Counted from the first letter of the stretch, positions 1-64,000 are shown. The stretch is DNA of 64,000 bases from Spirochaetia bacterium (GCA_965203055.1 OZ241863.1:864001-928000), one strand, 5' to 3'. A program made the numbers and translations. Notes: generated from the sequence alone by a model not told the origin.

Positions 1-1
1 T

Positions 2-835
2 CTGTCGCTGGCGCCGGCCCTGTTCCTGATCTTCATGGTGTCGTTCTATCCCCTGGGGTACACGATCTACCTGTCGTTCTTCGAGGGCGGGCTGGCGCGG
101 CTGCAGTACGTCGGGCTCGGCAACTACGCGTGGCTGCTGCGGGACGACTTCTTCTGGGAGTCGGCGCGCATCTCGGTGGTCTACACCTGCTTCACCGTGG
201 CGCTGACCCTGGCGGCCAGTCTGGGGATGGGCATCCTGCTGGCCCAGCCGGAGCGGGGCAATCAGGTGTTCAAGTACCTCGCCATCCTGCCGTGGATCAT
301 CTCCGCGGTGGTGGCGGGGATCCTGTGGAAGTGGATCCTGAGCGCCGAGTTCGGGGCCTTGAACGAGGCGCTGCTGCTGGTCGGACTGCAGCGGGTGAAC
401 TGGCTCGGCAGACCCAACTCGGCGATGACCATGATCATCGCCGGCGGAGTGTGGAAGACGCTGCCGTTCACCGGCCTGCTGTTCTACGCCGCGGTGCTGT
501 CGCTGCCGCAGGAGATCTACGAATCCGCGCTGACCGACGGCGCCGGCCCGCTGCAGCGCTTCGGGCGCCTCACCTTACCGCTGTTGCGGCCTGCCATTTT
601 GGTGGTGCTGGTGATCCTCACCATCAACTTCTTCAACGAACTGACCATGCCGCTGACCATCACCAACGGCGGTCCCTCACGCGCCACCACGGCGCTGCCG
701 CTGTACATGTGGCGGGTGGCGTTCCGCTACACCCGCCTGGGGCTCGGCTCGGTGATCGCCCTGGTGCTGTTCGCGGTGAACATCGGCCTTGCGGTCGGCT
801 ACATCAAGCTGATCAAGGCGGAGAACCTGTATTGA
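2..835 (+). CDS. Carbohydrate ABC transporter permease 1 (5' end outside window)
   Basis: Multiple TM segments; 'YVGLGNY' and EAA-like loop 'EIYESALTDGAGPLQRFGRLTLP'; frame open from base 2. Confidence 0.93.
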   Translation: MSLAPALFLIFMVSFYPLGYTIYLSFFEGGLARLQYVGLGNYAWLLRDDFFWESARISVVYTCFTVALTLAASLGMGILLAQPERGNQVFKYLAILPWIISAVVAGILWKWILSAEFGALNEALLLVGLQRVNWLGRPNSAMTMIIAGGVWKTLPFTGLLFYAAVLSLPQEIYESALTDGAGPLQRFGRLTLPLLRPAILVVLVILTINFFNELTMPLTITNGGPSRATTALPLYMWRVAFRYTRLGLGSVIALVLFAVNIGLAVGYIKLIKAENLY

Positions 836-856
836 CGGGGCGCGGGGTCGGCTAGG

Positions 857-1690
857 ATGCACCGCAGCACCGCCCTTACCGTGCTGGTCTACGCGCTGAT
901 CGTGCTGGTCTCGCTGTGGTCGCTGTTTCCGCTGCTGTGGGGCGTCTCCACCTCGCTCAAGGTCGACCAGGACATCTTCACCTCGCCGCCGCGCTGGATT
1001 CCGGCGCGGGCTACTCTGGAGCACTACTACAGCACCTTCATCGTCGGGCAGTTCTACCGCAACGTGCTCAACAGCCTGTTCATCTCCGGGGCGGCGACCG
1101 CCATCTCCCTGGCCGGCGGGGTGCTGGCCGCCTACTCGCTGGCGCGCTTCCGGTTCGCCGGCAACAGCGTGATTCTGGTGCTGATCCTGGCCTCGATGAC
1201 GGTGCCGGGGCTCACCAACCTGATCCCGATCTACGTGATGCTGGCCAAGCTCAAGCTGTTGAGCACCTACACCGGCCTGATCCTGATCTACGGCGGCTGG
1301 GGCATCCCGTGGACGGTGTGGATCATGCGCGGGTTCTTCCAGTCGCTGCCGCGCGAGCTGGAGGACGCGGCCCGGGTGGATGGCTGCTCGCGGCTGCAGA
1401 CCCTGCTGCGCGTCATCCTGCCGCTCAGCGCGCCGGGCATCATCAGCACCACGATCTTCCTGTTCCTCAACAACTGGAACGAATACATCGCGGCGCGCAC
1501 CTACCTGCAGGCGGCGGTGGAGAAGCACACCGCGCCGGTGAAGATCTTCTTCGCCATGCACTCCACGCTGACCCAGAACTGGGGCGGCCTCAACGCCATG
1601 TCGTTCATCTCCTACCTGCCGGTGCTGCTGCTGTTCTCCTTCCTGTCCAAGTACTTCATCGCCGGCCTCACCACCGGTTCCTCACGCTGA
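857..1690 (+). CDS. Carbohydrate ABC transporter permease 2 (MalG-like)
   Basis: EAA motif 'ELEDAARVDGCSRLQ', 'FLNNWNEY', TM helices. Confidence 0.93.
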   Translation: MHRSTALTVLVYALIVLVSLWSLFPLLWGVSTSLKVDQDIFTSPPRWIPARATLEHYYSTFIVGQFYRNVLNSLFISGAATAISLAGGVLAAYSLARFRFAGNSVILVLILASMTVPGLTNLIPIYVMLAKLKLLSTYTGLILIYGGWGIPWTVWIMRGFFQSLPRELEDAARVDGCSRLQTLLRVILPLSAPGIISTTIFLFLNNWNEYIAARTYLQAAVEKHTAPVKIFFAMHSTLTQNWGGLNAMSFISYLPVLLLFSFLSKYFIAGLTTGSSR

Positions 1691-1740
1691 AGGTGCCTGG
1701 CAGCGCGATCTGCTCGACCGGATAGGAGGACCTCCAAGGG

Positions 1741-2040
1741 TCAAGTTTCCAAGTTTCGTTTGAGGTCTTCCAAAGCAACGATTCTGCCGGCTGCAAAGTC
1801 GTCATCCGATTCCGCAATTGCTTCGAGGTCGTCCTTGGTCAGGGGTTCGTCGTCCGCCGGAGCAGATGCAAGATTTCGGGCAACGGGATCGTTCATGAGG
1901 AACTGGTCAGCCGGTATGAAGGGCGGATCATTCATGAACCTGAGGAACTGCAGGTAGCGCCTGACGGCATGAAGCTCCTGGTCCGGCAGAACGTCGATGA
2001 GTCTCTTGATCTCTTCCCGTGACGTTGCCCGCCTATCCAT
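1741..2040 (-). CDS. Small acidic protein, probable type II antitoxin
   Basis: 'LIDVLPDQELHAVRRYLQFL...DEPLTKDDLEAIAESDDDFAAGRIVALEDLKR' pattern typical of antitoxins paired with RelE/ParE; lower GC than flanks. Confidence 0.6.
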   Translation of the reverse strand: MDRRATSREEIKRLIDVLPDQELHAVRRYLQFLRFMNDPPFIPADQFLMNDPVARNLASAPADDEPLTKDDLEAIAESDDDFAAGRIVALEDLKRNLET

Positions 2041-2119
2041 ATGGGGCCACGCTATATCATCAGGACGTCACGGTCAAGGTTTTGCGGGTTTGTCGACGAA
2101 CGTGGCAGGCTGCGAGGCG

Positions 2120-3949
2120 TCACCGGCCGGTGGTCCCAATTACCGGGGCGGTCTGGACGTATTCCAGGCTCTGGTGGCGGAAGTAGGCGTTGTACAGCTC
2201 GGCGTAGTGGCCGCCGGCCTGCAGCAGCCGCTCGTGGTCGCCCTGTTCGATGATCTCGCCGGCGCGCAGCACGACGATGCGGTCGGCCCGCTTGATGGTG
2301 GACAGGCGGTGGGCGATGACGATGGCGGTGCGCTCGCGCAACAGCTCCTCCATGCCCTCCTGCACCAGCGCCTCGGTGAGCGGATCGATACTGGCGGTCG
2401 CCTCGTCGAGGATCAGCACCGCGGGGTCCTGCAGCAGCACGCGGCTGAGGGCGATGAGCTGGCGCTGGCCGAGCGACAGGTTGCGCCCGCGCTCGGTCAC
2501 CTCGGTGGCGAGGCCGCGCGGCAGGGTGCCGATCCAGTCGCCGCCGCCCACCCGCGCCGCGGCGGCCGCCGCCTCCGCGTCACCGGCGGCGCTGCGGCCG
2601 TAGCGGATGTTGTCCAGCACGCTGCCGTCGAACAGAAACGGCACCTGGGTAACGAAGCCGAGGTGGGAGCGGTAGGCGGCCAGATCCAGGCTGCGGATGT
2701 CGCGCCCGTCGACCAGAATCTCACCGCCCTGAAACTCGTAGAAGCGGGCCACCAGCTTGGTGATGCTCGACTTGCCGGAGCCGGTGTGGCCCACCAGCGC
2801 CAGGGTCTCGCGCGGGTGGATGGTCAGCGAGAAGCCGTCGAACACGCGCTCGCCCTCGGTATAGTGGAAGCGCACGTTGCGCAGCTCGAGGCGGCCGGTC
2901 ACGGCCGGCACCGGGGCGGAGCCGGTCTGCACCACGTGCGGTTCGGCGTCGAGGAGGGCGAACACCCGCTCGCCGGCGGCCAGTCCGCGTTGGAACTGGT
3001 TCCAGAACGAGGCGATCATGGCGAGCCGGAACCACAACAGCCGCACCGTCAACAGGTACAGGTACCATTCGCCGATGCTCAGGCCGCCGAAGCCGGCGCG
3101 GATTCCGCCGGCGTACACCAGCGCCGCGGAGCCCAGGCCGGCGATGGAGATCAACAACGGCGTGAAGCTGGCAAACACCACGTCGTGCCGCCGGTTGAAA
3201 CGAAACGCCTGCTCGTTGACCGGCGCGAACTGGTCATAGAGAAGCTGTTCCTTGCGGAACGACTTGGCGACGCCGATCCCGCTCATCGTCTCGTGCACGT
3301 GACCGCTGACGCCGGCAACCGCGCGCCGCGACTGGGTCACCACGCGGCGGGAAATGCGCCGGAATCCCAGCGCCGCGGAGAAGCATGCCGGCACCATCAG
3401 CAGCGCGATCAGGGTCAGCGGCGCGTCGATGGTGAACAGGTAGGCGAAGATCAGGAGGGCCAGGACTACCTCGCTCACCACGTCGATGGTCATCAGCACG
3501 ACCTGGGAAAAAGTCTGGGTGTCGGACAGCACCCGGCTGACGATGCCGCCGGTGGGGTAGCGGTCGAAGAACGAGAGGTCGTGGCCGAGCACCGCGTCGA
3601 AGACGGCGCGGCGCAGGCGCAGCACGACGTTGCCCACGGCGCGGGTGCCTACCATGCGGCTCACGGCGCTGGCGCCCCAGTCGGAAACGCTCAGCAGCAG
3701 GATGGCGGCCGCCGCCAATGCCACCGCGGCGAAGGAGAACCCGGCGGTCGCCACCTGATCGATGGTGCGCGACAACACGATCGGCAGCGCCACGCCGATC
3801 AGCGATCCGGCCACGATGGCGGCCGACACCGTGAGCATGGCGCGGCGGTCGGCGCGGAAGTAGGAGAGGATGCGCCCCACCAGCTCGCGGTCGCGGTAGC
3901 TGCGGTCGTAGCCCTCGGCGGAAATGCGGTCGTCGGGCGAGGCGCTCAC
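2120..3949 (-). CDS. ABC exporter, fused permease/ATPase (MsbA/MdlB-like half transporter)
   Basis: TM domain; Walker A GHTGSGKS, signature LSLGQRQ, Walker B ILDEAT, AHRLST. Confidence 0.95.
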   Translation of the reverse strand: MSASPDDRISAEGYDRSYRDRELVGRILSYFRADRRAMLTVSAAIVAGSLIGVALPIVLSRTIDQVATAGFSFAAVALAAAAILLLSVSDWGASAVSRMVGTRAVGNVVLRLRRAVFDAVLGHDLSFFDRYPTGGIVSRVLSDTQTFSQVVLMTIDVVSEVVLALLIFAYLFTIDAPLTLIALLMVPACFSAALGFRRISRRVVTQSRRAVAGVSGHVHETMSGIGVAKSFRKEQLLYDQFAPVNEQAFRFNRRHDVVFASFTPLLISIAGLGSAALVYAGGIRAGFGGLSIGEWYLYLLTVRLLWFRLAMIASFWNQFQRGLAAGERVFALLDAEPHVVQTGSAPVPAVTGRLELRNVRFHYTEGERVFDGFSLTIHPRETLALVGHTGSGKSSITKLVARFYEFQGGEILVDGRDIRSLDLAAYRSHLGFVTQVPFLFDGSVLDNIRYGRSAAGDAEAAAAAARVGGGDWIGTLPRGLATEVTERGRNLSLGQRQLIALSRVLLQDPAVLILDEATASIDPLTEALVQEGMEELLRERTAIVIAHRLSTIKRADRIVVLRAGEIIEQGDHERLLQAGGHYAELYNAYFRHQSLEYVQTAPVIGTTGR

Positions 3950-5799
3950 GGCGACGCCCCGGAAACGGCGCCGGCGGGCGCGGCGGCCGCGGCCGCCGCG
4001 CCGGACCCCGGGCCGCGCAACGGCGGCAGGTCGATGTCGTAGCGGCTGAAGATCCGGCGGTAGACCGGGGAGGTGGCGAGCAATTCGTCATGGGCGCCGT
4101 TGGCTGCGATCCGGCCGTGGTTCAGCACCACGACGCGGTCCGCCCACCGGATCTGCGACAGCCGGTGGGTGATGAGCAGCGTGGTGCGGCCGCGCTGCAC
4201 GTTATGCAGCGCGCGTTGAATCTCGTCCTCGGTGGCGCTGTCGATGGCGCTGGTGGAGTCGTCCAGGATCAGGATGCGCGGGTCTTTCAGAAAGGCGCGC
4301 GCCAGGGCGATGCGCTGCCGCTGGCCGCCCGACAGGGTGACCCCGCGCTCGCCGATGATGGTGTCGTAGCCGTTCTGAAACGACTCGATGAAGTCATGGG
4401 CGGCGGCCGCGCGCGCGGCGGCTTCGAGGTCGCGCCGGCCGGCGCCGGGGCGGGCGAAGGCGATGTTGTCGGCCACCGACAGCGAGAACAGGAATACGTC
4501 CTGTTCGATGGTGGCGATTTGCGAGCGCAGGCTGGTCAGGTTCCAGTCGCGCAGGTCGACGCCGTCGATGGCGACGCGCCCGGCGCCGGGGTCGTAGGTG
4601 CGGTTCACCAGTTGGGTGAGGGTGGTCTTGGCGGACCCGGTCTGGCCGACCAGCGCCACCGTTTCTCCGGCGGCGACGCGCAGGTCGACGTCGGCCAGCA
4701 CCGTCTGTCCCGGCTGGTAGTCGAAGGAGACCCGCTCGAAGGCAACGGCGCCGCGCATGGCGGCCCGGTGCCCGCCGGTGTTCTGATCCAGCTCGGTGGA
4801 GGCGGTGATCATGGTCAGGATGCGGCGCGCCCCGGCGATACCGTTGCGCACCTGCGAGAAGCACATGGTCGCCTTGTTGCTCGGGTTGCGAAACAGCGCC
4901 ATCAGCCCGACGAAGGCGATCAGTTCGCTCAATTCGATGCGGCCCGCGCGCAGCAACACGATCCCGTGCAGGAGCGCCAGCGCGGTAGCGACGCCGAAGG
5001 CGAGCAACGCCGCGTTCAACGCCTCGATGCGGCCTTGGCGCACCAGCAGGTCGCGGAACACGCCGGCGGCGCGGTGGAAGCGCTGCCGTTCCCAGGCCTC
5101 GCGCACGGTGGCCTTGACCACCTCGATGCCGGTAATCACCTCTTCCGCCACCGCCGCCAGCCTCCCGTATTGGGTGCGCTGCTCGGCGAGCGCCGGCGAC
5201 ACGCGCCGCATGTGGTCGCGCACCGCGGCGGCGAACGCCAGACCGTAGAGCGCCGGCACCACCGCCAGCCGGGGGTCGATCAGCGCCACGTAGGTGAGCG
5301 TCACCGCGAACCCGATCGGCAAGTCGGTCAGGTAGACGATGCCGGGGTTGATCATTTCGTTGACCAGGCGCGTGTCGTCGGTAGCGCGCGCCACCAGATC
5401 GCCGATCCGCTGCCGGTTGTGGAAGGTCTGACTCTTGCCCAGCAGGCCGCGGTACAGTTCGTCGCGCGCGTCGCGCTCCAGCCGGTGGCCCAGGGTCGTG
5501 GAGCAGACCATGACGCTGAGCAGCGCCGCGGCGTTGGCCAGCATGACGCCCAACAACCCGCCGGCCGCCAGCAGCAGCTCGCGGCCGCCGAGGCCGTCGA
5601 TCACCACCTGCGCGCCGCGCCCGATCATCACCGGGGTCAGGGCGAACATCGACCACGAGGCGAGCTGGCAGAGCACCGCCAGCGCGAACACCACCGGATA
5701 GCGGCGCAGGTGGGAGATGATCCAGCGGCCCGGGGTACGGGTATCGAACGCGGCGCTGCGCGGCGCCGAGCCGGCGGCCGCGGTGAACTCCGAGATCAT
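3946..5799 (-). CDS. ABC exporter, fused permease/ATPase (MdlA-like partner)
   Basis: GQTGSAKT, LSGGQRQ, ILDDSTS; 4-bp overlap with the downstream gene; start taken at ATG 5799 (MISEF). Confidence 0.92.
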   Translation of the reverse strand: MISEFTAAAGSAPRSAAFDTRTPGRWIISHLRRYPVVFALAVLCQLASWSMFALTPVMIGRGAQVVIDGLGGRELLLAAGGLLGVMLANAAALLSVMVCSTTLGHRLERDARDELYRGLLGKSQTFHNRQRIGDLVARATDDTRLVNEMINPGIVYLTDLPIGFAVTLTYVALIDPRLAVVPALYGLAFAAAVRDHMRRVSPALAEQRTQYGRLAAVAEEVITGIEVVKATVREAWERQRFHRAAGVFRDLLVRQGRIEALNAALLAFGVATALALLHGIVLLRAGRIELSELIAFVGLMALFRNPSNKATMCFSQVRNGIAGARRILTMITASTELDQNTGGHRAAMRGAVAFERVSFDYQPGQTVLADVDLRVAAGETVALVGQTGSAKTTLTQLVNRTYDPGAGRVAIDGVDLRDWNLTSLRSQIATIEQDVFLFSLSVADNIAFARPGAGRRDLEAAARAAAAHDFIESFQNGYDTIIGERGVTLSGGQRQRIALARAFLKDPRILILDDSTSAIDSATEDEIQRALHNVQRGRTTLLITHRLSQIRWADRVVVLNHGRIAANGAHDELLATSPVYRRIFSRYDIDLPPLRGPGSGAAAAAAAPAGAVSGASP

Positions 5800-5926
5800 G
5801 GCAGAGGGTATGCGGAAAGAGCCGCCATGTCGAGTGCGAGACCGCTCGTTCCCAAAGCGCCGGGCGCGCCGCCAATGTTCTTCCCGCACGCACGTACGCG
5901 CGCAGAGCGCGCACGCATCCGGGAGA

Positions 5927-5956
5927 TTGACCGCGGGCGCATGATTGGCATAGAAT
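5927..5956 (+). promoter_or_regulatory. Sigma70-like promoter of the solute-binding protein gene
   Basis: TTGACC-18 nt-TAGAAT, followed by RBS AGGAGG before ATG 6009. Confidence 0.65.
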
Positions 5957-6008
5957 CCGCGCCGAACGGTGGCGCTCCCGCAGTCGAAGGGCGTCAAGGA
6001 GGAACACT

Positions 6009-7985
6009 ATGGTGAAGACGATTTTGCTCGTTGCCGGAGTCTTTCTGGCCGCGCCCGTCGTTGCATTGGCGGGCGCCGCCGAGGAGCGAACCGGGGAGGC
6101 AACCGGGCAAGAGCAGGCGGCGGTCCCGAGCGGCAGCTATCGGGAGGCGCCGATGCTGACCGAGCTGGTGGCCCGGGGCGAGCTGCCGCCGGTGGATGAC
6201 CGGCTGCCGACCGAGCCGGCGCTGCTGGAGCCGATCGAGTCGGTCGGCCAGTACGGCGGTACGCTGTTCGTTCAAGCCACCGACAATTCTCCCTGGGGCG
6301 ATCTGCAGGAGGAGACGGAGCGCGGCAGCTATCTGGGGCGCTTCCGCTTCGACCGTCTGGAGGTCGAAGGCAATCTCGCCGAGGGTTTCGAGCAAGCCGA
6401 GGACGACAAGAGCATCACCATCTTTCTGCGGCCGGGGGCGAAGTGGTCGGACGGGGCGCCCTTCACGGCCGACGACATCCTGTTCATGTACGAGGACATG
6501 CACTGGCACGACGAGGTCGAGACCTGGATGTGGCTGCCGCAGGCGCGCCGCGTGGTCAAGATCGACGACTACACCGTACGCCTGGAGACCGATGAGCCGT
6601 ACCCGGTTTTGACCTTGAAGATGGCGGAGCCGGCCGGCGGGGATTGGCACTCCTACTATCCCAAGCACTACTTGCAGAAGTGGCACATCCGGTACAACCC
6701 CGATGCGAATGCGCTGGCCAAGGAGGAGGGGTTCGACTCCTGGGACGAGGCGTTCCGCCATCATTTCTGGTGGAATCCGCGCCAGGACATGAACTTTCCC
6801 ACGATGCAGCCGTGGGTGATAACGCAGTCCAACACCACCAACAAGGTGCACGAGCGCAATCCCTACTACTGGAAGGTGGATTCGCAGGGCCAGCAGCTCC
6901 CCTACGTCGACCGGATCGTGACCGACATCGTGGATTGGGAGACCTACCATCTGCGGATCATTTCCGGCGCTTCGGACGTGGCCTTCGTCAACACGCTGTT
7001 CGAGAACTACTCGCTGTACAAGCAGAACGAGCAGGCCGGCGGTTACCGCGTGGTGCTGTTGCCGGGAAACAAGGGAGCCGACGTCGGCTTCAGCATCAAC
7101 CAGAACCATCCCGATCCCGTCAAGGGAAGCGTCTATGGCGACGTCCGCTTCCGCCAGGCCATCTCGCTGGCGATCGACCGCGACGACTTGAACGAAGCCT
7201 TGTTCTTCGGCCTCGCCGTCCCGCGGCAGTTCACGATCCTTCCGAACGCCAGCTTCTACAAGCCGGAGTGGGGCGAGGCGTACGCTCAGTTCGACCCCGG
7301 CCGCGCCAACGAGCTGCTCGACGCCGTGGGCCTGGAACGGCGCGACCGCGACGGCTATCGGGTCGGCGCCGACGGCAAGACCTTCGAGATGGTCGTGGAG
7401 TACGGCGTCGGCGGCGAGGCGGCGGATCCTTCGAAGTCGCTGGAGCTGGTCAAGGAGTACTGGGAGGAGGTCGGGCTCAAGGTGTTGCTCAAACAGTGGG
7501 AATACGGCTACTTCGGGCAGCGTCGGGAAGATCCGGAGCACGAGATCATGTTCAAGGACGAACCGATGAAGGAGGTGCGCCACTTCATGGTGGAACGTGA
7601 GTCCTGGACCGCCGCCAGCACCTGGGCGCCGTTGTGGCATGTGTGGCTGCTGGCCGACGCCAACGTCAAGGACGGATCGCGCACTCTGGACGACTACGGC
7701 GGCGCGCTTCCGGGTGAGGAGCCGCCCGAGTACGTGAAGCAGCTCTTCGAGTATGGCGAAGCCCGAATCAGGACCGATCTTGGCTCTCCCGAATACCGGG
7801 AGTACTCGCAGAAGATCTATGACTGGCATGCCGAGCAACTGGTACACATTGGCGCCGTCGGCATGGCCCCGGCGGTCTACATTGCCAAGGACCACCTCGG
7901 CAACGTACCACAGGAGTTCTACACCGGGATCGGCGGTTCGATAGACCTCAACATCCTGGGCGAACAGCTCTTCTTCAAACAGTAG
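6009..7985 (+). CDS. ABC solute-binding protein, family 5 (peptide/oligosaccharide)
   Basis: Signal peptide; 'GELPPVDDRLP', 'LRPGAKWSDGAPFTADD', 'RNPYYWKVD..G.QLPYVD'. Confidence 0.93.
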   Translation: MVKTILLVAGVFLAAPVVALAGAAEERTGEATGQEQAAVPSGSYREAPMLTELVARGELPPVDDRLPTEPALLEPIESVGQYGGTLFVQATDNSPWGDLQEETERGSYLGRFRFDRLEVEGNLAEGFEQAEDDKSITIFLRPGAKWSDGAPFTADDILFMYEDMHWHDEVETWMWLPQARRVVKIDDYTVRLETDEPYPVLTLKMAEPAGGDWHSYYPKHYLQKWHIRYNPDANALAKEEGFDSWDEAFRHHFWWNPRQDMNFPTMQPWVITQSNTTNKVHERNPYYWKVDSQGQQLPYVDRIVTDIVDWETYHLRIISGASDVAFVNTLFENYSLYKQNEQAGGYRVVLLPGNKGADVGFSINQNHPDPVKGSVYGDVRFRQAISLAIDRDDLNEALFFGLAVPRQFTILPNASFYKPEWGEAYAQFDPGRANELLDAVGLERRDRDGYRVGADGKTFEMVVEYGVGGEAADPSKSLELVKEYWEEVGLKVLLKQWEYGYFGQRREDPEHEIMFKDEPMKEVRHFMVERESWTAASTWAPLWHVWLLADANVKDGSRTLDDYGGALPGEEPPEYVKQLFEYGEARIRTDLGSPEYREYSQKIYDWHAEQLVHIGAVGMAPAVYIAKDHLGNVPQEFYTGIGGSIDLNILGEQLFFKQ

Positions 7986-8006
7986 GACGCTTGGCGTCGG
8001 CCGCGG

Positions 8007-9563
8007 CTAGGTGAGGAGGGTGGGGCGGAGGTTGGGGATGTCGGGGTCGGCGGGAAACCAGGGGCGCCGGAGGTTGCGGAACGGGACGCCCCGCACCGTG
8101 GCCGGGGTGGGGCCGGGGGTGTCGAGTACGTAGGTGGCGGCGGCGATGGGCGAGTAGGCCAGGTGGTAGTTCATCGGGTTCTTGGCGACGATGAACTTGG
8201 CGGCGGCGGGGTCGAGGCCTACGCAGCGGAACTGCTCGTCGGCCCAGTCGTAGGTGGCGTGGGTGGCCAGCAGGAGGTGCACCGCGCCCGGGCCGCCGCG
8301 CGCGGGGACCGCCAGTACGGCGCTGGGGCCCATGGCGCCCTCCACGCCGTCCCAGATGCCGCCGCGGTAGCGGAAGCGGCCGTCGCTGAGGCGGAGCACG
8401 TGGCCGGTGACGGTGACCGGCTGGCCCCACTGCGGATCGAGCCGGTGCCCTACCGCTACGGTGACGGCGTTCCCGGCGCCGGCGTCGTGGCAGGCGCGCG
8501 CCGCCGCCGGATCCACCACCGGCACCAGCGCGGGACCGGGCAGGTTGGCGCCGAGCAGCGCCTTGAGGGAGGCCGCGCTGTCGCCGGCGGCGCCGCCGCC
8601 GCAGCAGTCGGCGGTTTCCACCAGCAGCACCGTGCCCTCCACCTGCAGGCCGGCGGCTACCGCCTGCTCGGGGGTGTGGACTTGCGGCTCCAGCTCCGCG
8701 CGGCGCTGCCAGTATTCCTCCGCCAGCACGGCGGCGAGCCGGGCCGCGCGCTCCGGGTCGCCGTCGGTGATTACCAGGGCGCCGCTGCCCAGGTCCGGCA
8801 GATCGAGGTAGGGGTGCACCAGAAACATGCTGGTGGACAGCACGCCGGCAGCCGCCTCCAGCGCCTTGGCGCGGCGCATCAGGTCGGCGAACGGGCCGGC
8901 GCCTTCGGTCGAGCCGTTGATCGCGCCGGTCACCACCGGCACCTTGGCCATTGCCATGGTGGGCCGGCAGCGCCCGGCCATGGCGTCCGCCAGCAGCCGC
9001 GCGGCGCGCTCCCCGGTGGCGACCGCATCGCGGTGGGGATAGGTCTCCCAGGCCACCAGGGCGTCGGCGCCCCGCACCATCGCCGCCGTGACGTGGGCAT
9101 GCAGGTCGAGGGTGGCGACCACCGGCGTTGCCGCTCCCACCGTCGCGCGCACCGCGCCGATCAGGTCGCCCTCCGGGTCGCCGACGTGCTCGGCCGCGGC
9201 GGCGCCGTGCAGCGGCAACAGCACGCCGTCTACCGGCAGCGCCGCGCGCAGCCGCTGCAGCAGCTCGCCCTTCAGTTCCTCGTAGGTGTCTCTGGTAAGC
9301 GGGCCGCCGGAGCAGGTGCTGGCGTACAGCAACGGCACCGGCGAGAGGCGCCGCTCGCGCAGCACCTGCAGCATTCCCGCCACCGCGCCGGAGGCGCCGG
9401 CCAGCAGCTCCTCGCCGCGGAGCAGCTCGTAACGCTCATACCAGGAACGGTCGATCGGCGCGCCGCCGAGGTGGTTGCACTCGGTGAAGATGGCGCCGAC
9501 CGCTACCCGCAAGGGCGCGCCGGCCCGCGCGGCATCCGCTTGACTTGGCTTGGTCTCCATCAA
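8007..9563 (-). CDS. M81 family metallopeptidase (MlrC-like)
   Basis: 'TECNH', 'LHGA', 'LDLHAH', 'TYPHRD' MlrC motifs. Confidence 0.88.
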   Translation of the reverse strand: MMETKPSQADAARAGAPLRVAVGAIFTECNHLGGAPIDRSWYERYELLRGEELLAGASGAVAGMLQVLRERRLSPVPLLYASTCSGGPLTRDTYEELKGELLQRLRAALPVDGVLLPLHGAAAAEHVGDPEGDLIGAVRATVGAATPVVATLDLHAHVTAAMVRGADALVAWETYPHRDAVATGERAARLLADAMAGRCRPTMAMAKVPVVTGAINGSTEGAGPFADLMRRAKALEAAAGVLSTSMFLVHPYLDLPDLGSGALVITDGDPERAARLAAVLAEEYWQRRAELEPQVHTPEQAVAAGLQVEGTVLLVETADCCGGGAAGDSAASLKALLGANLPGPALVPVVDPAAARACHDAGAGNAVTVAVGHRLDPQWGQPVTVTGHVLRLSDGRFRYRGGIWDGVEGAMGPSAVLAVPARGGPGAVHLLLATHATYDWADEQFRCVGLDPAAAKFIVAKNPMNYHLAYSPIAAATYVLDTPGPTPATVRGVPFRNLRRPWFPADPDIPNLRPTLLT

Positions 9564-9651
9564 TTGAATCGGCTCGTTCTACCACGAGGAGGGCGCCCTG
9601 ACCACCGGCACGGGTCAGGCAGGCAACACGGGGCGGCGGGGCGGCCGGCCT

Positions 9652-11208
9652 TCAGGCGGATTCCGTTTCGAACGCCGTGACGGCACGCGACTTGGAGCTC
9701 ACCTCCACGCCGATCAGGTGGACGGCGCGTCCCGGCGCGCGGTGCTTGTCGGCATAGCGCCGATCCCGGAGCTGCGCCAGCGCCGCGCCCGGCTCCGAGC
9801 GCTCCGCTACCTTGATCTCGATCAGGTAGGCGTTGCCGGCCAGAAAGACCGCCATGTCGAGCCGGCCGCGGCTGGAGGCATCCTCCACCACCACGCCGTC
9901 CATGGACGCCTGGAACCATGCGTAGAACACGCTCGACCAATAGCCTTCGTAGCGGGCGATGTCATTGCGCCGGTGCCAGTCGTGGGGGATGCCGGCCAGC
10001 AGCCCGCGGAACAGCGTCTCCACGCCGGGCCAGTCCTGCGCGGCCAGCAGACGCCGCAGCGCGCCGCCGTCTCCGCCGGCCGACCGCCAGTTGGGCGCCA
10101 GCGCCTCCAGCAGGCTCTCGTTCAGGCCCCGCCGAACCTCCCGATTCGGATAGGTCAGCCGGTACTGTGGATAGCCGTCCGGATCGTCGTCTTCCCCGGC
10201 GATCGTCAGGTAGCCGGTCTGGAACAGCAGCGCTTCCACGGCGACGTGGTCGACGTCGAAGGATGACAGCAGCGCCTCGCTGGCGTGGACGCGCTCCAGG
10301 TTGGGCGCCGCGAAGCCGCGGCCGATCAGCGTGTCGACCAGGAACCGCGGCGTGGCGGTTTCGAACCAGTGCGCGCGGAATCGGCGGCTGGCGAACAGCT
10401 TGAGGATGCCGAACGGGTTATAGACGTGCTCGGCGCCAAGCCAGCGGTAGCCGTCGTACCACTCGGCTATCCGCTCCCGGTCCAGACCCGGCAGCTCGGC
10501 GGCGAACACCTGGTCCAGGTCGGCGTTCGTGTACCCGCAGATCGCCGAGTACCGAGGGTCGAGGGTGATGTCGGTAAGGTTGTTGAGGTCGGAGAAGAGG
10601 CTCACCTTGGAGAACCGGCTCACCCCGGTGATGAAGGTGAGTTCCACGTGCGCGTCGTAGTCCTTGATCGTCCCATACAGCCCGCGCAGGTCGTCCCGGT
10701 TGGCGGTCGCACGCTCCCGGTCCTCCAGGGCGTCCAGGATCGGCTTGTCATACTCATCGACCAGCACCACCACGCGCTTTCCTGCCTGCAGGTGCAGCTC
10801 TTTCAGAAGTCGCGCGAACCGCCCCGGCGCCGTCGCGCCGTCGTAGGCGGGAACCCCCGACTCGCGTTCGAGGTCCGCCAGTTGCTCGTTCATGCGCGCC
10901 GGCAGCACGCCCGGTCGCTTGAAGTTGCCGCTGCCGAAGCTCAGCCGCACCACCGGGTGGCGTGTGGTCCAGTCCCATCCGTCGTGAACGGCCAGGCCGC
11001 GGAACAGCTCCTCGCTCGCCTCGAACAGCTCCTTGAGGGTGTCGAGGAACAGGCTCTTGCCGAAGCGGCGCGGGCGGGACAGGAAGTAGTGCTTGCCGGG
11101 GTCGTCCACGAGCCGGCGGGCGTAGCCGGTCTTGTCGACGTAGTAGAAGCCCTCCTCGCGTATCTGGCGGAAGGTCTGGATGCCGACGGGGAGCTTCCGC
11201 TTGCCCAT
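9652..11208 (-). CDS. AAA-ATPase-like protein with C-terminal PD-(D/E)XK nuclease domain
   Basis: 'KLPVGIQTF','YYVDKT','SRPRRFGKS','VDEYDKP'; C-terminal 'GRLDM...IEIK...ALAQ'; start at ATG 11208. Confidence 0.92.
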   Translation of the reverse strand: MGKRKLPVGIQTFRQIREEGFYYVDKTGYARRLVDDPGKHYFLSRPRRFGKSLFLDTLKELFEASEELFRGLAVHDGWDWTTRHPVVRLSFGSGNFKRPGVLPARMNEQLADLERESGVPAYDGATAPGRFARLLKELHLQAGKRVVVLVDEYDKPILDALEDRERATANRDDLRGLYGTIKDYDAHVELTFITGVSRFSKVSLFSDLNNLTDITLDPRYSAICGYTNADLDQVFAAELPGLDRERIAEWYDGYRWLGAEHVYNPFGILKLFASRRFRAHWFETATPRFLVDTLIGRGFAAPNLERVHASEALLSSFDVDHVAVEALLFQTGYLTIAGEDDDPDGYPQYRLTYPNREVRRGLNESLLEALAPNWRSAGGDGGALRRLLAAQDWPGVETLFRGLLAGIPHDWHRRNDIARYEGYWSSVFYAWFQASMDGVVVEDASSRGRLDMAVFLAGNAYLIEIKVAERSEPGAALAQLRDRRYADKHRAPGRAVHLIGVEVSSKSRAVTAFETESA

Positions 11209-11315
11209 GGCGGTATTATGCTCCCGGAGCCGCGACCGCGCCACCGGTGACGGACGACGGCAATCCGGTGGGCGCCTACGGTTCATCTTGCTACGATACG
11301 ATACCCGCTGATGCC

Positions 11316-12720
11316 TGAGATATAACCGGAAGTTGTGGATGGGATGAAAAGAGCGCATCCTCCCAAGAACGATTCAACCACGAATCAGGAGGAGTACGCT
11401 CGTGGAGAACAATACCGGCAGGACCACCGAGGCTCAAGGTCCTCAAGGTCCTGGTGCCATTCTGGATGAGATCGTACGCGCCGGAGCGCGGCAGATGCTG
11501 GCTGCGGCGCTGGAGGCGGAAGTGGACGAGTTCCTGGCGCGGTACGCTGACCAGCGGGATCAGCACGGCCACCGGCTGGCGGTCCGCAACGGCCATCTGC
11601 CGAAGCGCTCGTTGGTCACCGGGATCGGTCCGATCCCGATCCGGCAGCCGCGGGTCGATGACCGCCAGCTCGCCAAGCAGGGAGAGTCGAGGTTCAGCAG
11701 CGCGATCCTGCCGCGCTACGCGAGACGGACGCCGAGTGTGGACAGCCTGATACCGACGCTGTACCTGAAGGGGGTATCGAGCGGGGACTTCTCGCAGGCG
11801 CTGGCGGCGATCCTGGGAGAGCAGGCCGCAGGGCTGAGCGCGACCAACGTGGTGCGGCTGAAGAAGGTGTGGGAAGCGGAGTACCGGGAGTGGACGCAGC
11901 GTGATCTGAGCGGCAAGAGGTACGTGTACTTCTGGGCCGACGGCCTGCACGTGAACGTGCGACTGGACGAGGAGCGCAGTTGCATCCTGGTGATCATGGG
12001 CGCCGACGAGCAGGGGCGCAAGGAAGTGGTGGCGGTCAGCGACGGCTACCGGGAGAGCAAGACGGCGTGGTGTGAGCTGCTGTTGGACCTGCGGCGGCGT
12101 GGGCTGACGAAGGGGCCGCGGCTGGCGACGGCGGACGGGGCGTTGGGATTCTGGGCGGCGTTGCGGGAGGTGTATCCGGGAACGGAGGAACAGACCTGCT
12201 GGTTCCACAAGGCCGGCAACGTGCTGGACAAGATGCCGCAGTCGGTGCAGGGGCGGGCGAAGACGATGATCCGCGAGATGTGGCAAGCGCCGTCGTTGGA
12301 GCATGCTACCAGCGCCTACCACCAGTTCTGCACGGCGTGGGAGGCGAAGTACCCGAAGGCGGTCGCCAGCCTGCGCAAGGATGAAGGCTCGCTGTTCAGC
12401 TTCTATGGGTTTCCGGCGGCGCACTGGATCCATCTGCGGACCAGCAACCCGATCGAGTCGACGTATGCGACGGTGCGGCTGCGGACGAAGCGGACGAAGG
12501 GCTGCGGGTCGCGGGCGGCGACGCTGACGATGGTCTGGAAGCTGGCGCTGGAAGCGCAGCGGAGGTGGCGCCGGCTGATGGGCTTCAAACTCATACCCCT
12601 GGTGATGGAGGGGCGTGAATTCGTAGACGGCGAGCTGACGGAGGCAGCGGCTTAGAGAGACGACAGAACGATTGGAGATGCGCTCGCTGATTCTCAATCC
12701 ACAAGACTTGACAATATCTC
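11316..12720 (+). mobile_element. IS256-family insertion sequence
   Basis: Imperfect terminal IRs GAGATATAACCGGAAGTTGTGGAT (11317-11340) and ATCCACAAGACTTGACAATATCTC (12697-12720); flanking direct repeat GCTGATGCC at 11307-11315 and 12721-12729. Confidence 0.93.
11402..12655 (+). CDS. IS256-family DDE transposase
   Basis: 'RNGH', 'LYLKGVS', 'YFWADG', 'ATADG', 'CWFHK', 'RTSNPIES'; RBS AGGAGGAG upstream. Confidence 0.95.
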   Translation: MENNTGRTTEAQGPQGPGAILDEIVRAGARQMLAAALEAEVDEFLARYADQRDQHGHRLAVRNGHLPKRSLVTGIGPIPIRQPRVDDRQLAKQGESRFSSAILPRYARRTPSVDSLIPTLYLKGVSSGDFSQALAAILGEQAAGLSATNVVRLKKVWEAEYREWTQRDLSGKRYVYFWADGLHVNVRLDEERSCILVIMGADEQGRKEVVAVSDGYRESKTAWCELLLDLRRRGLTKGPRLATADGALGFWAALREVYPGTEEQTCWFHKAGNVLDKMPQSVQGRAKTMIREMWQAPSLEHATSAYHQFCTAWEAKYPKAVASLRKDEGSLFSFYGFPAAHWIHLRTSNPIESTYATVRLRTKRTKGCGSRAATLTMVWKLALEAQRRWRRLMGFKLIPLVMEGREFVDGELTEAAA

Positions 12721-12724
12721 GCTG

Positions 12725-14710
12725 ATGCCCGAACACGGTTACTTCGCCAATCTGATCTGGCAGATCGCCGACCTGCTGCGCGGCCCCTACCGGCCGCCGC
12801 AGTACGAGCGCGTGATGCTGCCGATGACCGTGCTGCGCCGCTTCGACTGCGTGCTGGCGGCCACCAAGGGCAAGGTGTTGGCCGAGTATCGGCGGCGGCG
12901 CAAGGGCAGGCTGCAGGGCGAGGCCCTGGACCGCCGGCTCAACACGGTCGCGGGCCAGCGCTTCCACAACCATTCGGACCTCGACTTCGAGAAGCTGCAG
13001 GGCGACCCCGACCACATCGCGCAACACCTGGTCAGCTACATTCAGGGCTTCTCGGCGGAGGTGCGCCGCATCTTCGAGTACTTCGAGTTCCAGGCGGAGA
13101 TCGAGAAGATGCACGAGGCGAACATCCTCTACATGATCGTCTCGCAGTTCCGGTCGGTCGACCTGCACCCCGGCGCCGTGCCGAACCCGCAGATGGGCCT
13201 GATCTTCGAGAACCTGATCCGGCGCTTCAACGAGCTGGCCAATGAGACGGCGGGCGATCACTTCACCCCGCGCGAGGTGATCCGGCTGATGGTGAGCGTG
13301 CTGTTCATCCGCGACGACGACCTGCTGGCCGCGCCGGGCGCGGTGCGGAAGCTCCTCGACCCGGCCTGCGGCACCGGCGGCATGCTGGCCGAGGCGCAGA
13401 GCTATCTGCGCGACCATCATCCCGCCGCCCGGCTCTTCGTCTACGGGCAGGACTACAACAAGCGCGCCTACGCCACCGCCGCCTCCGACATGCTGATGAA
13501 GGAGGTGAGCCAGAACGGCGACGCCGACGGCGTGCGCTTCGGCGACAGCCTCACCGAGGACCGGTTCGACGGCGAGACCTATGACTACTTCCTGACCAAC
13601 CCGCCATTCGGCGTCGACTGGAAGCGGCAGCAGCGGGAGATCAGGCGCGAGCACGACCAACGGGGCTTTGCCGGACGGTTCGGCGCCGGGCTGCCGCGCG
13701 TCAACGACGGCTCGCTGCTGTTCCTGCAGCACATGGTCGCCAAGTTCGAGCCGGTACGCCTGTCCGAGCACCGGCACGGCTCGCGGCTCGCCATCGTCTT
13801 CAGCGGTTCGCCGCTGTTCGCCGGCGGCGCCGGCTCCGGCGAAAGCGACATCCGCCGCTGGCTGATCGAGAACGACTGGCTGGAAGCGATCATCGCCCTG
13901 CCGGAACAGATGTTCTACAACACCGGCATCGGCACCTACGTCTGGATCGTCACCAACCGCAAGGAGGAACGGCGCAAGGGCTGGATTCAGCTGCTCGACG
14001 CGCGCGAGCTCTGGACCCCCGGCGGCAGCGCGCAGAGCCGGCGCAGCCTTGGCGACAAGCGCCGCCACCTTGCCGACCATCAGATCGACCGGATCGTGCG
14101 GCTGTACGGCCGCTTCGAGGACGACGAGCGCTGCAAGCGCTTCCGCAACGTCGACTTCGGCTTCACGCGCGTCACCGTGGAGCGTCCGCTGCGCCTGCGC
14201 TTCCGGATGACGAATGAGGGCAAGGAGCAATTTCTGGAGGTCTGTCCCGAGTTGCTCGACGACGTGCTGGCCATCGACCAGTCTCTCGGCCCGGAACCGG
14301 CGTACGACTGGAACGCCGTACGGCGGCGCATCGCCGGCCTGCTGCGCGAACGCCGGTCGCGCTGGAAGGAGCCGCAGCGCAAGCTGTTCCGCCAGGCGTT
14401 CACCGCCAAGGATGCCCGGGCGGAACCGGTCGAGCAGGAGCGCGGCGGCGGCTTCGAGCCCGATCCTGCGCTGCGCGACTTCGAGAACGTACCGCTGGCC
14501 GAAGAGATCGCCGCCTACTTCGAGCGCGAGGTGCTCCCGCACGTACCCGACGCCTGGATCGACCGGAAAAAGGACAAGATCGGCTACGAGATCAACTTCA
14601 ACCGCCACTTCTACCGCTACGCCCCGCCCCGCCCGCTGGAGGCGATCGACGCCGACCTGAAGCGGTCCGAAGCCAAGATCGTCAGCCTGCTCAAAGAGGT
14701 AACGAAATGA
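12725..14710 (+). CDS. hsdM: Type I restriction-modification methyltransferase subunit
   Basis: 'IWQIADLLRG', 'HFTPREVI', motif I 'DPACGTGGM', motif IV 'NPPF', C-terminal 'GYEINFNRHFY'. Confidence 0.96.
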   Translation: MPEHGYFANLIWQIADLLRGPYRPPQYERVMLPMTVLRRFDCVLAATKGKVLAEYRRRRKGRLQGEALDRRLNTVAGQRFHNHSDLDFEKLQGDPDHIAQHLVSYIQGFSAEVRRIFEYFEFQAEIEKMHEANILYMIVSQFRSVDLHPGAVPNPQMGLIFENLIRRFNELANETAGDHFTPREVIRLMVSVLFIRDDDLLAAPGAVRKLLDPACGTGGMLAEAQSYLRDHHPAARLFVYGQDYNKRAYATAASDMLMKEVSQNGDADGVRFGDSLTEDRFDGETYDYFLTNPPFGVDWKRQQREIRREHDQRGFAGRFGAGLPRVNDGSLLFLQHMVAKFEPVRLSEHRHGSRLAIVFSGSPLFAGGAGSGESDIRRWLIENDWLEAIIALPEQMFYNTGIGTYVWIVTNRKEERRKGWIQLLDARELWTPGGSAQSRRSLGDKRRHLADHQIDRIVRLYGRFEDDERCKRFRNVDFGFTRVTVERPLRLRFRMTNEGKEQFLEVCPELLDDVLAIDQSLGPEPAYDWNAVRRRIAGLLRERRSRWKEPQRKLFRQAFTAKDARAEPVEQERGGGFEPDPALRDFENVPLAEEIAAYFEREVLPHVPDAWIDRKKDKIGYEINFNRHFYRYAPPRPLEAIDADLKRSEAKIVSLLKEVTK

Positions 14711-14735
14711 TCTTATCCTCCGGCGGAGGTCCGGC

Positions 14736-16430
14736 ATGCAACTGACCAGCGTCCGTATCCGCAACTACCGGTGCATCAAGGACATCAGCATCGACCTGGA
14801 CCAAACTACCGTATTGATCGGAGAAAACAACTCCGGCAAGACCGCGTTCCTGCATGCGATACGTGCTTGTCTCGACGAGTTGCGAGCACGAAGCACGCGG
14901 TTGTTCCACGAGTACGACTACCATCTCCCGAATCGCGAATCCTCTCCCGTGGATTCGGATCCCATAGTGATCGAGCTGTCCTTCATCGAACCGGAGCCGG
15001 ACTCGTGGGATGGTGATCTCATCGGCGAAATCACTGACATCGCGGCCTTCGATAGCTCGAACCGCTATCGTATCGTATTTCGGTTGACGTCGGCCTTCGA
15101 TCGAGAGACCGAAGAATTCTCCGTCGAGTGGGCGTTTCTCGATGCCGAAGGGAACGAGCTTTCTGGTGCCGCAAGAAGTGCCGTGCAGCTTGCGATATTG
15201 CAGAGGATGGCACCGATATTTTATTTGCCTGCGCTGCGCGACTCGTCTCATTTTGGAACACGCGGCCGGTTCTGGCGTGACTTCCTTTCGGAGTCCGGCA
15301 TTCCGGAAGGTGACCGCAAGCGCTTCGAGAGGGCATTCTCAGAACTAAACGACGAACTGATCTCCACTCATGAGCCGCTGAATACCGTACGATCGAGACT
15401 CGAAGACGCGCGAAAGGTAATGGACTTCGGTCCAGCCGGCGATGCCGTGGCCATCGACGCACTGCCGACCAAGCTGTTCTCACTGCTGTCCCGAACTCAA
15501 GTGAGCCTCAGTGCCCCGTCGGGCGCGAAGATTCCCGTTGACCGCCAAGGCGAGGGTACGCAGAGTCTGGCAGTACTGCTGTTGTTTGGCGCGTTCTTGC
15601 GCAGCCAGCAATTGGACCGCCTGGCAAGTCCGATCACTGCGCTCGAAGAACCGGAGGCGCATCTGCACCCGTCGGCGATTCGCTCCTTGGCGCAGGTCGT
15701 CCGCGATCTGCCGGGACAGAAGCTGGTATCCAGCCACAGCGGCGACCTCCTCGCAAGCGTAGATATCCGGTCGATCCGGCGCTTCGTTCGTTCGGATGGC
15801 GACATCAGCGTGCATCGCATTCGTCCCGACTCGCTGACTCATGATGAGACAAGAAAGTTCGATTTCCACGTACGGCGGAGCCGCGGTGAGTTGCTATTCG
15901 CAAGGTGTTGGCTGCTGGTGGAAGGAGAGACCGAAACGGTGCTGTTTTCGGGTGCGGCCGAAGCGCTCGACTACGACATCGAGCGCAAGGGCGTGCGCTG
16001 TGTGGAGTTCAGCCAGACCAACGTCGGTATGCTGATCAAGGTAGCCGACCAATTGGGAATCGAGTGGTACTGCGTTCTTGACGATGACAGAGCAGGCAGG
16101 AATTATGGGCGGGCTGTACGGGCGCAGCATGACGGCGATGCGAGTAGCCGATTGATCACGCCGTATCAGAACGTCGAGCGGTTTCTTTGCGATCATGGTT
16201 TCGGCGACATCTACGTGTCCGGGATGTCCTCGCAGAAACCCCCTCCGTCCGCGCCGGAAGGCACTGCTGAGTACTGGCGACAGGTCCTTGCGGCGTTGCC
16301 GAGAGGATACAGCAAACCTCGGGCGGCGTTGGAGGCCGTGCTGAGGATGAAGGCGAAGGAGACGCCGGTCCCTGAATTGCTTCGGTCGATCCTCGACAGT
16401 TCGGTCGAATTGGCTCGGAAACGATCATGA
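14736..16430 (+). CDS. gajA: OLD-family ATP-dependent nuclease (ABC ATPase + TOPRIM), GajA-like
   Basis: 'IRNYRCI', Walker A GENNSGKT, 'LEEPEAHLHP', 'SSHS', TOPRIM 'LLVEGETE' and 'LDDD'; followed by a UvrD helicase. Confidence 0.85.
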   Translation: MQLTSVRIRNYRCIKDISIDLDQTTVLIGENNSGKTAFLHAIRACLDELRARSTRLFHEYDYHLPNRESSPVDSDPIVIELSFIEPEPDSWDGDLIGEITDIAAFDSSNRYRIVFRLTSAFDRETEEFSVEWAFLDAEGNELSGAARSAVQLAILQRMAPIFYLPALRDSSHFGTRGRFWRDFLSESGIPEGDRKRFERAFSELNDELISTHEPLNTVRSRLEDARKVMDFGPAGDAVAIDALPTKLFSLLSRTQVSLSAPSGAKIPVDRQGEGTQSLAVLLLFGAFLRSQQLDRLASPITALEEPEAHLHPSAIRSLAQVVRDLPGQKLVSSHSGDLLASVDIRSIRRFVRSDGDISVHRIRPDSLTHDETRKFDFHVRRSRGELLFARCWLLVEGETETVLFSGAAEALDYDIERKGVRCVEFSQTNVGMLIKVADQLGIEWYCVLDDDRAGRNYGRAVRAQHDGDASSRLITPYQNVERFLCDHGFGDIYVSGMSSQKPPPSAPEGTAEYWRQVLAALPRGYSKPRAALEAVLRMKAKETPVPELLRSILDSSVELARKRS

Positions 16431-18325
16431 CCGCACTGAACGGCATGAACGCGAACCAGTTGCAGGCGGTAAAGTGGGATCGGGGACCGATGCTCGTGCT
16501 GGCCGGACCGGGATCGGGCAAGACCGCGGTGCTGACCGAGCGCGTCGCCCGTCTGATTCGCGAGTATGCCGATGCTCGATTTCGGGTGCTGGGGTTGACG
16601 TTCACCACCAAGGCGGCGGACGAGATGCGGGAACGAGTGGAGCGGCGGCTCGGTACGAAGACCGGACGCGCCCGCATGGCCACGTTTCATTCCTTCTGCG
16701 CCGAGGTGCTCCGTCAACACGGCAGTCACCTGGGACTGCGTCCGGATTTCGAGATTCTGGCACGTGAGGAGGACAGGGTCCGCGTACTCGACGAGGCGAT
16801 CCGCAAGACGGATTCGCCGGAACTGCCGGCGGTCGGAGGCGCCGGTGTGGTACGCATGATCGATCATCTGTTTCGCGATGGTTTCGACGGTGAGGAGACT
16901 TCTCCGCTGCCGTTTTCCGGTACTCCCAAGGAGTGGATGCGGGCGGTCTACAATACCTATCTTGATACGCTTGTCGCCGGCAACCAGCTGGACTACGGAG
17001 CGCTTCTCGTATGCTGCTTGCGTCTGTTTCGTGAGCGTCCCCGTATAGCCCGGCACTATCGGATCGTCTATCGACACGTTTGCGTAGACGAGTATCAGGA
17101 CACCAACAAGTGTCAGGATCTGATCCTGAGAAATCTCTGTCCGGTGGACGGGACCGACTTGTTCGTCGTCGCCGATGACGATCAGATCATCTACCAGTGG
17201 AACGGCGCCAGCCCGGCGCGTCTCGAAGACCTGCGCCGTGATTACCAAATGCAGGTCATCCAACTGCCGCAAAGCTATCGCTGTCCTGCCGCGGTCATCG
17301 AATTGGCGAATAACCTGATACGATACAACCTTGACCGGTCGTCGAGCAAGGCGGCATTGACCGCGGCTGGTTCCGCTTCGTGCTCCGACCCCGTTCGCAT
17401 TCGTCGATTTCGTGATCAGTCGCGGGAGGTCGCTTGGGTGGCCGCTGATATTCGCGAACGCGCCCGCCCCGGCGACAGTGTCGTGCTGGCGCGGAGTACC
17501 AAGCTTCTCAAATCGGTCGCCGGGGCGTTGCGAAAAGCCGGTCTGGTCGCCTATCTTCGCAGGTCGAAGCATGATCTCGAGTCAGCGCCCTTGCGCTTCG
17601 CGTGCGCTGCGTTACGCTTGTCGATCGGTCCGCGCGAGATCGACCAGCTCCGAGTCATGTGCAAGGCGTTCTTCGATCTGACGGGAATCGACGTGCGTGT
17701 GGAGCAGGCTGAGGCGGAAGGAGACGCCCATGGCGGCTCGCTATTGCGGGGATTCCTCGAGGTCGTGGCGACAGACCAGAAAGCTGCCGGCCTGGTCGAT
17801 GCGCTGCGCGACAGACTTGTGGATCGTCTGCAATACCTGGAGTTTGTCGACGATGTAGTCGCTTGGTACCGGGATGTCGGTCGGCATCGCGCCCCCGATG
17901 GATTCGAGGACGACGCGGAGGAGGAGTTCGCTATCTGGAAGGAACTCCGGCAGAAGGTAGCGCGAGATGTTGGTAAAGAGCCGCCGCTGAGCAGGTTCAT
18001 TCAGGAAATGGACCTTCGGCCCAAGATAGCGTCACCGGGCCGAAACGCGGTGCAGTGCCTGACGATTCATGCTGCGAAAGGCGGTGAGTTTCGCCATGTC
18101 TATCTGATCGGGCTTGTCGAGGATCAGTTACCGTCGTATCATGCCACGAAGACCGGCGCAAGCCCACGGGTGCTCGAAGAGGAACGCCGGAACTGCTTCG
18201 TAGCCATCACGAGGACGCAGGCGACCCTTACCCTGACACACTCAGATTCGTACTTCGGCTGGCAGAAAAGGCCGTCCCGGTTTCTTCATGAGATGGGCAT
18301 GAACCTGTCCCAGGAGGCATCGTGA
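16427..18325 (+). CDS. gajB: UvrD/Rep-like SF1 helicase, GajB-like
   Basis: 'LAGPGSGKT','TFTTKAA','TFHSFC','VDEYQD','TIHAAKGGEF','EEERRNCFVAITR'; ATGA overlap with gajA. Confidence 0.85.
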   Translation: MTALNGMNANQLQAVKWDRGPMLVLAGPGSGKTAVLTERVARLIREYADARFRVLGLTFTTKAADEMRERVERRLGTKTGRARMATFHSFCAEVLRQHGSHLGLRPDFEILAREEDRVRVLDEAIRKTDSPELPAVGGAGVVRMIDHLFRDGFDGEETSPLPFSGTPKEWMRAVYNTYLDTLVAGNQLDYGALLVCCLRLFRERPRIARHYRIVYRHVCVDEYQDTNKCQDLILRNLCPVDGTDLFVVADDDQIIYQWNGASPARLEDLRRDYQMQVIQLPQSYRCPAAVIELANNLIRYNLDRSSSKAALTAAGSASCSDPVRIRRFRDQSREVAWVAADIRERARPGDSVVLARSTKLLKSVAGALRKAGLVAYLRRSKHDLESAPLRFACAALRLSIGPREIDQLRVMCKAFFDLTGIDVRVEQAEAEGDAHGGSLLRGFLEVVATDQKAAGLVDALRDRLVDRLQYLEFVDDVVAWYRDVGRHRAPDGFEDDAEEEFAIWKELRQKVARDVGKEPPLSRFIQEMDLRPKIASPGRNAVQCLTIHAAKGGEFRHVYLIGLVEDQLPSYHATKTGASPRVLEEERRNCFVAITRTQATLTLTHSDSYFGWQKRPSRFLHEMGMNLSQEAS

Positions 18326-19041
18326 GGACCATCCGCCACTTCAGAACACTGTTCTACTACGACGGTCCCCAGGTCTTCGAAGCCCGTGATGCCGACGGCA
18401 GGCACTACGTTGTCGTGCTGGTCGATTCGGACTCGATCGGCGGCGAGCGCTACCTCGTCACCGGAGTTGTACCCGAACGACTCGGACTGTTTCGTTCCGG
18501 CGGCCTTGACCTGAGATCGCTGCTGGTCGAGTCGGACCGGGGAGATCGTTACGTGGCGACCGCGGACGCCGGCCTCGACCAGCCGTTGCTGCTCGAAAAG
18601 CTGACCGATCCTATCGAAGACGGCGGGCTTCTCCCGGATTCCGGGTTCCTGTTGCACGACAGAGATCTGAACATAGATGGGCAAATCGAAGAACTGAAGC
18701 TGATCGAGGACGGCTGGCTGGAAGGAAGGGGCAGTGCTCTATCCCAGGCAGGTCTCGACTGGCTTCGAGGCGTCTTCGTCCGCCACGCTCCGGACGACGT
18801 ACCGAAACCGTATCTTTATCCGACGGAAGCAGGTGGAGTTCAAGCCGAGTGGTCACTTGGATCTCGGGAGGCTACGCTTGAGGTGAATCTCGAGACGCAC
18901 GATGCTCAGTGGCACGTGCTCGACTTGCAGGCCGATGAGGTTCAGGAGCGCACGCTCAACTGTGACAGTGATGATGACTGGAAGTGGCTGATCGGACAGA
19001 TCAAACGCTACAAATCGAGCCGGCTAAGGCAGGCGACATGA
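18322..19041 (+). CDS. Hypothetical two-domain protein (N-terminus reminiscent of DUF6575)
   Basis: Coupled by 4-bp overlaps to both neighbours; 'LFYYDGPQVF...LLPDSGFLL' then 'DGWLEG...PYLYPTEAGGVQAEW'. Confidence 0.7.
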   Translation: MRTIRHFRTLFYYDGPQVFEARDADGRHYVVVLVDSDSIGGERYLVTGVVPERLGLFRSGGLDLRSLLVESDRGDRYVATADAGLDQPLLLEKLTDPIEDGGLLPDSGFLLHDRDLNIDGQIEELKLIEDGWLEGRGSALSQAGLDWLRGVFVRHAPDDVPKPYLYPTEAGGVQAEWSLGSREATLEVNLETHDAQWHVLDLQADEVQERTLNCDSDDDWKWLIGQIKRYKSSRLRQAT

Positions 19042-20297
19042 ACGATGAGTTGGTACGTCCGTTTCCACTCAAGCGCTTGAAGCACGTCGTTTCGCTGCGA
19101 AGGTCGCGTGTGGCTGGCATTGGCCACGGTGGGCCATATGTCGGACTGGAGAACATCGAGTCTCGGACCGACAAGTTACTCTCCGGTGCCACTGATGCGG
19201 ACGCGCTTCAGCCGCCACCATTGGGTGCCTCGCCGCTCAGCAATTTCTTCGAGCGGGACGACGTACTCTTCGGCAAGCTGCGTCCTTATCTCGCCAAGAC
19301 ATGGGTCGCTGAGTTTTCCGGCCGGTGCTCCACCGAGCTATTGGTTATGAAGCCCGCCGAGATCGCCCCTGGCTTTCTTCGGTACGTCTGCCTTTGGCCT
19401 GAATTTGTGGACGCGGTGGATGCTTCGACCTTCGGATCGAAGATGCCACGGGCTGATTGGGACTTCATCGGCAATGTGGCCGTTCCGGTACCTGAGAGAC
19501 GCAAGCAGCGGGCGATCGCCGACTACCTTGACAGGGAGACGGCGCGGCTGGATGCGTTGGTTGCGGAACACCGGCGGTTGCTGCACCTGCTGGACGAGAA
19601 GCGCGGCGCGCTTGTCACCGGTGCGGTCATCCGCGGGCTGGATCGCACTGTTCCCTTCGGTGACTCCGGCGTGTCGTGGATAGGGGAGATTCCGGCGCAT
19701 TGGGAACTGTGGAAGCTGGGCCACGTGGCCTTGATCGGGAACGGATCGACCCCCAATCGCGGGCGTCGGGAGGACGGCGACGTTCCGTGGCTCAACAGCA
19801 GTGTCGTGAACCGAGGAGAGGTCACCGGTGCGGAGCAGTTCGTGACGCGGCGGGCGGTGCGGGAGTGCCACCTGCCGATCGTGAAGCGCGGGGCGGTACT
19901 GATCGCTATCACCGGCCAGGGGAAGACGCGGGGCCGCGCGGCCGTTCTCTCTATGGACGCCACGGTCAATCAGCATATCGCGTTCATCAGCTCCGGAGGG
20001 TCGCGCTTGTCGCCGTGGTACTTGAAGTGGACACTTTCCGCCGCCTACGATTACCTCAGAAGCATCAGCGACGACGTTGGCGGCACGAAGGGTGCGCTAA
20101 CCTGCGAGGAACTGGCTAATCTGCGCGTGCCGGTTCCGCCGGCAGCCGAGCAGCGGGAGATCGTGAGGGAGATCGCGGCGCGCACACGGGCGATCGATGA
20201 GTTGGCGGCTGAGGCGGAACGCACGGCAGCTCTTCTCAGGGAGCGGCGCTCGGCTCTGATCGCTGCCGCGGTAACGGGACGAATCGACCTGGGGTGA
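19038..20297 (+). CDS. hsdS: Type I R-M specificity subunit
   Basis: Two TRD/conserved-region repeats: 'KLRPYLAK', 'QRAIADYLDRETARLD', 'DSGVSWIGEIPAHW', 'PPAAEQREI', 'RSALIAAAVTGRID'. Confidence 0.94.
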   Translation: MNDELVRPFPLKRLKHVVSLRRSRVAGIGHGGPYVGLENIESRTDKLLSGATDADALQPPPLGASPLSNFFERDDVLFGKLRPYLAKTWVAEFSGRCSTELLVMKPAEIAPGFLRYVCLWPEFVDAVDASTFGSKMPRADWDFIGNVAVPVPERRKQRAIADYLDRETARLDALVAEHRRLLHLLDEKRGALVTGAVIRGLDRTVPFGDSGVSWIGEIPAHWELWKLGHVALIGNGSTPNRGRREDGDVPWLNSSVVNRGEVTGAEQFVTRRAVRECHLPIVKRGAVLIAITGQGKTRGRAAVLSMDATVNQHIAFISSGGSRLSPWYLKWTLSAAYDYLRSISDDVGGTKGALTCEELANLRVPVPPAAEQREIVREIAARTRAIDELAAEAERTAALLRERRSALIAAAVTGRIDLG

Positions 20298-20304
20298 CTT
20301 CGAT

Positions 20305-20838
20305 ATGAGGGTGACTGATCTGAAGCTCGCTAACGTCCGCTCGATCAAGGCGGCGGAGCTGCGCTTCCAACCAGGGTTCAATTGGTGGTTGGAGACAACG
20401 GCGCCGGCAAGACCACGGTTCTCGAAGCGCTGGCGGTGTGCGTATCGGAATATGTACGCGCCAGTGCGGGAGGCCCGGACGTAAGGCCGTTCAAGAAGGA
20501 TGCGATTCGCATCGGTGCCGCATCCCTGGACGTGGAGTGCGGCTTCGTGGGTAACGGATCGTACCGGTTCGTGCTGCACAAGCATCGCGGACAGAAGGGA
20601 GGGAAAAGGGAGTTTATCGGGAATCAACCTGCCGGCGGCGCCGGGAAGGAGGACGGCTCCGGCGCAGGAGCCGGCTGCACCGATCGAGCGAAGTGGGAGG
20701 GGCGCCCCCTGGGTGTGCTGTACTCGACCGCTCGGGCGCGCCCGGAGGTCGTTGAATAGGTTGATCGACCAGGTCGTCTGCAACGACGCAGAAGTGACGA
20801 GAGTTCGTACTCTTCTTGACTTCGTGGAAGATAGTTAG
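20305..20838 (+). pseudogene. Frameshifted, internally deleted AAA/ABC ATPase (PtuA-like)
   Basis: MRVTDLKLANVRSI...FQPGFN, then a frameshift near 20381 to LVVGDNGAGKTTVLEAL; no Walker B; tail 'NDAEVTRVRTLLDFVEDS*' in another frame. Confidence 0.75.
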
Positions 20839-21108
20839 GCGGCGCTACGGGGGCGACGGTACTATTCGGTCGGACGAACAGCGGTTCAACCAGCAACTGA
20901 ACGACGTTCTGAACCTTAATTTGGCTGGATCAAAAGCCAGCGAAAAGCGATTCTCGACGCGGTGCTCCAGTGGTGGAGGAAACAGCGAGGGGCGGCATCG
21001 AGGCAACTTGTGGAGCGGGAGATCGCACGCCACAGTTCACCGCCGCTCGCTCCATACGTGCAGGTCGCGATCTGGTGGCTGGAGCGGAAGCTGGCTCGGA
21101 GCGCATGA
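20839..21108 (+). pseudogene. C-terminal remnant of an HNH-endonuclease partner (PtuB/TIGR02646-like)
   Basis: 'YGGDGTIRSDEQRFNQQLNDVLNLN' and terminal 'QVAIWWLERKLARSA*' in different frames; no N-terminal HNH core. Confidence 0.55.
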
Positions 21109-21119
21109 TGACGGCGGTG
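21071..21119 (+). repeat. 49-bp imperfect direct repeat, copy 1 (left of rpn)
   Basis: Ungapped match to 22257-22305; core CTCGGAGCGCATGA(T/C)GACGGCGGTG 24/25 identical. Confidence 0.8.
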
Positions 21120-21197
21120 GCCGATCCGCGCGACTCGCCGCCGCGCGCGCCGGCTTGACGCCGGAGCATGGCGAGGCTACGTTCTCTGCCGGGTCTC

Positions 21198-22229
21198 ATG
21201 GCCGAGTATCAGAAGCCGGACCGACCGGAGTCCGCCGCGGCGGAACCGCCGGTCAGCCATCCGCACGATAAGTACTTCTACAGCGTGTTCTCCGACACCA
21301 GGAACGCCGCCGACTTATTGCTCCCTTACCTTCCGCAGGAGGTCGCCCGCACGCTGCGGTGGTCATCGCTCACCCATGTGCCCGGCCGCTTCGTCAGCGA
21401 CGACTGGCGCGGCCGGGAGGCTGACCTGCTGTTCTCGGTCGAGCGGCAGGATTCCGGCCCGCCGGTGCTCGTCTACGTGCTGCTCGAACATCAATCCACG
21501 CCGGACCGGTGGATACGGCTGCGGTTGCTGAACTACTGCCTGATGGCCTGGATGAGGTGGCACCGGGAGCACGAGAACGAGCCGCAGTTGCCGCTGATCG
21601 TGCCGGTGGTATTCTATCAGGGAGCTGAGCCGTGGCGGTATGATCGGCAGTTCGCGGAGCTGGTTGCGGGGGCGGAGTCGGACTGGGGCTGGGTGCCGCG
21701 GTTCGAGCACCTGCTGATCGACCAGACGCGGCAGAGCCCTGAGACAGTGGCGGGAGCGGTGGGAACGCGGTTGGCGCAGCTCACGATGATGGCCACGTTC
21801 CGGGACACCTGGGAGGAGGTGCTGGAACAGGCGGCGCGGTTGATGAGAGAGATTTACCATGTCGACGGGTTCGATGCGGTAGCGCTGCACGTGGAGTACG
21901 TGCTGGCGGCGCAGCCGGAGGAACGGCATCCGGCGTTCGGGGAGGTGCTGCGCCGCAACGTGCCGGGCCGTGGAGGAGAACTGATGAACTACGTGGAACA
22001 GATGGTCGAGCGAGGTCGCCGGGAAGGGATGAGCAACGTGGAACGGATGGTCGAGCAAGGCCGCCAGGAAGGCCGTCAGGAAGGCGAGCTGAGGGGGCGG
22101 TTGCAAGCCGCCCAGGGATTGCTGGGCCGCGATGTCCCGTGGTCGACCATCGAGGCTGCCACCGGTATCGACGAGACCGCCTTCCGGCGCCTCAAGCAGC
22201 AGCTCGACGATAACGGCGCCGCCGAGTGA
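21198..22229 (+). CDS. rpn: Rpn/YhgA-like recombination-promoting nuclease (PD-(D/E)XK)
   Basis: 'HPHDKYF', 'ADLLFSV', 'YVLLEHQS', '[12 protein letters not shown]', C-terminal 'GRQEGRQEG' repeats; alternative ATG at 21168. Confidence 0.92.
21984..22229 (+). CDS. Putative internal in-frame small protein RpnS (antitoxin)
   Basis: GGAGGAG (21972-21978) 5 nt before an in-frame ATG, giving [15 protein letters not shown]..., 81 aa. Confidence 0.7.
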
Positions 22230-22256
22230 TAGGGCGGCCGGGGGGCCGCTTCCCGG

Positions 22257-22305
22257 TCTGGTAGCTGAACCGCTCGGCGACTCGGAGCGCATGACGACGG
22301 CGGTG
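22257..22305 (+). repeat. 49-bp imperfect direct repeat, copy 2 (contains the hsdR start)
   Basis: Match to 21071-21119. Confidence 0.8.
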
Positions 22306-25300
22306 ATGAAGCGGACCGGCGAGGCGGCGTTCGAGACGGTGATCGAAGCGCACCTGCTGGCGAACGGCTACGTGTCGGTTCCCGGTGACGCCTTCGACCG
22401 GGAGCGGGCCATCTTTCCCGCCGCGGCGCTCGACTTCATCCGCCGGACGCAGCCCAAGGAGTGGGGGCGGCTCGAAGCGCTGCTCGGGCCGCAGACCGGC
22501 GCGCAGATCCTGGCCGATCTGTGCTCCTGGATGGACACGCACGGCGCCTTGGCGACGCTCCGGCACGGATTCAAGTGCTACGGCAGGACCTTGTACGCGG
22601 CGTTCTTCAAGGCGGCGCACGATCTGAACCCGGAGCTGAACGCGCGCTACGCCGCCAACCGCACCGGCATCACGCGCCAGCTTCGCTTTTCGCCGCACTC
22701 GCAGCAATCGCTCGACGTGACGCTGAGCGTCAACGGCATTCCGGTCGCCACCCTGGAGCTGAAGAACCCGCTCACCGGACAGACGGTCGCGGACGCCCGC
22801 CGGCAGTACCGCGCGGACCGCGACCCGCGGGCGCCGATCTTCGCCTTCAAGCGGCGCACCCTCGTCCACTTCGCCGTGGATACCGAGTCGGTGCTGATGA
22901 CGACGCGGCTCGCCGGTGACGCCACGCGCTTTCTGCCCTTCGACCGGGGCTGCGCCGGCGGCGCCGGCAATCCTCCCGACCCCGACGGCCGCAGCTACCG
23001 CACCGCGTACCTGTGGGAGGAGGTGCTGCAGCGCGACAGCCTGCTCGACCTGCTGGCGCGCTTCATCCACCTGCAGGCAGCGGAGAAGCGCGACGACCGC
23101 GGCCGCAAGGTGAAGGCGGAGACGATGATCTTTCCCCGCTACCACCAGCTCGAAGCGGTGCGCCTCCTGGTCGCCGCCGCGCGCCGCGAGGGCGTGGGCC
23201 ACAACGCCCTGATCAAGCACTCGGCGGGCAGCGGCAAGAGCAATACCATCGCCTGGCTCACGCATCGCCTGGCGTCGCTGCACGACGCCGGCAACGCCCG
23301 CGTGTTCGACAGCGTGATCGTGGTGACCGACCGCGTGGTGCTCGATCAGCAGCTGCAGGACACCATCTACCAGTTCGAGCACAAGCGCGGCGTGGTGCGC
23401 AAGATCGACGAGGATTCGCGCCAGCTCGCCGAGGCGCTGGAGAGCGCGGCTCCGGTCATCATCACCACGCTGCAGAAGTTCCCCTTCGTCTCCCGACAGC
23501 TTCTCCGCATGGCCGAGGAGCGGGGCGCCGACGCGACCGGGGTGCTGCCGACCCGACGCTGCGCGGTGATCATCGACGAAGCGCACAGCTCCCAGGGGGG
23601 CGAGACCGCGACCGCGCTCAAGGAGGTGCTCGGCGGCGCGGAGCTGCGCGCGGAAGCGACCGCGCGCGCGGCCGGCGAGGGCCTGGAAGGAGAACACGCG
23701 CAGGAGCTGTTCCTGAGCATGGCCAAGCGCGGCCGGCAGCCCAACCTGAGCTGCTTTGCCTTCACGGCGACGCCCAAGCACAAGACGCTCAAGGTGTTCG
23801 GGCGCGGCGGCGAGCCGGTCCACCGCTACCCCATGCGCCAAGCGATCGAGGAGGGATTCATCCTCGACGTCCTGCGGCACTACACCACCTATGCCACCTA
23901 CTACCGGCTGCTCAAGGAGTGCGCGGACGATCCGCAGGTGGAGCGGAAGAACGCCGCCAAGGCGCTCGCGCGCTTTCTGAAGCTGCACCCGCACAACATC
24001 GCGCAGAAGACCGAGATCATGGTCGAGCACTTCCACGCCGTCACCCGCCACCGGATCGGCGGGCACGCCAAGGCGATGGTGGTCACCGGATCGCGGCTGG
24101 AGGCGGTACGCTTCAAGCAGAGCTTCGACCGCTACATCGCGCGCAAGGGCTATCCGATCAAGTCGCTGGTCGCGTTTTCGGGCGTGGTCGAGGACGACCG
24201 GATCGCCGGCGCGGCCTATACCGAGGAGCGGATGAACGCTGGCGTGCGCGAGAAGGAGCTGCCGGAACGCTTCGCGACGCCGGAGTATCAGGTGCTGCTG
24301 GTGGCCGAGAAGTATCAGACCGGCTTCGATCAGCCGCTGCTCCATACGATGTACGTCGACAAGCGGCTCGCCGGCATCCAGGCGGTGCAGACGCTGTCGC
24401 GGCTCAACCGCACCCACCCGCTCAAGGAAGACACCTTCGTCCTCGACTTCGTCAACGACCGCGACGAGATCCGCGCCGCCTTCGCCGCCTACTACGAAGG
24501 CGCGGAGCTGGGCGCCGAGGTCGATCCCGCCCGGATGTACGCGATCAAGGCCGAGCTCGATGCCTCCGGCGTGTACCTTCCCGAAGAAGTCGAACGCTTC
24601 TGCGCCGTGTACTTCAAGCCCCGGCAGCGCCAGAGCGCCGCGGATCATCAGGCGCTCAACGCCGCGCTGGACCCGGCGGCGTCCCGCTTCACCGCGCTCC
24701 TCAAGGAGGATGAAGCGGAGGCCGAGCAGTGGCGCGGCAAGCTGCGCGCGTTGCGCAACCTCTACGGGTTTCTGAGCCAGGTGATCCCCTATCAGGACTC
24801 CGATCTGGAGCGGCTCTACGTCTACCTGCGCCACCTTGCCGTCAAGCTGCCGCGGCGGCGTTCCGGGCCGGCCTACGATTTTGACGACGACGTGCGCCTG
24901 GAGTACTACCGCCTGCAGAAGATCAGCGAGGGCTCGATCGCGCTCGGCTCGGCTGCCGGGCAAGCCCTGGATGGGCCGACCGAGGTCGGCAGCGGCGCCG
25001 CCCGCGAGCAGGAGGTCCCGCTGTCGCGGCTCATCGATATCGTCAACGAACGGTTCGGTACCGACTTCATCGAGGCCGACCAGCTCTTCTTCGACCAGCT
25101 CGTCGCGGCGGCGGCCGCCGATGACGAGCTGCGGCAGACCGCGGCGGTCAATCCCGCAAGCAAGTTCGAGCTGGTGTTCCGCAGCCTGATCGACCGCCTG
25201 TTCGTGGAGCGGATGGACCAGAACGAGGATATCTTCGTCCGCTACATGAACGATGCGCCCTTCAGGCAGGTCGTGAGCGAATGGCTGGCCGCGCAGGCCT

Positions 25301-25878
25301 ACCGGCGGCTCCGGGAGGTTCGGGCCGAAGCGGAAGCGGAGCCGGCGGAGCCCGAACGCTTGCTGATCGTCGCCGGCCGGCCCGAGGAACGCTACGTTAC
25401 CTGCGTGCCCCTGGTCCCCCTGGCGGTGGCCGCCGGCGCCTTCGGCAATCCGCAGACCGTGGCCGCGGAGGATGCCTGGGAGTGGGTGGAGGTCGATACC
25501 GCGCGCCGGCTGCGGCCGGGCATGTTCGTGGCGCAGGTCGCCGGCCGCTCCATGGAGCCGCTGGTTCCCGACGGCGCCTATGCCCTGTTCCGTGCGCCGG
25601 TGGAAGGCACGCGGCAGCGCAAGACCGTGTTGGTTCAGCTGCGCGGCGCCGTCGACCCCGAAACCGGCGCGCGCTACACGCTCAAGCGCTACGCCGGCGA
25701 GCGGGTTGCGGACGGCGATTCCTGGCGCCACGCCAAGATCACGCTGCACCCGGTCAATCCCGAATTCGATCCCATCGTGTTCACCGCCGCGGACGCCGGC
25801 GAGCTGACCGAGGTCGCGGAGCTGGTGGAAGTGCTCGGGTTCACGGCAGCAAGGCGGGCCGGGGACGTCTCCCGATGA
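22291..25878 (+). CDS. hsdR: Type I restriction subunit R with C-terminal LexA/S24 peptidase-like domain
   Basis: Nuclease '[19 protein letters not shown]', 'PRYHQ', 'HSAGSGKS', 'IIDEAH', 'FTATPK', 'TGFDQP'; tail 'LAVAAG...GRSMEP...TLKRY'; start 22291 or 22306. Confidence 0.94.
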
Positions 25879-27662
25879 GATTGCTGCACTACCTGGAGAT
25901 CCGGAACTTCAAGCACTTCGGCGCAGGACAGCGCATCGAGCTCGATCACCCGGCGGTGTTGATCGGGCCGAACAACTGCGGCAAGACGACCGCGATCCAG
26001 GCGATCGCGCTGTGGTCGCAGGCGGTCAGAACCTGGTACGAAGCCAAAGGCCGATCCAGGCCGAAAGAGCGAACCGCAACGTCGCTCAACCGCCTGAACA
26101 TCGTCTCCGTTCCGGTGCAGCGCACGCGGTACTTCTGGCACAATACCGCCGTTCGTACCGGCAACCGGGATATTCCGATCCAGATCACGGTCGGAGTTCA
26201 GCGCGGCAACAGCGTCGAGCCGGTGACCATGCGGTTTCGCAATCAAGGCGAGGATCTGGTCTACTGCACGCCGGATGAAGTCACGCTGCGAAATCCCGAT
26301 GCCATCGCGGCGGCGGCCGGATTGAGCGTCCATCTGCTCTATCCGATGTCGGGGATGGAGACCGACGAGCCGATCCTCCAGCCCGGCCGCATCGACTACC
26401 TGCTGGGAAGGGGCCAGACCGCGCAGGTATTGCGGAACCTGTGTCTGCTGGTCTTACAGAACTCCCCGGAAGACTGGCAGGAGATCGTCCGTCTGATCCG
26501 GCGTCTGTTCTCGGTGGAACTGAGCGATCCCACGGAGAACGCCCGCGGCAGCATAGCCCTCTTCTACCGTCAGCCGGCCGTGAGAGAGGCGCTGGAAGTG
26601 TCGGTCGCCGGCCGCGGGCTGCAGCAGTTGCTCCTGATCTTCGCCTACCTCTATTCGCATCGGAACGCGGTGCTCCTGATCGACGAACCGGACGCTCACC
26701 TGGAAATCCTCAGGCAACGGCAGGTGTATGTCCTGCTGAGGGAAATCGCCGCTCAGAACGAATCTCAGGTCGTCCTGGTCACCCACTCGGAAGTCGTGCT
26801 CGAGGAAGCGCTCGGCCGTAACGTCACGCTATTGCTCGGCAGCAAAGCGGACAACCTGGCCGGCAAACCGGAGATCCGCAACGCCCTTACGTACTTCGGC
26901 GCCGAGCACTACGTCCGCGCCGTCCAGCACGGCTACGTGCTCTATGTCGAAGGCACGACCGACCTCGACATCCTGAGAGAATTCGCCATCAGAATCGACC
27001 ACCCGGTGGCAAAGCAATGGGATGAACGGATCAACGCGTTCTACGTCGCCGATGGCCACCCGCACGCCGATCTCGACGCGGAGCTGGAACGGGTCGAAGG
27101 CGGGTATGGACTGACACCGAAGCAGCACTTCTACACGCTGCGCGACCTGGTTCCCGGGCTGAGCGGCCTTGCCATCCTCGACGACGATGGACGGGCGCGG
27201 CAGGACTCCGACGAGGGAGGTCTCCGCACCGTCTATTGGAAGCGTTATGAGGCGGAGAACTACTTCGTCACGCCCGAGGCGCTTCGGCGTCACGTTGCCG
27301 AGCACTACGGGACCGGGTTGTTCTCGAACGCGGCCGAAGAAGTTCTCGATGCGCTGATCCGCGAACGCGTCTTCGATGCCCGGCAGTTCGCCGCCTGGAA
27401 GGGCGCCGACGCCGATACGGCTCAGGTGTTGTGGGATGCTAGGACGGAGCGCCTGAAGCTGAGCGAGTTTGCCGAGGAGTTCTTTCGCCGCCTGGGTCAA
27501 CGCCTGGGACACTCGATGCTGCTCAGGAAGGGAGAACTGTACCGCCTCATCCGCCGCGTGGATCCCGCCTCCATACTGCTGGAAGTAGAACAGAAGCTCG
27601 ACCTCATGCAGGCGCTCTTCAATCGCTCCAGGCATGGCGCTGGCGGCGGGCGCGCCCGATGA
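25875..27662 (+). CDS. ABC-type ATPase with C-terminal TOPRIM-like domain (OLD-like, stand-alone)
   Basis: 'IRNFKHF', GPNNCGKT, 'LIDEPDAHL', 'VTHS', 'LYVEGTTD', 'ILDDD', 'EAENY'; ATGA overlap with the hsdR stop. Confidence 0.85.
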
Positions 27663-27754
27663 GATCACGCTGCGAAGTCCCGACGGGGTCACGCGGTATC
27701 CGTTCCGGCGCCTGTTCTTCGTCGCGGTCCGCCGCTGACCGGCTTGGCCGCCGG

Positions 27755-29215
27755 CTACGGCGCGGCGCCGGGCAGGGTGACGTCGGGGAGCGGAAACCGG
27801 TCGCCGGTGGCCTCGATCCAGTGCGCGAGCAGGGCGTGGCAGCGCTCCTTCTGCTCCTGGAACGAGAGATCGTAGACGCAGTTGGCCTGCTCGTAGGGGT
27901 CGTTGGCGGTGTCGAACAGGAGCCAGTCGTTGCCGGGGGTGCAGGCGTACTTCCAGCCGTCGCGGGTCACCACCCCGCGCCACGGGCGGTGCACGGTGCG
28001 GGGCTGCAGCTTGGGCGGAATCTGCTGCAGAAACGCGCTCTGCGGTTCCGCCTCCGGCTGCGGCGCGGCGCGGTACTCCGGCGCGTCCGGCAGGATGCAA
28101 TGGGCGGAGTAGTCGTGCCCGGCCATGCCGCCGGGAACGTCGATGTTGCAGAGTCCGAGGCTGGTGGGCGCGATGTCGACGTGATTGAGCACCGCGCCGC
28201 TGGCGCCCACCGGCATGTGATAGGCGCCGCCCGCGCGGTGGACGATGAACGGAATCCTGATCGCCTCCTCCCAGGGGGCGGACTTCCCGTACTGGCCGTG
28301 GCTGCCGAGCATGTCGCCGTGGTCCGAGAAGAACACCACGTAGGTGTCGCGGTCGACGCCCATCTGCGTCAACGCCTGGCGGATGCGGCCGATGTTGTAG
28401 TCCAGATTCTCGATCATCGCGTAGTAGCCGGCGAGTTGGAGGCGGGCGCGCGCCCGGATGGCCGGCGCCGCCGGCACGTTGGGCCGCAGGCGGAGGCTGG
28501 CCGGGTGGATGCGCGGCGCGCCGTAGGCGGGGTTGGTGGGCGGCACGGTGGGGCCGTGCGGCGGCTGCACCGAGAGCACGGCGAAGAATGGCTGGTAGGC
28601 GGGGCCGGCGTCGGCCGGGGTCAGCGCGCCGCCCGCTTCGGCCCGGCGCCGGCCGCCGCCCACGTGGCTGCGCAGGTGGTCGATGAGCAGGTCGCTCAGG
28701 GCGTCGGTCTCGTAGCCGGGCAGCCGCTGCGGCCCCTCGCCGTCGCTGCCGTGCACGTAGCAGTCGTGCTGGTTGTTGTTGTTCTCGTAGCCCATCCAGT
28801 AGCGAAAGCCGCCGCGCCGCTCCGGGGGCACGTAGTGCGTGCGGTCGTTGCTGCCGTCCAGGTGCCACTTGCCGACGTACGCGGTGTGGTAGCCGGCGGC
28901 GGCGAACGCATGCGCCGCGGTGGGGAACTCCGGCGCCAGCGGCGACGGGGTGCGCACGGCGCCGGTCTGATGCGGGTAGCGGCCGGTAAGCAGCGCGGCG
29001 CGAAACGGCGTGCACCACGGCGCGCCGGCCACCGCGCAGTCGAAGCGCATGCCCTCCCGCGCCAGATTGTCGATGTTGGGCGTGAACACGTTGTCGTCGC
29101 CGCGGTAGCTGGTGGCGTGGGCGCGGTGCTGGTCGCCGAAGATCCACAGCACGTTCGGCGGCCGCGGGGTGCGCAGGGTGAGGCGTTCGCTCACGGATTT
29201 GCCCTCGGTGTCCAT
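27755..29215 (-). CDS. Sulfatase (formylglycine-dependent)
   Basis: 'PNVLWIFGDQHR', CxPxR motif 'CTPFRAALLTGRY', 'GKWHL', 'SDHGD'. Confidence 0.93.
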   Translation of the reverse strand: MDTEGKSVSERLTLRTPRPPNVLWIFGDQHRAHATSYRGDDNVFTPNIDNLAREGMRFDCAVAGAPWCTPFRAALLTGRYPHQTGAVRTPSPLAPEFPTAAHAFAAAGYHTAYVGKWHLDGSNDRTHYVPPERRGGFRYWMGYENNNNQHDCYVHGSDGEGPQRLPGYETDALSDLLIDHLRSHVGGGRRRAEAGGALTPADAGPAYQPFFAVLSVQPPHGPTVPPTNPAYGAPRIHPASLRLRPNVPAAPAIRARARLQLAGYYAMIENLDYNIGRIRQALTQMGVDRDTYVVFFSDHGDMLGSHGQYGKSAPWEEAIRIPFIVHRAGGAYHMPVGASGAVLNHVDIAPTSLGLCNIDVPGGMAGHDYSAHCILPDAPEYRAAPQPEAEPQSAFLQQIPPKLQPRTVHRPWRGVVTRDGWKYACTPGNDWLLFDTANDPYEQANCVYDLSFQEQKERCHALLAHWIEATGDRFPLPDVTLPGAAP

Positions 29216-29222
29216 TTGTCCG

Positions 29223-30011
29223 CTACACGCGGCCGGGAAAGGAGCGCCCGCGTACCTGCTTGAACGGCGGCATCCGGGGAGCGTCGGTCACCGTCTCGTC
29301 CTTCCAGGAGCCGGCGCGCATGTAGTGCACGGCGTAGGCGCGGCGGCGCTGCGCCGAGGTGTTGGGGCTGCTGGTGTGCAGCGTCAGGCTGTGATGGAAG
29401 CTGATGCTGCCGGCGCGCACCGGCACCGGCACCGCCGGCCAGGCCGCGGTCTCCAGGTCGGGGATGAAGTGGGCGAGGCGCGCCCGGTCGAGCATGCCCC
29501 AGCGGTGGGTGCCGGGCACGAAGCGCAGGCAGCCGTTGTCGAGGGTGGCGTCGTCGATCGCCGCCCAGGCGGTGACCAGATCCATCGGGAAGATGTCGCG
29601 CCAGGAGGCGGAGTCCTGATGCCAGGGCTGCGCCGAGCCGGTGACCGGCGACTTCATGAAGAGCTGGTCGCCGTACATCTTGAGGTCGTCGGTGCCGAGC
29701 AGGTCGGCGACGATGTCGACCACCGCGGGGTTGGTGACGTGGGCCCACAGCAGATCGTCGTACACCGCCATGTTGAACAGCTTGCGGGTGGCCAGCACGC
29801 GGTCGGCCACCGCGGCGCCGTCCCGGAACACCGGTTCGAGCTGCAGGCTGGAGGCGGGAATGTGCGGCGCCTTGCCGGCGGCGATCAGGTCGGCGTGTTC
29901 GCCGAGCGCGTTCACTTCGGAGGCGGTGAGCACGTCTTCGACCTTGAGGAATCCGTCGAGCTGGAATCCTTCCACCGCGGCGGGGGACAGCGCCCGTAGC
30001 TTCTGCTTCAT
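29223..30011 (-). CDS. Phytanoyl-CoA dioxygenase (PhyH) family Fe/2OG dioxygenase
   Basis: 'WHQD', 'NGCLRFVPGTH', 'HSLTLHTS..N...RR'. Confidence 0.92.
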   Translation of the reverse strand: MKQKLRALSPAAVEGFQLDGFLKVEDVLTASEVNALGEHADLIAAGKAPHIPASSLQLEPVFRDGAAVADRVLATRKLFNMAVYDDLLWAHVTNPAVVDIVADLLGTDDLKMYGDQLFMKSPVTGSAQPWHQDSASWRDIFPMDLVTAWAAIDDATLDNGCLRFVPGTHRWGMLDRARLAHFIPDLETAAWPAVPVPVRAGSISFHHSLTLHTSSPNTSAQRRRAYAVHYMRAGSWKDETVTDAPRMPPFKQVRGRSFPGRV

Positions 30012-30074
30012 CGCGGAGCCCAGTCTACCGCAGCTCGTTCCTGCCGTCGACCTGGCCGTTGCGCCGCGCCGCGG

Positions 30075-31055
30075 CTACGCCGCTCCGGCGGGCCAGTGCC
30101 AGCGCATCAGGTCGTCGCTCCAGGCGATGCCGACGCTGGCTTCGCCGTGGTGGGCGCGTTCGCGGCGGCCGCGGCGGGTGGCGCCGTGGAACACCAGCAG
30201 GTAGCGGCCCACCTGCGGCTCGCGGCGCAGGTCCAGGACGTGGCCGGCGGTGATGCGGCCCTGCGCCCACGGCCAATGCCGCTGGCCGAGCGTGTAGAGG
30301 CACTCGTCGTACCAGTGCACCAGGTCGGTGGAGCGCTTGACGCCGATGCCGTTGGCCGGGGAGTGGATCAGCACGTACTCGTCCGCCGCGGCGTCGACCA
30401 GCACGCAGTAGTTCTCTTCGGCATCGGTCTGGGCGTAGGGCGTCCACTGTTCCAGGTCGCGGCTGAAGGAGAGTTGCATGCTCTGCAGCAGCAGCGCGTC
30501 GGGCGGAATCGGGACCCCGCCGAAGCCCAGGCCGTGGGCGCGGCCGAGCAGCACGCCGCCATGTTTGTAGCAGCACCACCAGCGCTGCGCGTCATCCTTG
30601 TCGCGGAACAGGTAGGGATCGAGGGCGCGCCCCGTTTGCCGCGCCGGGATGGCCGGCCCCTTGAGCCGCAGCACGCGCGGTTCCTGCCAAGCGCGCAGGT
30701 CGGGGCTGGTCATGGTCCAGCAGCGCGCGGCCTCGACGTCGGGTTGCGGATAGCTGCTCAGACAGAGTACCCAGCGGCCCTGATGGCGGACGATGCCGCC
30801 CGGCCCGCAGAAGTTGCGCCGGTCATCAGGGTCGGTCACGGCGCGCAGCGGACTCCAGGCGCGCAGGTCGCGGCTCTCGGTCACGCCGACGTGGAAGCGG
30901 TCGCGGCGGTCGGGCTGCGCCCGCACCACCGAGCAGAACAGCCGAAAGATGCCGGCGTGATAGTGGAGCAGGGGATCGCGGTAGGCGGTCTCCCGGTCGC
31001 CGGCCAGGAGAACCGGACCGGGAATCGTCGCCAGGTCGACGCGCGCGGGGCTCAT
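30075..31055 (-). CDS. Five-bladed beta-propeller glycoside-hydrolase-like protein (GH32/43-like clan)
   Basis: 'YRDP', Asp-box-like 'SRDL..W' repeats, 'LDPYL'; true start ATG 31055 overlapping the upstream stop. Confidence 0.7.
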   Translation of the reverse strand: MSPARVDLATIPGPVLLAGDRETAYRDPLLHYHAGIFRLFCSVVRAQPDRRDRFHVGVTESRDLRAWSPLRAVTDPDDRRNFCGPGGIVRHQGRWVLCLSSYPQPDVEAARCWTMTSPDLRAWQEPRVLRLKGPAIPARQTGRALDPYLFRDKDDAQRWWCCYKHGGVLLGRAHGLGFGGVPIPPDALLLQSMQLSFSRDLEQWTPYAQTDAEENYCVLVDAAADEYVLIHSPANGIGVKRSTDLVHWYDECLYTLGQRHWPWAQGRITAGHVLDLRREPQVGRYLLVFHGATRRGRRERAHHGEASVGIAWSDDLMRWHWPAGAA

Positions 31056-32056
31056 TCCGGCCAGTACCAGTTGGCCAGGTCGTCGCTCCACGCCAGTCCC
31101 AGGCTGGCGGCGCCGTGGACGTTGCTGGCCAGCTTGCCCTCCGGCGTGCAGCCGTGGAACACCAGCAGGTACTTGCCGACCGCGGGGACGTGACGCAGGT
31201 CGATCGCCTGGCCGCCGCTGAGCCGCCCCTGCGCCCACGGCCAGCGGCGCTGCCCCAGGGTGTAGATGCCGAGCTGATGCCAGTGCACCAAATCCGGCGA
31301 CAGCTTCACGCCGATGCCGTTGTCGGGGGAGTCGATGAGCACGTAGCCGTCCTCCTCCACCAGCATGCAGTAGCTCTCCTCGCTGTCGGCGCGGGTGAAC
31401 CAGGTCCAGTGCCGCAAGTCGTAGCTGAAGGACAGGTTCAGGCTCTGCAGCAGCAGCGAGCGGCGCGGCAGGTCGCGGCCGCCGAACGCCAGGCCGCGCG
31501 CCGGAGCCACGGTAAAGCCGCCCTGCTTGAAGGCGCACCACCACTTGCCGGGAATGCTGCGGTCGGGAAACAGACAGGGGCAGATGGCGCGGCCCATCTG
31601 CTCCAGCGGCACCTCCGGCCCCTTGAGCAGCATCGGTTCCGGCTCGCTCCAGTGCTCCAGATCGGCGCTGCGCAGCAGCCAGCAGCGCGTCGTCTCCGGG
31701 CCGCCGGAGGGGCTGAACGGCGTGCGGTAGTTCTCTACGGTCATGATCCACTGGTCGCCCAGGCGCACGATGTTGCCGGGATCGGTGAAGTTGAGGTCGT
31801 CGTCCGGCGGAGTGAGGGTGCGCGGCTCGCTCCAGTGGATCAGGTCGCGGCTCTTGATCAGCGCCAGTTGGAACGTCACCCGCCCCTGCTCCGGCGGGTC
31901 GATCAGCCGCGCCAGACCGTAGAACACGCGGAATACGCCGTCGTGATAGTGAATCGCAGGATCGCGGTGCGCCACCTCGGGCGTCCCGCGTATGATGATC
32001 GGGCTCGGGATCTTCTCCCACTCCACGTGCGCCGCCACGAGTTCACTGTAGCGCAA
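31052..32056 (-). CDS. Paralogous beta-propeller glycoside-hydrolase-like protein
   Basis: 'HRDPAI', 'SRDLIHW', 'SADLEHW', 'SPDLVHW', 'WSDDL'. Confidence 0.7.
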   Translation of the reverse strand: MRYSELVAAHVEWEKIPSPIIIRGTPEVAHRDPAIHYHDGVFRVFYGLARLIDPPEQGRVTFQLALIKSRDLIHWSEPRTLTPPDDDLNFTDPGNIVRLGDQWIMTVENYRTPFSPSGGPETTRCWLLRSADLEHWSEPEPMLLKGPEVPLEQMGRAICPCLFPDRSIPGKWWCAFKQGGFTVAPARGLAFGGRDLPRRSLLLQSLNLSFSYDLRHWTWFTRADSEESYCMLVEEDGYVLIDSPDNGIGVKLSPDLVHWHQLGIYTLGQRRWPWAQGRLSGGQAIDLRHVPAVGKYLLVFHGCTPEGKLASNVHGAASLGLAWSDDLANWYWPE

Positions 32057-32216
32057 GTCCGCCGCAACGCAACCGGCGCGCGCGGCGGCGCGCGGCGGCG
32101 CGGGCGCGGCGCTCGGCTCGCCGCCGGCAACGCGCGGTCAAGGTTGCGCCCGGCTGCGCCGGGCGCGCGATGGCAGGCGCGCGGGGGGTGGCCTATACTG
32201 CCGGCGAGGTATTCAA

Positions 32217-33227
32217 GTGAGCGCAAAGCGGAAGGTAATTCTCGATCCCGCGTTTCGCCGGATCGAAGAGGTGTTCCACCCTGACGATCTGGAGCACCTG
32301 CACCGGATCGCGGAGGTGGTGTGGGGCCGCAACGAACCGATGCCGGCGGCGGAGTTCGCGGCCGCCAGGGAGGATGCGTTCGCCATCGTCACCGGCCGCT
32401 GGCGCCACGGCGACGTGGCGGAGATGCCCCGGCTGCAGGCGATCCTGGAGCTGGGCGGCCGCCACCCCAGTCCGCAGGCGCTCGACTACCACGCCTGCTT
32501 CGCGCGCAACATCCGCGTGCTCAGCGTCGCGCCGGCGTTCGGACCGATGGTGGCCGAGATGGCGTTGGCCATGGCCCTGGCCGCGGCGCGCGACGTGGTG
32601 GCCGGTTCGGCCGCGTTCCGCGACGGCTCCGAGCGCTATCAGCACCGCGGCAACGAGCACACCTTCACCCTGTACGACGAGAGCGTGGGCCTGATCGGCT
32701 GCGGCAGCCTGGCGCGCAATCTCATGCCGCTGCTGGCCCCCTTCCGCTGCCGCCTGCTGGGCTACGACCCGTGGTTGTCGGAGCGCTACCTCGCGCGGAT
32801 GGGCGTGCGGCCGGTAGCGCTGGAGACGCTGCTCGAACAGGCCCGGGTGATCTTCGTGCTGGCCATTCCCTCCAACGAGAACCGCGCCCTGCTCGACCGT
32901 TCCCGTCTGGAGCTGATCCGGCGCGGCGCGGTGCTGGCGCTGATGAGCCGCGCCCATGTGGTCGACTTCGACGCGCTGACCGATTTGCTCTACGCCGGCC
33001 GCTTCAAGGCGGCCATCGACGTGTTTCCCAAGGAGCCGGTGCCGGCGGACCACCCCATCCGCCATGCTCCGGGGGTGGTGTTGGCCGCCCACCGCGCGGG
33101 CACGGTACCGGAAGACATGCGGGAGCTGGGCCGCATCGCGGTGAACGATCTGGAGGCGCTGCTGCAGGGGCTGCCGCCGCGCGAGATGCAGCCGGCCGAT
33201 CCCGCCATCGTGTTCCGCCTGCCGTAA
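32217..33227 (+). CDS. D-2-hydroxyacid dehydrogenase family NAD(P)-dependent oxidoreductase
   Basis: 'VAEMAL', 'GLIGCGSLAR', 'YDPW', 'SRAHVVD', 'IDVFPKEP', 'AHRAG'. Confidence 0.9.
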   Translation: MSAKRKVILDPAFRRIEEVFHPDDLEHLHRIAEVVWGRNEPMPAAEFAAAREDAFAIVTGRWRHGDVAEMPRLQAILELGGRHPSPQALDYHACFARNIRVLSVAPAFGPMVAEMALAMALAAARDVVAGSAAFRDGSERYQHRGNEHTFTLYDESVGLIGCGSLARNLMPLLAPFRCRLLGYDPWLSERYLARMGVRPVALETLLEQARVIFVLAIPSNENRALLDRSRLELIRRGAVLALMSRAHVVDFDALTDLLYAGRFKAAIDVFPKEPVPADHPIRHAPGVVLAAHRAGTVPEDMRELGRIAVNDLEALLQGLPPREMQPADPAIVFRLP

Positions 33228-33263
33228 CCGGCGGGGCCGGCCACAGCGGGCCGCCGGCGGCGC

Positions 33264-35957
33264 TTACTTGGCGGCGGCGCGGCGCCGGGGCGAGGCCGGC
33301 CGCCGGGCGGCGGCAGGGCGGTTGGCCGCGGACCGCCGCTTCGGCGCCGGGCCGCGCTCGCGCCGCAGCAGCAGCAACTCCGCGGCCCGCTCCGCGGTAA
33401 TCCGCTCCACCGTGTCGCCGGTCCGCAGGGAGGCGTTGGTCTCGCCGTCGGTGACGTAGGGACCCCAGCGGCCCTCCTTGAGCAGCATCGGCTTGCCGCT
33501 GGTCGGATCCGGACCCAACTCGCGCAACGGGGGCTTGGCGGCCTGGCTGCGCCGCCGCTTGGGCTGGGCGAAGATCCGCGCGCTCTGTTCCAGGGTAATG
33601 GTGAACACCAGCTCCTCCGAATCCAGCGTGCGGTTGTCGGCGCCCTTCTTGAGGTAGGGACCGTAGCGCCCGTAGTGCGCGGTGATCGGCTTGCCGTCGG
33701 CCGGATCGTTGCCGATCAGGCGCGGCAGCGCCAGCAGCTTGAGCGCCTCGTCCAGGGTCACCGAATCGCTGCTCATTCCGGCGAACAGCGAGGCCGTCCG
33801 GGGCTTCTCCTTGCCGCCGGCGCCGCCCTCGCCGGCCTGCACGTAGGGGCCGAACCGCCCGGCGCGGACGATCACCGGCAGGCCGGTGGCCGGCTCCTCG
33901 CCCAGTACGCGGTCGTCGTTCGGCGCCTGGATCAGCTCCAGCGCGCGTTCGACGGTCAACTCGTCCGGGGCAATCTCGTCGGGCACGCTGGCGCGCTGCC
34001 CGCCGCGCTCCAGGTAGGTGCCGTAGCGCCCCACCCGCACCACGACGCCGGCCCCGTCGGCGTCGCTGCCGATGGCCACCGAGTTGACGGCGCGCGCGTC
34101 GATGTCGCCGAGCCGGTCTCCCACCATCGCCTTCAGGCCGCCGTCGGCGTCGCTGTCTTCGGCGCCGGCGCCGAAGTAGAAGCGCTGCAGCCAGGGCAGC
34201 ACCTGCTCGTCGCCGGTGGCGATGTTGTCGAGGTCATCTTCCATGCGGGCGGTAAAGGCGTAGTCGACCAGATCTGGGAAATGCTGCTCCAACAGGCTCG
34301 TGACCGAGAACGCGGTAAAGGTGGGTACCAGGGCCGTTCCCTTCTTCCAGACGTAGCCGCGCTGCTGGATGGTGGTCATGATCGCGGCGTAGGTGGAGGG
34401 GCGGCCGACGCCCAGGGCTTCCAGCCGCCTGACCAGCGAGGCCTCGGTAAAGCGCGCCGGGGGCAGGGTAGCGTGGCCGGCCGGCTCCAACCCGGCGGCA
34501 TGCAGGTCGTCGCCGGCCGCCAGCGCCGGCAGGCGGCGCTCCTCATCCCCGGCGGGGTTTGCGCCGCCGCGCTCCTCGTCGGTCCCTTCCGAATACACCC
34601 GGCGGAATCCATAGTGCGAGATGGTGGTGCCGGCGGCGGCGAATTCGACCTCGCGCCCATCGGCAGCTTCGCCGCCGATCCGCAGATGCACGGTGCTGCC
34701 GACCGCATCGGTCATCTGCGAGGCCACGGTTCGCTTCCACACCAGTTCGTACAGCGCCGCTTCGCGGCTCGGCAGGGCGCCGCGTACCTGTTCGGGCGCG
34801 CGAAAGCTGTCCCCGGCGGGCCGGATCGCCTCATGAGCTTCCTGGGCGTTCTTGACCTTCCCGGTGTAGCGGCGCGGCTTTGGCGGCAGGTAGCTGCCGC
34901 CGAAACGCTCCCGGACGATCGCGCGGGCGGCGCGGTGGGCGGTGTCCGACAGGGTAGTGCTGTCGGTCCGCATGTAGGTGATGTAGCCCTTCTCGTACAG
35001 CGACTGCGCGGTGCGCATCGCCGCCGTCGCGGACATGCGCAACTTGCGCCCCGCCTCCTGCTGCAGGGTGGAGGTGATGAACGGGGCCGCGGGGCGGCGC
35101 CGGTAGGGCTTCTCGTCCACCGCGCGCACCGCGAACCGGCTTTCCGCCAGGCCGGCGGCGAGGGCGCGCGCGGCGCGCTCGTCGAGGCGTATGGTGTCTT
35201 TCCGCTTCAGCCGCCCGCCGCGGTCGAAGCTGGCCCCGGTGGCGACGGCGCGGCCGTCCACCTCGACCAGCGCCGCGCTGAAGTCGCGGGGATCGCCGGC
35301 CGCGACCTCGCCGGGAACGCTGAAGGTGGCCGTCAGACTCCAGTACTCGGCGGCCACGAACGCGATGCGCTCGCGCTCCCGTTCGACGACGATGCGCGTG
35401 GCGACGCTCTGCACGCGCCCCGCGGACAGGCGCGGCTGCACCTTCTTCCACAGCACCGGCGAGACCTCGTAGCCGTACAGCCGGTCGAGAATGCGGCGCG
35501 CCTCCTGGGAGTCGACCAGCCGGCGGTCGATGGCGCGCGGCTGCTCGATCGCCGCCCGGATGGCCGGCGCGGTGATCTCGTGGAACACCATGCGCCTGAC
35601 GGCGACCCGCTTGGCCGGCTTCAGCACCTGCTGCAGATGCCAGGCAATCGCCTCCCCCTCGCGGTCCTCGTCCGTCGCCAGGTAGAGCACCTCCGCCTTG
35701 GCCAGCAGCGCCTTGAGCTTGCGGATCTGCGGCCGCTTGTCGGGCGGTATCACGTAGAGCGGTTTGAAGCCGCCATCCACGTCGATGCCGAGCCGGGCCC
35801 AGGACTGGTCCTTGTACGCCTTGGGGACGTCCGCGGCGTTCTGCGGCAGGTCGCGGACGTGGCCGATCGAGGACTCGACGACGAAGTTGGAGTCGAGATA
35901 GCCGGCGATGGTGTTCGCCTTGGCAGGCGATTCTACGATGACTAGTGCCGCTGACAC
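33264..35957 (-). CDS. topA: DNA topoisomerase I (type IA, C-terminal Topo_C repeats, no Zn ribbons)
   Basis: 'IVESPAKA', 'ATDEDREGE', 'SAGRVQS', 'ITYMRTDS', 'GRPSTY', repeated 'GR(Y/F/W)GPY'. Confidence 0.97.
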   Translation of the reverse strand: MSAALVIVESPAKANTIAGYLDSNFVVESSIGHVRDLPQNAADVPKAYKDQSWARLGIDVDGGFKPLYVIPPDKRPQIRKLKALLAKAEVLYLATDEDREGEAIAWHLQQVLKPAKRVAVRRMVFHEITAPAIRAAIEQPRAIDRRLVDSQEARRILDRLYGYEVSPVLWKKVQPRLSAGRVQSVATRIVVERERERIAFVAAEYWSLTATFSVPGEVAAGDPRDFSAALVEVDGRAVATGASFDRGGRLKRKDTIRLDERAARALAAGLAESRFAVRAVDEKPYRRRPAAPFITSTLQQEAGRKLRMSATAAMRTAQSLYEKGYITYMRTDSTTLSDTAHRAARAIVRERFGGSYLPPKPRRYTGKVKNAQEAHEAIRPAGDSFRAPEQVRGALPSREAALYELVWKRTVASQMTDAVGSTVHLRIGGEAADGREVEFAAAGTTISHYGFRRVYSEGTDEERGGANPAGDEERRLPALAAGDDLHAAGLEPAGHATLPPARFTEASLVRRLEALGVGRPSTYAAIMTTIQQRGYVWKKGTALVPTFTAFSVTSLLEQHFPDLVDYAFTARMEDDLDNIATGDEQVLPWLQRFYFGAGAEDSDADGGLKAMVGDRLGDIDARAVNSVAIGSDADGAGVVVRVGRYGTYLERGGQRASVPDEIAPDELTVERALELIQAPNDDRVLGEEPATGLPVIVRAGRFGPYVQAGEGGAGGKEKPRTASLFAGMSSDSVTLDEALKLLALPRLIGNDPADGKPITAHYGRYGPYLKKGADNRTLDSEELVFTITLEQSARIFAQPKRRRSQAAKPPLRELGPDPTSGKPMLLKEGRWGPYVTDGETNASLRTGDTVERITAERAAELLLLRRERGPAPKRRSAANRPAAARRPASPRRRAAAK

Positions 35958-36048
35958 GCGCAGAAAATACGACCGGCGCGGCACCGCGTGTCAATACGCC
36001 CCGCCGAACCGCGACGAACCGCGCGTCAGGCTTGGGGTCCGCGGCCGC

Positions 36049-38088
36049 TCAGGAGCCGTTCGCGGTCTGCTTGACGATGGCAAGGATCCGGTCGCCGTAG
36101 CGCTGCACCTTCGCCGGGCCGATGCCGTGGGCCAGTTCCAGGGCCGCCGGCGAATCGGGCCGGAGCAGCGCGATGTCGCGCAGGGAGCGGTCGCTGGCGA
36201 TGACGTAGGGGGGCACCTGCTGGCGGCGGGCCTCGGCGAGACGAAATGCGCGCAGCGCCTCGAACAGCGCGCGCCCGCCTGCGTCCAGCTCCTCGCGGCC
36301 GCCGCCGCGGGCGGCCTCCGGCCCCGCGCCGGCGGCGCGTTGCGCCGCGCCGGCGGGCGGCGCAACGCGGCGGGCGCGGGCCGGCAGCAGCAGGCGCACC
36401 GGCCGCCGGGCATAGATCACCTCCCGCCCTTCCGCGGTAACCACCGCCAACGGGCGGTCGCCGCCGATGAAGTCGACCCATCCGGCGGTGACGCAGCGCC
36501 GCAGCAGGCGCAGCAGCCACTCTTCCGGAAAGTCGGCCAGGGTACCGAACGTCGGGGTGCGCTCCAGGCCGGCGCGCTGCAGGCGCGCATCCGCCGCCCC
36601 CTTGAGCAGCTTGACCGCCGCCGCCAGCCCGAAGCGGGCATGGACCCGCGCGACGCCGCACAGCGCCTTGCGCACTACCGTGGTGGTGTGCTCCTCGTCG
36701 TGCTGCGGCTCCTCGGCCAATTGGACGCACACGTCGCACCGCCCGCAGCCGGCCAGCGTCTCCTCTTCGTCGCCGAAGTAGCGCAGAATGGCGTCGTGCC
36801 GGCAGCCGCCGCCCTCGGCCCAGCGCATCAGCTCCAGAAACAGATTCCACTTGTGGCGCGCCAGCTCCGGCTCGGGCGCCGCGCCGTTCACGTCGCTGTC
36901 GATGAGGTGCCGGCGCAACGCCATGTCGCCCGGTGAGATGAGCAGCAGACACACCGCCGGCTGCCCGTCGCGCCCGGCGCGGCCCGCCTCCTGGTAGTAG
37001 GCCTCCAGCGAGGCGGGCGGCGCCAGATGCGCCACGCAGCGCACGTCCGCCCGGTCGATGCCCATGCCGAAGGCGTTGGTCGCCACCACCACCTGCAGCG
37101 CGCCTTCCATGAACGCGCGCTGCACCCGGTCGCGCTGCGCGCCGTCCAGACCGGCGTGATAGGGCTGCACCGCCCAGCGCCCGGCGGCGAGGCGCTCCGC
37201 CTCGGCTTCGGCCGCGCGCCGCGTGGGCGCGTACACGATGGCGCTGCCGCCGCGTTGGCCGGGGCCGCCGAGGGTTTCCGCGAGCACGGCGTCGAGCTGG
37301 CGCTCGCGTTCCCGCTTGCTCTGCACCTCCACCGCCCGCAGCGCCAGGTTGGGGCGGGCGAAGCCGTGGATGAGCTGCGGCGTATCGGCCGGCAGTCCGA
37401 GGCGTTCCAGGATCTCGTCGCGTACCACCGGCGTGGCGGTCGCGGTGCAGGCCAGCACCCGGGCTCCGGGCAGAAGCTGCAGCAGCTCGCCGAGCTGCAG
37501 GTAGTCGGGACGAAAGTCGTGGCCCCAGGCGCTGATGCAGTGCGCCTCGTCGATCGCCACCAGCGGGCACGCGATCCGCGTCAGGGCGGCCCGCAGCCAG
37601 TTGTTGGCCAGCCGTTCCGGCGCGACGTAGACCAGCTTGTAGGCGCCGCCGGCCAGGGCGGCGACGCGCCGCCGCACCTCTTCGTGCGGCAGGGTGCCGG
37701 CCAGGTAGGTGGCGGCCACGCCGCGCCGGTCGAGCGCCGCCACCTGATCGTGCATCAGGGCGATCAGCGGCGAGATTACCACCGTGGTGCCGGGCAGCAG
37801 CACGGCCGGAAGCTGGTAGGTCAGGCTCTTGCCGCCGCCGGTGGGAGCCACCAGCAGCAGCCGCCGCGCCCGCAGCAGGGTGTCGATCGCTTCGCGCTGG
37901 CCGGCGCGGAAGGCGCTGAGCCCGAGCCGGCGCAAGCCTTCGCCCAGGTCGCCCCCGGAACGTTGCGCGCCGCCGGCTGCGGCGCCGGAGCGGGCCGCGG
38001 GCGGAGCAGCGGCCGCGCGCGCGCCGCCGGAACGAGGGCCGGCGGCCGCCGTTGCCGCGGGCCGGGCTGCGAACAGATTTCCTTGCAT
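36049..38088 (-). CDS. recQ: RecQ-family helicase with RQC and HRDC domains
   Basis: 'PTGGGKS', 'DEAHCISAWGHDFRPDY', 'AFGMGID', 'QEAGRAGRDG', 'CGRCDVC', HRDC 'VPPYVI'. Confidence 0.95.
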   Translation of the reverse strand: MQGNLFAARPAATAAAGPRSGGARAAAAPPAARSGAAAGGAQRSGGDLGEGLRRLGLSAFRAGQREAIDTLLRARRLLLVAPTGGGKSLTYQLPAVLLPGTTVVISPLIALMHDQVAALDRRGVAATYLAGTLPHEEVRRRVAALAGGAYKLVYVAPERLANNWLRAALTRIACPLVAIDEAHCISAWGHDFRPDYLQLGELLQLLPGARVLACTATATPVVRDEILERLGLPADTPQLIHGFARPNLALRAVEVQSKRERERQLDAVLAETLGGPGQRGGSAIVYAPTRRAAEAEAERLAAGRWAVQPYHAGLDGAQRDRVQRAFMEGALQVVVATNAFGMGIDRADVRCVAHLAPPASLEAYYQEAGRAGRDGQPAVCLLLISPGDMALRRHLIDSDVNGAAPEPELARHKWNLFLELMRWAEGGGCRHDAILRYFGDEEETLAGCGRCDVCVQLAEEPQHDEEHTTTVVRKALCGVARVHARFGLAAAVKLLKGAADARLQRAGLERTPTFGTLADFPEEWLLRLLRRCVTAGWVDFIGGDRPLAVVTAEGREVIYARRPVRLLLPARARRVAPPAGAAQRAAGAGPEAARGGGREELDAGGRALFEALRAFRLAEARRQQVPPYVIASDRSLRDIALLRPDSPAALELAHGIGPAKVQRYGDRILAIVKQTANGS

Positions 38089-38202
38089 TCAGGCGCCGCC
38101 GATTCGGCGCCAGCATATCATCAGTCGCGCCCCGGCGCCTCTCGCCTGCGCTTGCCGGTGCGCGCCCTCGACGTTCCGCTTGCGCCGCACTACCATGGCG
38201 GC

Positions 38203-39330
38203 ATGGCTCTCAACGTGGGTGTAGTAGGGTACAACGGAATCGGCCAGCGGCATGCCGCCTGCCATCATGAAGATGATCTCGCCGCGCTGGTGGCGGTGTG
38301 CGACGTGGTCGCCGAGCGCGCCGAACCGGCGCGGGAGCGGTATGGCGCCGCGGTCTACGGCAGCGTGCCCGACATGCTGGCGGCGCATCCGGAGCTGGAC
38401 GTGGTCGACGTCTGCACCGGCGGCGACGAGAACGGCGGCTGGCACTTCGAGCCCACCATGCAGGCGCTCGACGCCGGCAAGCACGTGCTGGTCGAAAAAC
38501 CGCTGTCGAACGATCTGGACGAGGCGCGCCAGATGGTGGAGTTCGCGGCGCGCCGCGGCCGCTACCTGGGCTGCAACCTGAACCACCACTTCAGCGAGCC
38601 GGCCGACCGCGCCATGGAGCTGGTGCGTGACGGCAAGATCGGCGAGCAGATCTACTGCCTGATGCGGATGGGGTTTCAGGGCGGCGAGTACACCTACTCC
38701 GGTCCGGACGCCAAGGCCAACGGACGCGGCTTTCCCTACTTCCACGTCAAGGCGTTCCTGTCGCACCCGTTCGCCATCATGCGCCACTTCTGCGGCGACG
38801 TCACCCACGTGCAGGCGTTCATGAACCGCCCCGCGTTTCGGCGCGCCGCCGGTGATCCCATGGTCTCGCTGAACAGCATTCACGTGCGCTTCGCCTCCGA
38901 CGCCGTGGGCTACCTGTTCAGCCAGCGCGGCGACGCGCGCTTCGGCTACGGCGGCTGGTGGAGCTTCGAGCTGGGCGGTACCCGCGGCACGTTCGCCATC
39001 GAGAACTGCGTGGAGAAGCTGATCCACTACCCGGCGCCCGGCGCCGAGGGCGCCGCCGATCCCGCCGCCATCAACCTGGGAAGCGCGCCCGAGCCGACCG
39101 TGCTGAACACCGGCATCACCGACTTCGGCGCCACCTTCCCGCGCCGCATCCACGCGTTTCTGGAGGACGTCACGAATGGGGTGCCGGCCAGCGAGTTGCG
39201 CGCCTCCGGGCGCGACGCGCTCGCCACCCTGGAGTACACCTTCGCCGCCATCGAATCATACGAGCTGGGCGGCGAACTGGTGCGCCCGCAGTCGCTGCCG
39301 TCCGCCTCCCGCGATCCCCGGTTGCAGTAG
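38203..39330 (+). CDS. Gfo/Idh/MocA family oxidoreductase
   Basis: 'VGVVGYNGIG', 'GKHVLVEKP'. Confidence 0.92.
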   Translation: MALNVGVVGYNGIGQRHAACHHEDDLAALVAVCDVVAERAEPARERYGAAVYGSVPDMLAAHPELDVVDVCTGGDENGGWHFEPTMQALDAGKHVLVEKPLSNDLDEARQMVEFAARRGRYLGCNLNHHFSEPADRAMELVRDGKIGEQIYCLMRMGFQGGEYTYSGPDAKANGRGFPYFHVKAFLSHPFAIMRHFCGDVTHVQAFMNRPAFRRAAGDPMVSLNSIHVRFASDAVGYLFSQRGDARFGYGGWWSFELGGTRGTFAIENCVEKLIHYPAPGAEGAADPAAINLGSAPEPTVLNTGITDFGATFPRRIHAFLEDVTNGVPASELRASGRDALATLEYTFAAIESYELGGELVRPQSLPSASRDPRLQ

Positions 39331-39343
39331 CGCGGCGCCCCGG

Positions 39344-41065
39344 TCACGCTTCGTCCTCCCTGTCTCCGCGGCCCACGCGCAGGCTGCGCAGGCGGTTGAG
39401 CGCCGCGGCCACCTCGAAGCGCCGCGGCCGCGCCCGATCGCCGAAGCCGGCCTGCGCCAGGGAGTCGAGGCCGCCCGCCTGCAGCTCGCCGTCGAGCGCG
39501 GCGAGGATGCGCGGCAGGTCGCGGCGCCCGTCGCACAGGCCGCGCGCGAGCCGCAACAGCAGATCGCCGATCATGCGGCACTGGGCGGCGTCCACGAGTT
39601 GATACAACAGGCTGACGTCGATCTCCTCATGTCCGAACTCGATGGCGCGCGTCTTGACGGCGCGCACCCGTTCCGGGCGCCGCCCGCGGCGCGGGTCGAG
39701 ACTTTCCGGCAGCGGCACGCGCGGGGCGCCCGGCGGCCAGGCTCCGGGAGCGCGCGGCGCCGCGCCGCCGAGCGGCTGCGCGGCGGCCACTTCCCGCGCC
39801 TGCGCCGTCACGTCGCGCGGCTGGTAGGCGTCCATCCGGATCACGCAGTCGGCCACGTCCAGGTAGTCGCCGGCGCCGCCCACCACCAGCACCGACGACA
39901 CGCCGCGTTCCTCCCGGAGCTGGCGCACGCGGTCGATGAAGGGGGTAATCGGTTCCTGCGCCTCCGGTACCAGCCGGCGCATGCGGGCATCGCGGATCAT
40001 GAAGTTGGTGGCCGCGGTGTCCTCGTCGATCAGCAGCCCGCGGGCTCCCGCCTCCAGCGCTTCGACGATGGCCGCGGCCTGGGAGGTGCTGCCGGACGCA
40101 TCGTCGCTGTCGAAGAAGGAGGTGTCCCGCCCCAGGGGCAGGGCGCCGATGAACGGCGTCAGGCACACGCCGCGCACCGCGCGGCCATCCTCGGCGCGCA
40201 CGCACACCAGTTCCTCGGCGGCGACGCAGCGTTCGCGCCCGTCGCCGGGCAGGTGGTCGTATACGCCGAGCGCCAGCGCCTGCAGCAGCGTGGACTTGCC
40301 GTGGTAGCCGCCGCCTGTGATCAGCGTAACGCCGGCGCGGATGCCGAGGCCGCGCAGGGTTCCGGCGTGCGGCGCCCGCAGCTCCGCGGCCAGCGCGGGC
40401 GGCGCCTGCAACCGCCGCGCCTGCGCCAGGGGCCGCGCGTCGGCGCCGCTGCGGCGCGGCAGGATGCTGCCGTCGGCCAGAAACGCAATCAGTCCGCGCG
40501 CGCCGAGCTGCGCGCGCAAGGCAACCTGGTCTTCCACCACCTGCACGTGGGTGCGCAGCGCGGCGAAGTCCAGCCCTTCCGCCACTCCTTGCAGCGCCGC
40601 CTCGAGGCGCCGCGCCAGGAGCTCGGCCGCGGCGCGGCCCAGGATGCGGCGCCCGGCCGCCGGCAGGCCGGCGCACAGGCGCAGCCGGGCGCTGCCCTCC
40701 GCGCTCACCGCGGCGCCGGTCCGGTCCAGCACCTCCGGGCCGGTCGCGGCGATCTCCAGCAGGCCGCTCCGGCCGCTGCCGGCGCCGCCGGCGGCGCGCG
40801 CCAGAGCCGGTTGCAGCGCCCGCTGCAGGAAGTCGGCGGCGGCGCGGCGCGCGGCGCTGCCCTCCCGCGCCCAGGCCGGCAGCCTCAGCGCCGCGCCCGG
40901 CAGGTCCACCCGCAGGCGGCTCGGCGCGGCGAACGGGTCGCCCTGCACGTGTTCGAAGGTCAGCATGCCGCTCGCCAGCGGGTAGCTGCGCCCGCGCAGA
41001 TCGCGATAGTGGCCGTAGGGCCGCCCATCGATCCGGTGCAGGTCGCGCACCAGCGCGCCGCTCAC
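39344..41065 (-). CDS. ABC-ATPase domain-containing protein (ABC_ATPase/PF09818-like)
   Basis: 'HVQGDPFAAPS', 'ITGGGYHGKSTLL', 'DASGSTSQA', 'LIDEDTAATNFMIRD'; GGAGG RBS before GTG 41065. Confidence 0.88.
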   Translation of the reverse strand: MSGALVRDLHRIDGRPYGHYRDLRGRSYPLASGMLTFEHVQGDPFAAPSRLRVDLPGAALRLPAWAREGSAARRAAADFLQRALQPALARAAGGAGSGRSGLLEIAATGPEVLDRTGAAVSAEGSARLRLCAGLPAAGRRILGRAAAELLARRLEAALQGVAEGLDFAALRTHVQVVEDQVALRAQLGARGLIAFLADGSILPRRSGADARPLAQARRLQAPPALAAELRAPHAGTLRGLGIRAGVTLITGGGYHGKSTLLQALALGVYDHLPGDGRERCVAAEELVCVRAEDGRAVRGVCLTPFIGALPLGRDTSFFDSDDASGSTSQAAAIVEALEAGARGLLIDEDTAATNFMIRDARMRRLVPEAQEPITPFIDRVRQLREERGVSSVLVVGGAGDYLDVADCVIRMDAYQPRDVTAQAREVAAAQPLGGAAPRAPGAWPPGAPRVPLPESLDPRRGRRPERVRAVKTRAIEFGHEEIDVSLLYQLVDAAQCRMIGDLLLRLARGLCDGRRDLPRILAALDGELQAGGLDSLAQAGFGDRARPRRFEVAAALNRLRSLRVGRGDREDEA

Positions 41066-41137
41066 GCCGCCCTCCCGCTTGGCGGACCTGCCAGCCTCGC
41101 GCAAGCGCGCGTCAATCGATACCGTGGAGACGACACC

Positions 41138-41159
41138 TGACAAGGATATACTCTTGTCA
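41138..41159. promoter_or_regulatory. Palindromic candidate operator upstream of modABC
   Basis: TGACAAG-N8-CTTGTCA perfect inverted repeat enclosing a TATACT -10-like hexamer. Confidence 0.55.
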
Positions 41160-41235
41160 CTGATGAGACAGTCACACGCGGCTCGCAACGCCGGTTGCCT
41201 GCCCGCCGCGCTCCCGCCGCACGCCCACCTGCCGG

Positions 41236-42018
41236 ATGGATGCTGACGGCGGCGGGCACCGCGGCCGGCGCCCGCGCCGCGCCGGGCTGCCGGCGGCGCT
41301 GCTCGCGCTGCTGCTGGCGGGGGGCGTGCCCGCCGCGCTGCCCGCCGATGAGGTGCGGGTTGCGGCGGCGGCTAACTTCAGCGCCGCGGCGCAGGAGATC
41401 GGCGCGCTGTTCGCCGCGGCCAGCGGCCACCGCGCGCGGTTCAGCTTCGGCTCCAGCGGACTACTGTATGCCCAGATCATCCAGGGCGCTCCGTTCGACG
41501 TGTACCTCGCCGCCGACCGGCGCTTTCCGCAGCGGCTGGTGAGCGAAGGGCACGGGGTGGCCGGCAGCGGCTTTACCTACGCCGCCGGCCGGCTGGTGCT
41601 GTTCAGCGCCGGCGCGGTCCGGGTGGACGGCCGCGCGAGTCTGGAGCGGGCGGACTTCACCCGGCTGGCCATTGCCAATCCGCGCCTGGCCCCCTACGGC
41701 GCCGCGGCCGGGGAAACGCTCGCCGCCCTTGGCCTCGGCGAGCGGCTGCGCCCCAAGGTGGTGTACGGCAACAACGTCGCCCAGACCTACCAGTTCGTGC
41801 TCACCGGCGCCGCCGAGCTGGGGTTCGTGGCCTTGGCGCAGGTAGCCGGCCACGACCTGGGCTCGCGCTGGGTGGTGCCGCCGGAGTTGCACTCGCCGAT
41901 CGCCCAGGACGCCGTGCTGTTGCGGCAGGGGGCCGGCAACGCCGCGGCGCGCGCCTTCCTGCGGTTCCTGCGCGGACCCGCGGCGGCCGCGGTAAAGGCG
42001 CGCTACGGCTACCGGTGA
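41236..42018 (+). CDS. modA: Molybdate ABC transporter substrate-binding protein
   Basis: 'VAAAANF', '[11 protein letters not shown]', '[10 protein letters not shown]'. Confidence 0.94.
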
Positions 42019-42692
42019 ACGCCGCCCTGTGGCCGCCGGTCCTGCTGACGCTGCGCCTCGCCGCGGTCACCACCGTCATCCTGCTGGCCGTCGGCACGCC
42101 GATCGCCTGGTGGCTGGCGCGCTCCCCGCGGGCGTGGAAGGAGGCGGTCGCCGCGGTGGTGGCGCTGCCGCTGGTGCTGCCGCCGACGGTGCTCGGCTTC
42201 TACTTGCTCATCGCCCTGGGGCCGGGCGGTCCGGGAGGTTGGCTCGCCGGGCTGTTCGGCGGCCGCTCGCTGGCGTTCACCTTCACCGGTCTGGTGATCG
42301 GATCGGTGTGCTACTCCCTGCCGTTCGTGGTGCAGCCGATCCGCAACGCCTTCGAGGCGTTCGGCGCGCGCCCGCTGGACGTTGCCGCCACGCTGCGCGC
42401 GAACCCGTGGGACGCGTTCTGGAGCGTGGCGGTGCCCCTGGCGCGGCCCGGCCTGGTGAGCGGCGCGGTGCTCGGCTTCGCCCACACGGTGGGGGAGTTC
42501 GGGGTGGTGCTGATGATCGGCGGCAACGTTCCGGGTCACACGCGAGTGTTGTCGGTCGCCGTCTACGAGTACGTGGAGACCCTGCAGTGGCGCGAGGCGC
42601 ACCTGCTGGCCGGCGGCATGCTGCTGTTCTCGTTCCTGGTGATCCTGGCGGTGCGGCTGCTGGAACGGCGCAGCGTCCGGCGGCGCCCGTGA
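42015..42692 (+). CDS. modB: Molybdate ABC transporter permease
   Basis: '[15 protein letters not shown]', 'FAHTVGEFG'. Confidence 0.95.
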
Positions 42693-43786
42693 GCGGCGCC
42701 GCGCAACCGATCGAGGCGGAGTTCGCCGGCGCCGTTGGCGGGTTTCGCCTGCAGGTGTCGTTCCGCTTCCCCGCGCGCGGCGTGACGGCGCTGTTCGGCC
42801 CGTCCGGCAGCGGCAAGACCACCATCCTGCGGTGCATCGCCGGACTGCAGCGGCTGCGCGGGCGATTTCTGATCGGCGGCGAGACCTGGCAGGACGATGC
42901 GCGCGGCGTGTTCCTCCGGCCCCACCGGCGGCGCCTCGGCTACGTGTTTCAAGAGGCGAGCCTGTTCCCCCACCTGTCGGTGCGCGGCAACCTGCTCTAC
43001 GGCGCCCGGCGCGCCGGCCGGCCGGCGCCGCTGACCTATGACGCGGTGGTGGAGATGATGGGGCTCGGTCGCCTGCTGGAGCGCGCCCCGGCGGCGTTGT
43101 CGGGCGGCGAGCGCCAGCGGGCGGCGGTGGGCCGCGCGCTCCTGTCGCAACCGCGCCTGCTGCTGATGGACGAGCCGCTGTCGGCGCTGGATCAGGGCGC
43201 GCGCGAAGAGATCATCGCCTGCTTCGAGGCGCTCCACCGCGAGTTGTCGATCCCGATGCTCTACGTGAGCCACGATCTCGCCGAGGTGGCGCGGCTGGCC
43301 GATCATCTGGTGGTGCTCGCGGACGGCGCCAAGCTCGCCGCCGGACCGGTGCGCGAGATTCTGGAGCGGCTCGACCTGCAGCCCGTTGCGCAGCGCTTCG
43401 AGGCCGGCGTGGTGCTGGATGCGCAGGTAGCCGCCCACGATGCGCGCTACCATCTGAGCCGGCTGCGGCACCGCCGGCAGATCATCACCGTTCCCTTGAT
43501 CGACGCGCCGGTGGGCGGGCGGGTCCGCCTGCGCATCCGGGCGCGCGACGTAGCCCTCGCCACGCGCCGCCCGCGCGCCATCAGCATCCGCAACGTGCTG
43601 GCGGGTACCGTGGCGGCGCTGCGGGAGCAGCCGGGAACCGCCTACGCCGAAGCGCTGGTGGACCTCGGCGGCGGCCGGCTGCGCGCCCGCATCACCCGCC
43701 AGGCGGCGGCCGAGCTGGAGCTGCGGGAGGGAACGCGGGTCTATGCCCTGATCAAGAGCATCTCCTTCGAGCGTCCCGACGGCTGA
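42689..43786 (+). CDS. modC: Molybdate ABC transporter ATPase with TOBE/Mop domain
   Basis: 'FGPSGSGKT', 'LSGGERQR', 'LMDEP', 'SIRNVL', 'ALIKS'; GTGA overlap with modB. Confidence 0.95.
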
Positions 43787-43838
43787 TCGAACGGCCCGGT
43801 CAGGCGCCCGCGCCGGCTCAACGCAGGCGCTCGTTACT

Positions 43839-44594
43839 TCATCTTGGTGGGAGGGCGCGGGTAGCGCGCGGGTAGCGCGCGTCGGGTGGTTGCAGGATGC
43901 GGCGCTGGCGTTCGGTCACGTCCAGGCCGTCGGCGGCCGGGTAGGCTGCGCTCCAGGCCGCGCCGTGGTGGTTGTACTTGTAGAACAGCGTGCGGCGCTC
44001 GCTCTTGCCGGACCAGGGCAGCGGGCCGTGGGTCAGCGCTTCGGTGAACAGCACGGCAGTTCCGGCCGGTCCGGTGATGCGCTCGACGAACGGCTGCCGG
44101 TCAGTCAGATCGCGCCACTCGCCCGGCAACGGGTAGTTGCTCTTGTGGCTGCCGGGCACGCAGGCGAAGCCGCCGTCCTCCGGGCCCACGTCCGCCAGGT
44201 TGTAGGCCACGACGAACAACCCGCTGTACATGCGGCCGTTGCGGAAGTCGTAGAAGTTGACCCGGCTGTAGGGAGTGCCGCCGCCGTGCAGGGTCGCGCC
44301 GATGGGGCTGAGCCCACTGCGGATCAGGTCAAGGTAGAGGTGGTCGATGCGGAACTGCTCTCCCAGGATCTCCGTCAGGTGCGGTTCCACGCGCGGGTTG
44401 TCCAACAGGTCGACGTACGGCTGCCCCCAGCTCAGCAGATGGGAGAACCGGTGCGTGGAGGCGTTCGCCGCCATCTCCCGCTCGATCCGTTCATCCAACG
44501 CGGCGTTCAGCGCCGCGAGCTGGCCGGCGTCCAGCGCATTCGGAATCACCAGGTAGCCTCGCAGATCGAACAGGTACCGCTCTTGATCGGTCAT
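43839..44594 (-). CDS. PhyH-like dioxygenase family protein
   Basis: 'FDLRGYLVI', 'LHGG', 'GGFACVPGSHK', 'FTEALTHG'. Confidence 0.85.
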   Translation of the reverse strand: MTDQERYLFDLRGYLVIPNALDAGQLAALNAALDERIEREMAANASTHRFSHLLSWGQPYVDLLDNPRVEPHLTEILGEQFRIDHLYLDLIRSGLSPIGATLHGGGTPYSRVNFYDFRNGRMYSGLFVVAYNLADVGPEDGGFACVPGSHKSNYPLPGEWRDLTDRQPFVERITGPAGTAVLFTEALTHGPLPWSGKSERRTLFYKYNHHGAAWSAAYPAADGLDVTERQRRILQPPDARYPRATRALPPR

Positions 44595-44628
44595 CTATCT
44601 CCTCTCCGCCGGTACCGATAATATCACG

Positions 44629-47022
44629 TTATGGGCGGCGTTCGGGGGGAGGCGTCTCCAGGCGGGCGCGGTCGCTGCGCTGCAGCCAGATTTCGCTTAC
44701 CTGCGCGCCGCGCCCGGGGCCGCCGAGCTCCTCGTGGAACACGCGCAGGGTGACCGTGCCGTCGGCCGCGCTGCCGGCGGGCAGGTCGAAGCTCAGGGGG
44801 CCGCGCGGGTCGGGCTTGGCGAGCCAGCCGTGCACCGCGCGCGTGATACCGTCCCCGCCGACCGCGTCCATCCGCACCCGCGGCAGGTCGCGGCCGGAAC
44901 GGCGCTCGCCGTATACCACCGCCACGCGGTAGCCGGCGGCAGGGTCGAGCCCGGTGTAGCGGATCTGCAGCGGGCCGCGGCCGATCGACTCGGCGTGGGT
45001 GAGCCAGGCGCTGGGGATTGCCTCGGCGGGGTAGGGGATGGCGAACCCCTGCAGCGCCGAATCGAGAAACGAAGGATCGTCCCGGAACCCGCGGCCGGTC
45101 ACCAGATGAGCCTGCTGCGCCGCCGTCCCGAAGTTGTCGTAGCAGCCGCCGGGGCCGGGGTCGGTGCGGCGCAGGATCGCGTCCACCGCCTCCAGGCGCG
45201 CGTCCTCCGCGGCCTGCGCCGCGATTTCCGCGCACCGCTGCTGCAGCCAGAGGCGGTCGTTGAGCGGGTATTCGAGGCCGTCGAGGCTGGCGCCGCGGCG
45301 CACTGCCTGCGCGCCATAGCGGGCCACCGAGAGTTGCGCGTGGATGCTCTGGAACAGCGCCTCGGCCAGCGCGTAGACGCGCGCCCGCAGCTCACCCTGG
45401 CGCGCCTCGGCCGCGGCGTGGTCGAGAATCCGCAGGGCGCGGTCGCAGGCTGTCCGCGCGCCGAGGTCGGGGGCGCGCCGCAGCTCGGCGATGGCGCGCG
45501 TCCAGGCGGCGGTCTCGGCGATCAGCCGCTCGCGGACGTAAGCGTCGGAGTAAGCGCGGTAGAGGAGCTGCAGGAAGCGCCAGCTCTTGAGCGCCCGCGG
45601 CGGCGCGGCCCGCTCCAGCGCCTGGAAGCGCAGCAGGGTCGTCTCCACCGTGGTGTTGGCCAGCAGCGGCCCGCGCCAGTTGCCCTCCAATCCAAGGATC
45701 CCCGCGGCCACCCCGTCCGCCAGATCGGGGTGAACGAACAACCGCCCATACTGGCGCAGTACGGCGTGGACGTCCGCCTGCGGATCCCACAGCAGGGCGC
45801 TCCACAACATCTTGTTGAGATCGTCGTTGTTGCCCTCGCAGTAGGTCAGGGCGCCGCTCGACCAGGGCGCGCTCAGCGCCGCGATGCGCGCCTGGTCGAG
45901 CGGCCGCGGGTTGATCGGCTCGCGGCCCTGGCAGGCGGCCAGCGCCCAGTCCCAATCCGGGACCGGGTACTGGCATGACCAGCAGTGGGTGATGTCGGGA
46001 TACAGGCGGATCGGGTAGCGCGCCGGCACGCGCGCCCGGAACGCCTCCGGCGTCAGGTGAATCCAGGGGCCGAAGATCACCCCGTCGAGCCAGTCGAGGC
46101 CGCGCTCCAGCGCGGCGTAGAAGTGGGCCTCGTCGGCGCCGTGAAAGCCCTGCGGCGCGATCCACATCTGGGCCGCGGGATGGAGCTCGTTGAGAGAACG
46201 CTTCTGGCGCTCCGCCAAGGCCAGCAGCAGGTCAGCCGGGGTAGCGCCCGGGTCGCCGCCCGGGATGAATACGGCGTCCACCCGCGGCAGGCGCGCGAAC
46301 ACGCCGCGCCACTCGGCAACGGCATGCGCCGCGGCAGCCTCGTTCCCGTAGTCGGCATCCAGGGCGGGAAACCAGATCCAGAGGTCGAGGTCGTAGCGGT
46401 CGGCGATGGCCGAGACCGCGGCCATCATGTCGATCTGGGGGAGCGGGAAGTGGTCGGAATCCGCGGCGTCGTCGGACCGGGGCGGGATGATCTCGACGGC
46501 GTTGGCGCCGAACAGGGCCAGCTCGCGGAGGTATTGCTCCCACTCGGCGACGGTCCAGCCGGCGTAGGAGTTGGTCTTCGGGCGGTAGCCGACCTGATGC
46601 CCGCGCAACGGATAGTGGGGCGCGGAGAGCACCGGTCCGCCGGCCAGCAGCGAGTCGGGCAGCAGTACCGAGGAACGGCGGACTTCCAGGTGGCGCAGCA
46701 GCCAACCCACCCCGTACAGCACGCCGCGGGCGTCGTTGCCGGTGACGCAAAGCGCAGCGCCGCGGCGTTCGATGCGGAATCCCTCCGGCCTCGCGGCGAA
46801 CTGGGCGGCGCGAAACGACTGCGCCTCCTGCGCCGACCAGCGCGCGCCGGCCCGCACCGCGGTGGCGGCGTCGCGCAGCAGGATCACCGGACCGGCGCCG
46901 TCCTCCGCCGGCCACACCTGCTGCGCGCGGCGGGCGACCTCTTCGGCCAACACGGTCCGCGCATGGCGGCAGCGCGGCGAGCCCTCCGCCGCAACTTCGA
47001 TCCGGGCCTCCGTCAGATTCAC
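44629..47022 (-). CDS. Large glycoside-hydrolase-like protein (GH20/67/115-type N-terminal domain + probable TIM barrel)
   Basis: 'EGFRI...GNDARGVLYGVGWLLR...P.YPLRG'; RBS GGAGGAGG before GTG 47022. Confidence 0.65.
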   Translation of the reverse strand: MNLTEARIEVAAEGSPRCRHARTVLAEEVARRAQQVWPAEDGAGPVILLRDAATAVRAGARWSAQEAQSFRAAQFAARPEGFRIERRGAALCVTGNDARGVLYGVGWLLRHLEVRRSSVLLPDSLLAGGPVLSAPHYPLRGHQVGYRPKTNSYAGWTVAEWEQYLRELALFGANAVEIIPPRSDDAADSDHFPLPQIDMMAAVSAIADRYDLDLWIWFPALDADYGNEAAAAHAVAEWRGVFARLPRVDAVFIPGGDPGATPADLLLALAERQKRSLNELHPAAQMWIAPQGFHGADEAHFYAALERGLDWLDGVIFGPWIHLTPEAFRARVPARYPIRLYPDITHCWSCQYPVPDWDWALAACQGREPINPRPLDQARIAALSAPWSSGALTYCEGNNDDLNKMLWSALLWDPQADVHAVLRQYGRLFVHPDLADGVAAGILGLEGNWRGPLLANTTVETTLLRFQALERAAPPRALKSWRFLQLLYRAYSDAYVRERLIAETAAWTRAIAELRRAPDLGARTACDRALRILDHAAAEARQGELRARVYALAEALFQSIHAQLSVARYGAQAVRRGASLDGLEYPLNDRLWLQQRCAEIAAQAAEDARLEAVDAILRRTDPGPGGCYDNFGTAAQQAHLVTGRGFRDDPSFLDSALQGFAIPYPAEAIPSAWLTHAESIGRGPLQIRYTGLDPAAGYRVAVVYGERRSGRDLPRVRMDAVGGDGITRAVHGWLAKPDPRGPLSFDLPAGSAADGTVTLRVFHEELGGPGRGAQVSEIWLQRSDRARLETPPPERRP

Positions 47023-47167
47023 GCGCGCGCCTCCTCCCCTCGCCGCATACCCAAGCACGAGACCGGCGCCCCCGTCGAGTGCCTGCGGGCGGGCCGGGCG
47101 GGGGTGGGGTGGCGCCAACTGGCCCAAGTGGCAGTGAGCAGGTAATCTCAGGACTGGCGCGGCGATA

Positions 47168-48175
47168 ATGGCGATGACGCATCTGGAGCTGATAGAGGAA
47201 TGGTTCGAGGAACGACGTGACGGTACTTGGGAACCTCGGTCCGGATTCAAGCTGGAAAGCACCGACAATCCCGGATGGCTCGCGACCATCGACACGGATC
47301 CCGTTCACCTGGAGTCGATCTCGGGACGGCGCGGAGATGAGGAAACTCGAGTGGAAGGTCAGGTGCTGGACGGAAAGGTTCGCATATTTTCGGAATCATT
47401 GACGGCGTGTATGGAGTCGATCGTGACGTTGATCATCCGGGAGCGTGAGATACGACGGCCAGGCCAGTCCAAAAGCCGCGGGTACATGACTCATACTCAG
47501 GAGATGATGTGCCTGGAAAAGATAGATGAATGGTACCGGGAGCTATGCGACGGCCTGTGGGAACATGAATTCGGGTTCAAGCTGGAAAGCACCGACGTCC
47601 CAGGATGGCTCGTTACCACCGACATGGCTCACGTCGACCTGGATTCTGTCCGGGGGTGGCGCGAAAACATCGAAACCTGTCACCGGGTGGACGTTCGGAT
47701 GGCGGACGGGAAGATCCGCATCCGGTCGGAATCATTGACTTCGTGTCTGGAATCGGTCGTAACGCTGATCATTCATGAGCAAGCACAGCGCGCGTACCGG
47801 GGCGAGCCGTCCCCATTCCTCACGACCGACGAGATCCCGGCAGGCAGTCACGTGACTCGTACGCATGAGAAGGCGCACCTGGCGTTGATGGAAGATTGGT
47901 TCAAGGAGCATCAATGCGGGCTCAAGCTGGAAGGCAGCGGCACCGCCGGATGGCTCGTGACCATCGACGCGGCTCCCGTCGACCGGGAGTCGGTCTTGAG
48001 GTTGCGCGAAATCGTGGAAGCCCGCGAAATCGTGAAAGTTCGGATGGCGGACCGGAAGATCCGCATCTGGTCGAAATCATTGACTTCGTGTCTGGAGGCG
48101 GTCGTCATGCTGATCGATTTTCATGAGCAATCAGGACAACCGAGGCGAGCTGTCCCCAAGACGGTGAGACTGTAA
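47168..48175 (+). CDS. Immunity protein with three tandem Imm53-like domains
   Basis: Three repeats of 'EW(F/Y)...(C)DG.WE...GFKLESTD.PGWL.T.D'; lower GC. Confidence 0.78.
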   Translation: MAMTHLELIEEWFEERRDGTWEPRSGFKLESTDNPGWLATIDTDPVHLESISGRRGDEETRVEGQVLDGKVRIFSESLTACMESIVTLIIREREIRRPGQSKSRGYMTHTQEMMCLEKIDEWYRELCDGLWEHEFGFKLESTDVPGWLVTTDMAHVDLDSVRGWRENIETCHRVDVRMADGKIRIRSESLTSCLESVVTLIIHEQAQRAYRGEPSPFLTTDEIPAGSHVTRTHEKAHLALMEDWFKEHQCGLKLEGSGTAGWLVTIDAAPVDRESVLRLREIVEAREIVKVRMADRKIRIWSKSLTSCLEAVVMLIDFHEQSGQPRRAVPKTVRL

Positions 48176-48311
48176 CGCGGCCCGTCCGGCCCGCCAAGTC
48201 AGGTCAGCGGTCCGGGCGGCGAGCGGGCGGTTGGCCGGCGGCCGTCCGCGCCGGTAAGGCAGCCTCGAATCGGGGGCAGGCTGCCGGTGCCGCGCCGGGC
48301 TGATCGCGCCG

Positions 48312-48599
48312 CTACGCCGGCGCCGCGGCGGTGCGGCCGAACCGCTGGGCCGCGCGCGCCCGCGCCTTGGCCGCCTCCGCCTCGCGGTTGCGCGGCGGAG
48401 CGCTGGTGACCAGCCCGTCCAACAGCCGTTGGGTGGCCCCGGCGACTTCGTCCACCGCGCGCAGGAACACGGCCGCGTTGGCGCGTGACGGCTTGCCGGC
48501 GCCGGCTACCTTGCGCACGTACTGCAGCGCGGCGGCGCGCACCTCCTCGGGCGTCGCCGGCGGCGCGAAATTGTTCAGGGGGCGTATGTTGCGGCACAC
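48312..48599 (-). CDS. DUF2277-family small protein
   Basis: 'MCRNIRPLNNFAPPATPEEVRAAALQYVRKV'. Confidence 0.85.
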   Translation of the reverse strand: MCRNIRPLNNFAPPATPEEVRAAALQYVRKVAGAGKPSRANAAVFLRAVDEVAGATQRLLDGLVTSAPPRNREAEAAKARARAAQRFGRTAAAPA

Positions 48600-48639
48600 G
48601 GTCTCGCATCATACCATATTGGGCTGGCTGGGTTGACGG

Positions 48640-48668
48640 TTGACAGACCTCTCGTACAGTCGTATCAT
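48640..48668 (+). promoter_or_regulatory. Sigma70 promoter of the RHH-methylase unit, with tandem GGTTGAC repeats over the -35
   Basis: TTGACA-17 nt-TATCAT; GGTTGAC GGTTGAC at 48631-48644. Confidence 0.7.
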
Positions 48669-48751
48669 CGGAAATGATGAAATACGACGCGTGCCCGCCG
48701 CAGCGCGATTCAACCATCCGTGAACACTCCGATTCATCGATGGTACCCAGG

Positions 48752-48886
48752 ATGAAGCGGCTGACCATCGACGTATCCGCAGAGCTGCATTCTGCCATAA
48801 AGGTGGATTGCGCCCGGAAGGGCATAAAGATGGCGGACGCCATCCGCGACCTGCTCGCAAGCGAATTTGGCGAGGGTGCGCAGTAG
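48752..48886 (+). CDS. Ribbon-helix-helix (ParG/CopG-like) DNA-binding protein
   Basis: '[35 protein letters not shown]'; alternative ATG at 48740. Confidence 0.8.
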
Positions 48887-49641
48887 TGCCTCATCGGCAG
48901 TTGACTCTCCTCACCGAGGCCGAAGAACGTACTCCATCCGGCCGCAAGAGACCGGATGGCGTCGCTACGACGGATTTGGTCCTGTCGGCGTATGTCGGGA
49001 ATAATGCGGATGTCTTCCCTTCGGTGCTGCGTCTTCATGTACCGGACGGAGCGAAGATCGCAGACGTTACCTACGGGAAAGGAGTATTTTGGCGCAAGAT
49101 AGACGTCGAAAGATACGATCTTCATCCATCTGACATAGCCGATGGAGTAGACTGCCGTGATCTGCCCTACGAGGATGCGTCGTTTGACTGCCTGGTCTTC
49201 GATCCTCCGTACATGGAGGGATTCTTCCGCAACGACAACTCGATAAAGGCTGGAGCGGGGACCCACAACACATTTCGCGACCACTACTCCAACGGACATG
49301 AAGCGCCAAGAAAAGGCGGCGGCAAATGGCATGCGGCGGTCGTGGAGCTATACACGGCCGGCGGCCGTGAAGCCTATCGCGTGTTACGGGATGGCGGTAT
49401 TTTCATAGTCAAGTGCCAGGACGAAGTAAGCGCCAACAGACAAAATCTTACACACGTTGAAGTTATCAACGCATATGCGGAAACGGGATTCTTCTGCAAG
49501 GATCTGTTCGTCGTGGTGCGGCCCAACAAGCCTGGAATGAGCCGGGTCATCAAGCAGGTTCACGCCCGTAAGAACCACTCCTATTTTCTGATATTCGTGA
49601 AGATACCGGTTGGAAAGACGGCCTCTCAGATGCGGTTCTGA
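48886..49641 (+). CDS. Small amino-DNA methyltransferase (N6A/N4C)
   Basis: Motif I-like '[10 protein letters not shown]', motif IV 'FDPPY', '[12 protein letters not shown]'; GTG overlaps the RHH stop. Confidence 0.85.
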
Positions 49642-50219
49642 ATTATCTCGTTCATCAGTGTGAACGGCTCTTCCAAGAACGGAGGTTGCGGAGGCCAACT
49701 GACGTTTACCAACGTAGCGAGCAAGTGCCGACGCTGGTAATCGGTGTACTTCCGGTAACTCGACGTGGGAAGATCGTCGTTCTTGGCGAACACGAAGCGC
49801 CAGATGCCTGCAAAGGCGAAGACGTTGACTGCCAGTATGTCGAACTCTCCTTTCAGCAGGCAGGTGGTGGTAACGGCGCTGCCGTCCGGCAACGTGACTT
49901 CCCGACGATCGCTGGCATCGACTTGCGCCTTGCCGGTCCAGCCGTCGTCGGTCCTCCTGATCGTGGCGGTCTGCAGCGACTTGGACTCGAAGATGAAATC
50001 GTGCTCTTTGTAGACAACTATCCGGTCACCCTTCTTCTTTCGGTCATGGTCGTCATGCTTGCCTACATGCGAAATACCTTTACCGGATAACCAGAGTTGT
50101 TCGAGCTTCATCTCGGCCAGATAGCCAATGATCATGCCGCGCAGACTCGGATTCCGGTCGATGACCTTGGTGAGGTCCTCCGCCGTTATGTCCCATCGTT
50201 CAAGTATTGAGTCAGCCAT
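49626..50219 (-). CDS. Putative type II restriction endonuclease
   Basis: 'GYLAE...KGDRIVVY...FESKSLQ' PD-(D/E)XK-like; convergent with and overlapping the methylase; low GC. Confidence 0.7.
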
Positions 50220-50980
50220 GCGTCGTCCGTGGTCAGGGTATCATGGCGTCGAACCGGTACGTCAGCCGTCCGGTCGCCGCTGTTGCAGGTAGCGGCGGCG
50301 CCGTTCGGGGAGAATTTCTCGATGGCGTAGCGGAGCATGGTGCGCGGCATGCGCGCGGCATGGCGATCGAGGAAGCGCTCTTCGACGGCCTGGTCGCGCT
50401 TGCCGACTTCGCGCAGCATCCAGCCGACCGCCTTGTGGATCAGGTCGTGCGGGTGGTCGCGCAGCAGCTCGGCCAGCCGCAGCGTGTCGTCGAACTGGCC
50501 GGCCTCGATGAACCGGAAGGTGGCAAGCACCGCGACCCGCTGGCGCCACAGGCGCCCGGAGCGCGCCAATTCGTAGAGCACTGCGCGGTCGCGGCTCAAC
50601 AGATGGGCGCCCAGGATGTGCGGCGCCGACCCGTCCACCAAGTCCCAACTGTTCACCGCGTCGAGTTGTTGCAGGTAGAAGCCGGCGATCGTCTCCCGCT
50701 CCGCCGGCGCCGCGCGCCGGTAGCGGTCGGCCAGCACGAACAGCCCCGCCTGCCGGTGCTCGTGGCAGGGGCTCGCCAGCACCTCGGCCAGGTCGGGCAG
50801 CGGCAGCTCGCGATGGCGGCGGGCGATCGCGCGCACCTGCGGGACGCGCAGCCCAAGGAAGCGGTCACCTTCACCGTACTCGCCGGGTCCCGTGCGAAAG
50901 AACCGCTGCAGATGCCGCGCCCGCTCGGGATCGGCGGCCCCGTCCAGTTCCGCGCACAGCGAGTGTGCCGCGTTCCTCAT
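50186..50980 (-). CDS. DNA alkylation repair protein (AlkD-like); apparent 1-bp frameshift near the 3' end
   Basis: 'FFRTGPGEYGEGD.FLG', 'NSWDLVD', 'DLIHKAVGWMLREVGK', 'RTMLRYAIEKF'; the expected tail 'PERRRRYL' lies in another frame ending at 50262. Confidence 0.85.
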   Translation of the reverse strand: MRNAAHSLCAELDGAADPERARHLQRFFRTGPGEYGEGDRFLGLRVPQVRAIARRHRELPLPDLAEVLASPCHEHRQAGLFVLADRYRRAAPAERETIAGFYLQQLDAVNSWDLVDGSAPHILGAHLLSRDRAVLYELARSGRLWRQRVAVLATFRFIEAGQFDDTLRLAELLRDHPHDLIHKAVGWMLREVGKRDQAVEERFLDRHAARMPRTMLRYAIEKFSPNGAAATCNSGDRTADVPVRRHDTLTTDDAWLTQYLNDGT

Positions 50981-51267
50981 CGCGATCTCCCTCGACAGGT
51001 TGCACGGCATGACGCAGCGCCGCAAGGCGGAGAATCGAACGCGGCGGCGCCGCGGCGCCTGGGCGGCCGCCCGCGAGATCGGATGTTGGACGCTCCGCGG
51101 GCGAGCGTGGTAGAGTGCCGGCAGCCGGCAGCCGCCTACGCTGCCCGCAATCATACGCCGTTCCTGTTTCCGGCGGCGAGTTCGAGGAGGACTGCTCCAT
51201 GCACCTGACGGATACGCTGGCAGGCAACCGGGACGTGTTCCCGCTGCCGGCGCTGAAACGCATCCTA

Positions 51268-51277
51268 CCCCCCCCCC
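51268..51277 (+). repeat. C10 homopolymer in a short RBS-led ORF (51199-51306)
   Basis: CTA-CCCCCCCCCC-TGA; longest homopolymer noticed in the window. Confidence 0.85.
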
Positions 51278-51464
51278 TGATCGACGAGTACGACAACCTT
51301 ACCTGACGCCTCCCGGCGTTTCGGACGCGGACGCCAATCACGCCTCGCCGACGGCGGCCGCTTCTAGCTCTAGCGCAACTTCCTCTCCACGCTCCACGGC
51401 ACCGGGAACGGCTGCTTGGCACGGCTGTTCGTCACCGGCGGGCCGCCGACCGGCAGGGGTCCGC

Positions 51465-53633
51465 TTGCTCGCGCTGTTGATGGCCGCCGGTATCGCCCTG
51501 CTGGCGTGCACGCAAGCGGCGCGGCCGGCGGCAACGACCGGCTCCGGCGGCGCGGGCGCGGGGACCGGAGGGACCGGCGGCGGCGAGTCACCGGCCGCGC
51601 CGACCCCGACCCCGCAGCCGGCCGAGAAGAGCTGGCCGATCGGTGAAGATGCCTTCGATGACGAGGCGAACCTGGGCGCCACGACGATCCGCTCCGCGCC
51701 GTTTGCCTGGGACGGGATCACCGGCGACAAGGTGCGCGTGTCGATCGGCGGCCACGATCTGCCGTTCACGAGCACCACGAACGAGCCGGTCTTCGCGTCC
51801 GACATCAGCGGTGCGGAGTGGTCGGTTGCCGCCGAAGTCAGCGCGGGATCCATCGTGCTCGTGCTCACCGCCCCGGATCAGTCGGAAGACACCGATTTCG
51901 TCGAGTCGGTCGGTATTACGAACCCGGGCAGCGGCTACACCTCGGTCCCCACCATGTCCTTTTCAGCGGCGCCATCCGGCGGCACCACGGCAACCGGCAC
52001 CGCAGTGGCAAGCGGTCGCGTCGATTCCGTGTCGGTCTCGAATGCCGGCAGCGGCTACGCCTCGGTCCCGACCGTGACCTTCTCGGCGGCGCCGTCCGGC
52101 GGCACCACGGCGACCGGCGCCGTGACGGGCAGCGGCAGCGTCGATTCGGTGACGGTCTCGAACGGGGGGAGCGGCTACACCTCGGCCCCTGCCGTGGCCT
52201 TTTCGGGTGGCGGCGGCAGCGGCGCCGCGGCCACCGCGGCGCGTAGCGGTTTCGTAGATTCGGTGACGGTCACGAACGCCGGCAGCGGCTACACCTCGGC
52301 CCCCACGGTGTCCTTTACGGGTGGTGGGGGCAGCGGCGCCGCCGCCACCACGGCGCTGGACCAAGAGGTAGGGCCGGTAACGGTCACGGACGCCGGCAGC
52401 GGCTACACCTCGGTCCCTACGGTGTCGTTTTCGGGCGGCGGCGGCAGCGGCGCCGCCGCCACTGCGATCGGGCCGCTTGGGGTCGATTCGGTGACGGTCA
52501 CGAACGTCGGCGGCAGCTACACCTCGGTCCCTGCGGTGTCGTTTTCGGGTGGCGGCGGCAGCGGGGCCGCCGCTACTGCGATCGGGCCGCTTGGAGTCAA
52601 TTCCGTGTCCGTCTCGGCCGCCGGCAGCGGCTACACCTCGGCCCCCACCGTGGCCTTTTCGGCAGCGCCGTCCGGCGGCTTCACGGCGACCGGCACCGCG
52701 TCAGTGGTGAGCGGGCAGGTCGTGGGAGTGATCCTCTCGAACGTGGGGAGCGGCTACACCTCGGCCCCCACCGTGACCTTCTCGGGCGGCGGCGGCAGCG
52801 GCGCCGCCGCCACCGCAACGCTGCGTACCACCAGTGGCGTCCTCTCGGTGTCGGTCACGACCGCCGGCAGCGGCTACACGTCGGCCCCCGCCGTGGCGTT
52901 TTCGGGCGGCGGCGGCAGCGGAGCCAGCGCCACCGCGGCGCTGCGCACTACCAGCGGCATCGACGGAGTGACGGTCACGAACGGCGGCACCGGTTACGCG
53001 TCGGCCCCCACCGTGGCGTTTTCGGGCGGCGGCGGCAGCGGGGCCAGCGCCACCGCCGCGCTGAGCGTTACCAGTCGCATCGCCGGAGTAACGGTCACGA
53101 CCGCCGGCAGCGGCTACACCTCGGCCCCCACCGTGGCCTTTTCGGCAGCGCCGTCCGGCGGCACCACCGCCGCCGGCACCGCGGCGCTGGACTACGAGGT
53201 AGGGACAGTGACGGTCACGACCGCCGGCAGCGGCTACGCGTCGGCGCCCGCGGTGTCCTTTTCGGGCGGCGGCGGCAGCGGGGCCGTCGCCGCCGCGGTC
53301 ATGGACTACGGGGTCGGACCGGTGGCGGTCACGAACCCGGGGAGCGGCTACGCGTCGGCGCCGACGGTGACCTTTTCAGCCGCGCCGTCCGGCGGCACTA
53401 CGGCCGTGGGCAGCGCGGTCATGGACTACCGGGTACGGTCGGTGCGGATCACGAACCGGGGGAGCGGCTACGCGTCGGCGCCCACCGTGACCTTTTCGCC
53501 GGCGCCGGCCGGCGGCACCACCGCGACCGGCATCGCAACGCTGGCGAAGAGCGGCAACGATCAGAGCCAGAACCTGTATTGGGCGCGCCAAACGCTGGCA
53601 GGCAAGCAGCTTCTGGTGCAGGTAGGGGAGTGA
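51465..53633 (+). CDS. Surface lipoprotein with 14 [12 protein letters not shown] repeats
   Basis: Lipobox-like 'IALLAC', Pro/Gly tether, ~38-41 aa repeats '[19 protein letters not shown](GGGG/AAP)SG..ATA'; start uncertain. Confidence 0.85.
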
Positions 53634-53636
53634 TGA

Positions 53637-55610
53637 ATGGTACCTCCCCCATGCAGGACGCTTCCGGCGCTGTTGCTGGCCGCCGGTATCGCCGCCCTGA
53701 TGGCGTGCGCGCCGGCGGCGCGTCCGTCCGCCGCGACTGCCGGCCCGGCCAACGGGGGAGCGGGGGAGCCAGGAGGTAAGCTACCACCGAGCGAGCCGCC
53801 GCCAACCCCGCAGCCGGCGGAGAAGCGCTGGACGATCAGCGCGGCTGACTTTGGTGACGGCGCGAACCTGTTGAGCGAAACGTCCAACCGTTCCGCGCCG
53901 TATGCCTGGGAGCGGATCACCGGCGAGGAGGTGCGCGTTTCGATTGGCGGAAACGAGCTGCCGTTCACGAGCACGAGCGCCAAGCCGGTCTTCGCGTCCG
54001 ATCTCTCCGGCGCGGAGTGGACGGTTGCCGCCGAGGTGCGGGCGGGGGCAGTGGAGCTGGTCCTCACCGCCCCGGATCAGTCGGGCGCCGCCGACACGGT
54101 TGAGTCGGTGACGATCACGAACCCGGGGCGCGGCTACACGGCGGACCCGACCGTGACCTTTGCGGCGCCGCCGTCCGGCGGCACCACGGCAACCGGCACT
54201 GCGGCGAGGTCCGGCTACGTCGATTCGGTGACGATTACGACCGCGGGGGACGGCTACCCGGCGGTTCCGACCGTGACGTTCGGGGCGCCGCCGTCCGGCG
54301 GCACTACGGCGAGCGGCGCCCCGGTGGGGTCCGGCTACGTCGATTCGGTGACGATTACGACCGCGGGGAGCGGTTACCCGGCGGTCCCCGCGGTGACGTT
54401 TTCGGCGGCGCCGTCCGGCGGCGCCACGGCAACCGGCTCCGCGTTGGGGTCCCGGCACGTCGATTCCGTGACGATCGGGACCGCCGGGAGCGGCTACCCG
54501 TCGGTCCCCACCGTGACCTTTTCGGGCGGAGGGGGCAGTGGCGCGGCCGGCACCGCGGTGCTGCAAAGCGGCGTAGCGTCGGTGACGCTCACGAACCGGG
54601 GGGCCTTCTATACCTCTGACCCAACCGTGACGTTTGGCGCTCCGCCGCCCGGCGGCACCACCGCGACCGGCACCGCAACGCGACGATCAGAAGTATGGAC
54701 CGTGTCGATGACGAACGGGGGGAGCGGTTACACCTCCGCTCCAACCGTGACGATTGGCGCTCCCCCGTCCGGTGGCACCCGGGCAACCGGCACCGCGGTG
54801 ATCAGTGGCGGTCAAGTGACTTCCGTCACCATCACGAACGGGGGGCGCGGCTACACCTCTGTCCCTTCGGTGACGTTTTCGGGAGGAGGAGGCAGCGGTG
54901 CGGCCGGCAGCGCGCAGGTGGGAACTGACCAACTGGATGGCGTGACGCTCGCGAATCCGGGGAGCGGCTACACGTCTGCCCCTTCCGTAACGTTTTCGGC
55001 CTCGTCGCTCCCCTCTCATACGGCCGCCGGCACCGCGGTGCTGCAAAGCGGCGTAGCGTCGGTGACGCTCACGAACGGAGGGAGCGGCTATACTTCGGCC
55101 CCGACCGTGACCTTTGCGGCAGCGCCAAGCGGCGGCGCCACGGCAGCCGGCACCGCGGTGCTGCGCTACGGCGTAGCGGAGGTGACGGTTACGGACGGAG
55201 GGAGCGGCTACACTTCGGCCCCGACCGTGACCTTTGCGGCGGCGCCGAGCGGCGGCGCCACGGCCGCCGGTACCGCGGTGCTGCGCTACGGCGTAGCGGA
55301 GGTGACGGTCACGGACGGAGGGAGCGGCTACACTTCGGCTCCGACCGTGACCTTTGCGGCGGCGCCGAGCGGCGGCACCACGGCCGCCGGCACCGCGGTG
55401 CTGCGCTACGGCGTAACGTCGGTGAGGGTCACGAACGGAGGGAGCGGTTACACCGCGGTCCCGACCGTGACGTTTTCGGCGCCGGCCAGCGGTACCCGTG
55501 CGACCGGCACGGCAAAGCTGGCCGAGGGCGGCTACGATCAATACCAGAACCTGTATTGGGCGCGCCAAACACTGGCAGGCAAGCAGCTTCTGGTGCAGTT
55601 GGCGGATTAG
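53637..55610 (+). CDS. Paralogous surface lipoprotein with 12 [12 protein letters not shown] repeats
   Basis: Lipobox-like 'IAALMAC'; same N-terminal domain and identical C-terminal '[18 protein letters not shown]'. Confidence 0.87.
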   Translation: MVPPPCRTLPALLLAAGIAALMACAPAARPSAATAGPANGGAGEPGGKLPPSEPPPTPQPAEKRWTISAADFGDGANLLSETSNRSAPYAWERITGEEVRVSIGGNELPFTSTSAKPVFASDLSGAEWTVAAEVRAGAVELVLTAPDQSGAADTVESVTITNPGRGYTADPTVTFAAPPSGGTTATGTAARSGYVDSVTITTAGDGYPAVPTVTFGAPPSGGTTASGAPVGSGYVDSVTITTAGSGYPAVPAVTFSAAPSGGATATGSALGSRHVDSVTIGTAGSGYPSVPTVTFSGGGGSGAAGTAVLQSGVASVTLTNRGAFYTSDPTVTFGAPPPGGTTATGTATRRSEVWTVSMTNGGSGYTSAPTVTIGAPPSGGTRATGTAVISGGQVTSVTITNGGRGYTSVPSVTFSGGGGSGAAGSAQVGTDQLDGVTLANPGSGYTSAPSVTFSASSLPSHTAAGTAVLQSGVASVTLTNGGSGYTSAPTVTFAAAPSGGATAAGTAVLRYGVAEVTVTDGGSGYTSAPTVTFAAAPSGGATAAGTAVLRYGVAEVTVTDGGSGYTSAPTVTFAAAPSGGTTAAGTAVLRYGVTSVRVTNGGSGYTAVPTVTFSAPASGTRATGTAKLAEGGYDQYQNLYWARQTLAGKQLLVQLAD

Positions 55611-55657
55611 CCACGCGGTCCGCAGCGGGCAGGGCCACGCGTGGCGCGGCCTTCCGG

Positions 55658-55686
55658 TTGCCCTTTCCGTGAGTCTGCGGTAGCCT
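55658..55686 (+). promoter_or_regulatory. Candidate sigma70 promoter of the peptide-type ABC operon
   Basis: TTGCCC-17 nt-TAGCCT. Confidence 0.4.
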
Positions 55687-55879
55687 GCCGCTCATTGCCT
55701 GGAGGCCGTACCGGTGGCCGCCTTCCCGGGCTTCCCGGGGCGCCGCCCGCGGCCGCGGTTCCGAGCGGGGCACTGAGTGCCGGTGCCGCAGCCGGCGGTG
55801 CCGCGGCCGGCGGAGCCGGCCGGTCGAGCGGCACGCGGGTCTGCAGGCGCATCTTTCATTCCTCCAAGGGGGTGTTCAC

Positions 55880-57946
55880 ATGAGGAACCGAGTGCTCGCG
55901 CTCACCTGCTGGGCGCTGGGAATCGCGCTGGCGGCAAGCCCGCTGTACGCGGGCGGTACCGAAGAGGGAACGCAGGGCGGCGAGGCCGCCGCCATGGCCG
56001 CGACCGGCAGCGACATCGTCAAGGTGGTGGGCCGCTACACCGTGCGGGAGAGCTGGCTCAACCCGCCGACCGCGTCGCAGGTCGGCATCACCAGCTTCCG
56101 GGAGGCGCCGATGCTCGCCGCCATGGTGCAGGCCGGAGACCTGCCGCCGGTGGAGGATCGGCTGCCCGACGATCCGCTGGTGCTGGAGCCCTATGCGGAG
56201 GTGGGCAAGTACGGCGGCGAGCTGCGCGTGGCGCGCACCGGTCCCGGGGACTACGGCGACATGCACCGCGGAGCCAAGACCTTCCTGTTCCGCGCCGACC
56301 CGACGCTGAACGAAATCATCCCCTACGGCGCCAAGGGCTACGAGCTGTCCGCCGACCGCACCGTGCTCACCCTCTACCTGCGCGAGGGGATGAAGTGGTC
56401 GGACGGCATGCCGTTCACCACCGCCGACTTCATGTGGGTGTACGACAACCTGTTCCAGAATCCGGAGATTCCCAGCCAGCGCATCCGCTGGTCGCTGGGC
56501 GGTGAGCTGTCCAAGTGGGAGGCGGTCGACGACTACACGCTGCGCATGACCTATTCCGCGCCGCTGACGCCGACCTACCTGATCCCGCTGCTGAACTTCC
56601 ACCGCACCCGGCAGGGCAACATCTACACGCCCGTGCACTATGTCGAGCAGTTCCACGCCGACTTCAATCCGAAGGCCGAGGAGCTCGCCAAGGCGGAAGG
56701 ATTCGAAAACTGGATCGCTCACCTGAGCGCCCGCATGTCGACCGCGCCTACGGAGCCGTATCCGCAGCCGAAGCTGGCCGCGTGGGTGATGGAGAGCCGC
56801 GACTCGACCGGCAAGTTCAGCATGCGCAATCCCTACTTCTTCGCGGTGGACAGCGCCGGCAACCAGCTTCCCTACATCGATAGCCTGCGGGCGGTCTACT
56901 TCGCCGACAAGCAGGTGGCGATTCTGAACATGATGCAGGGCAAGGTGGACGTCGGCGGGCGCCTGATGGATCCCAGCAGCTTCGCCCTGTACAAGCAGAA
57001 CGAAGAGGTGGGCGGCTACAACTTGCGCGAATGGCAGGACACCAAGACCAGCCGCGTCATCTTCATGTCGAACATGAACCATCCCGATCCGGTCAAGGGG
57101 CCGGTCATCACTGACAAGCGGTTCCGGCAGGCGCTGTCGCTGGCGCTCAACCGGCCCGAGATCAACGAGTTCGTGTTCCTCGGTCTGGCCACGCCGGCGC
57201 AGTACACGGTCGATCCGGGCGCGGCGTTCTACGACGAGGCGTGGGCCCGGTCGTACGCCGATTACGACCCGGAAGGGGCCAAGGCCAAGCTGGACGAGAT
57301 GGGCATGACCGACCGTGACGGCGACGGCTGGCGCGAGGCGCCCGGCGGCGAGGAGTTCATCCTCAACATGCGCCCGCACACCAGCTCGGTGCTCGGCACC
57401 ATGGGCGACAACATCGCCGAGCTGACGCGCACCTACTGGGAGGAGATCGGCATCCGAATCAACTTCAAGCAGATCGCCCAGGAGTTGCAGTGGGAGCTCC
57501 TGCAGGCCAACGAACTGGACATTCTGGTCTGGGTCTCCGAGAATTACATGCCGAGCCGGCTGTCGTCGCCGCCGCCGTTCGGCCTCGACGTGATCATGTA
57601 CTCCACCGAGTGGCGCAAGTGGTACGCGCATCAGCGCTGGGTGGACGGCGGCCGCCAGGGCGACGAGCCGGTTATGGGCACCGAGCCGCCGGCCGAGTGG
57701 AAGCAGTGGCTGGACGACTGGCACGCCTGGGTCGATGCCCCGAACGCCGAGGAGTTCAACCGTCTCGGCGCCAGGGTGTGGGCGTTCCAGGCGGAGCAGC
57801 TGCCGGTCATCGGCACGGTGGCCAAGGCGGTGCGGCCGATCATCATCAACAACCGCATCAACAACGTGCCGGACGTGCTGCCGTTCTCGTTCGAGAGCTT
57901 CCTCTGGGTGCAGACCCTGCCGGCGCAGTGGTACATCGACGAGTAG
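55880..57946 (+). CDS. ABC solute-binding protein, family 5
   Basis: Signal peptide; 'GDLPPVEDRLP', 'LREGMKWSDGMPFTTAD', 'RNPYFFAVD..GNQLPYID'; paralog of 6009-7985. Confidence 0.93.
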   Translation: MRNRVLALTCWALGIALAASPLYAGGTEEGTQGGEAAAMAATGSDIVKVVGRYTVRESWLNPPTASQVGITSFREAPMLAAMVQAGDLPPVEDRLPDDPLVLEPYAEVGKYGGELRVARTGPGDYGDMHRGAKTFLFRADPTLNEIIPYGAKGYELSADRTVLTLYLREGMKWSDGMPFTTADFMWVYDNLFQNPEIPSQRIRWSLGGELSKWEAVDDYTLRMTYSAPLTPTYLIPLLNFHRTRQGNIYTPVHYVEQFHADFNPKAEELAKAEGFENWIAHLSARMSTAPTEPYPQPKLAAWVMESRDSTGKFSMRNPYFFAVDSAGNQLPYIDSLRAVYFADKQVAILNMMQGKVDVGGRLMDPSSFALYKQNEEVGGYNLREWQDTKTSRVIFMSNMNHPDPVKGPVITDKRFRQALSLALNRPEINEFVFLGLATPAQYTVDPGAAFYDEAWARSYADYDPEGAKAKLDEMGMTDRDGDGWREAPGGEEFILNMRPHTSSVLGTMGDNIAELTRTYWEEIGIRINFKQIAQELQWELLQANELDILVWVSENYMPSRLSSPPPFGLDVIMYSTEWRKWYAHQRWVDGGRQGDEPVMGTEPPAEWKQWLDDWHAWVDAPNAEEFNRLGARVWAFQAEQLPVIGTVAKAVRPIIINNRINNVPDVLPFSFESFLWVQTLPAQWYIDE

Positions 57947-57972
57947 TCACCGTCCAGGGATAAGGAATTGCA

Positions 57973-58004
57973 GGCGGCGCCTCCCCGGCGCGGGAGGCGC
58001 CGCC
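57973..58004 (+). terminator. GC-rich stem-loop between the SBP and permease genes (attenuator or mRNA stabiliser)
   Basis: GGCGGCGCCTCCC-cggcgc-GGGAGGCGCCGCC, perfect 13-bp stem, no U-tract. Confidence 0.7.
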
Positions 58005-58017
58005 GTGAGAGAGCACG

Positions 58018-59013
58018 ATGGTCGACTATCTGATCCGCCGCTTCATGAACATGCTGCTGGCGCTGGTGGTGATCTCCTTCCTGTCGTTCGTGATCATCCA
58101 GTTGCCGCCGGGAGACTTCCTGACCAGCTACATCACCCGCCTGCGCGCCCAGGGCGAGGCGGTGAGCGAGGAGATGGTGGCGAGCCTGTCCCTGCAATAC
58201 GGGCTGGACAAGTCGTTCCTGGGCCAGTACTGGTCGTGGATCACCAACTTCGTGCAGGGCGACATGGGGCAGTCGTTCCGCTACCAGACCCCGGTCAACG
58301 AGCTGGTGTGGGAGCGGATCGGGCTGACCTTCGTCATCTCCCTTTCGTCGCTGCTGTTCATCTGGATCGTGGCCTTCCCGGTGGGCATCTACGTGGCGGT
58401 GCGCCAGTATTCGCCGGGCGATTACGCGGCCACCTTCTTCAGCTTCATCGGGCTGGCGGTTCCCAACTTCATGCTGGCGCTGGTGCTGATGTACGTGAGC
58501 TTCCGCTACTTCCGGATTGACGTTGGCGGCCTGTTCTCGCTGGAGTATCAGGACGCGCCGTGGTCGTTCGGCAAGCTGCTCGATCTGCTCGGCCACCTGT
58601 GGATTCCCACCGTCGTGCTCGGTTCGGCCGGCACCGCCGGCCTGGTGCGCATCATGCGCGCCAACCTGCTCGACGAGCTGCGCAAGCTGTACGTGATCAC
58701 GGCGCGGGCGAAGGGTCTGGCGGAGAATCGGATCGTCATGAAGTATCCGGTGCGGGTGGCGCTCAACCCGTTCATCAGTACGGTCGGCTGGACCCTGCCG
58801 CAACTGATTTCCGGCGCCACCATCACCGCGGTGGTGCTCAACCTGCCCACGACGGGGCCGCTGCTGATCGACGCGCTGTTGGCGCAGGACATGTTCCTGG
58901 CCGGCAGCTTCATCATGCTGCTGAGCATCCTCACCGTCATCGGCACGCTGATATCGGACCTGCTGCTGATCGTCGTCGACCCGCGCATCCGGTTCGAGAG
59001 GAAGACGGGCTGA
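58018..59013 (+). CDS. Peptide-type ABC permease (DppB/OppB-like)
   Basis: 'IIQLPPGD', 'GDMGQSF', 'YVITARAKGL', 'DPRIR'. Confidence 0.94.
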   Translation: MVDYLIRRFMNMLLALVVISFLSFVIIQLPPGDFLTSYITRLRAQGEAVSEEMVASLSLQYGLDKSFLGQYWSWITNFVQGDMGQSFRYQTPVNELVWERIGLTFVISLSSLLFIWIVAFPVGIYVAVRQYSPGDYAATFFSFIGLAVPNFMLALVLMYVSFRYFRIDVGGLFSLEYQDAPWSFGKLLDLLGHLWIPTVVLGSAGTAGLVRIMRANLLDELRKLYVITARAKGLAENRIVMKYPVRVALNPFISTVGWTLPQLISGATITAVVLNLPTTGPLLIDALLAQDMFLAGSFIMLLSILTVIGTLISDLLLIVVDPRIRFERKTG

Positions 59014-59017
59014 GCGG

Positions 59018-60205
59018 ATGGCCGAGGCAGACCGCGAGCGCGCCGCCGGCACGGTGGTCGAAACGCGCGAGCTGGTGGTGCCGCGCGTGCCTGAGGCGGC
59101 GGCCGCGGACGACCGCGACGACCGCGCCTTCTACGCCTCGCAGTGGCAGCTCATGCGGCGCCGCTTCTTCCGCCACAAGGTGGCGGTCGGGGCGACGCTG
59201 GCGCTGGCCGCGCTCTATCTGGCGGCGCTGTTTTCGCCGTTCCTGAGCCCCCACGATCCGCTGCAGCGCAGCCTCGCCTACAAGGAGGCGCCGCCGCAGG
59301 TGGTGCGCGTCTTCGCGGAGGGCCGCCTGCGCCGGCCGTTCGTCTACCCGCTGGTGAGCGAGATGGACCGGGAGACCTACGAGAACGTCTACCAGGAGGA
59401 CCGGACGCAGCGCTACCCGGTGCGGCTGTTCGTGCGCGGGTTCTCATACCGGCTGTTCGGGCTGTTTCCCTCCGACCTGCACCTGTTCGGCACCGGCGTC
59501 GAGGGGGTGCCGGTCCATCTGTTCGGCACCGACTCCATTGGCCGCGACGTGTTCTCGCGCACCCTGTACGGTTCGCAGATCTCGCTGTCGGTCGGCTTGG
59601 TGGGGGTGGTGATCAGCTTCTTCCTGGGCATTCTGATCGGCGGCGTGGCCGGCTTCTTCGGCGGCACCGTGGACGAGGTGATCCAGCGCCTGATCGAGAT
59701 CATCATCGGGATTCCGAGCCTGCCGCTGTGGATGGGGCTGAGCGCGGCGCTGCCCACCGGCTGGCCGGTGGTCCGAGTGTACTTCGCCATCACCGTGATC
59801 GTGTCGCTGATCGGCTGGACCAGCCTGGCGCGGGTGGTGCGCGGCAAGTTCCTGTCCCTGCGCGAGGAGGACTTCGTGGTGGCGGCCAAGCTGGCCGGCC
59901 GGCGCGACGTGCCCACCATCTTCCTGCACATGGTGCCCTCGTTCCTCAGCCACATCATCGCCTCGCTGACCCTCGCCATCCCGACCATGATCCTGGCGGA
60001 GACCGCGCTCAGCTTCCTCGGCCTGGGCATGCAGCCGCCGGCGATCAGTTGGGGCGTGCTGCTCAAGGCCGCGCAGAACGTGCACTCCATCGCCCTGGCG
60101 CCGTGGCTGATGATCCCGGGCCTGTTCGTGATCGTCACCGTGCTCGCCTTCAACTTCGTCGGCGACGGCCTGCGCGACGCCGCCGACCCCTACGCCTCCC
60201 ACTGA
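59018..60205 (+). CDS. Peptide-type ABC permease (DppC/OppC-like)
   Basis: 'FGTDSIGRDVFSR', 'ETALSFLGLG', 'GDGLRDAADP'. Confidence 0.94.
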   Translation: MAEADRERAAGTVVETRELVVPRVPEAAAADDRDDRAFYASQWQLMRRRFFRHKVAVGATLALAALYLAALFSPFLSPHDPLQRSLAYKEAPPQVVRVFAEGRLRRPFVYPLVSEMDRETYENVYQEDRTQRYPVRLFVRGFSYRLFGLFPSDLHLFGTGVEGVPVHLFGTDSIGRDVFSRTLYGSQISLSVGLVGVVISFFLGILIGGVAGFFGGTVDEVIQRLIEIIIGIPSLPLWMGLSAALPTGWPVVRVYFAITVIVSLIGWTSLARVVRGKFLSLREEDFVVAAKLAGRRDVPTIFLHMVPSFLSHIIASLTLAIPTMILAETALSFLGLGMQPPAISWGVLLKAAQNVHSIALAPWLMIPGLFVIVTVLAFNFVGDGLRDAADPYASH

Positions 60206-61428
60206 CGGGCCGACCAGATGACGAGTCGCAGCTCGCTGTCGTCGATCAAGGTGTACTCCGGCGGCCGCCCGGACAACTCCTGGCTCTCCCGGAGAATGAC
60301 AGGAACGCCGTCGCCGCGCCGGTCCATGAGGTAGGAGCGCCCGATCCCTGCCGGCGCGGGACAGCGGCCGAGCAGTGAGACGATCAGTTCGTTGCGGTTG
60401 GCCTGCCGCAAGTGCAGGCTGTCGGTAGTCAGCGTGTTGACCAGATCCCCAGGTACGTAGAGCTCCAGCCGATTGGCAAACAGGTGCAGGCGAACGCGTG
60501 TCCCCGCCATCGAGTAATCCCGGTGCGCCACCGCGTTCACCAATGCCTCGAACACCGCCCGGTCGCTGAATTGCGGGCGCTCGACCCGCGCCGTCACCTT
60601 CGTGGCGCGGACGAGCATGTTGCGGCGCACGAAGTGCAGCGCCTCCTCGATCTGCGCGTCCAGCGGTCCTTCCAGATCGCGCGCGTCGTTCTGGTAGTTC
60701 ACGTCGTGGCGTTCGCCGGCGTAGCTCACCGTCTGAATCTGCGCGTGCGGCAGCCACTGCTGCGGGTTCCGCGTGCAGAGCAGGGCTCCGGCCAGCGACA
60801 GCGGCGCGTCGCCGCCGTCAGGGTCTTCGCTCACGATTCGCAGCTTGCGCAGGGTATCCTCGCTCAGCGGGGTATCGTCGCGCAGGAATCGCCGCGTCAG
60901 CGCGTCGTCAAGATACCGCGGCGAGCTTCCCGGCACGGCCGATTCGTCGAAGCGGATCACTCGACTCTGGCTGCGATTCTGAAACAGACGCGCCAACGAC
61001 TCCGGTTGCAGCTCCCGCGTCGAATCTCCGACCCGGCGAAAATATCCGCCGGGGCTTCGGTGAACGAACAGACTGCGGGGCACGTCGACGCGAATGATCG
61101 CTACCGGATCGCCGTCATCTCGCCGTACTTCGACGATGCGAATGTCGACGTCGTCCAGCGGCGGCTTGATGGTATCGGTGCAGATGTTTCTGATCCAGAC
61201 TACGGCGGTGTCCAGCCGCGGCGCCGGCACGCCGACGATCTCACGCGTGCCGTCATCGACGCCCAGCACGAAGGTTCCGCCGCGGCCGTTGGCAAAGGAC
61301 GCCAGGGTGTCGGCTACGCGGTGGCTCCTGGGTTCGGTGACGCGGCCCCCGGAGAAGAATATCCGTTTGTATTCAAGACGGCCGTCCTCTCCGAGGCGGA
61401 TGCGCCGGAGGAGGTCAGTGTCGATCAT
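60190..61428 (-). CDS. Schlafen/AlbA_2 domain + HATPase_c_4 (RecG-C-like) protein
   Basis: 'GEDGRLEYK', 'SFANGRGGTFVLGVDD', 'EALVNAVAHRDY', 'RNELI', 'RGDGV'. Confidence 0.88.
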   Translation of the reverse strand: MIDTDLLRRIRLGEDGRLEYKRIFFSGGRVTEPRSHRVADTLASFANGRGGTFVLGVDDGTREIVGVPAPRLDTAVVWIRNICTDTIKPPLDDVDIRIVEVRRDDGDPVAIIRVDVPRSLFVHRSPGGYFRRVGDSTRELQPESLARLFQNRSQSRVIRFDESAVPGSSPRYLDDALTRRFLRDDTPLSEDTLRKLRIVSEDPDGGDAPLSLAGALLCTRNPQQWLPHAQIQTVSYAGERHDVNYQNDARDLEGPLDAQIEEALHFVRRNMLVRATKVTARVERPQFSDRAVFEALVNAVAHRDYSMAGTRVRLHLFANRLELYVPGDLVNTLTTDSLHLRQANRNELIVSLLGRCPAPAGIGRSYLMDRRGDGVPVILRESQELSGRPPEYTLIDDSELRLVIWSARQWEA

Positions 61429-64000
61429 CGCGTCCAGCTCCCGGCATGATGCGCCGGTATCGTACCCGGAACGCATCGCGGCCGCCCTCCATCACCCGGC
61501 AGATCTCGTCTCTGACCGTGCGCTCCTGGAGACCGCCGGAACAGACCGAAAACGACTCACCCTTGCGCGTATCGAGCGACATCACCAGCTCCGCGTCCCC
61601 GTGTACCACGATGTTGGGATTGTGGGTGACGACGACGATCTGCCGCCGCGTCTTTTGTTCGCGCAGCCGGCGCACGAGCAGTTCGTAGATGAGGGTGCTG
61701 TCCAGGTCGTCTTCCGGCTGGTCCAATATGATCGGTTCGACGCCGTAGCCCAGCACGAAGGCGAGCAAGGCAGCGGTCTGCTGGCCGGGAGATCCATGCG
61801 CCAGGGGTTTCCACGGTTTCCGGGGTTGGCGTTGATCGCGAAAGCTCACCGCTACGGCGTCTTCCGGATCGTACAGCGCCAGCCGGTCCAGGCGTTCCGG
61901 CTGGAGACGCTTCAGCGCCCGTTCGAACCTTGCATCCTGCGCGTCCCATGAACCGGAGCCCGCGACGACTGCGTGTAACTTGCCGAGTGTCCGGTCAAGT
62001 GCGCGCCACGTCCATGCACGCTGGGGCTGGGGATCGATCCGCTTCGCCAGCGCCCGGTGATCCTGATCGAAGTGCGCGATGCCCATGGTGGTGCGCAGAA
62101 ACGCCGGCAGGGAGCTCCGGTCGCCGTCAGCATCGATCGAGATACGGACCAGGTCGCTTGACGTCTCACCTGCGAATCGCTGTCTCCTGCCGCTCAAGTC
62201 GGCCCGTACGGCGCGGTACTGCTCAAGGACGGATGCGGCATCCACTTCACGTTCCTGCGCCTCGGCTTGTTGCTGCTCAAGGCGCTCTATCTCCCGTTGC
62301 AGCGCGGCCTGCTGATCGAGAAGGTCACGGTACTCGGCAGGACTGGAAATCCCCGCTCCGCTGAGCTCTGAGCTGATCAGCCGGTATTCCTCCGCGTTCG
62401 CCGCCAGGGCCCGTTGCCAGGAGTGATCGGGATCGTCGTCCAGATTCCCGATTCGTCGGCTGGCGCTCGCGGTGGCCTCGCGCACGGCATCGGTCAGCGA
62501 GCGGACGATCCGCGCCAGTTCGTCGTGCGCGCTCCGCAGGGCGGCGCCGGCAGGATCCGCCCCGGTCTCGATCTCCTGATCCAGGTCCGCAACCGTGACG
62601 GCTGCCGCTGCGCGATCGATCTCGTCGATGCCATCCACGACGTTTTTCTGAATCGACTGCCACGCCGCGTCGTACCGCCGGAAGGTCCGGTATCGTTTGA
62701 GCGCGGCTTCGTGTTCACCGGTCTGCAGCACGCTGAGCTTTCGCCGTACGTCGGATAGCGCGGCGTTACGGGGGGGAAGGTCAGCCGCCGCCGCGCGCAG
62801 CGCACGCGCTTCGGCGCGCAGTGCCAGGTAGCGCGCGGCCAGTTCCTTGCTCCGCCGGCGCAGGGCCGCTCCGTCGACGGCGCCGGTGTCGTCGATCACC
62901 GCAAGCAGCGCATCAGGATTACGAGCGATCTCGAAGAGTTGCTTCTGGCTGTAGATGCGGACGGGAAATCGTTCTCGAATGTCGCCATCCTCCGGAATGA
63001 GCGCGCCGCCGTCGCAGCGCGAGATCGCCGGCGCCGTGCCGTCGCGACTCCAGGCCAGCTCGAAGCGCGCGCCATCTTTTCGGTAGATGAGTCTGATGGT
63101 CGTAGCGTCCGTCAGAAGCCCTTCATCGCCGCGTGCGCGAGGCACCTGGAGGCGTTGTCGAAATGCGCGCTGCAGCTCGTCGTGACGGTCGAGCTCGGCC
63201 TCGCGGCGCAGCGCCGTTCGACAGAAATCGACGAGCGTGGACTTGCCGGTGCCTCGTCCTCCTATGATCGTGTTGAACCAGGGGTTGAACGGGACCTGCA
63301 ACGGCTGCGATCGTCCCAGGTACCGGGCCTTGTGGACGATGATGCTCTCGATTGCCGATGCCGCATGAAGATTGGGATCGCCGGTGGTTCCTGCCGCTGC
63401 GGGCCGGACCGAGTCAGCGCCGTCGAGCAGCGCCAGGCGAAGACCTTCGGCGTCCGGTCTGGTCATTTTGATCCAGGTACCGCGGCGCCCGAACTGATCG
63501 AGGCGGTGGCTGTCGGAGCTCCAGAGCCGCGGGATGCTGCGTCCGATCTCGGGTTTGCGGCCGTCGATCCACGATTCGTCGAACGGGACGTCAGGAACGA
63601 TTTCGACGGCCGCCAGAAGCGGATGACGCAACTCGGCGATGCGTTGCTGGCCGTCGTGCTCGAGCAAGCCGCCCGGCTGGTTGACGTGCGCGCCGATCAC
63701 GAGCGCGTCGGCCGGGCACGCGGCGAGAATCTGTTCGACGCTGAGCGGAGATCGAGCGTCCTCCCGGCCCCGTCCATCTACGGGGATCTCGATGCGGGAC
63801 AGAAAGTCCTCGACGTGCTGCCGGGTGCGAGTCGGGTCCATCAGCATCAGCAGGTGCACACCGTCGTTCGCCGTGACCTCGGCGCCGGGAAAGAGAACCG
63901 GGCTACCTTCTACCATGGCCGCAGCTTGCTGCAGCGGCGCTATGCCCGCCGCGGTGTTGTGGTCCGTGACGGCCACGGCGTGGAGGCCGGCGTCGCGGGC
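61415..64000 (-). CDS. PHP phosphoesterase + SMC-like AAA ATPase (TrlF/Ppl-like); 5' end outside window
   Basis: PHP 'AVTDHN', 'GAEV','GVHLL','GAH','SDSH'; ATPase 'IGGRGTGKST', coiled coil, 'SPGQ', 'ILDQPEDDLD', 'VTHNPN'. Confidence 0.9.
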   Translation of the reverse strand, partial: ARDAGLHAVAVTDHNTAAGIAPLQQAAAMVEGSPVLFPGAEVTANDGVHLLMLMDPTRTRQHVEDFLSRIEIPVDGRGREDARSPLSVEQILAACPADALVIGAHVNQPGGLLEHDGQQRIAELRHPLLAAVEIVPDVPFDESWIDGRKPEIGRSIPRLWSSDSHRLDQFGRRGTWIKMTRPDAEGLRLALLDGADSVRPAAAGTTGDPNLHAASAIESIIVHKARYLGRSQPLQVPFNPWFNTIIGGRGTGKSTLVDFCRTALRREAELDRHDELQRAFRQRLQVPRARGDEGLLTDATTIRLIYRKDGARFELAWSRDGTAPAISRCDGGALIPEDGDIRERFPVRIYSQKQLFEIARNPDALLAVIDDTGAVDGAALRRRSKELAARYLALRAEARALRAAAADLPPRNAALSDVRRKLSVLQTGEHEAALKRYRTFRRYDAAWQSIQKNVVDGIDEIDRAAAAVTVADLDQEIETGADPAGAALRSAHDELARIVRSLTDAVREATASASRRIGNLDDDPDHSWQRALAANAEEYRLISSELSGAGISSPAEYRDLLDQQAALQREIERLEQQQAEAQEREVDAASVLEQYRAVRADLSGRRQRFAGETSSDLVRISIDADGDRSSLPAFLRTTMGIAHFDQDHRALAKRIDPQPQRAWTWRALDRTLGKLHAVVAGSGSWDAQDARFERALKRLQPERLDRLALYDPEDAVAVSFRDQRQPRKPWKPLAHGSPGQQTAALLAFVLGYGVEPIILDQPEDDLDSTLIYELLVRRLREQKTRRQIVVVTHNPNIVVHGDAELVMSLDTRKGESFSVCSGGLQERTVRDEICRVMEGGRDAFRVRYRRIMPGAGRDDRH

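What the first reader, a model, noticed from the sequence alone, without database searches (positions are those of the whole stretch)
51897..55520. Mirror-symmetric ('out-and-back') repeat arrays in two tandem lipoproteins
Seen: both proteins have an even number of GSGY repeats (14 and 12), and the linkers between repeats are symmetric about one central short turn. Protein 1 linkers: ASG, GSG, RSG, LDQ, GPL, GPL, [VVSGQV turn ~52704-52721], RTTSG, RTTSG, SVTSR, LDY, MDY, MDY. Protein 2 linkers: RSG, GSG, GSR, LQS, RRS, [VISGGQV turn ~54798-54818], GTD, LQS, LRY, LRY, LRY. Each linker class on the outgoing arm is matched in number by one class on the returning arm. The array sits between a conserved N-terminal block ending LTAPDQS and a short C-terminal piece ([18 protein letters not shown]) identical in both proteins. 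Known: [10 protein letters not shown] repeats occur in phage structural proteins and some bacterial surface proteins. Inference: repeat i pairs with repeat n+1-i, giving nested two-repeat beta domains and a hairpin rod of 7 or 6 modules, with both termini folding into a lipid-anchored base. This would be a length-tunable surface stalk or adhesin.
Basis: partly seen in the sequence, partly recalled or inferred. Interest (0 to 1): 0.85.

Follow-up and report, generated by a model that had tools for sequence, protein, structure and literature searches.

The report
Fold-back repeat rods in variable lipoproteins
Two neighbouring genes encode lipid-anchored proteins built from 14 and 12 copies of a phage-type 40-residue repeat that most likely run out and back as a hairpin rod, and they belong to a large, probably switchable gene family of uncultured spirochaetes.

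Summary
W1 (51465-53633, 722 aa) has 14 repeats of 38-41 aa and W2 (53637-55610, 657 aa) has 12.

Relatives were found in only four Spirochaetia MAGs (49 loci), each with many paralogues. Repeat number is even (2-14) in 49 of 55 sequence clusters.

Support for a hairpin is indirect but comes from several sources:
- One turn-like junction lies at the centre of the array.
- AlphaFold secondary structure is symmetric: long unbroken strands cross every junction except the central one.
- Small linkers on the first arm mirror aromatic linkers on the second.
- Each arm was amplified separately, yet arm lengths stay equal.
- Paired cysteines link repeat 1 with repeat 4 of 4, and repeat 2 with repeat 4 of 6.

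No contact map could be read, and the arm-pairing prediction never ran. Six clusters are odd and a few proteins have unequal arms.

New here: 38 of 40 homopolymers of 10 nt or more in the loci lie just upstream of, or inside the 5' end of, family genes. W1 has C10 at 51268-51277. This suggests phase variation.

The repeat matches phage virion proteins. There is no Pfam, NCBIfam or PDB match. Function is unknown.

The parts
51268..51277 (+). Poly-C tract (C10), 188 nt upstream of the W1 start codon. Candidate slipped-strand switch.
   Evidence: It is the only homopolymer of 8 nt or more in the 64-kb window. The same position holds C15 and C31 upstream of copies 1 and 3 in L001. Across the family, 38 of 40 tracts of 10 nt or more lie within 400 nt upstream of an N-domain.
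51465..53633 (+). W1: lipoprotein gene, 722 aa, 14 repeats (7 out, 7 back).
   Evidence: ORF; GC3 0.87; repeats. The TTG start is the first canonical start in frame, although residues resembling a signal-peptide n-region (GRRPAGVR) lie in frame upstream of it.
51498..51509 (+). W1 lipobox LLAC (Cys15). It is followed by a Gly/Pro-rich tether up to about residue 45.
   Evidence: Read from the translation.
51600..51893 (+). W1 N-terminal beta domain, about 98 aa, ending LVLTAPDQ.
   Evidence: Family HMM envelope. No Pfam or PDB sequence match. pLDDT 85-97 for the equivalent part of the W2 model.
51900..52718 (+). W1 outgoing arm, repeats 1-7.
52704..52721 (+). W1 central turn VVSGQV.
   Evidence: It falls in the longest period of the array, 41 aa.
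52719..53552 (+). W1 returning arm, repeats 8-14.
53553..53630 (+). W1 C-terminal cap, containing [18 protein letters not shown].
   Evidence: The motif is present in all complete family members. It is predicted as a helix plus a strand in both models.
53637..55610 (+). W2: lipoprotein gene, 657 aa, 12 repeats (6 out, 6 back). It starts 3 nt after the W1 stop, with GGGGAG 7 nt before the ATG.
   Evidence: W2 is 56-57% identical to W1 and 95% identical to L001.
53697..53708 (+). W2 lipobox LMAC (Cys24).
53796..54092 (+). W2 N-terminal beta domain.
54099..54815 (+). W2 outgoing arm, repeats 1-6.
54798..54818 (+). W2 central turn VISGGQV.
   Evidence: In the W2 model the strand breaks here (E384-390 / E393-401), whereas the other confidently modelled junctions are single strands of 17-20 residues.
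54816..55532 (+). W2 returning arm, repeats 7-12.
55533..55607 (+). W2 C-terminal cap: helix 635-646 and strand 650-655 in the model.

Best explanation
W1 and W2 are two co-transcribed members of a lineage-specific multigene family of lipoproteins in uncultured high-GC Spirochaetia.

Each protein has the same layout:
- a lipid-modified Cys;
- a flexible Gly/Pro tether;
- a beta domain of about 100 aa;
- an even number (2-14) of a 38-41 aa three-strand repeat, which is also found in phage virion proteins;
- a conserved C-terminal helix plus strand.

Most likely mechanism (inferred). The first half of the array runs away from the base. One tight turn reverses the chain. The second half runs back, so repeat i lies level with repeat n+1-i, and the C-terminal piece returns to the N-terminal domain. 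The c-strand of one repeat continues into the a-strand of the next as one long strand, which makes the rod stiff. The long strand k of the outgoing arm would lie antiparallel to long strand n-k of the returning arm, so their linkers face each other. Rod length would then change in steps of two repeats, roughly 3 nm per level. That gives about 17-20 nm for W2 and W1; this figure is my estimate from strand lengths.

The family is probably switched on and off by slippage of long poly-C tracts before the start codon, or of poly-G tracts just after the lipobox. The result would be a variable set of envelope rods of different lengths.

What is shown: the anatomy, the parity, the family distribution and the homopolymer association.

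What is inferred: the hairpin contacts, the disulfides, the switching, surface exposure and function. The function could be a coat, spacer or adhesin, possibly related to phage pressure.
For: Anatomy and lipoboxes.

Family distribution: the 49 loci all lie in 4 Spirochaetia MAGs (16, 15, 13 and 5 loci) out of a scan of 185,579 species genomes. The representative search found 48 proteins in 1.84 billion.

Parity:
- 81 of 87 proteins and 49 of 55 clusters have an even count, spread over 4, 6, 8, 10, 12 and 14 repeats.
- 27 of 29 further short members are even, including n=2.

Parity is not a by-product of the duplication unit. Single-repeat amplifications occur in each arm separately.
- In W2, B10-B11 are 97% identical.
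- In L008, the outgoing block r1-r4 is 86-95% identical within itself, the returning block r7-r9 is 94-97%, and the two blocks are 69-78% identical to each other, yet the arms are 5|5.

Arms by linker reading are equal in W1, L001 copy 1 and L012 (7|7), in W2, L006, L010, L023 and L026 (6|6), and in L005 and L008 (5|5). L002_+5832 is 7|7 if the centre is taken inside its triplicated central repeat.

Mirrored classes in 36 cluster representatives:
- Q-Q pairs: 9 observed, against 1.7±1.1 (full shuffle) or 3.3±1.3 (shuffle of the returning arm only).
- Small-aromatic pairs: 31 observed, against 7.1±2.3 or 23.1±1.8.
- 0 of 5000 shuffles reach either observed value.

AlphaFold2 models:
- The 6-repeat relative P0017 has mean pLDDT 81.9 with the repeats mostly above 90. 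Long strands are 194-210 and 234-250, then a turn at 280-285, then long strands 315-331 and 355-371, then helix 405-416 and strand 420-425.
- W2 has high pLDDT only at the N-domain plus repeats 1-2 and at repeats 11-12 plus the C-terminus, and its strand breaks at the central turn.

Cysteines:
- 90 of 93 proteins have an even number (48 have none in the array or C-terminus).
- Pairs between different repeats are r1-r4 (n=4), r2-r3 (n=4), r2-r4 (n=6), r4-r5 (n=8) and r6-r7 (n=12).
- In a simple height model, 8 of 11 pairs are at identical height in a hairpin and all are within 0.8 of a level. In a linear rod, 8 of 11 are at least 1.2 levels apart.

A stand-alone two-repeat unit in Xanthomonas phage X1 resembles the central pair.

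Homopolymers.

Precedent for poly-G phase variation of spirochaete envelope genes: PMC7864442, passages read.
Against: No coordinates, PAE or contact map were available, so no contact between the arms was seen. The pTM values are modest (0.41 and 0.56), and the middle of the W2 model has low confidence.

Exceptions to parity and symmetry:
- Odd counts occur in 6 of 55 clusters (n = 5, 5, 7, 7, 9, 11) and in 2 of 29 short members.
- Arms are unequal in L004 (4|6), L007 (6|3) and L001_+8448 (6|5).

Statistical tests that did not support the model:
- BLOSUM similarity of mirrored linkers equals the shuffles (z=0.06), while adjacent linkers are the more similar.
- Mutual information between repeat bodies did not single out the mirror register.
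- HMM attempts to locate the turn or the change of arm were ambiguous.
- The longest period lies at the centre in only 16 of 36 representatives, against 5.4 expected.

The linker classes were defined after I had seen the pattern. Paralogues also share descent, so the shuffle counts overstate independence.

The n=2 members have a returning-arm type linker as their only junction.

The cysteine argument assumes disulfides and an a-up, b-down, c-up strand order. The r1-r4 case rests on a single protein.

Homopolymer lengths in assemblies are error-prone, so the 6 of 7 out-of-frame poly-G genes may be assembly errors.

The W1 tract lies 188 nt before the start codon, and no sigma-70-like promoter was found there.
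Confidence: 0.65

Rival explanations
1. A linear rod of tandem two-repeat domains. Adjacent repeats (1,2), (3,4) and so on each form one domain of about 80 aa, which alone would explain the even counts. The mirror pattern would be inherited from an ancestor.
For: PHROG matches often span 75-80 aa. Foldseek against BFVD gives local matches of 78-84 columns at 0.8-2.4 Å rmsd. Phage X1 carries exactly two repeats.
Against: Linkers do not alternate with period 2.

Only the central junction is broken into a hairpin in both models; the others are single long strands.

The turn junction would fall inside a domain for n=6 and n=14, but between domains for n=4, 8 and 12.

None of the 11 inter-repeat cysteine pairs lies within one (2k-1, 2k) domain.

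Amplifications are by single repeats.
Confidence: 0.12
2. An extended single-pass array that buries its hydrophobic face by forming oligomers, as phage fibres do, with no intramolecular return. Parity and symmetry would be historical accidents of a few ancestors.
For: The same repeat occurs in phage baseplate, fibre and virion proteins, in arrays of about 7, 6 and 2 repeats without the N- and C-terminal caps. Odd and asymmetric family members exist.
Against: Even counts hold across seven size classes with independent amplifications.

The central turn and the C-terminal cap are conserved in all complete members.

In a single-pass chain the cysteine pairs r1-r4 and r2-r4 would be 2-4 levels apart, unless they bridge two antiparallel chains.
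Confidence: 0.13
3. A closed ring (propeller or toroid) of 40-aa blades, fastened by contact between the N- and C-termini.
For: The repeat length of about 40 aa is propeller-like, and the N- and C-terminal pieces co-occur.
Against: A range of 2 to 14 repeats in steps of two does not fit one ring geometry.

There is no Pfam propeller match.

A ring has no place for long strands that cross repeat boundaries.

Foldseek found no PDB chain with E<=0.001 and the best TM-score was about 0.1.
Confidence: 0.03
4. Not real genes, or an assembly artefact of a repetitive region.
For: The arrays are repetitive and the relatives come from MAGs. The W1 start codon is uncertain.
Against: GC3 is 0.87 and 0.82, like the neighbouring genes.

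The pair is 97.75% identical to an independent assembly over 4.4 kb.

The domains are conserved in 4 genomes and in many metagenome proteins.
Confidence: 0.02

Closest known systems
Phage virion repeat families: PHROGs 701, 19630, 460, 5342 and 708. These are annotated as structural, 'head closure', tail-fibre and baseplate-wedge proteins, mostly of T4-like cyanophages.
   Same: The 38-41 aa repeat is the same. HMM E-values reach 4.8e-97. 243 phage records match by tblastn. 49 BFVD models match with E<=0.001, and two consecutive repeats superpose at 0.8-2.4 Å.
   Different: The window proteins have a lipobox, their own N-terminal domain and C-terminal cap, even repeat counts and a single central turn. 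They sit among chromosomal genes, not phage genes. No structure or function is known for the phage repeat: there is no Pfam family and no PDB match.
Streptococcal antigen I/II adhesins (SpaP, BspA).
   Same: The design principle is shared. Two repeat regions of one chain associate to form a long stalk, and the N- and C-terminal parts lock together at the cell-proximal end (PMC7732690, passages read).
   Different: AgI/II pairs an alpha-helical region with a polyproline region and carries a globular V domain at the tip. It is sortase-anchored in Gram-positive bacteria. Here both arms are the same beta repeat, the tip is only a turn, and the anchor is a lipid. There is no sequence relation.
Phase-variable Tpr and other outer-membrane protein genes of Treponema pallidum (poly-G tracts).
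   Same: It is a paralogous envelope gene family in a spirochaete, with homopolymer tracts in promoters or ORFs whose length sets expression (PMC7864442, abstract and passages read).
   Different: Those tracts are 7-12 nt, while the ones here reach 31 nt. The proteins are unrelated to Tpr. Switching has not been shown here.
Size- and phase-variable lipoproteins of mycoplasmas (Vlp, Vsa) and the repetitive beta lipoprotein OspA of Borrelia.
   Same: They are lipid-anchored, repeat-built envelope proteins. In Vlp and Vsa, repeat number changes the length and expression switches. OspA shows that repetitive antiparallel beta sheets can stand as a lipoprotein.
   Different: There is no sequence similarity, and no fold-back or parity rule is known to me for those proteins.

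Membership tests
Bacterial lipoprotein (signal peptidase II substrate) | An N-terminal hydrophobic signal peptide ending in a lipobox [LVI][ASTVI][GAS]C. | tested here: met
   W1 has ...IALLAC (Cys15) and W2 has ...AALMAC (Cys24). Most full-length relatives also have one. W1 lacks a charged n-region if the TTG at 51465 is the true start.
Bacterial lipoprotein (signal peptidase II substrate) | Lipid modification and cleavage by Lgt and Lsp. | not testable with these tools
   This needs biochemistry.
Phage virion repeat proteins (PHROG 701 / 19630 / 460 / 5342) | A significant match of the repeat to the family profile. | tested here: met
   W1 matches 16 PHROG families and W2 matches 18. The best E-values are 4.8e-97 and 6.9e-63.
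Phage virion repeat proteins (PHROG 701 / 19630 / 460 / 5342) | Encoded in a phage or prophage among virion genes. | tested here: not met
   Neighbours in the window are a DNA alkylation repair gene, a methylase-like gene and an Opp-type ABC transporter. The 69 neighbours scanned at 35 related loci include no virion genes.
Phase-variable contingency genes | A long simple-sequence tract in the promoter, the 5' UTR or the 5' coding region. | tested here: met
   40 of 62 family genes have a tract of 8 nt or more within 700 nt upstream of the N-domain. 38 of 40 tracts of 10 nt or more in 717 kb lie in the 3.5% of sequence just upstream of N-domains. W1 has C10 at 51268-51277.
Phase-variable contingency genes | Tract length differs between copies or strains at the same position. 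| tested here: met
   The window has C10, its 97.75%-identical counterpart in L001 has C15, and the third L001 copy has C31. Assembly error cannot be excluded.
Phase-variable contingency genes | Expression switches with tract length. | not testable with these tools
   The only hint is that 6 of 7 genes with a coding poly-G have the lipobox out of frame with the N-domain.
Antigen I/II-type fold-back stalk | Alanine-rich helical repeats paired with proline-rich repeats, and a V domain at the tip. | tested here: not met
   No such regions are present. The array is one beta repeat throughout. The likeness is in design only.
Ig-like / FN3 repeat adhesins (Big, Lig type) | Pfam Ig-like, Big or fn3 domains. 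| tested here: not met
   No Pfam family reaches its cut-off for either protein or for 37 N-domains. The only trace is weak matches (E about 1e-6 to 1e-5) of the N-domain to proteins rich in FN3 or Big_13 domains.
Beta-propeller (WD40-like 40-aa blades) | A fixed blade number that closes a ring, and a propeller profile match. | tested here: not met
   Repeat number ranges from 2 to 14. There is no Pfam match and no Foldseek PDB match.
Known anti-phage defence proteins (PADLOC) | A match to a PADLOC model. | tested here: not met
   W1 and W2 match 0 families.

The most novel reading that the evidence does not exclude
The family defines an undescribed protein architecture: a single-chain beta 'zipper rod'. 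Each level would be built from one outgoing and one returning copy of a phage-derived three-strand repeat. Long strands would run from level to level, and the mirrored linkers would face each other. Length can then change only in steps of two repeats (2 to 14 seen).

A genome carries 15-20 such rods of different lengths. It would switch them individually through poly-C and poly-G tracts of up to 31 nt, giving a combinatorial, length-graded envelope coat.

The repeat comes from phage baseplate and fibre proteins, and the genes often sit beside defence and mobile genes. The coat may therefore act in the contest with phages, as a shield or decoy for receptor-binding proteins, rather than as a host adhesin.
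Probability: 0.4. Interest if true: 0.85.

Novelty: new variant of a known kind. Interest (0 to 1): 0.72.

Why it matters
If the hairpin reading is right, this is a natural, modular beta rod whose length is set by the number of repeat pairs. It would come with an internal record of how such a fold grows: one repeat is added on each arm, and the odd intermediates are rare.

That is of interest for protein design and for understanding repeat-protein evolution. It would also give a first structural handle on a repeat that is widespread in cyanophage virion proteins but has no Pfam family and no solved structure.

Biologically, it would add an uncultured, high-GC spirochaete lineage to the organisms that run large phase-variable envelope families. 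The homopolymer tracts here are unusually long and sit at two different kinds of position.

Both claims can be tested directly with standard structure prediction, EM or SAXS, and amplicon sequencing.

Tried and rejected
- Complex prediction (N-domain plus repeats 1-2 of W2 against repeats 11-12 plus the C-terminus). I handed it in 30 times. The queue was full each time, and one search gave no usable answer. The job never ran, so there is no result either way.
- Turn-HMM to locate the centre. The best and second-best hits were often within a few bits, and it frequently picked the last repeat. Not used.
- Out-arm and back-arm HMMs with a change-point. The result was dominated by the long versus short loop type. 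Uninformative.
- BLOSUM similarity of mirrored linkers. No excess over shuffles (z=0.06). So the symmetry is one of classes and positions, not of sameness.
- Mutual information between repeat bodies at registers -2 to +2. It was raised at all registers and did not discriminate.
- ESM Atlas. No usable hit for W2. For P0015 the top score was 0.82 (DUF6252), which is at chance level. No structure search was possible.
- PDB by sequence with W1, with the repeat profile and with the N-domain profile. Nothing better than E=0.079.
- Foldseek against the PDB with both models. 0 matches with E<=0.001.
- NCBIfam and PADLOC. No match for W1 or W2.
- Conserved neighbour gene (69 ORFs at 35 of 49 loci). No common partner was found.
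- The listing of cluster members.
- Paper searches for the repeat or the family found nothing relevant: 'GSGY'+'repeat'+'phage', '[10 protein letters not shown]' (0 papers), 'Spirochaetia'+'lipoprotein'+'homopolymeric'+'paralogous'.
- Propeller and artefact readings were rejected, as set out under the rival explanations.

Full report
WHAT IS THERE

The region holds two tandem ORFs on the + strand: W1 (51465..53633, 722 aa) and W2 (53637..55610, 657 aa). Third-position GC is 0.87 and 0.82, like the neighbouring genes.

W2 starts 3 nt after the double stop of W1 and has GGGGAG 7 nt before its ATG. The two genes therefore look co-transcribed. Both proteins begin with a hydrophobic signal sequence ending in a lipobox: LLAC in W1 (Cys15) and LMAC in W2 (Cys24).

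After the lipobox each protein has four parts:
- a Gly/Pro-rich stretch;
- a conserved domain of about 100 aa ending LVLTAPDQ;
- 14 (W1) or 12 (W2) contiguous repeats of 38-41 aa (DNA periods 114 and 120 bp);
- a C-terminal piece containing [18 protein letters not shown], identical in both.

The repeat consensus is [20 protein letters not shown], then [11 protein letters not shown] or GGGGSGAAA, then TA, then the linker. The invariant positions are V4, G10, Y13, P17 and A31. W1 and W2 are 56-57% identical.

WHAT IT MATCHES

Neither protein reaches any Pfam cut-off, and neither has an NCBIfam match. Sequence searches of the PDB found no solved relative. This holds for the whole protein, for a profile of the 26 repeats and for a profile of 37 N-domains.

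The repeat itself matches phage families strongly. W1 matches 16 PHROGs and W2 matches 18, with E-values down to 4.8e-97. These families are annotated as virion structural, 'head closure', tail-fibre and baseplate-wedge proteins. tblastn finds 243 phage records, mostly T4-like cyanophages.

A giant virion protein of Synechococcus phage S-MbCM6 holds arrays of about 7, 6 and 2 repeats. A 216-aa protein of Xanthomonas phage X1 holds exactly two repeats: a long-loop repeat ending GGVRATGTAV, a short linker, then a short-loop repeat. That is very like the central pair of W2.

THE FAMILY

The N-domain defines a small family. The representative search found 48 proteins in 1.84 billion. Two further searches found 33 proteins of 397-1264 aa and 78 shorter ones.

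In one genome per species (185,579 species), the family appears at 49 loci, and all of them lie in four Spirochaetia MAGs (16, 15, 13 and 5 loci). Some loci carry tandem copies, giving 64 ORFs with an N-domain in the loci and window together.

L001 is 97.75% identical to the window over 51173-55610 only. Its flanks differ, and it carries a third copy that includes about 300 bp of upstream sequence.

I scanned 69 neighbouring ORFs at 35 loci and found no conserved partner gene. Many neighbours are of the defence or mobile type:
- AAA-ATPase_like with PDDEXK_9 (5 cases);
- AAA_22 / AAA_35 (4 cases);
- DUF4143 (2 cases);
- HsdM, McrBC, HsdS and Eco57I-type methylase;
- DUF1156 (2 cases) and DUF499;
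- a transposase.

ABC-transporter permeases also recur as neighbours.

PARITY

I iterated a repeat HMM over all complete unique members, meaning those with both the N-domain and the C-terminal motif. There were 93 of them. I dropped six before counting: L014_-2 (1 repeat), P0039 (2 repeats), and four proteins scored as 3 repeats with a gap of about 50 aa where a fourth degenerate repeat fits.

The remaining 87 have these repeat counts:

| Repeats | Proteins |
|---|---|
| 4 | 19 |
| 5 | 2 |
| 6 | 29 |
| 7 | 2 |
| 8 | 20 |
| 9 | 1 |
| 10 | 3 |
| 11 | 1 |
| 12 | 6 |
| 14 | 4 |

So 81 of 87 proteins are even. At 85% identity these fall into 55 clusters, of which 49 are even. The binomial P is 9e-10 if clusters are treated as independent, which they are not fully. 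Of 29 further complete short members, 27 are even: n=2 in 4, n=4 in 19 (3 of them scored as 3 repeats with a gap), n=6 in 4.

The duplication unit does not force parity, because each arm amplifies by single repeats:
- B10-B11 of W2 are 97% identical at the DNA level, and B09 is 92% identical to both.
- In L008, r1-r4 are 86-95% identical to each other and r7-r9 are 94-97% identical. The two blocks are only 69-78% identical to each other, yet the arms are 5|5.

SYMMETRY

Reading the long paralogues repeat by repeat shows a common order:
1. small G/S/P linkers (xSGx, GPGS);
2. a TRRSE-type linker;
3. a repeat ending GGTRATGTA followed by the turn (V/I-x-S/G-G-x);
4. a short-loop repeat ending ATLRT;
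5. an LQ(S/T)G linker;
6. linkers with an aromatic residue (LRYG, MDYG, MQYE);
7. the last repeat, and then the cap.

By this reading the arms are equal in:
- W1, L001 copy 1 and L012 (7|7);
- W2, L006, L010, L023 and L026 (6|6);
- L005 and L008 (5|5).

L002_+5832 has 14 repeats and a triplicated central repeat. It is 7|7 if its centre is taken at linker 7. With that centre, RQSG at L4 mirrors LQSG at L10, and TRRSE at L5 mirrors LGRTR at L9.

Shorter members show the same pattern. L011 (which is P0017) reads VISSS TAYYY GFGGA TAYYY VISSS. L016 reads VLSGD FLQSG TSGGG VLPTG VLSGD. L013, L015 and L002_+11977 have Q(S/T)G linkers on either side of the centre.

I defined three linker classes after seeing this pattern: Q, aromatic, and small-G. 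In 36 cluster representatives the mirrored pairs came out as follows:

| Mirrored pair | Observed | Full shuffle | Shuffle of returning arm only |
|---|---|---|---|
| Q-Q | 9 | 1.7±1.1 | 3.3±1.3 |
| small-aromatic | 31 | 7.1±2.3 | 23.1±1.8 |

None of 5000 shuffles reached either observed value.

Several results count against the symmetry:
- Plain BLOSUM similarity of mirrored linkers equals the shuffles (z=0.06), and adjacent linkers are the more similar.
- Mutual information between repeat bodies does not pick out the mirror register.
- The longest period is uniquely central in only 16 of 36 representatives, against 5.4 expected.
- L004 is 4|6, L007 is 6|3 (9 repeats, with three near-identical recent copies in the first arm), and the third gene of L001 is 6|5 with a disturbed r4/r5 junction.

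A mirrored order of classes cannot arise from tandem duplication alone, which gives direct order. Where the mirrored order holds, it points to selection on pairs of positions.

PREDICTED STRUCTURE

AlphaFold2 on W2, with a 36-sequence family alignment, gave mean pLDDT 68.6 and pTM 0.41. Confidence was high only for the N-domain plus repeats 1-2 and for repeats 11-12 plus the C-terminus.

The 6-repeat relative P0017, with 24 sequences, gave mean pLDDT 81.9 and pTM 0.56. Its repeats were mostly above 90, and all five models scored 80.5-81.9.

The tool returns secondary structure but no coordinates. In both models the c-strand of one repeat, the linker and the a-strand of the next repeat form one continuous strand of 17-20 residues. 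Only the central junction is broken into two strands with a turn:
- P0017: long strands 194-210 and 234-250, turn at 280-285, then long strands 315-331 and 355-371.
- W2: strands 384-390 and 393-401 on either side of the central turn.

The C-terminus is predicted as a helix followed by a strand.

Foldseek found no PDB chain with E<=0.001 for either model, and the best TM-score was about 0.1. It found 49 BFVD phage models with E<=0.001. Several are local matches of 78-84 columns at 0.8-2.4 Å rmsd.

CYSTEINES AS CONTACT REPORTERS

W1 and W2 have no cysteine beyond the lipobox, but 45 of the 93 relatives have cysteines in the array. Counting the mature part, 90 of 93 proteins have an even number. 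This suggests disulfides in an exported protein.

The pairs that join different repeats are:
- r1:24 with r4:15 in a 4-repeat protein (L026_-8098). Its nearest relative, at 57% identity, has neither cysteine.
- r2:12/13 with r3:24 in 4-repeat proteins.
- r2:37/40 or r2:9 with r4:11 in 6-repeat proteins (P0020, P0023, P0051).
- r4:21-23 with r5:19-20 in the 8-repeat group, at the inward-facing positions of the b-strands.
- r6:30-32 with r7:12 in 12-repeat proteins.

I assumed the strand order a-up, b-down, c-up and a reversal of the chain at n/2. Under that model 8 of 11 pairs sit at the same height and all are within 0.8 of a level. In a one-way rod, 8 of 11 pairs are 1.2-4 levels apart. None of the 11 pairs falls within a single domain made of repeats 2k-1 and 2k.

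This is an inference, because disulfides were not shown. It is, however, independent of the linker analysis.

PROPOSED MODEL (INFERENCE)

Each level of the rod holds one outgoing and one returning repeat. The long strand k (c of repeat k plus a of repeat k+1) lies antiparallel to the long strand n-k, so their linkers face each other at a local two-fold axis.

This would explain three things:
- why mirrored linkers are either the same (LQSG/LQSG, VISSS/VISSS) or complementary (small against aromatic);
- why the count must be even;
- why the N-domain and the C-terminal cap always occur together.

At about 8-9 residues per level, the rod would grow by roughly 3 nm per repeat pair.

Of 62 family genes, 40 have a homopolymer of 8 nt or more within 700 nt upstream of the N-domain. 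Of the 40 homopolymers of 10 nt or more in all 717,413 bases of the loci and window, 38 lie within 400 nt upstream of a family N-domain. Those upstream stretches make up 3.5% of the sequence. Tract lengths are 10-31 nt.

There are two kinds of tract.

1. Poly-C just before the ribosome-binding site or the start codon:
   - C12-GGAG-7 nt-ATG in L028;
   - C14 directly before the ATG in L025;
   - C30 24 nt before the ATG in L040.

2. Poly-G of 12-22 nt inside the gene, right after the lipobox (…PAQ-GGGGGG…). This kind occurs in seven genes of one genome. In six of the seven the lipobox is out of frame with the N-domain.

The window has exactly one homopolymer of 8 nt or more: C10 at 51268-51277, 188 nt before the start of W1. 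The same site holds C15 in L001 and C31 before the third L001 copy.

Homopolymer tracts of this kind set the expression of envelope protein genes in Treponema pallidum (PMC7864442, abstract and passages).

Three cautions apply:
- Homopolymer lengths in assemblies are unreliable.
- No promoter was found near the W1 tract.
- Switching was not shown.

COMPARISON AND VERDICT

The repeat is that of the phage families, but the proteins are not phage proteins. The fold-back design resembles the stalk of streptococcal antigen I/II, where two repeat regions of one chain pair up and the termini lock at the base (PMC7732690, passages). The structural elements are entirely different, however. The genetics resemble the phase-variable envelope families of spirochaetes and mycoplasmas.

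I found no paper on this repeat or family.

I rate the hairpin rod as the most likely reading, at about 0.65. The switchable multigene family is well supported as anatomy but unproven as function. The role of the proteins (coat, spacer, adhesin or phage-related) is open.

Noticed in passing
window 14736-18325 (+), inside 12725-25878: A Gabija pair sits between hsdM (12725-14710) and hsdS (18984-20297) / hsdR (22132-25878) of a type I restriction operon. GajA is at 14736-16430 (PADLOC E 4.5e-187) and GajB at 16427-18325 (E 3.9e-229). Its third-position GC is 0.69-0.70, against about 0.9 for the flanking genes.
   Followed up: partly
window 9652-12655: An AAA-ATPase_like/PDDEXK_9 gene (9652-11358, - strand) lies next to a Mutator-family transposase (11402-12655). 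The same AAA-ATPase_like/PDDEXK_9 type is a neighbour of family genes at five related loci.
   Followed up: partly
window 60190-63976 (-): A Schlafen/AlbA_2 protein with weak pAgo-associated PADLOC hits (60190-61476) lies next to a large ATPase that matches the PADLOC model Ppl (E 8e-98; 61415-63976). This is another defence-type pair, just downstream of the Opp-type transporter.
   Followed up: partly
window 48808-50219: This is a lower-GC stretch (0.604 in 48001-50000). It holds an ORF with a DPPY motif typical of DNA methyltransferases (48808-49641, + strand; my reading of the translation). It also holds a convergent, overlapping 197-aa ORF (49626-50219, - strand). Neither has a Pfam or PADLOC match. 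It may be an orphan restriction-modification pair.
   Followed up: partly
window 47168-48175 (+): A protein with two Imm53 (polymorphic-toxin immunity) domains (E 5.9e-25). No toxin gene was identified next to it.
   Followed up: no
window 51354-51470: W1 has no ATG, GTG or TTG upstream of the TTG at 51465. Yet the in-frame upstream residues (…[12 protein letters not shown]) look like a signal-peptide n-region, and they are conserved before all three L001 copies. The true start, or an unusual initiation, is unresolved.
   Followed up: partly
L001 (OZ241907.1 560499-574469) against window 51173-55610: The gene pair is 97.75% identical to L001, but the flanks do not align. L001 also has a third tandem copy that carries the same upstream region of about 300 bp. 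The unit therefore behaves like a duplicating cassette.
   Followed up: partly
L002, L004, L005, L006, L007, L021 (OZ241907.1): Six of the seven family genes with a coding poly-G tract (G12-G22) have the signal peptide and the N-domain in different frames. These are either 'off' phase variants or homopolymer errors of the assembly.
   Followed up: partly
proteins P0071, P0073: The weakest hits of the N-domain search are FN3-rich animal-type proteins. This hints that the N-domain may be an FN3/Ig-like sandwich. I did not use these proteins further.
   Followed up: no
window 55880-60205 and 1-7985: Two Opp/Dpp-type peptide ABC transporter sets lie in the window (SBP_bac_5 at 55880-57946 and at 6009-7985, each with permeases). 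Permease genes of this type are also neighbours of family genes at five related loci.
   Followed up: no
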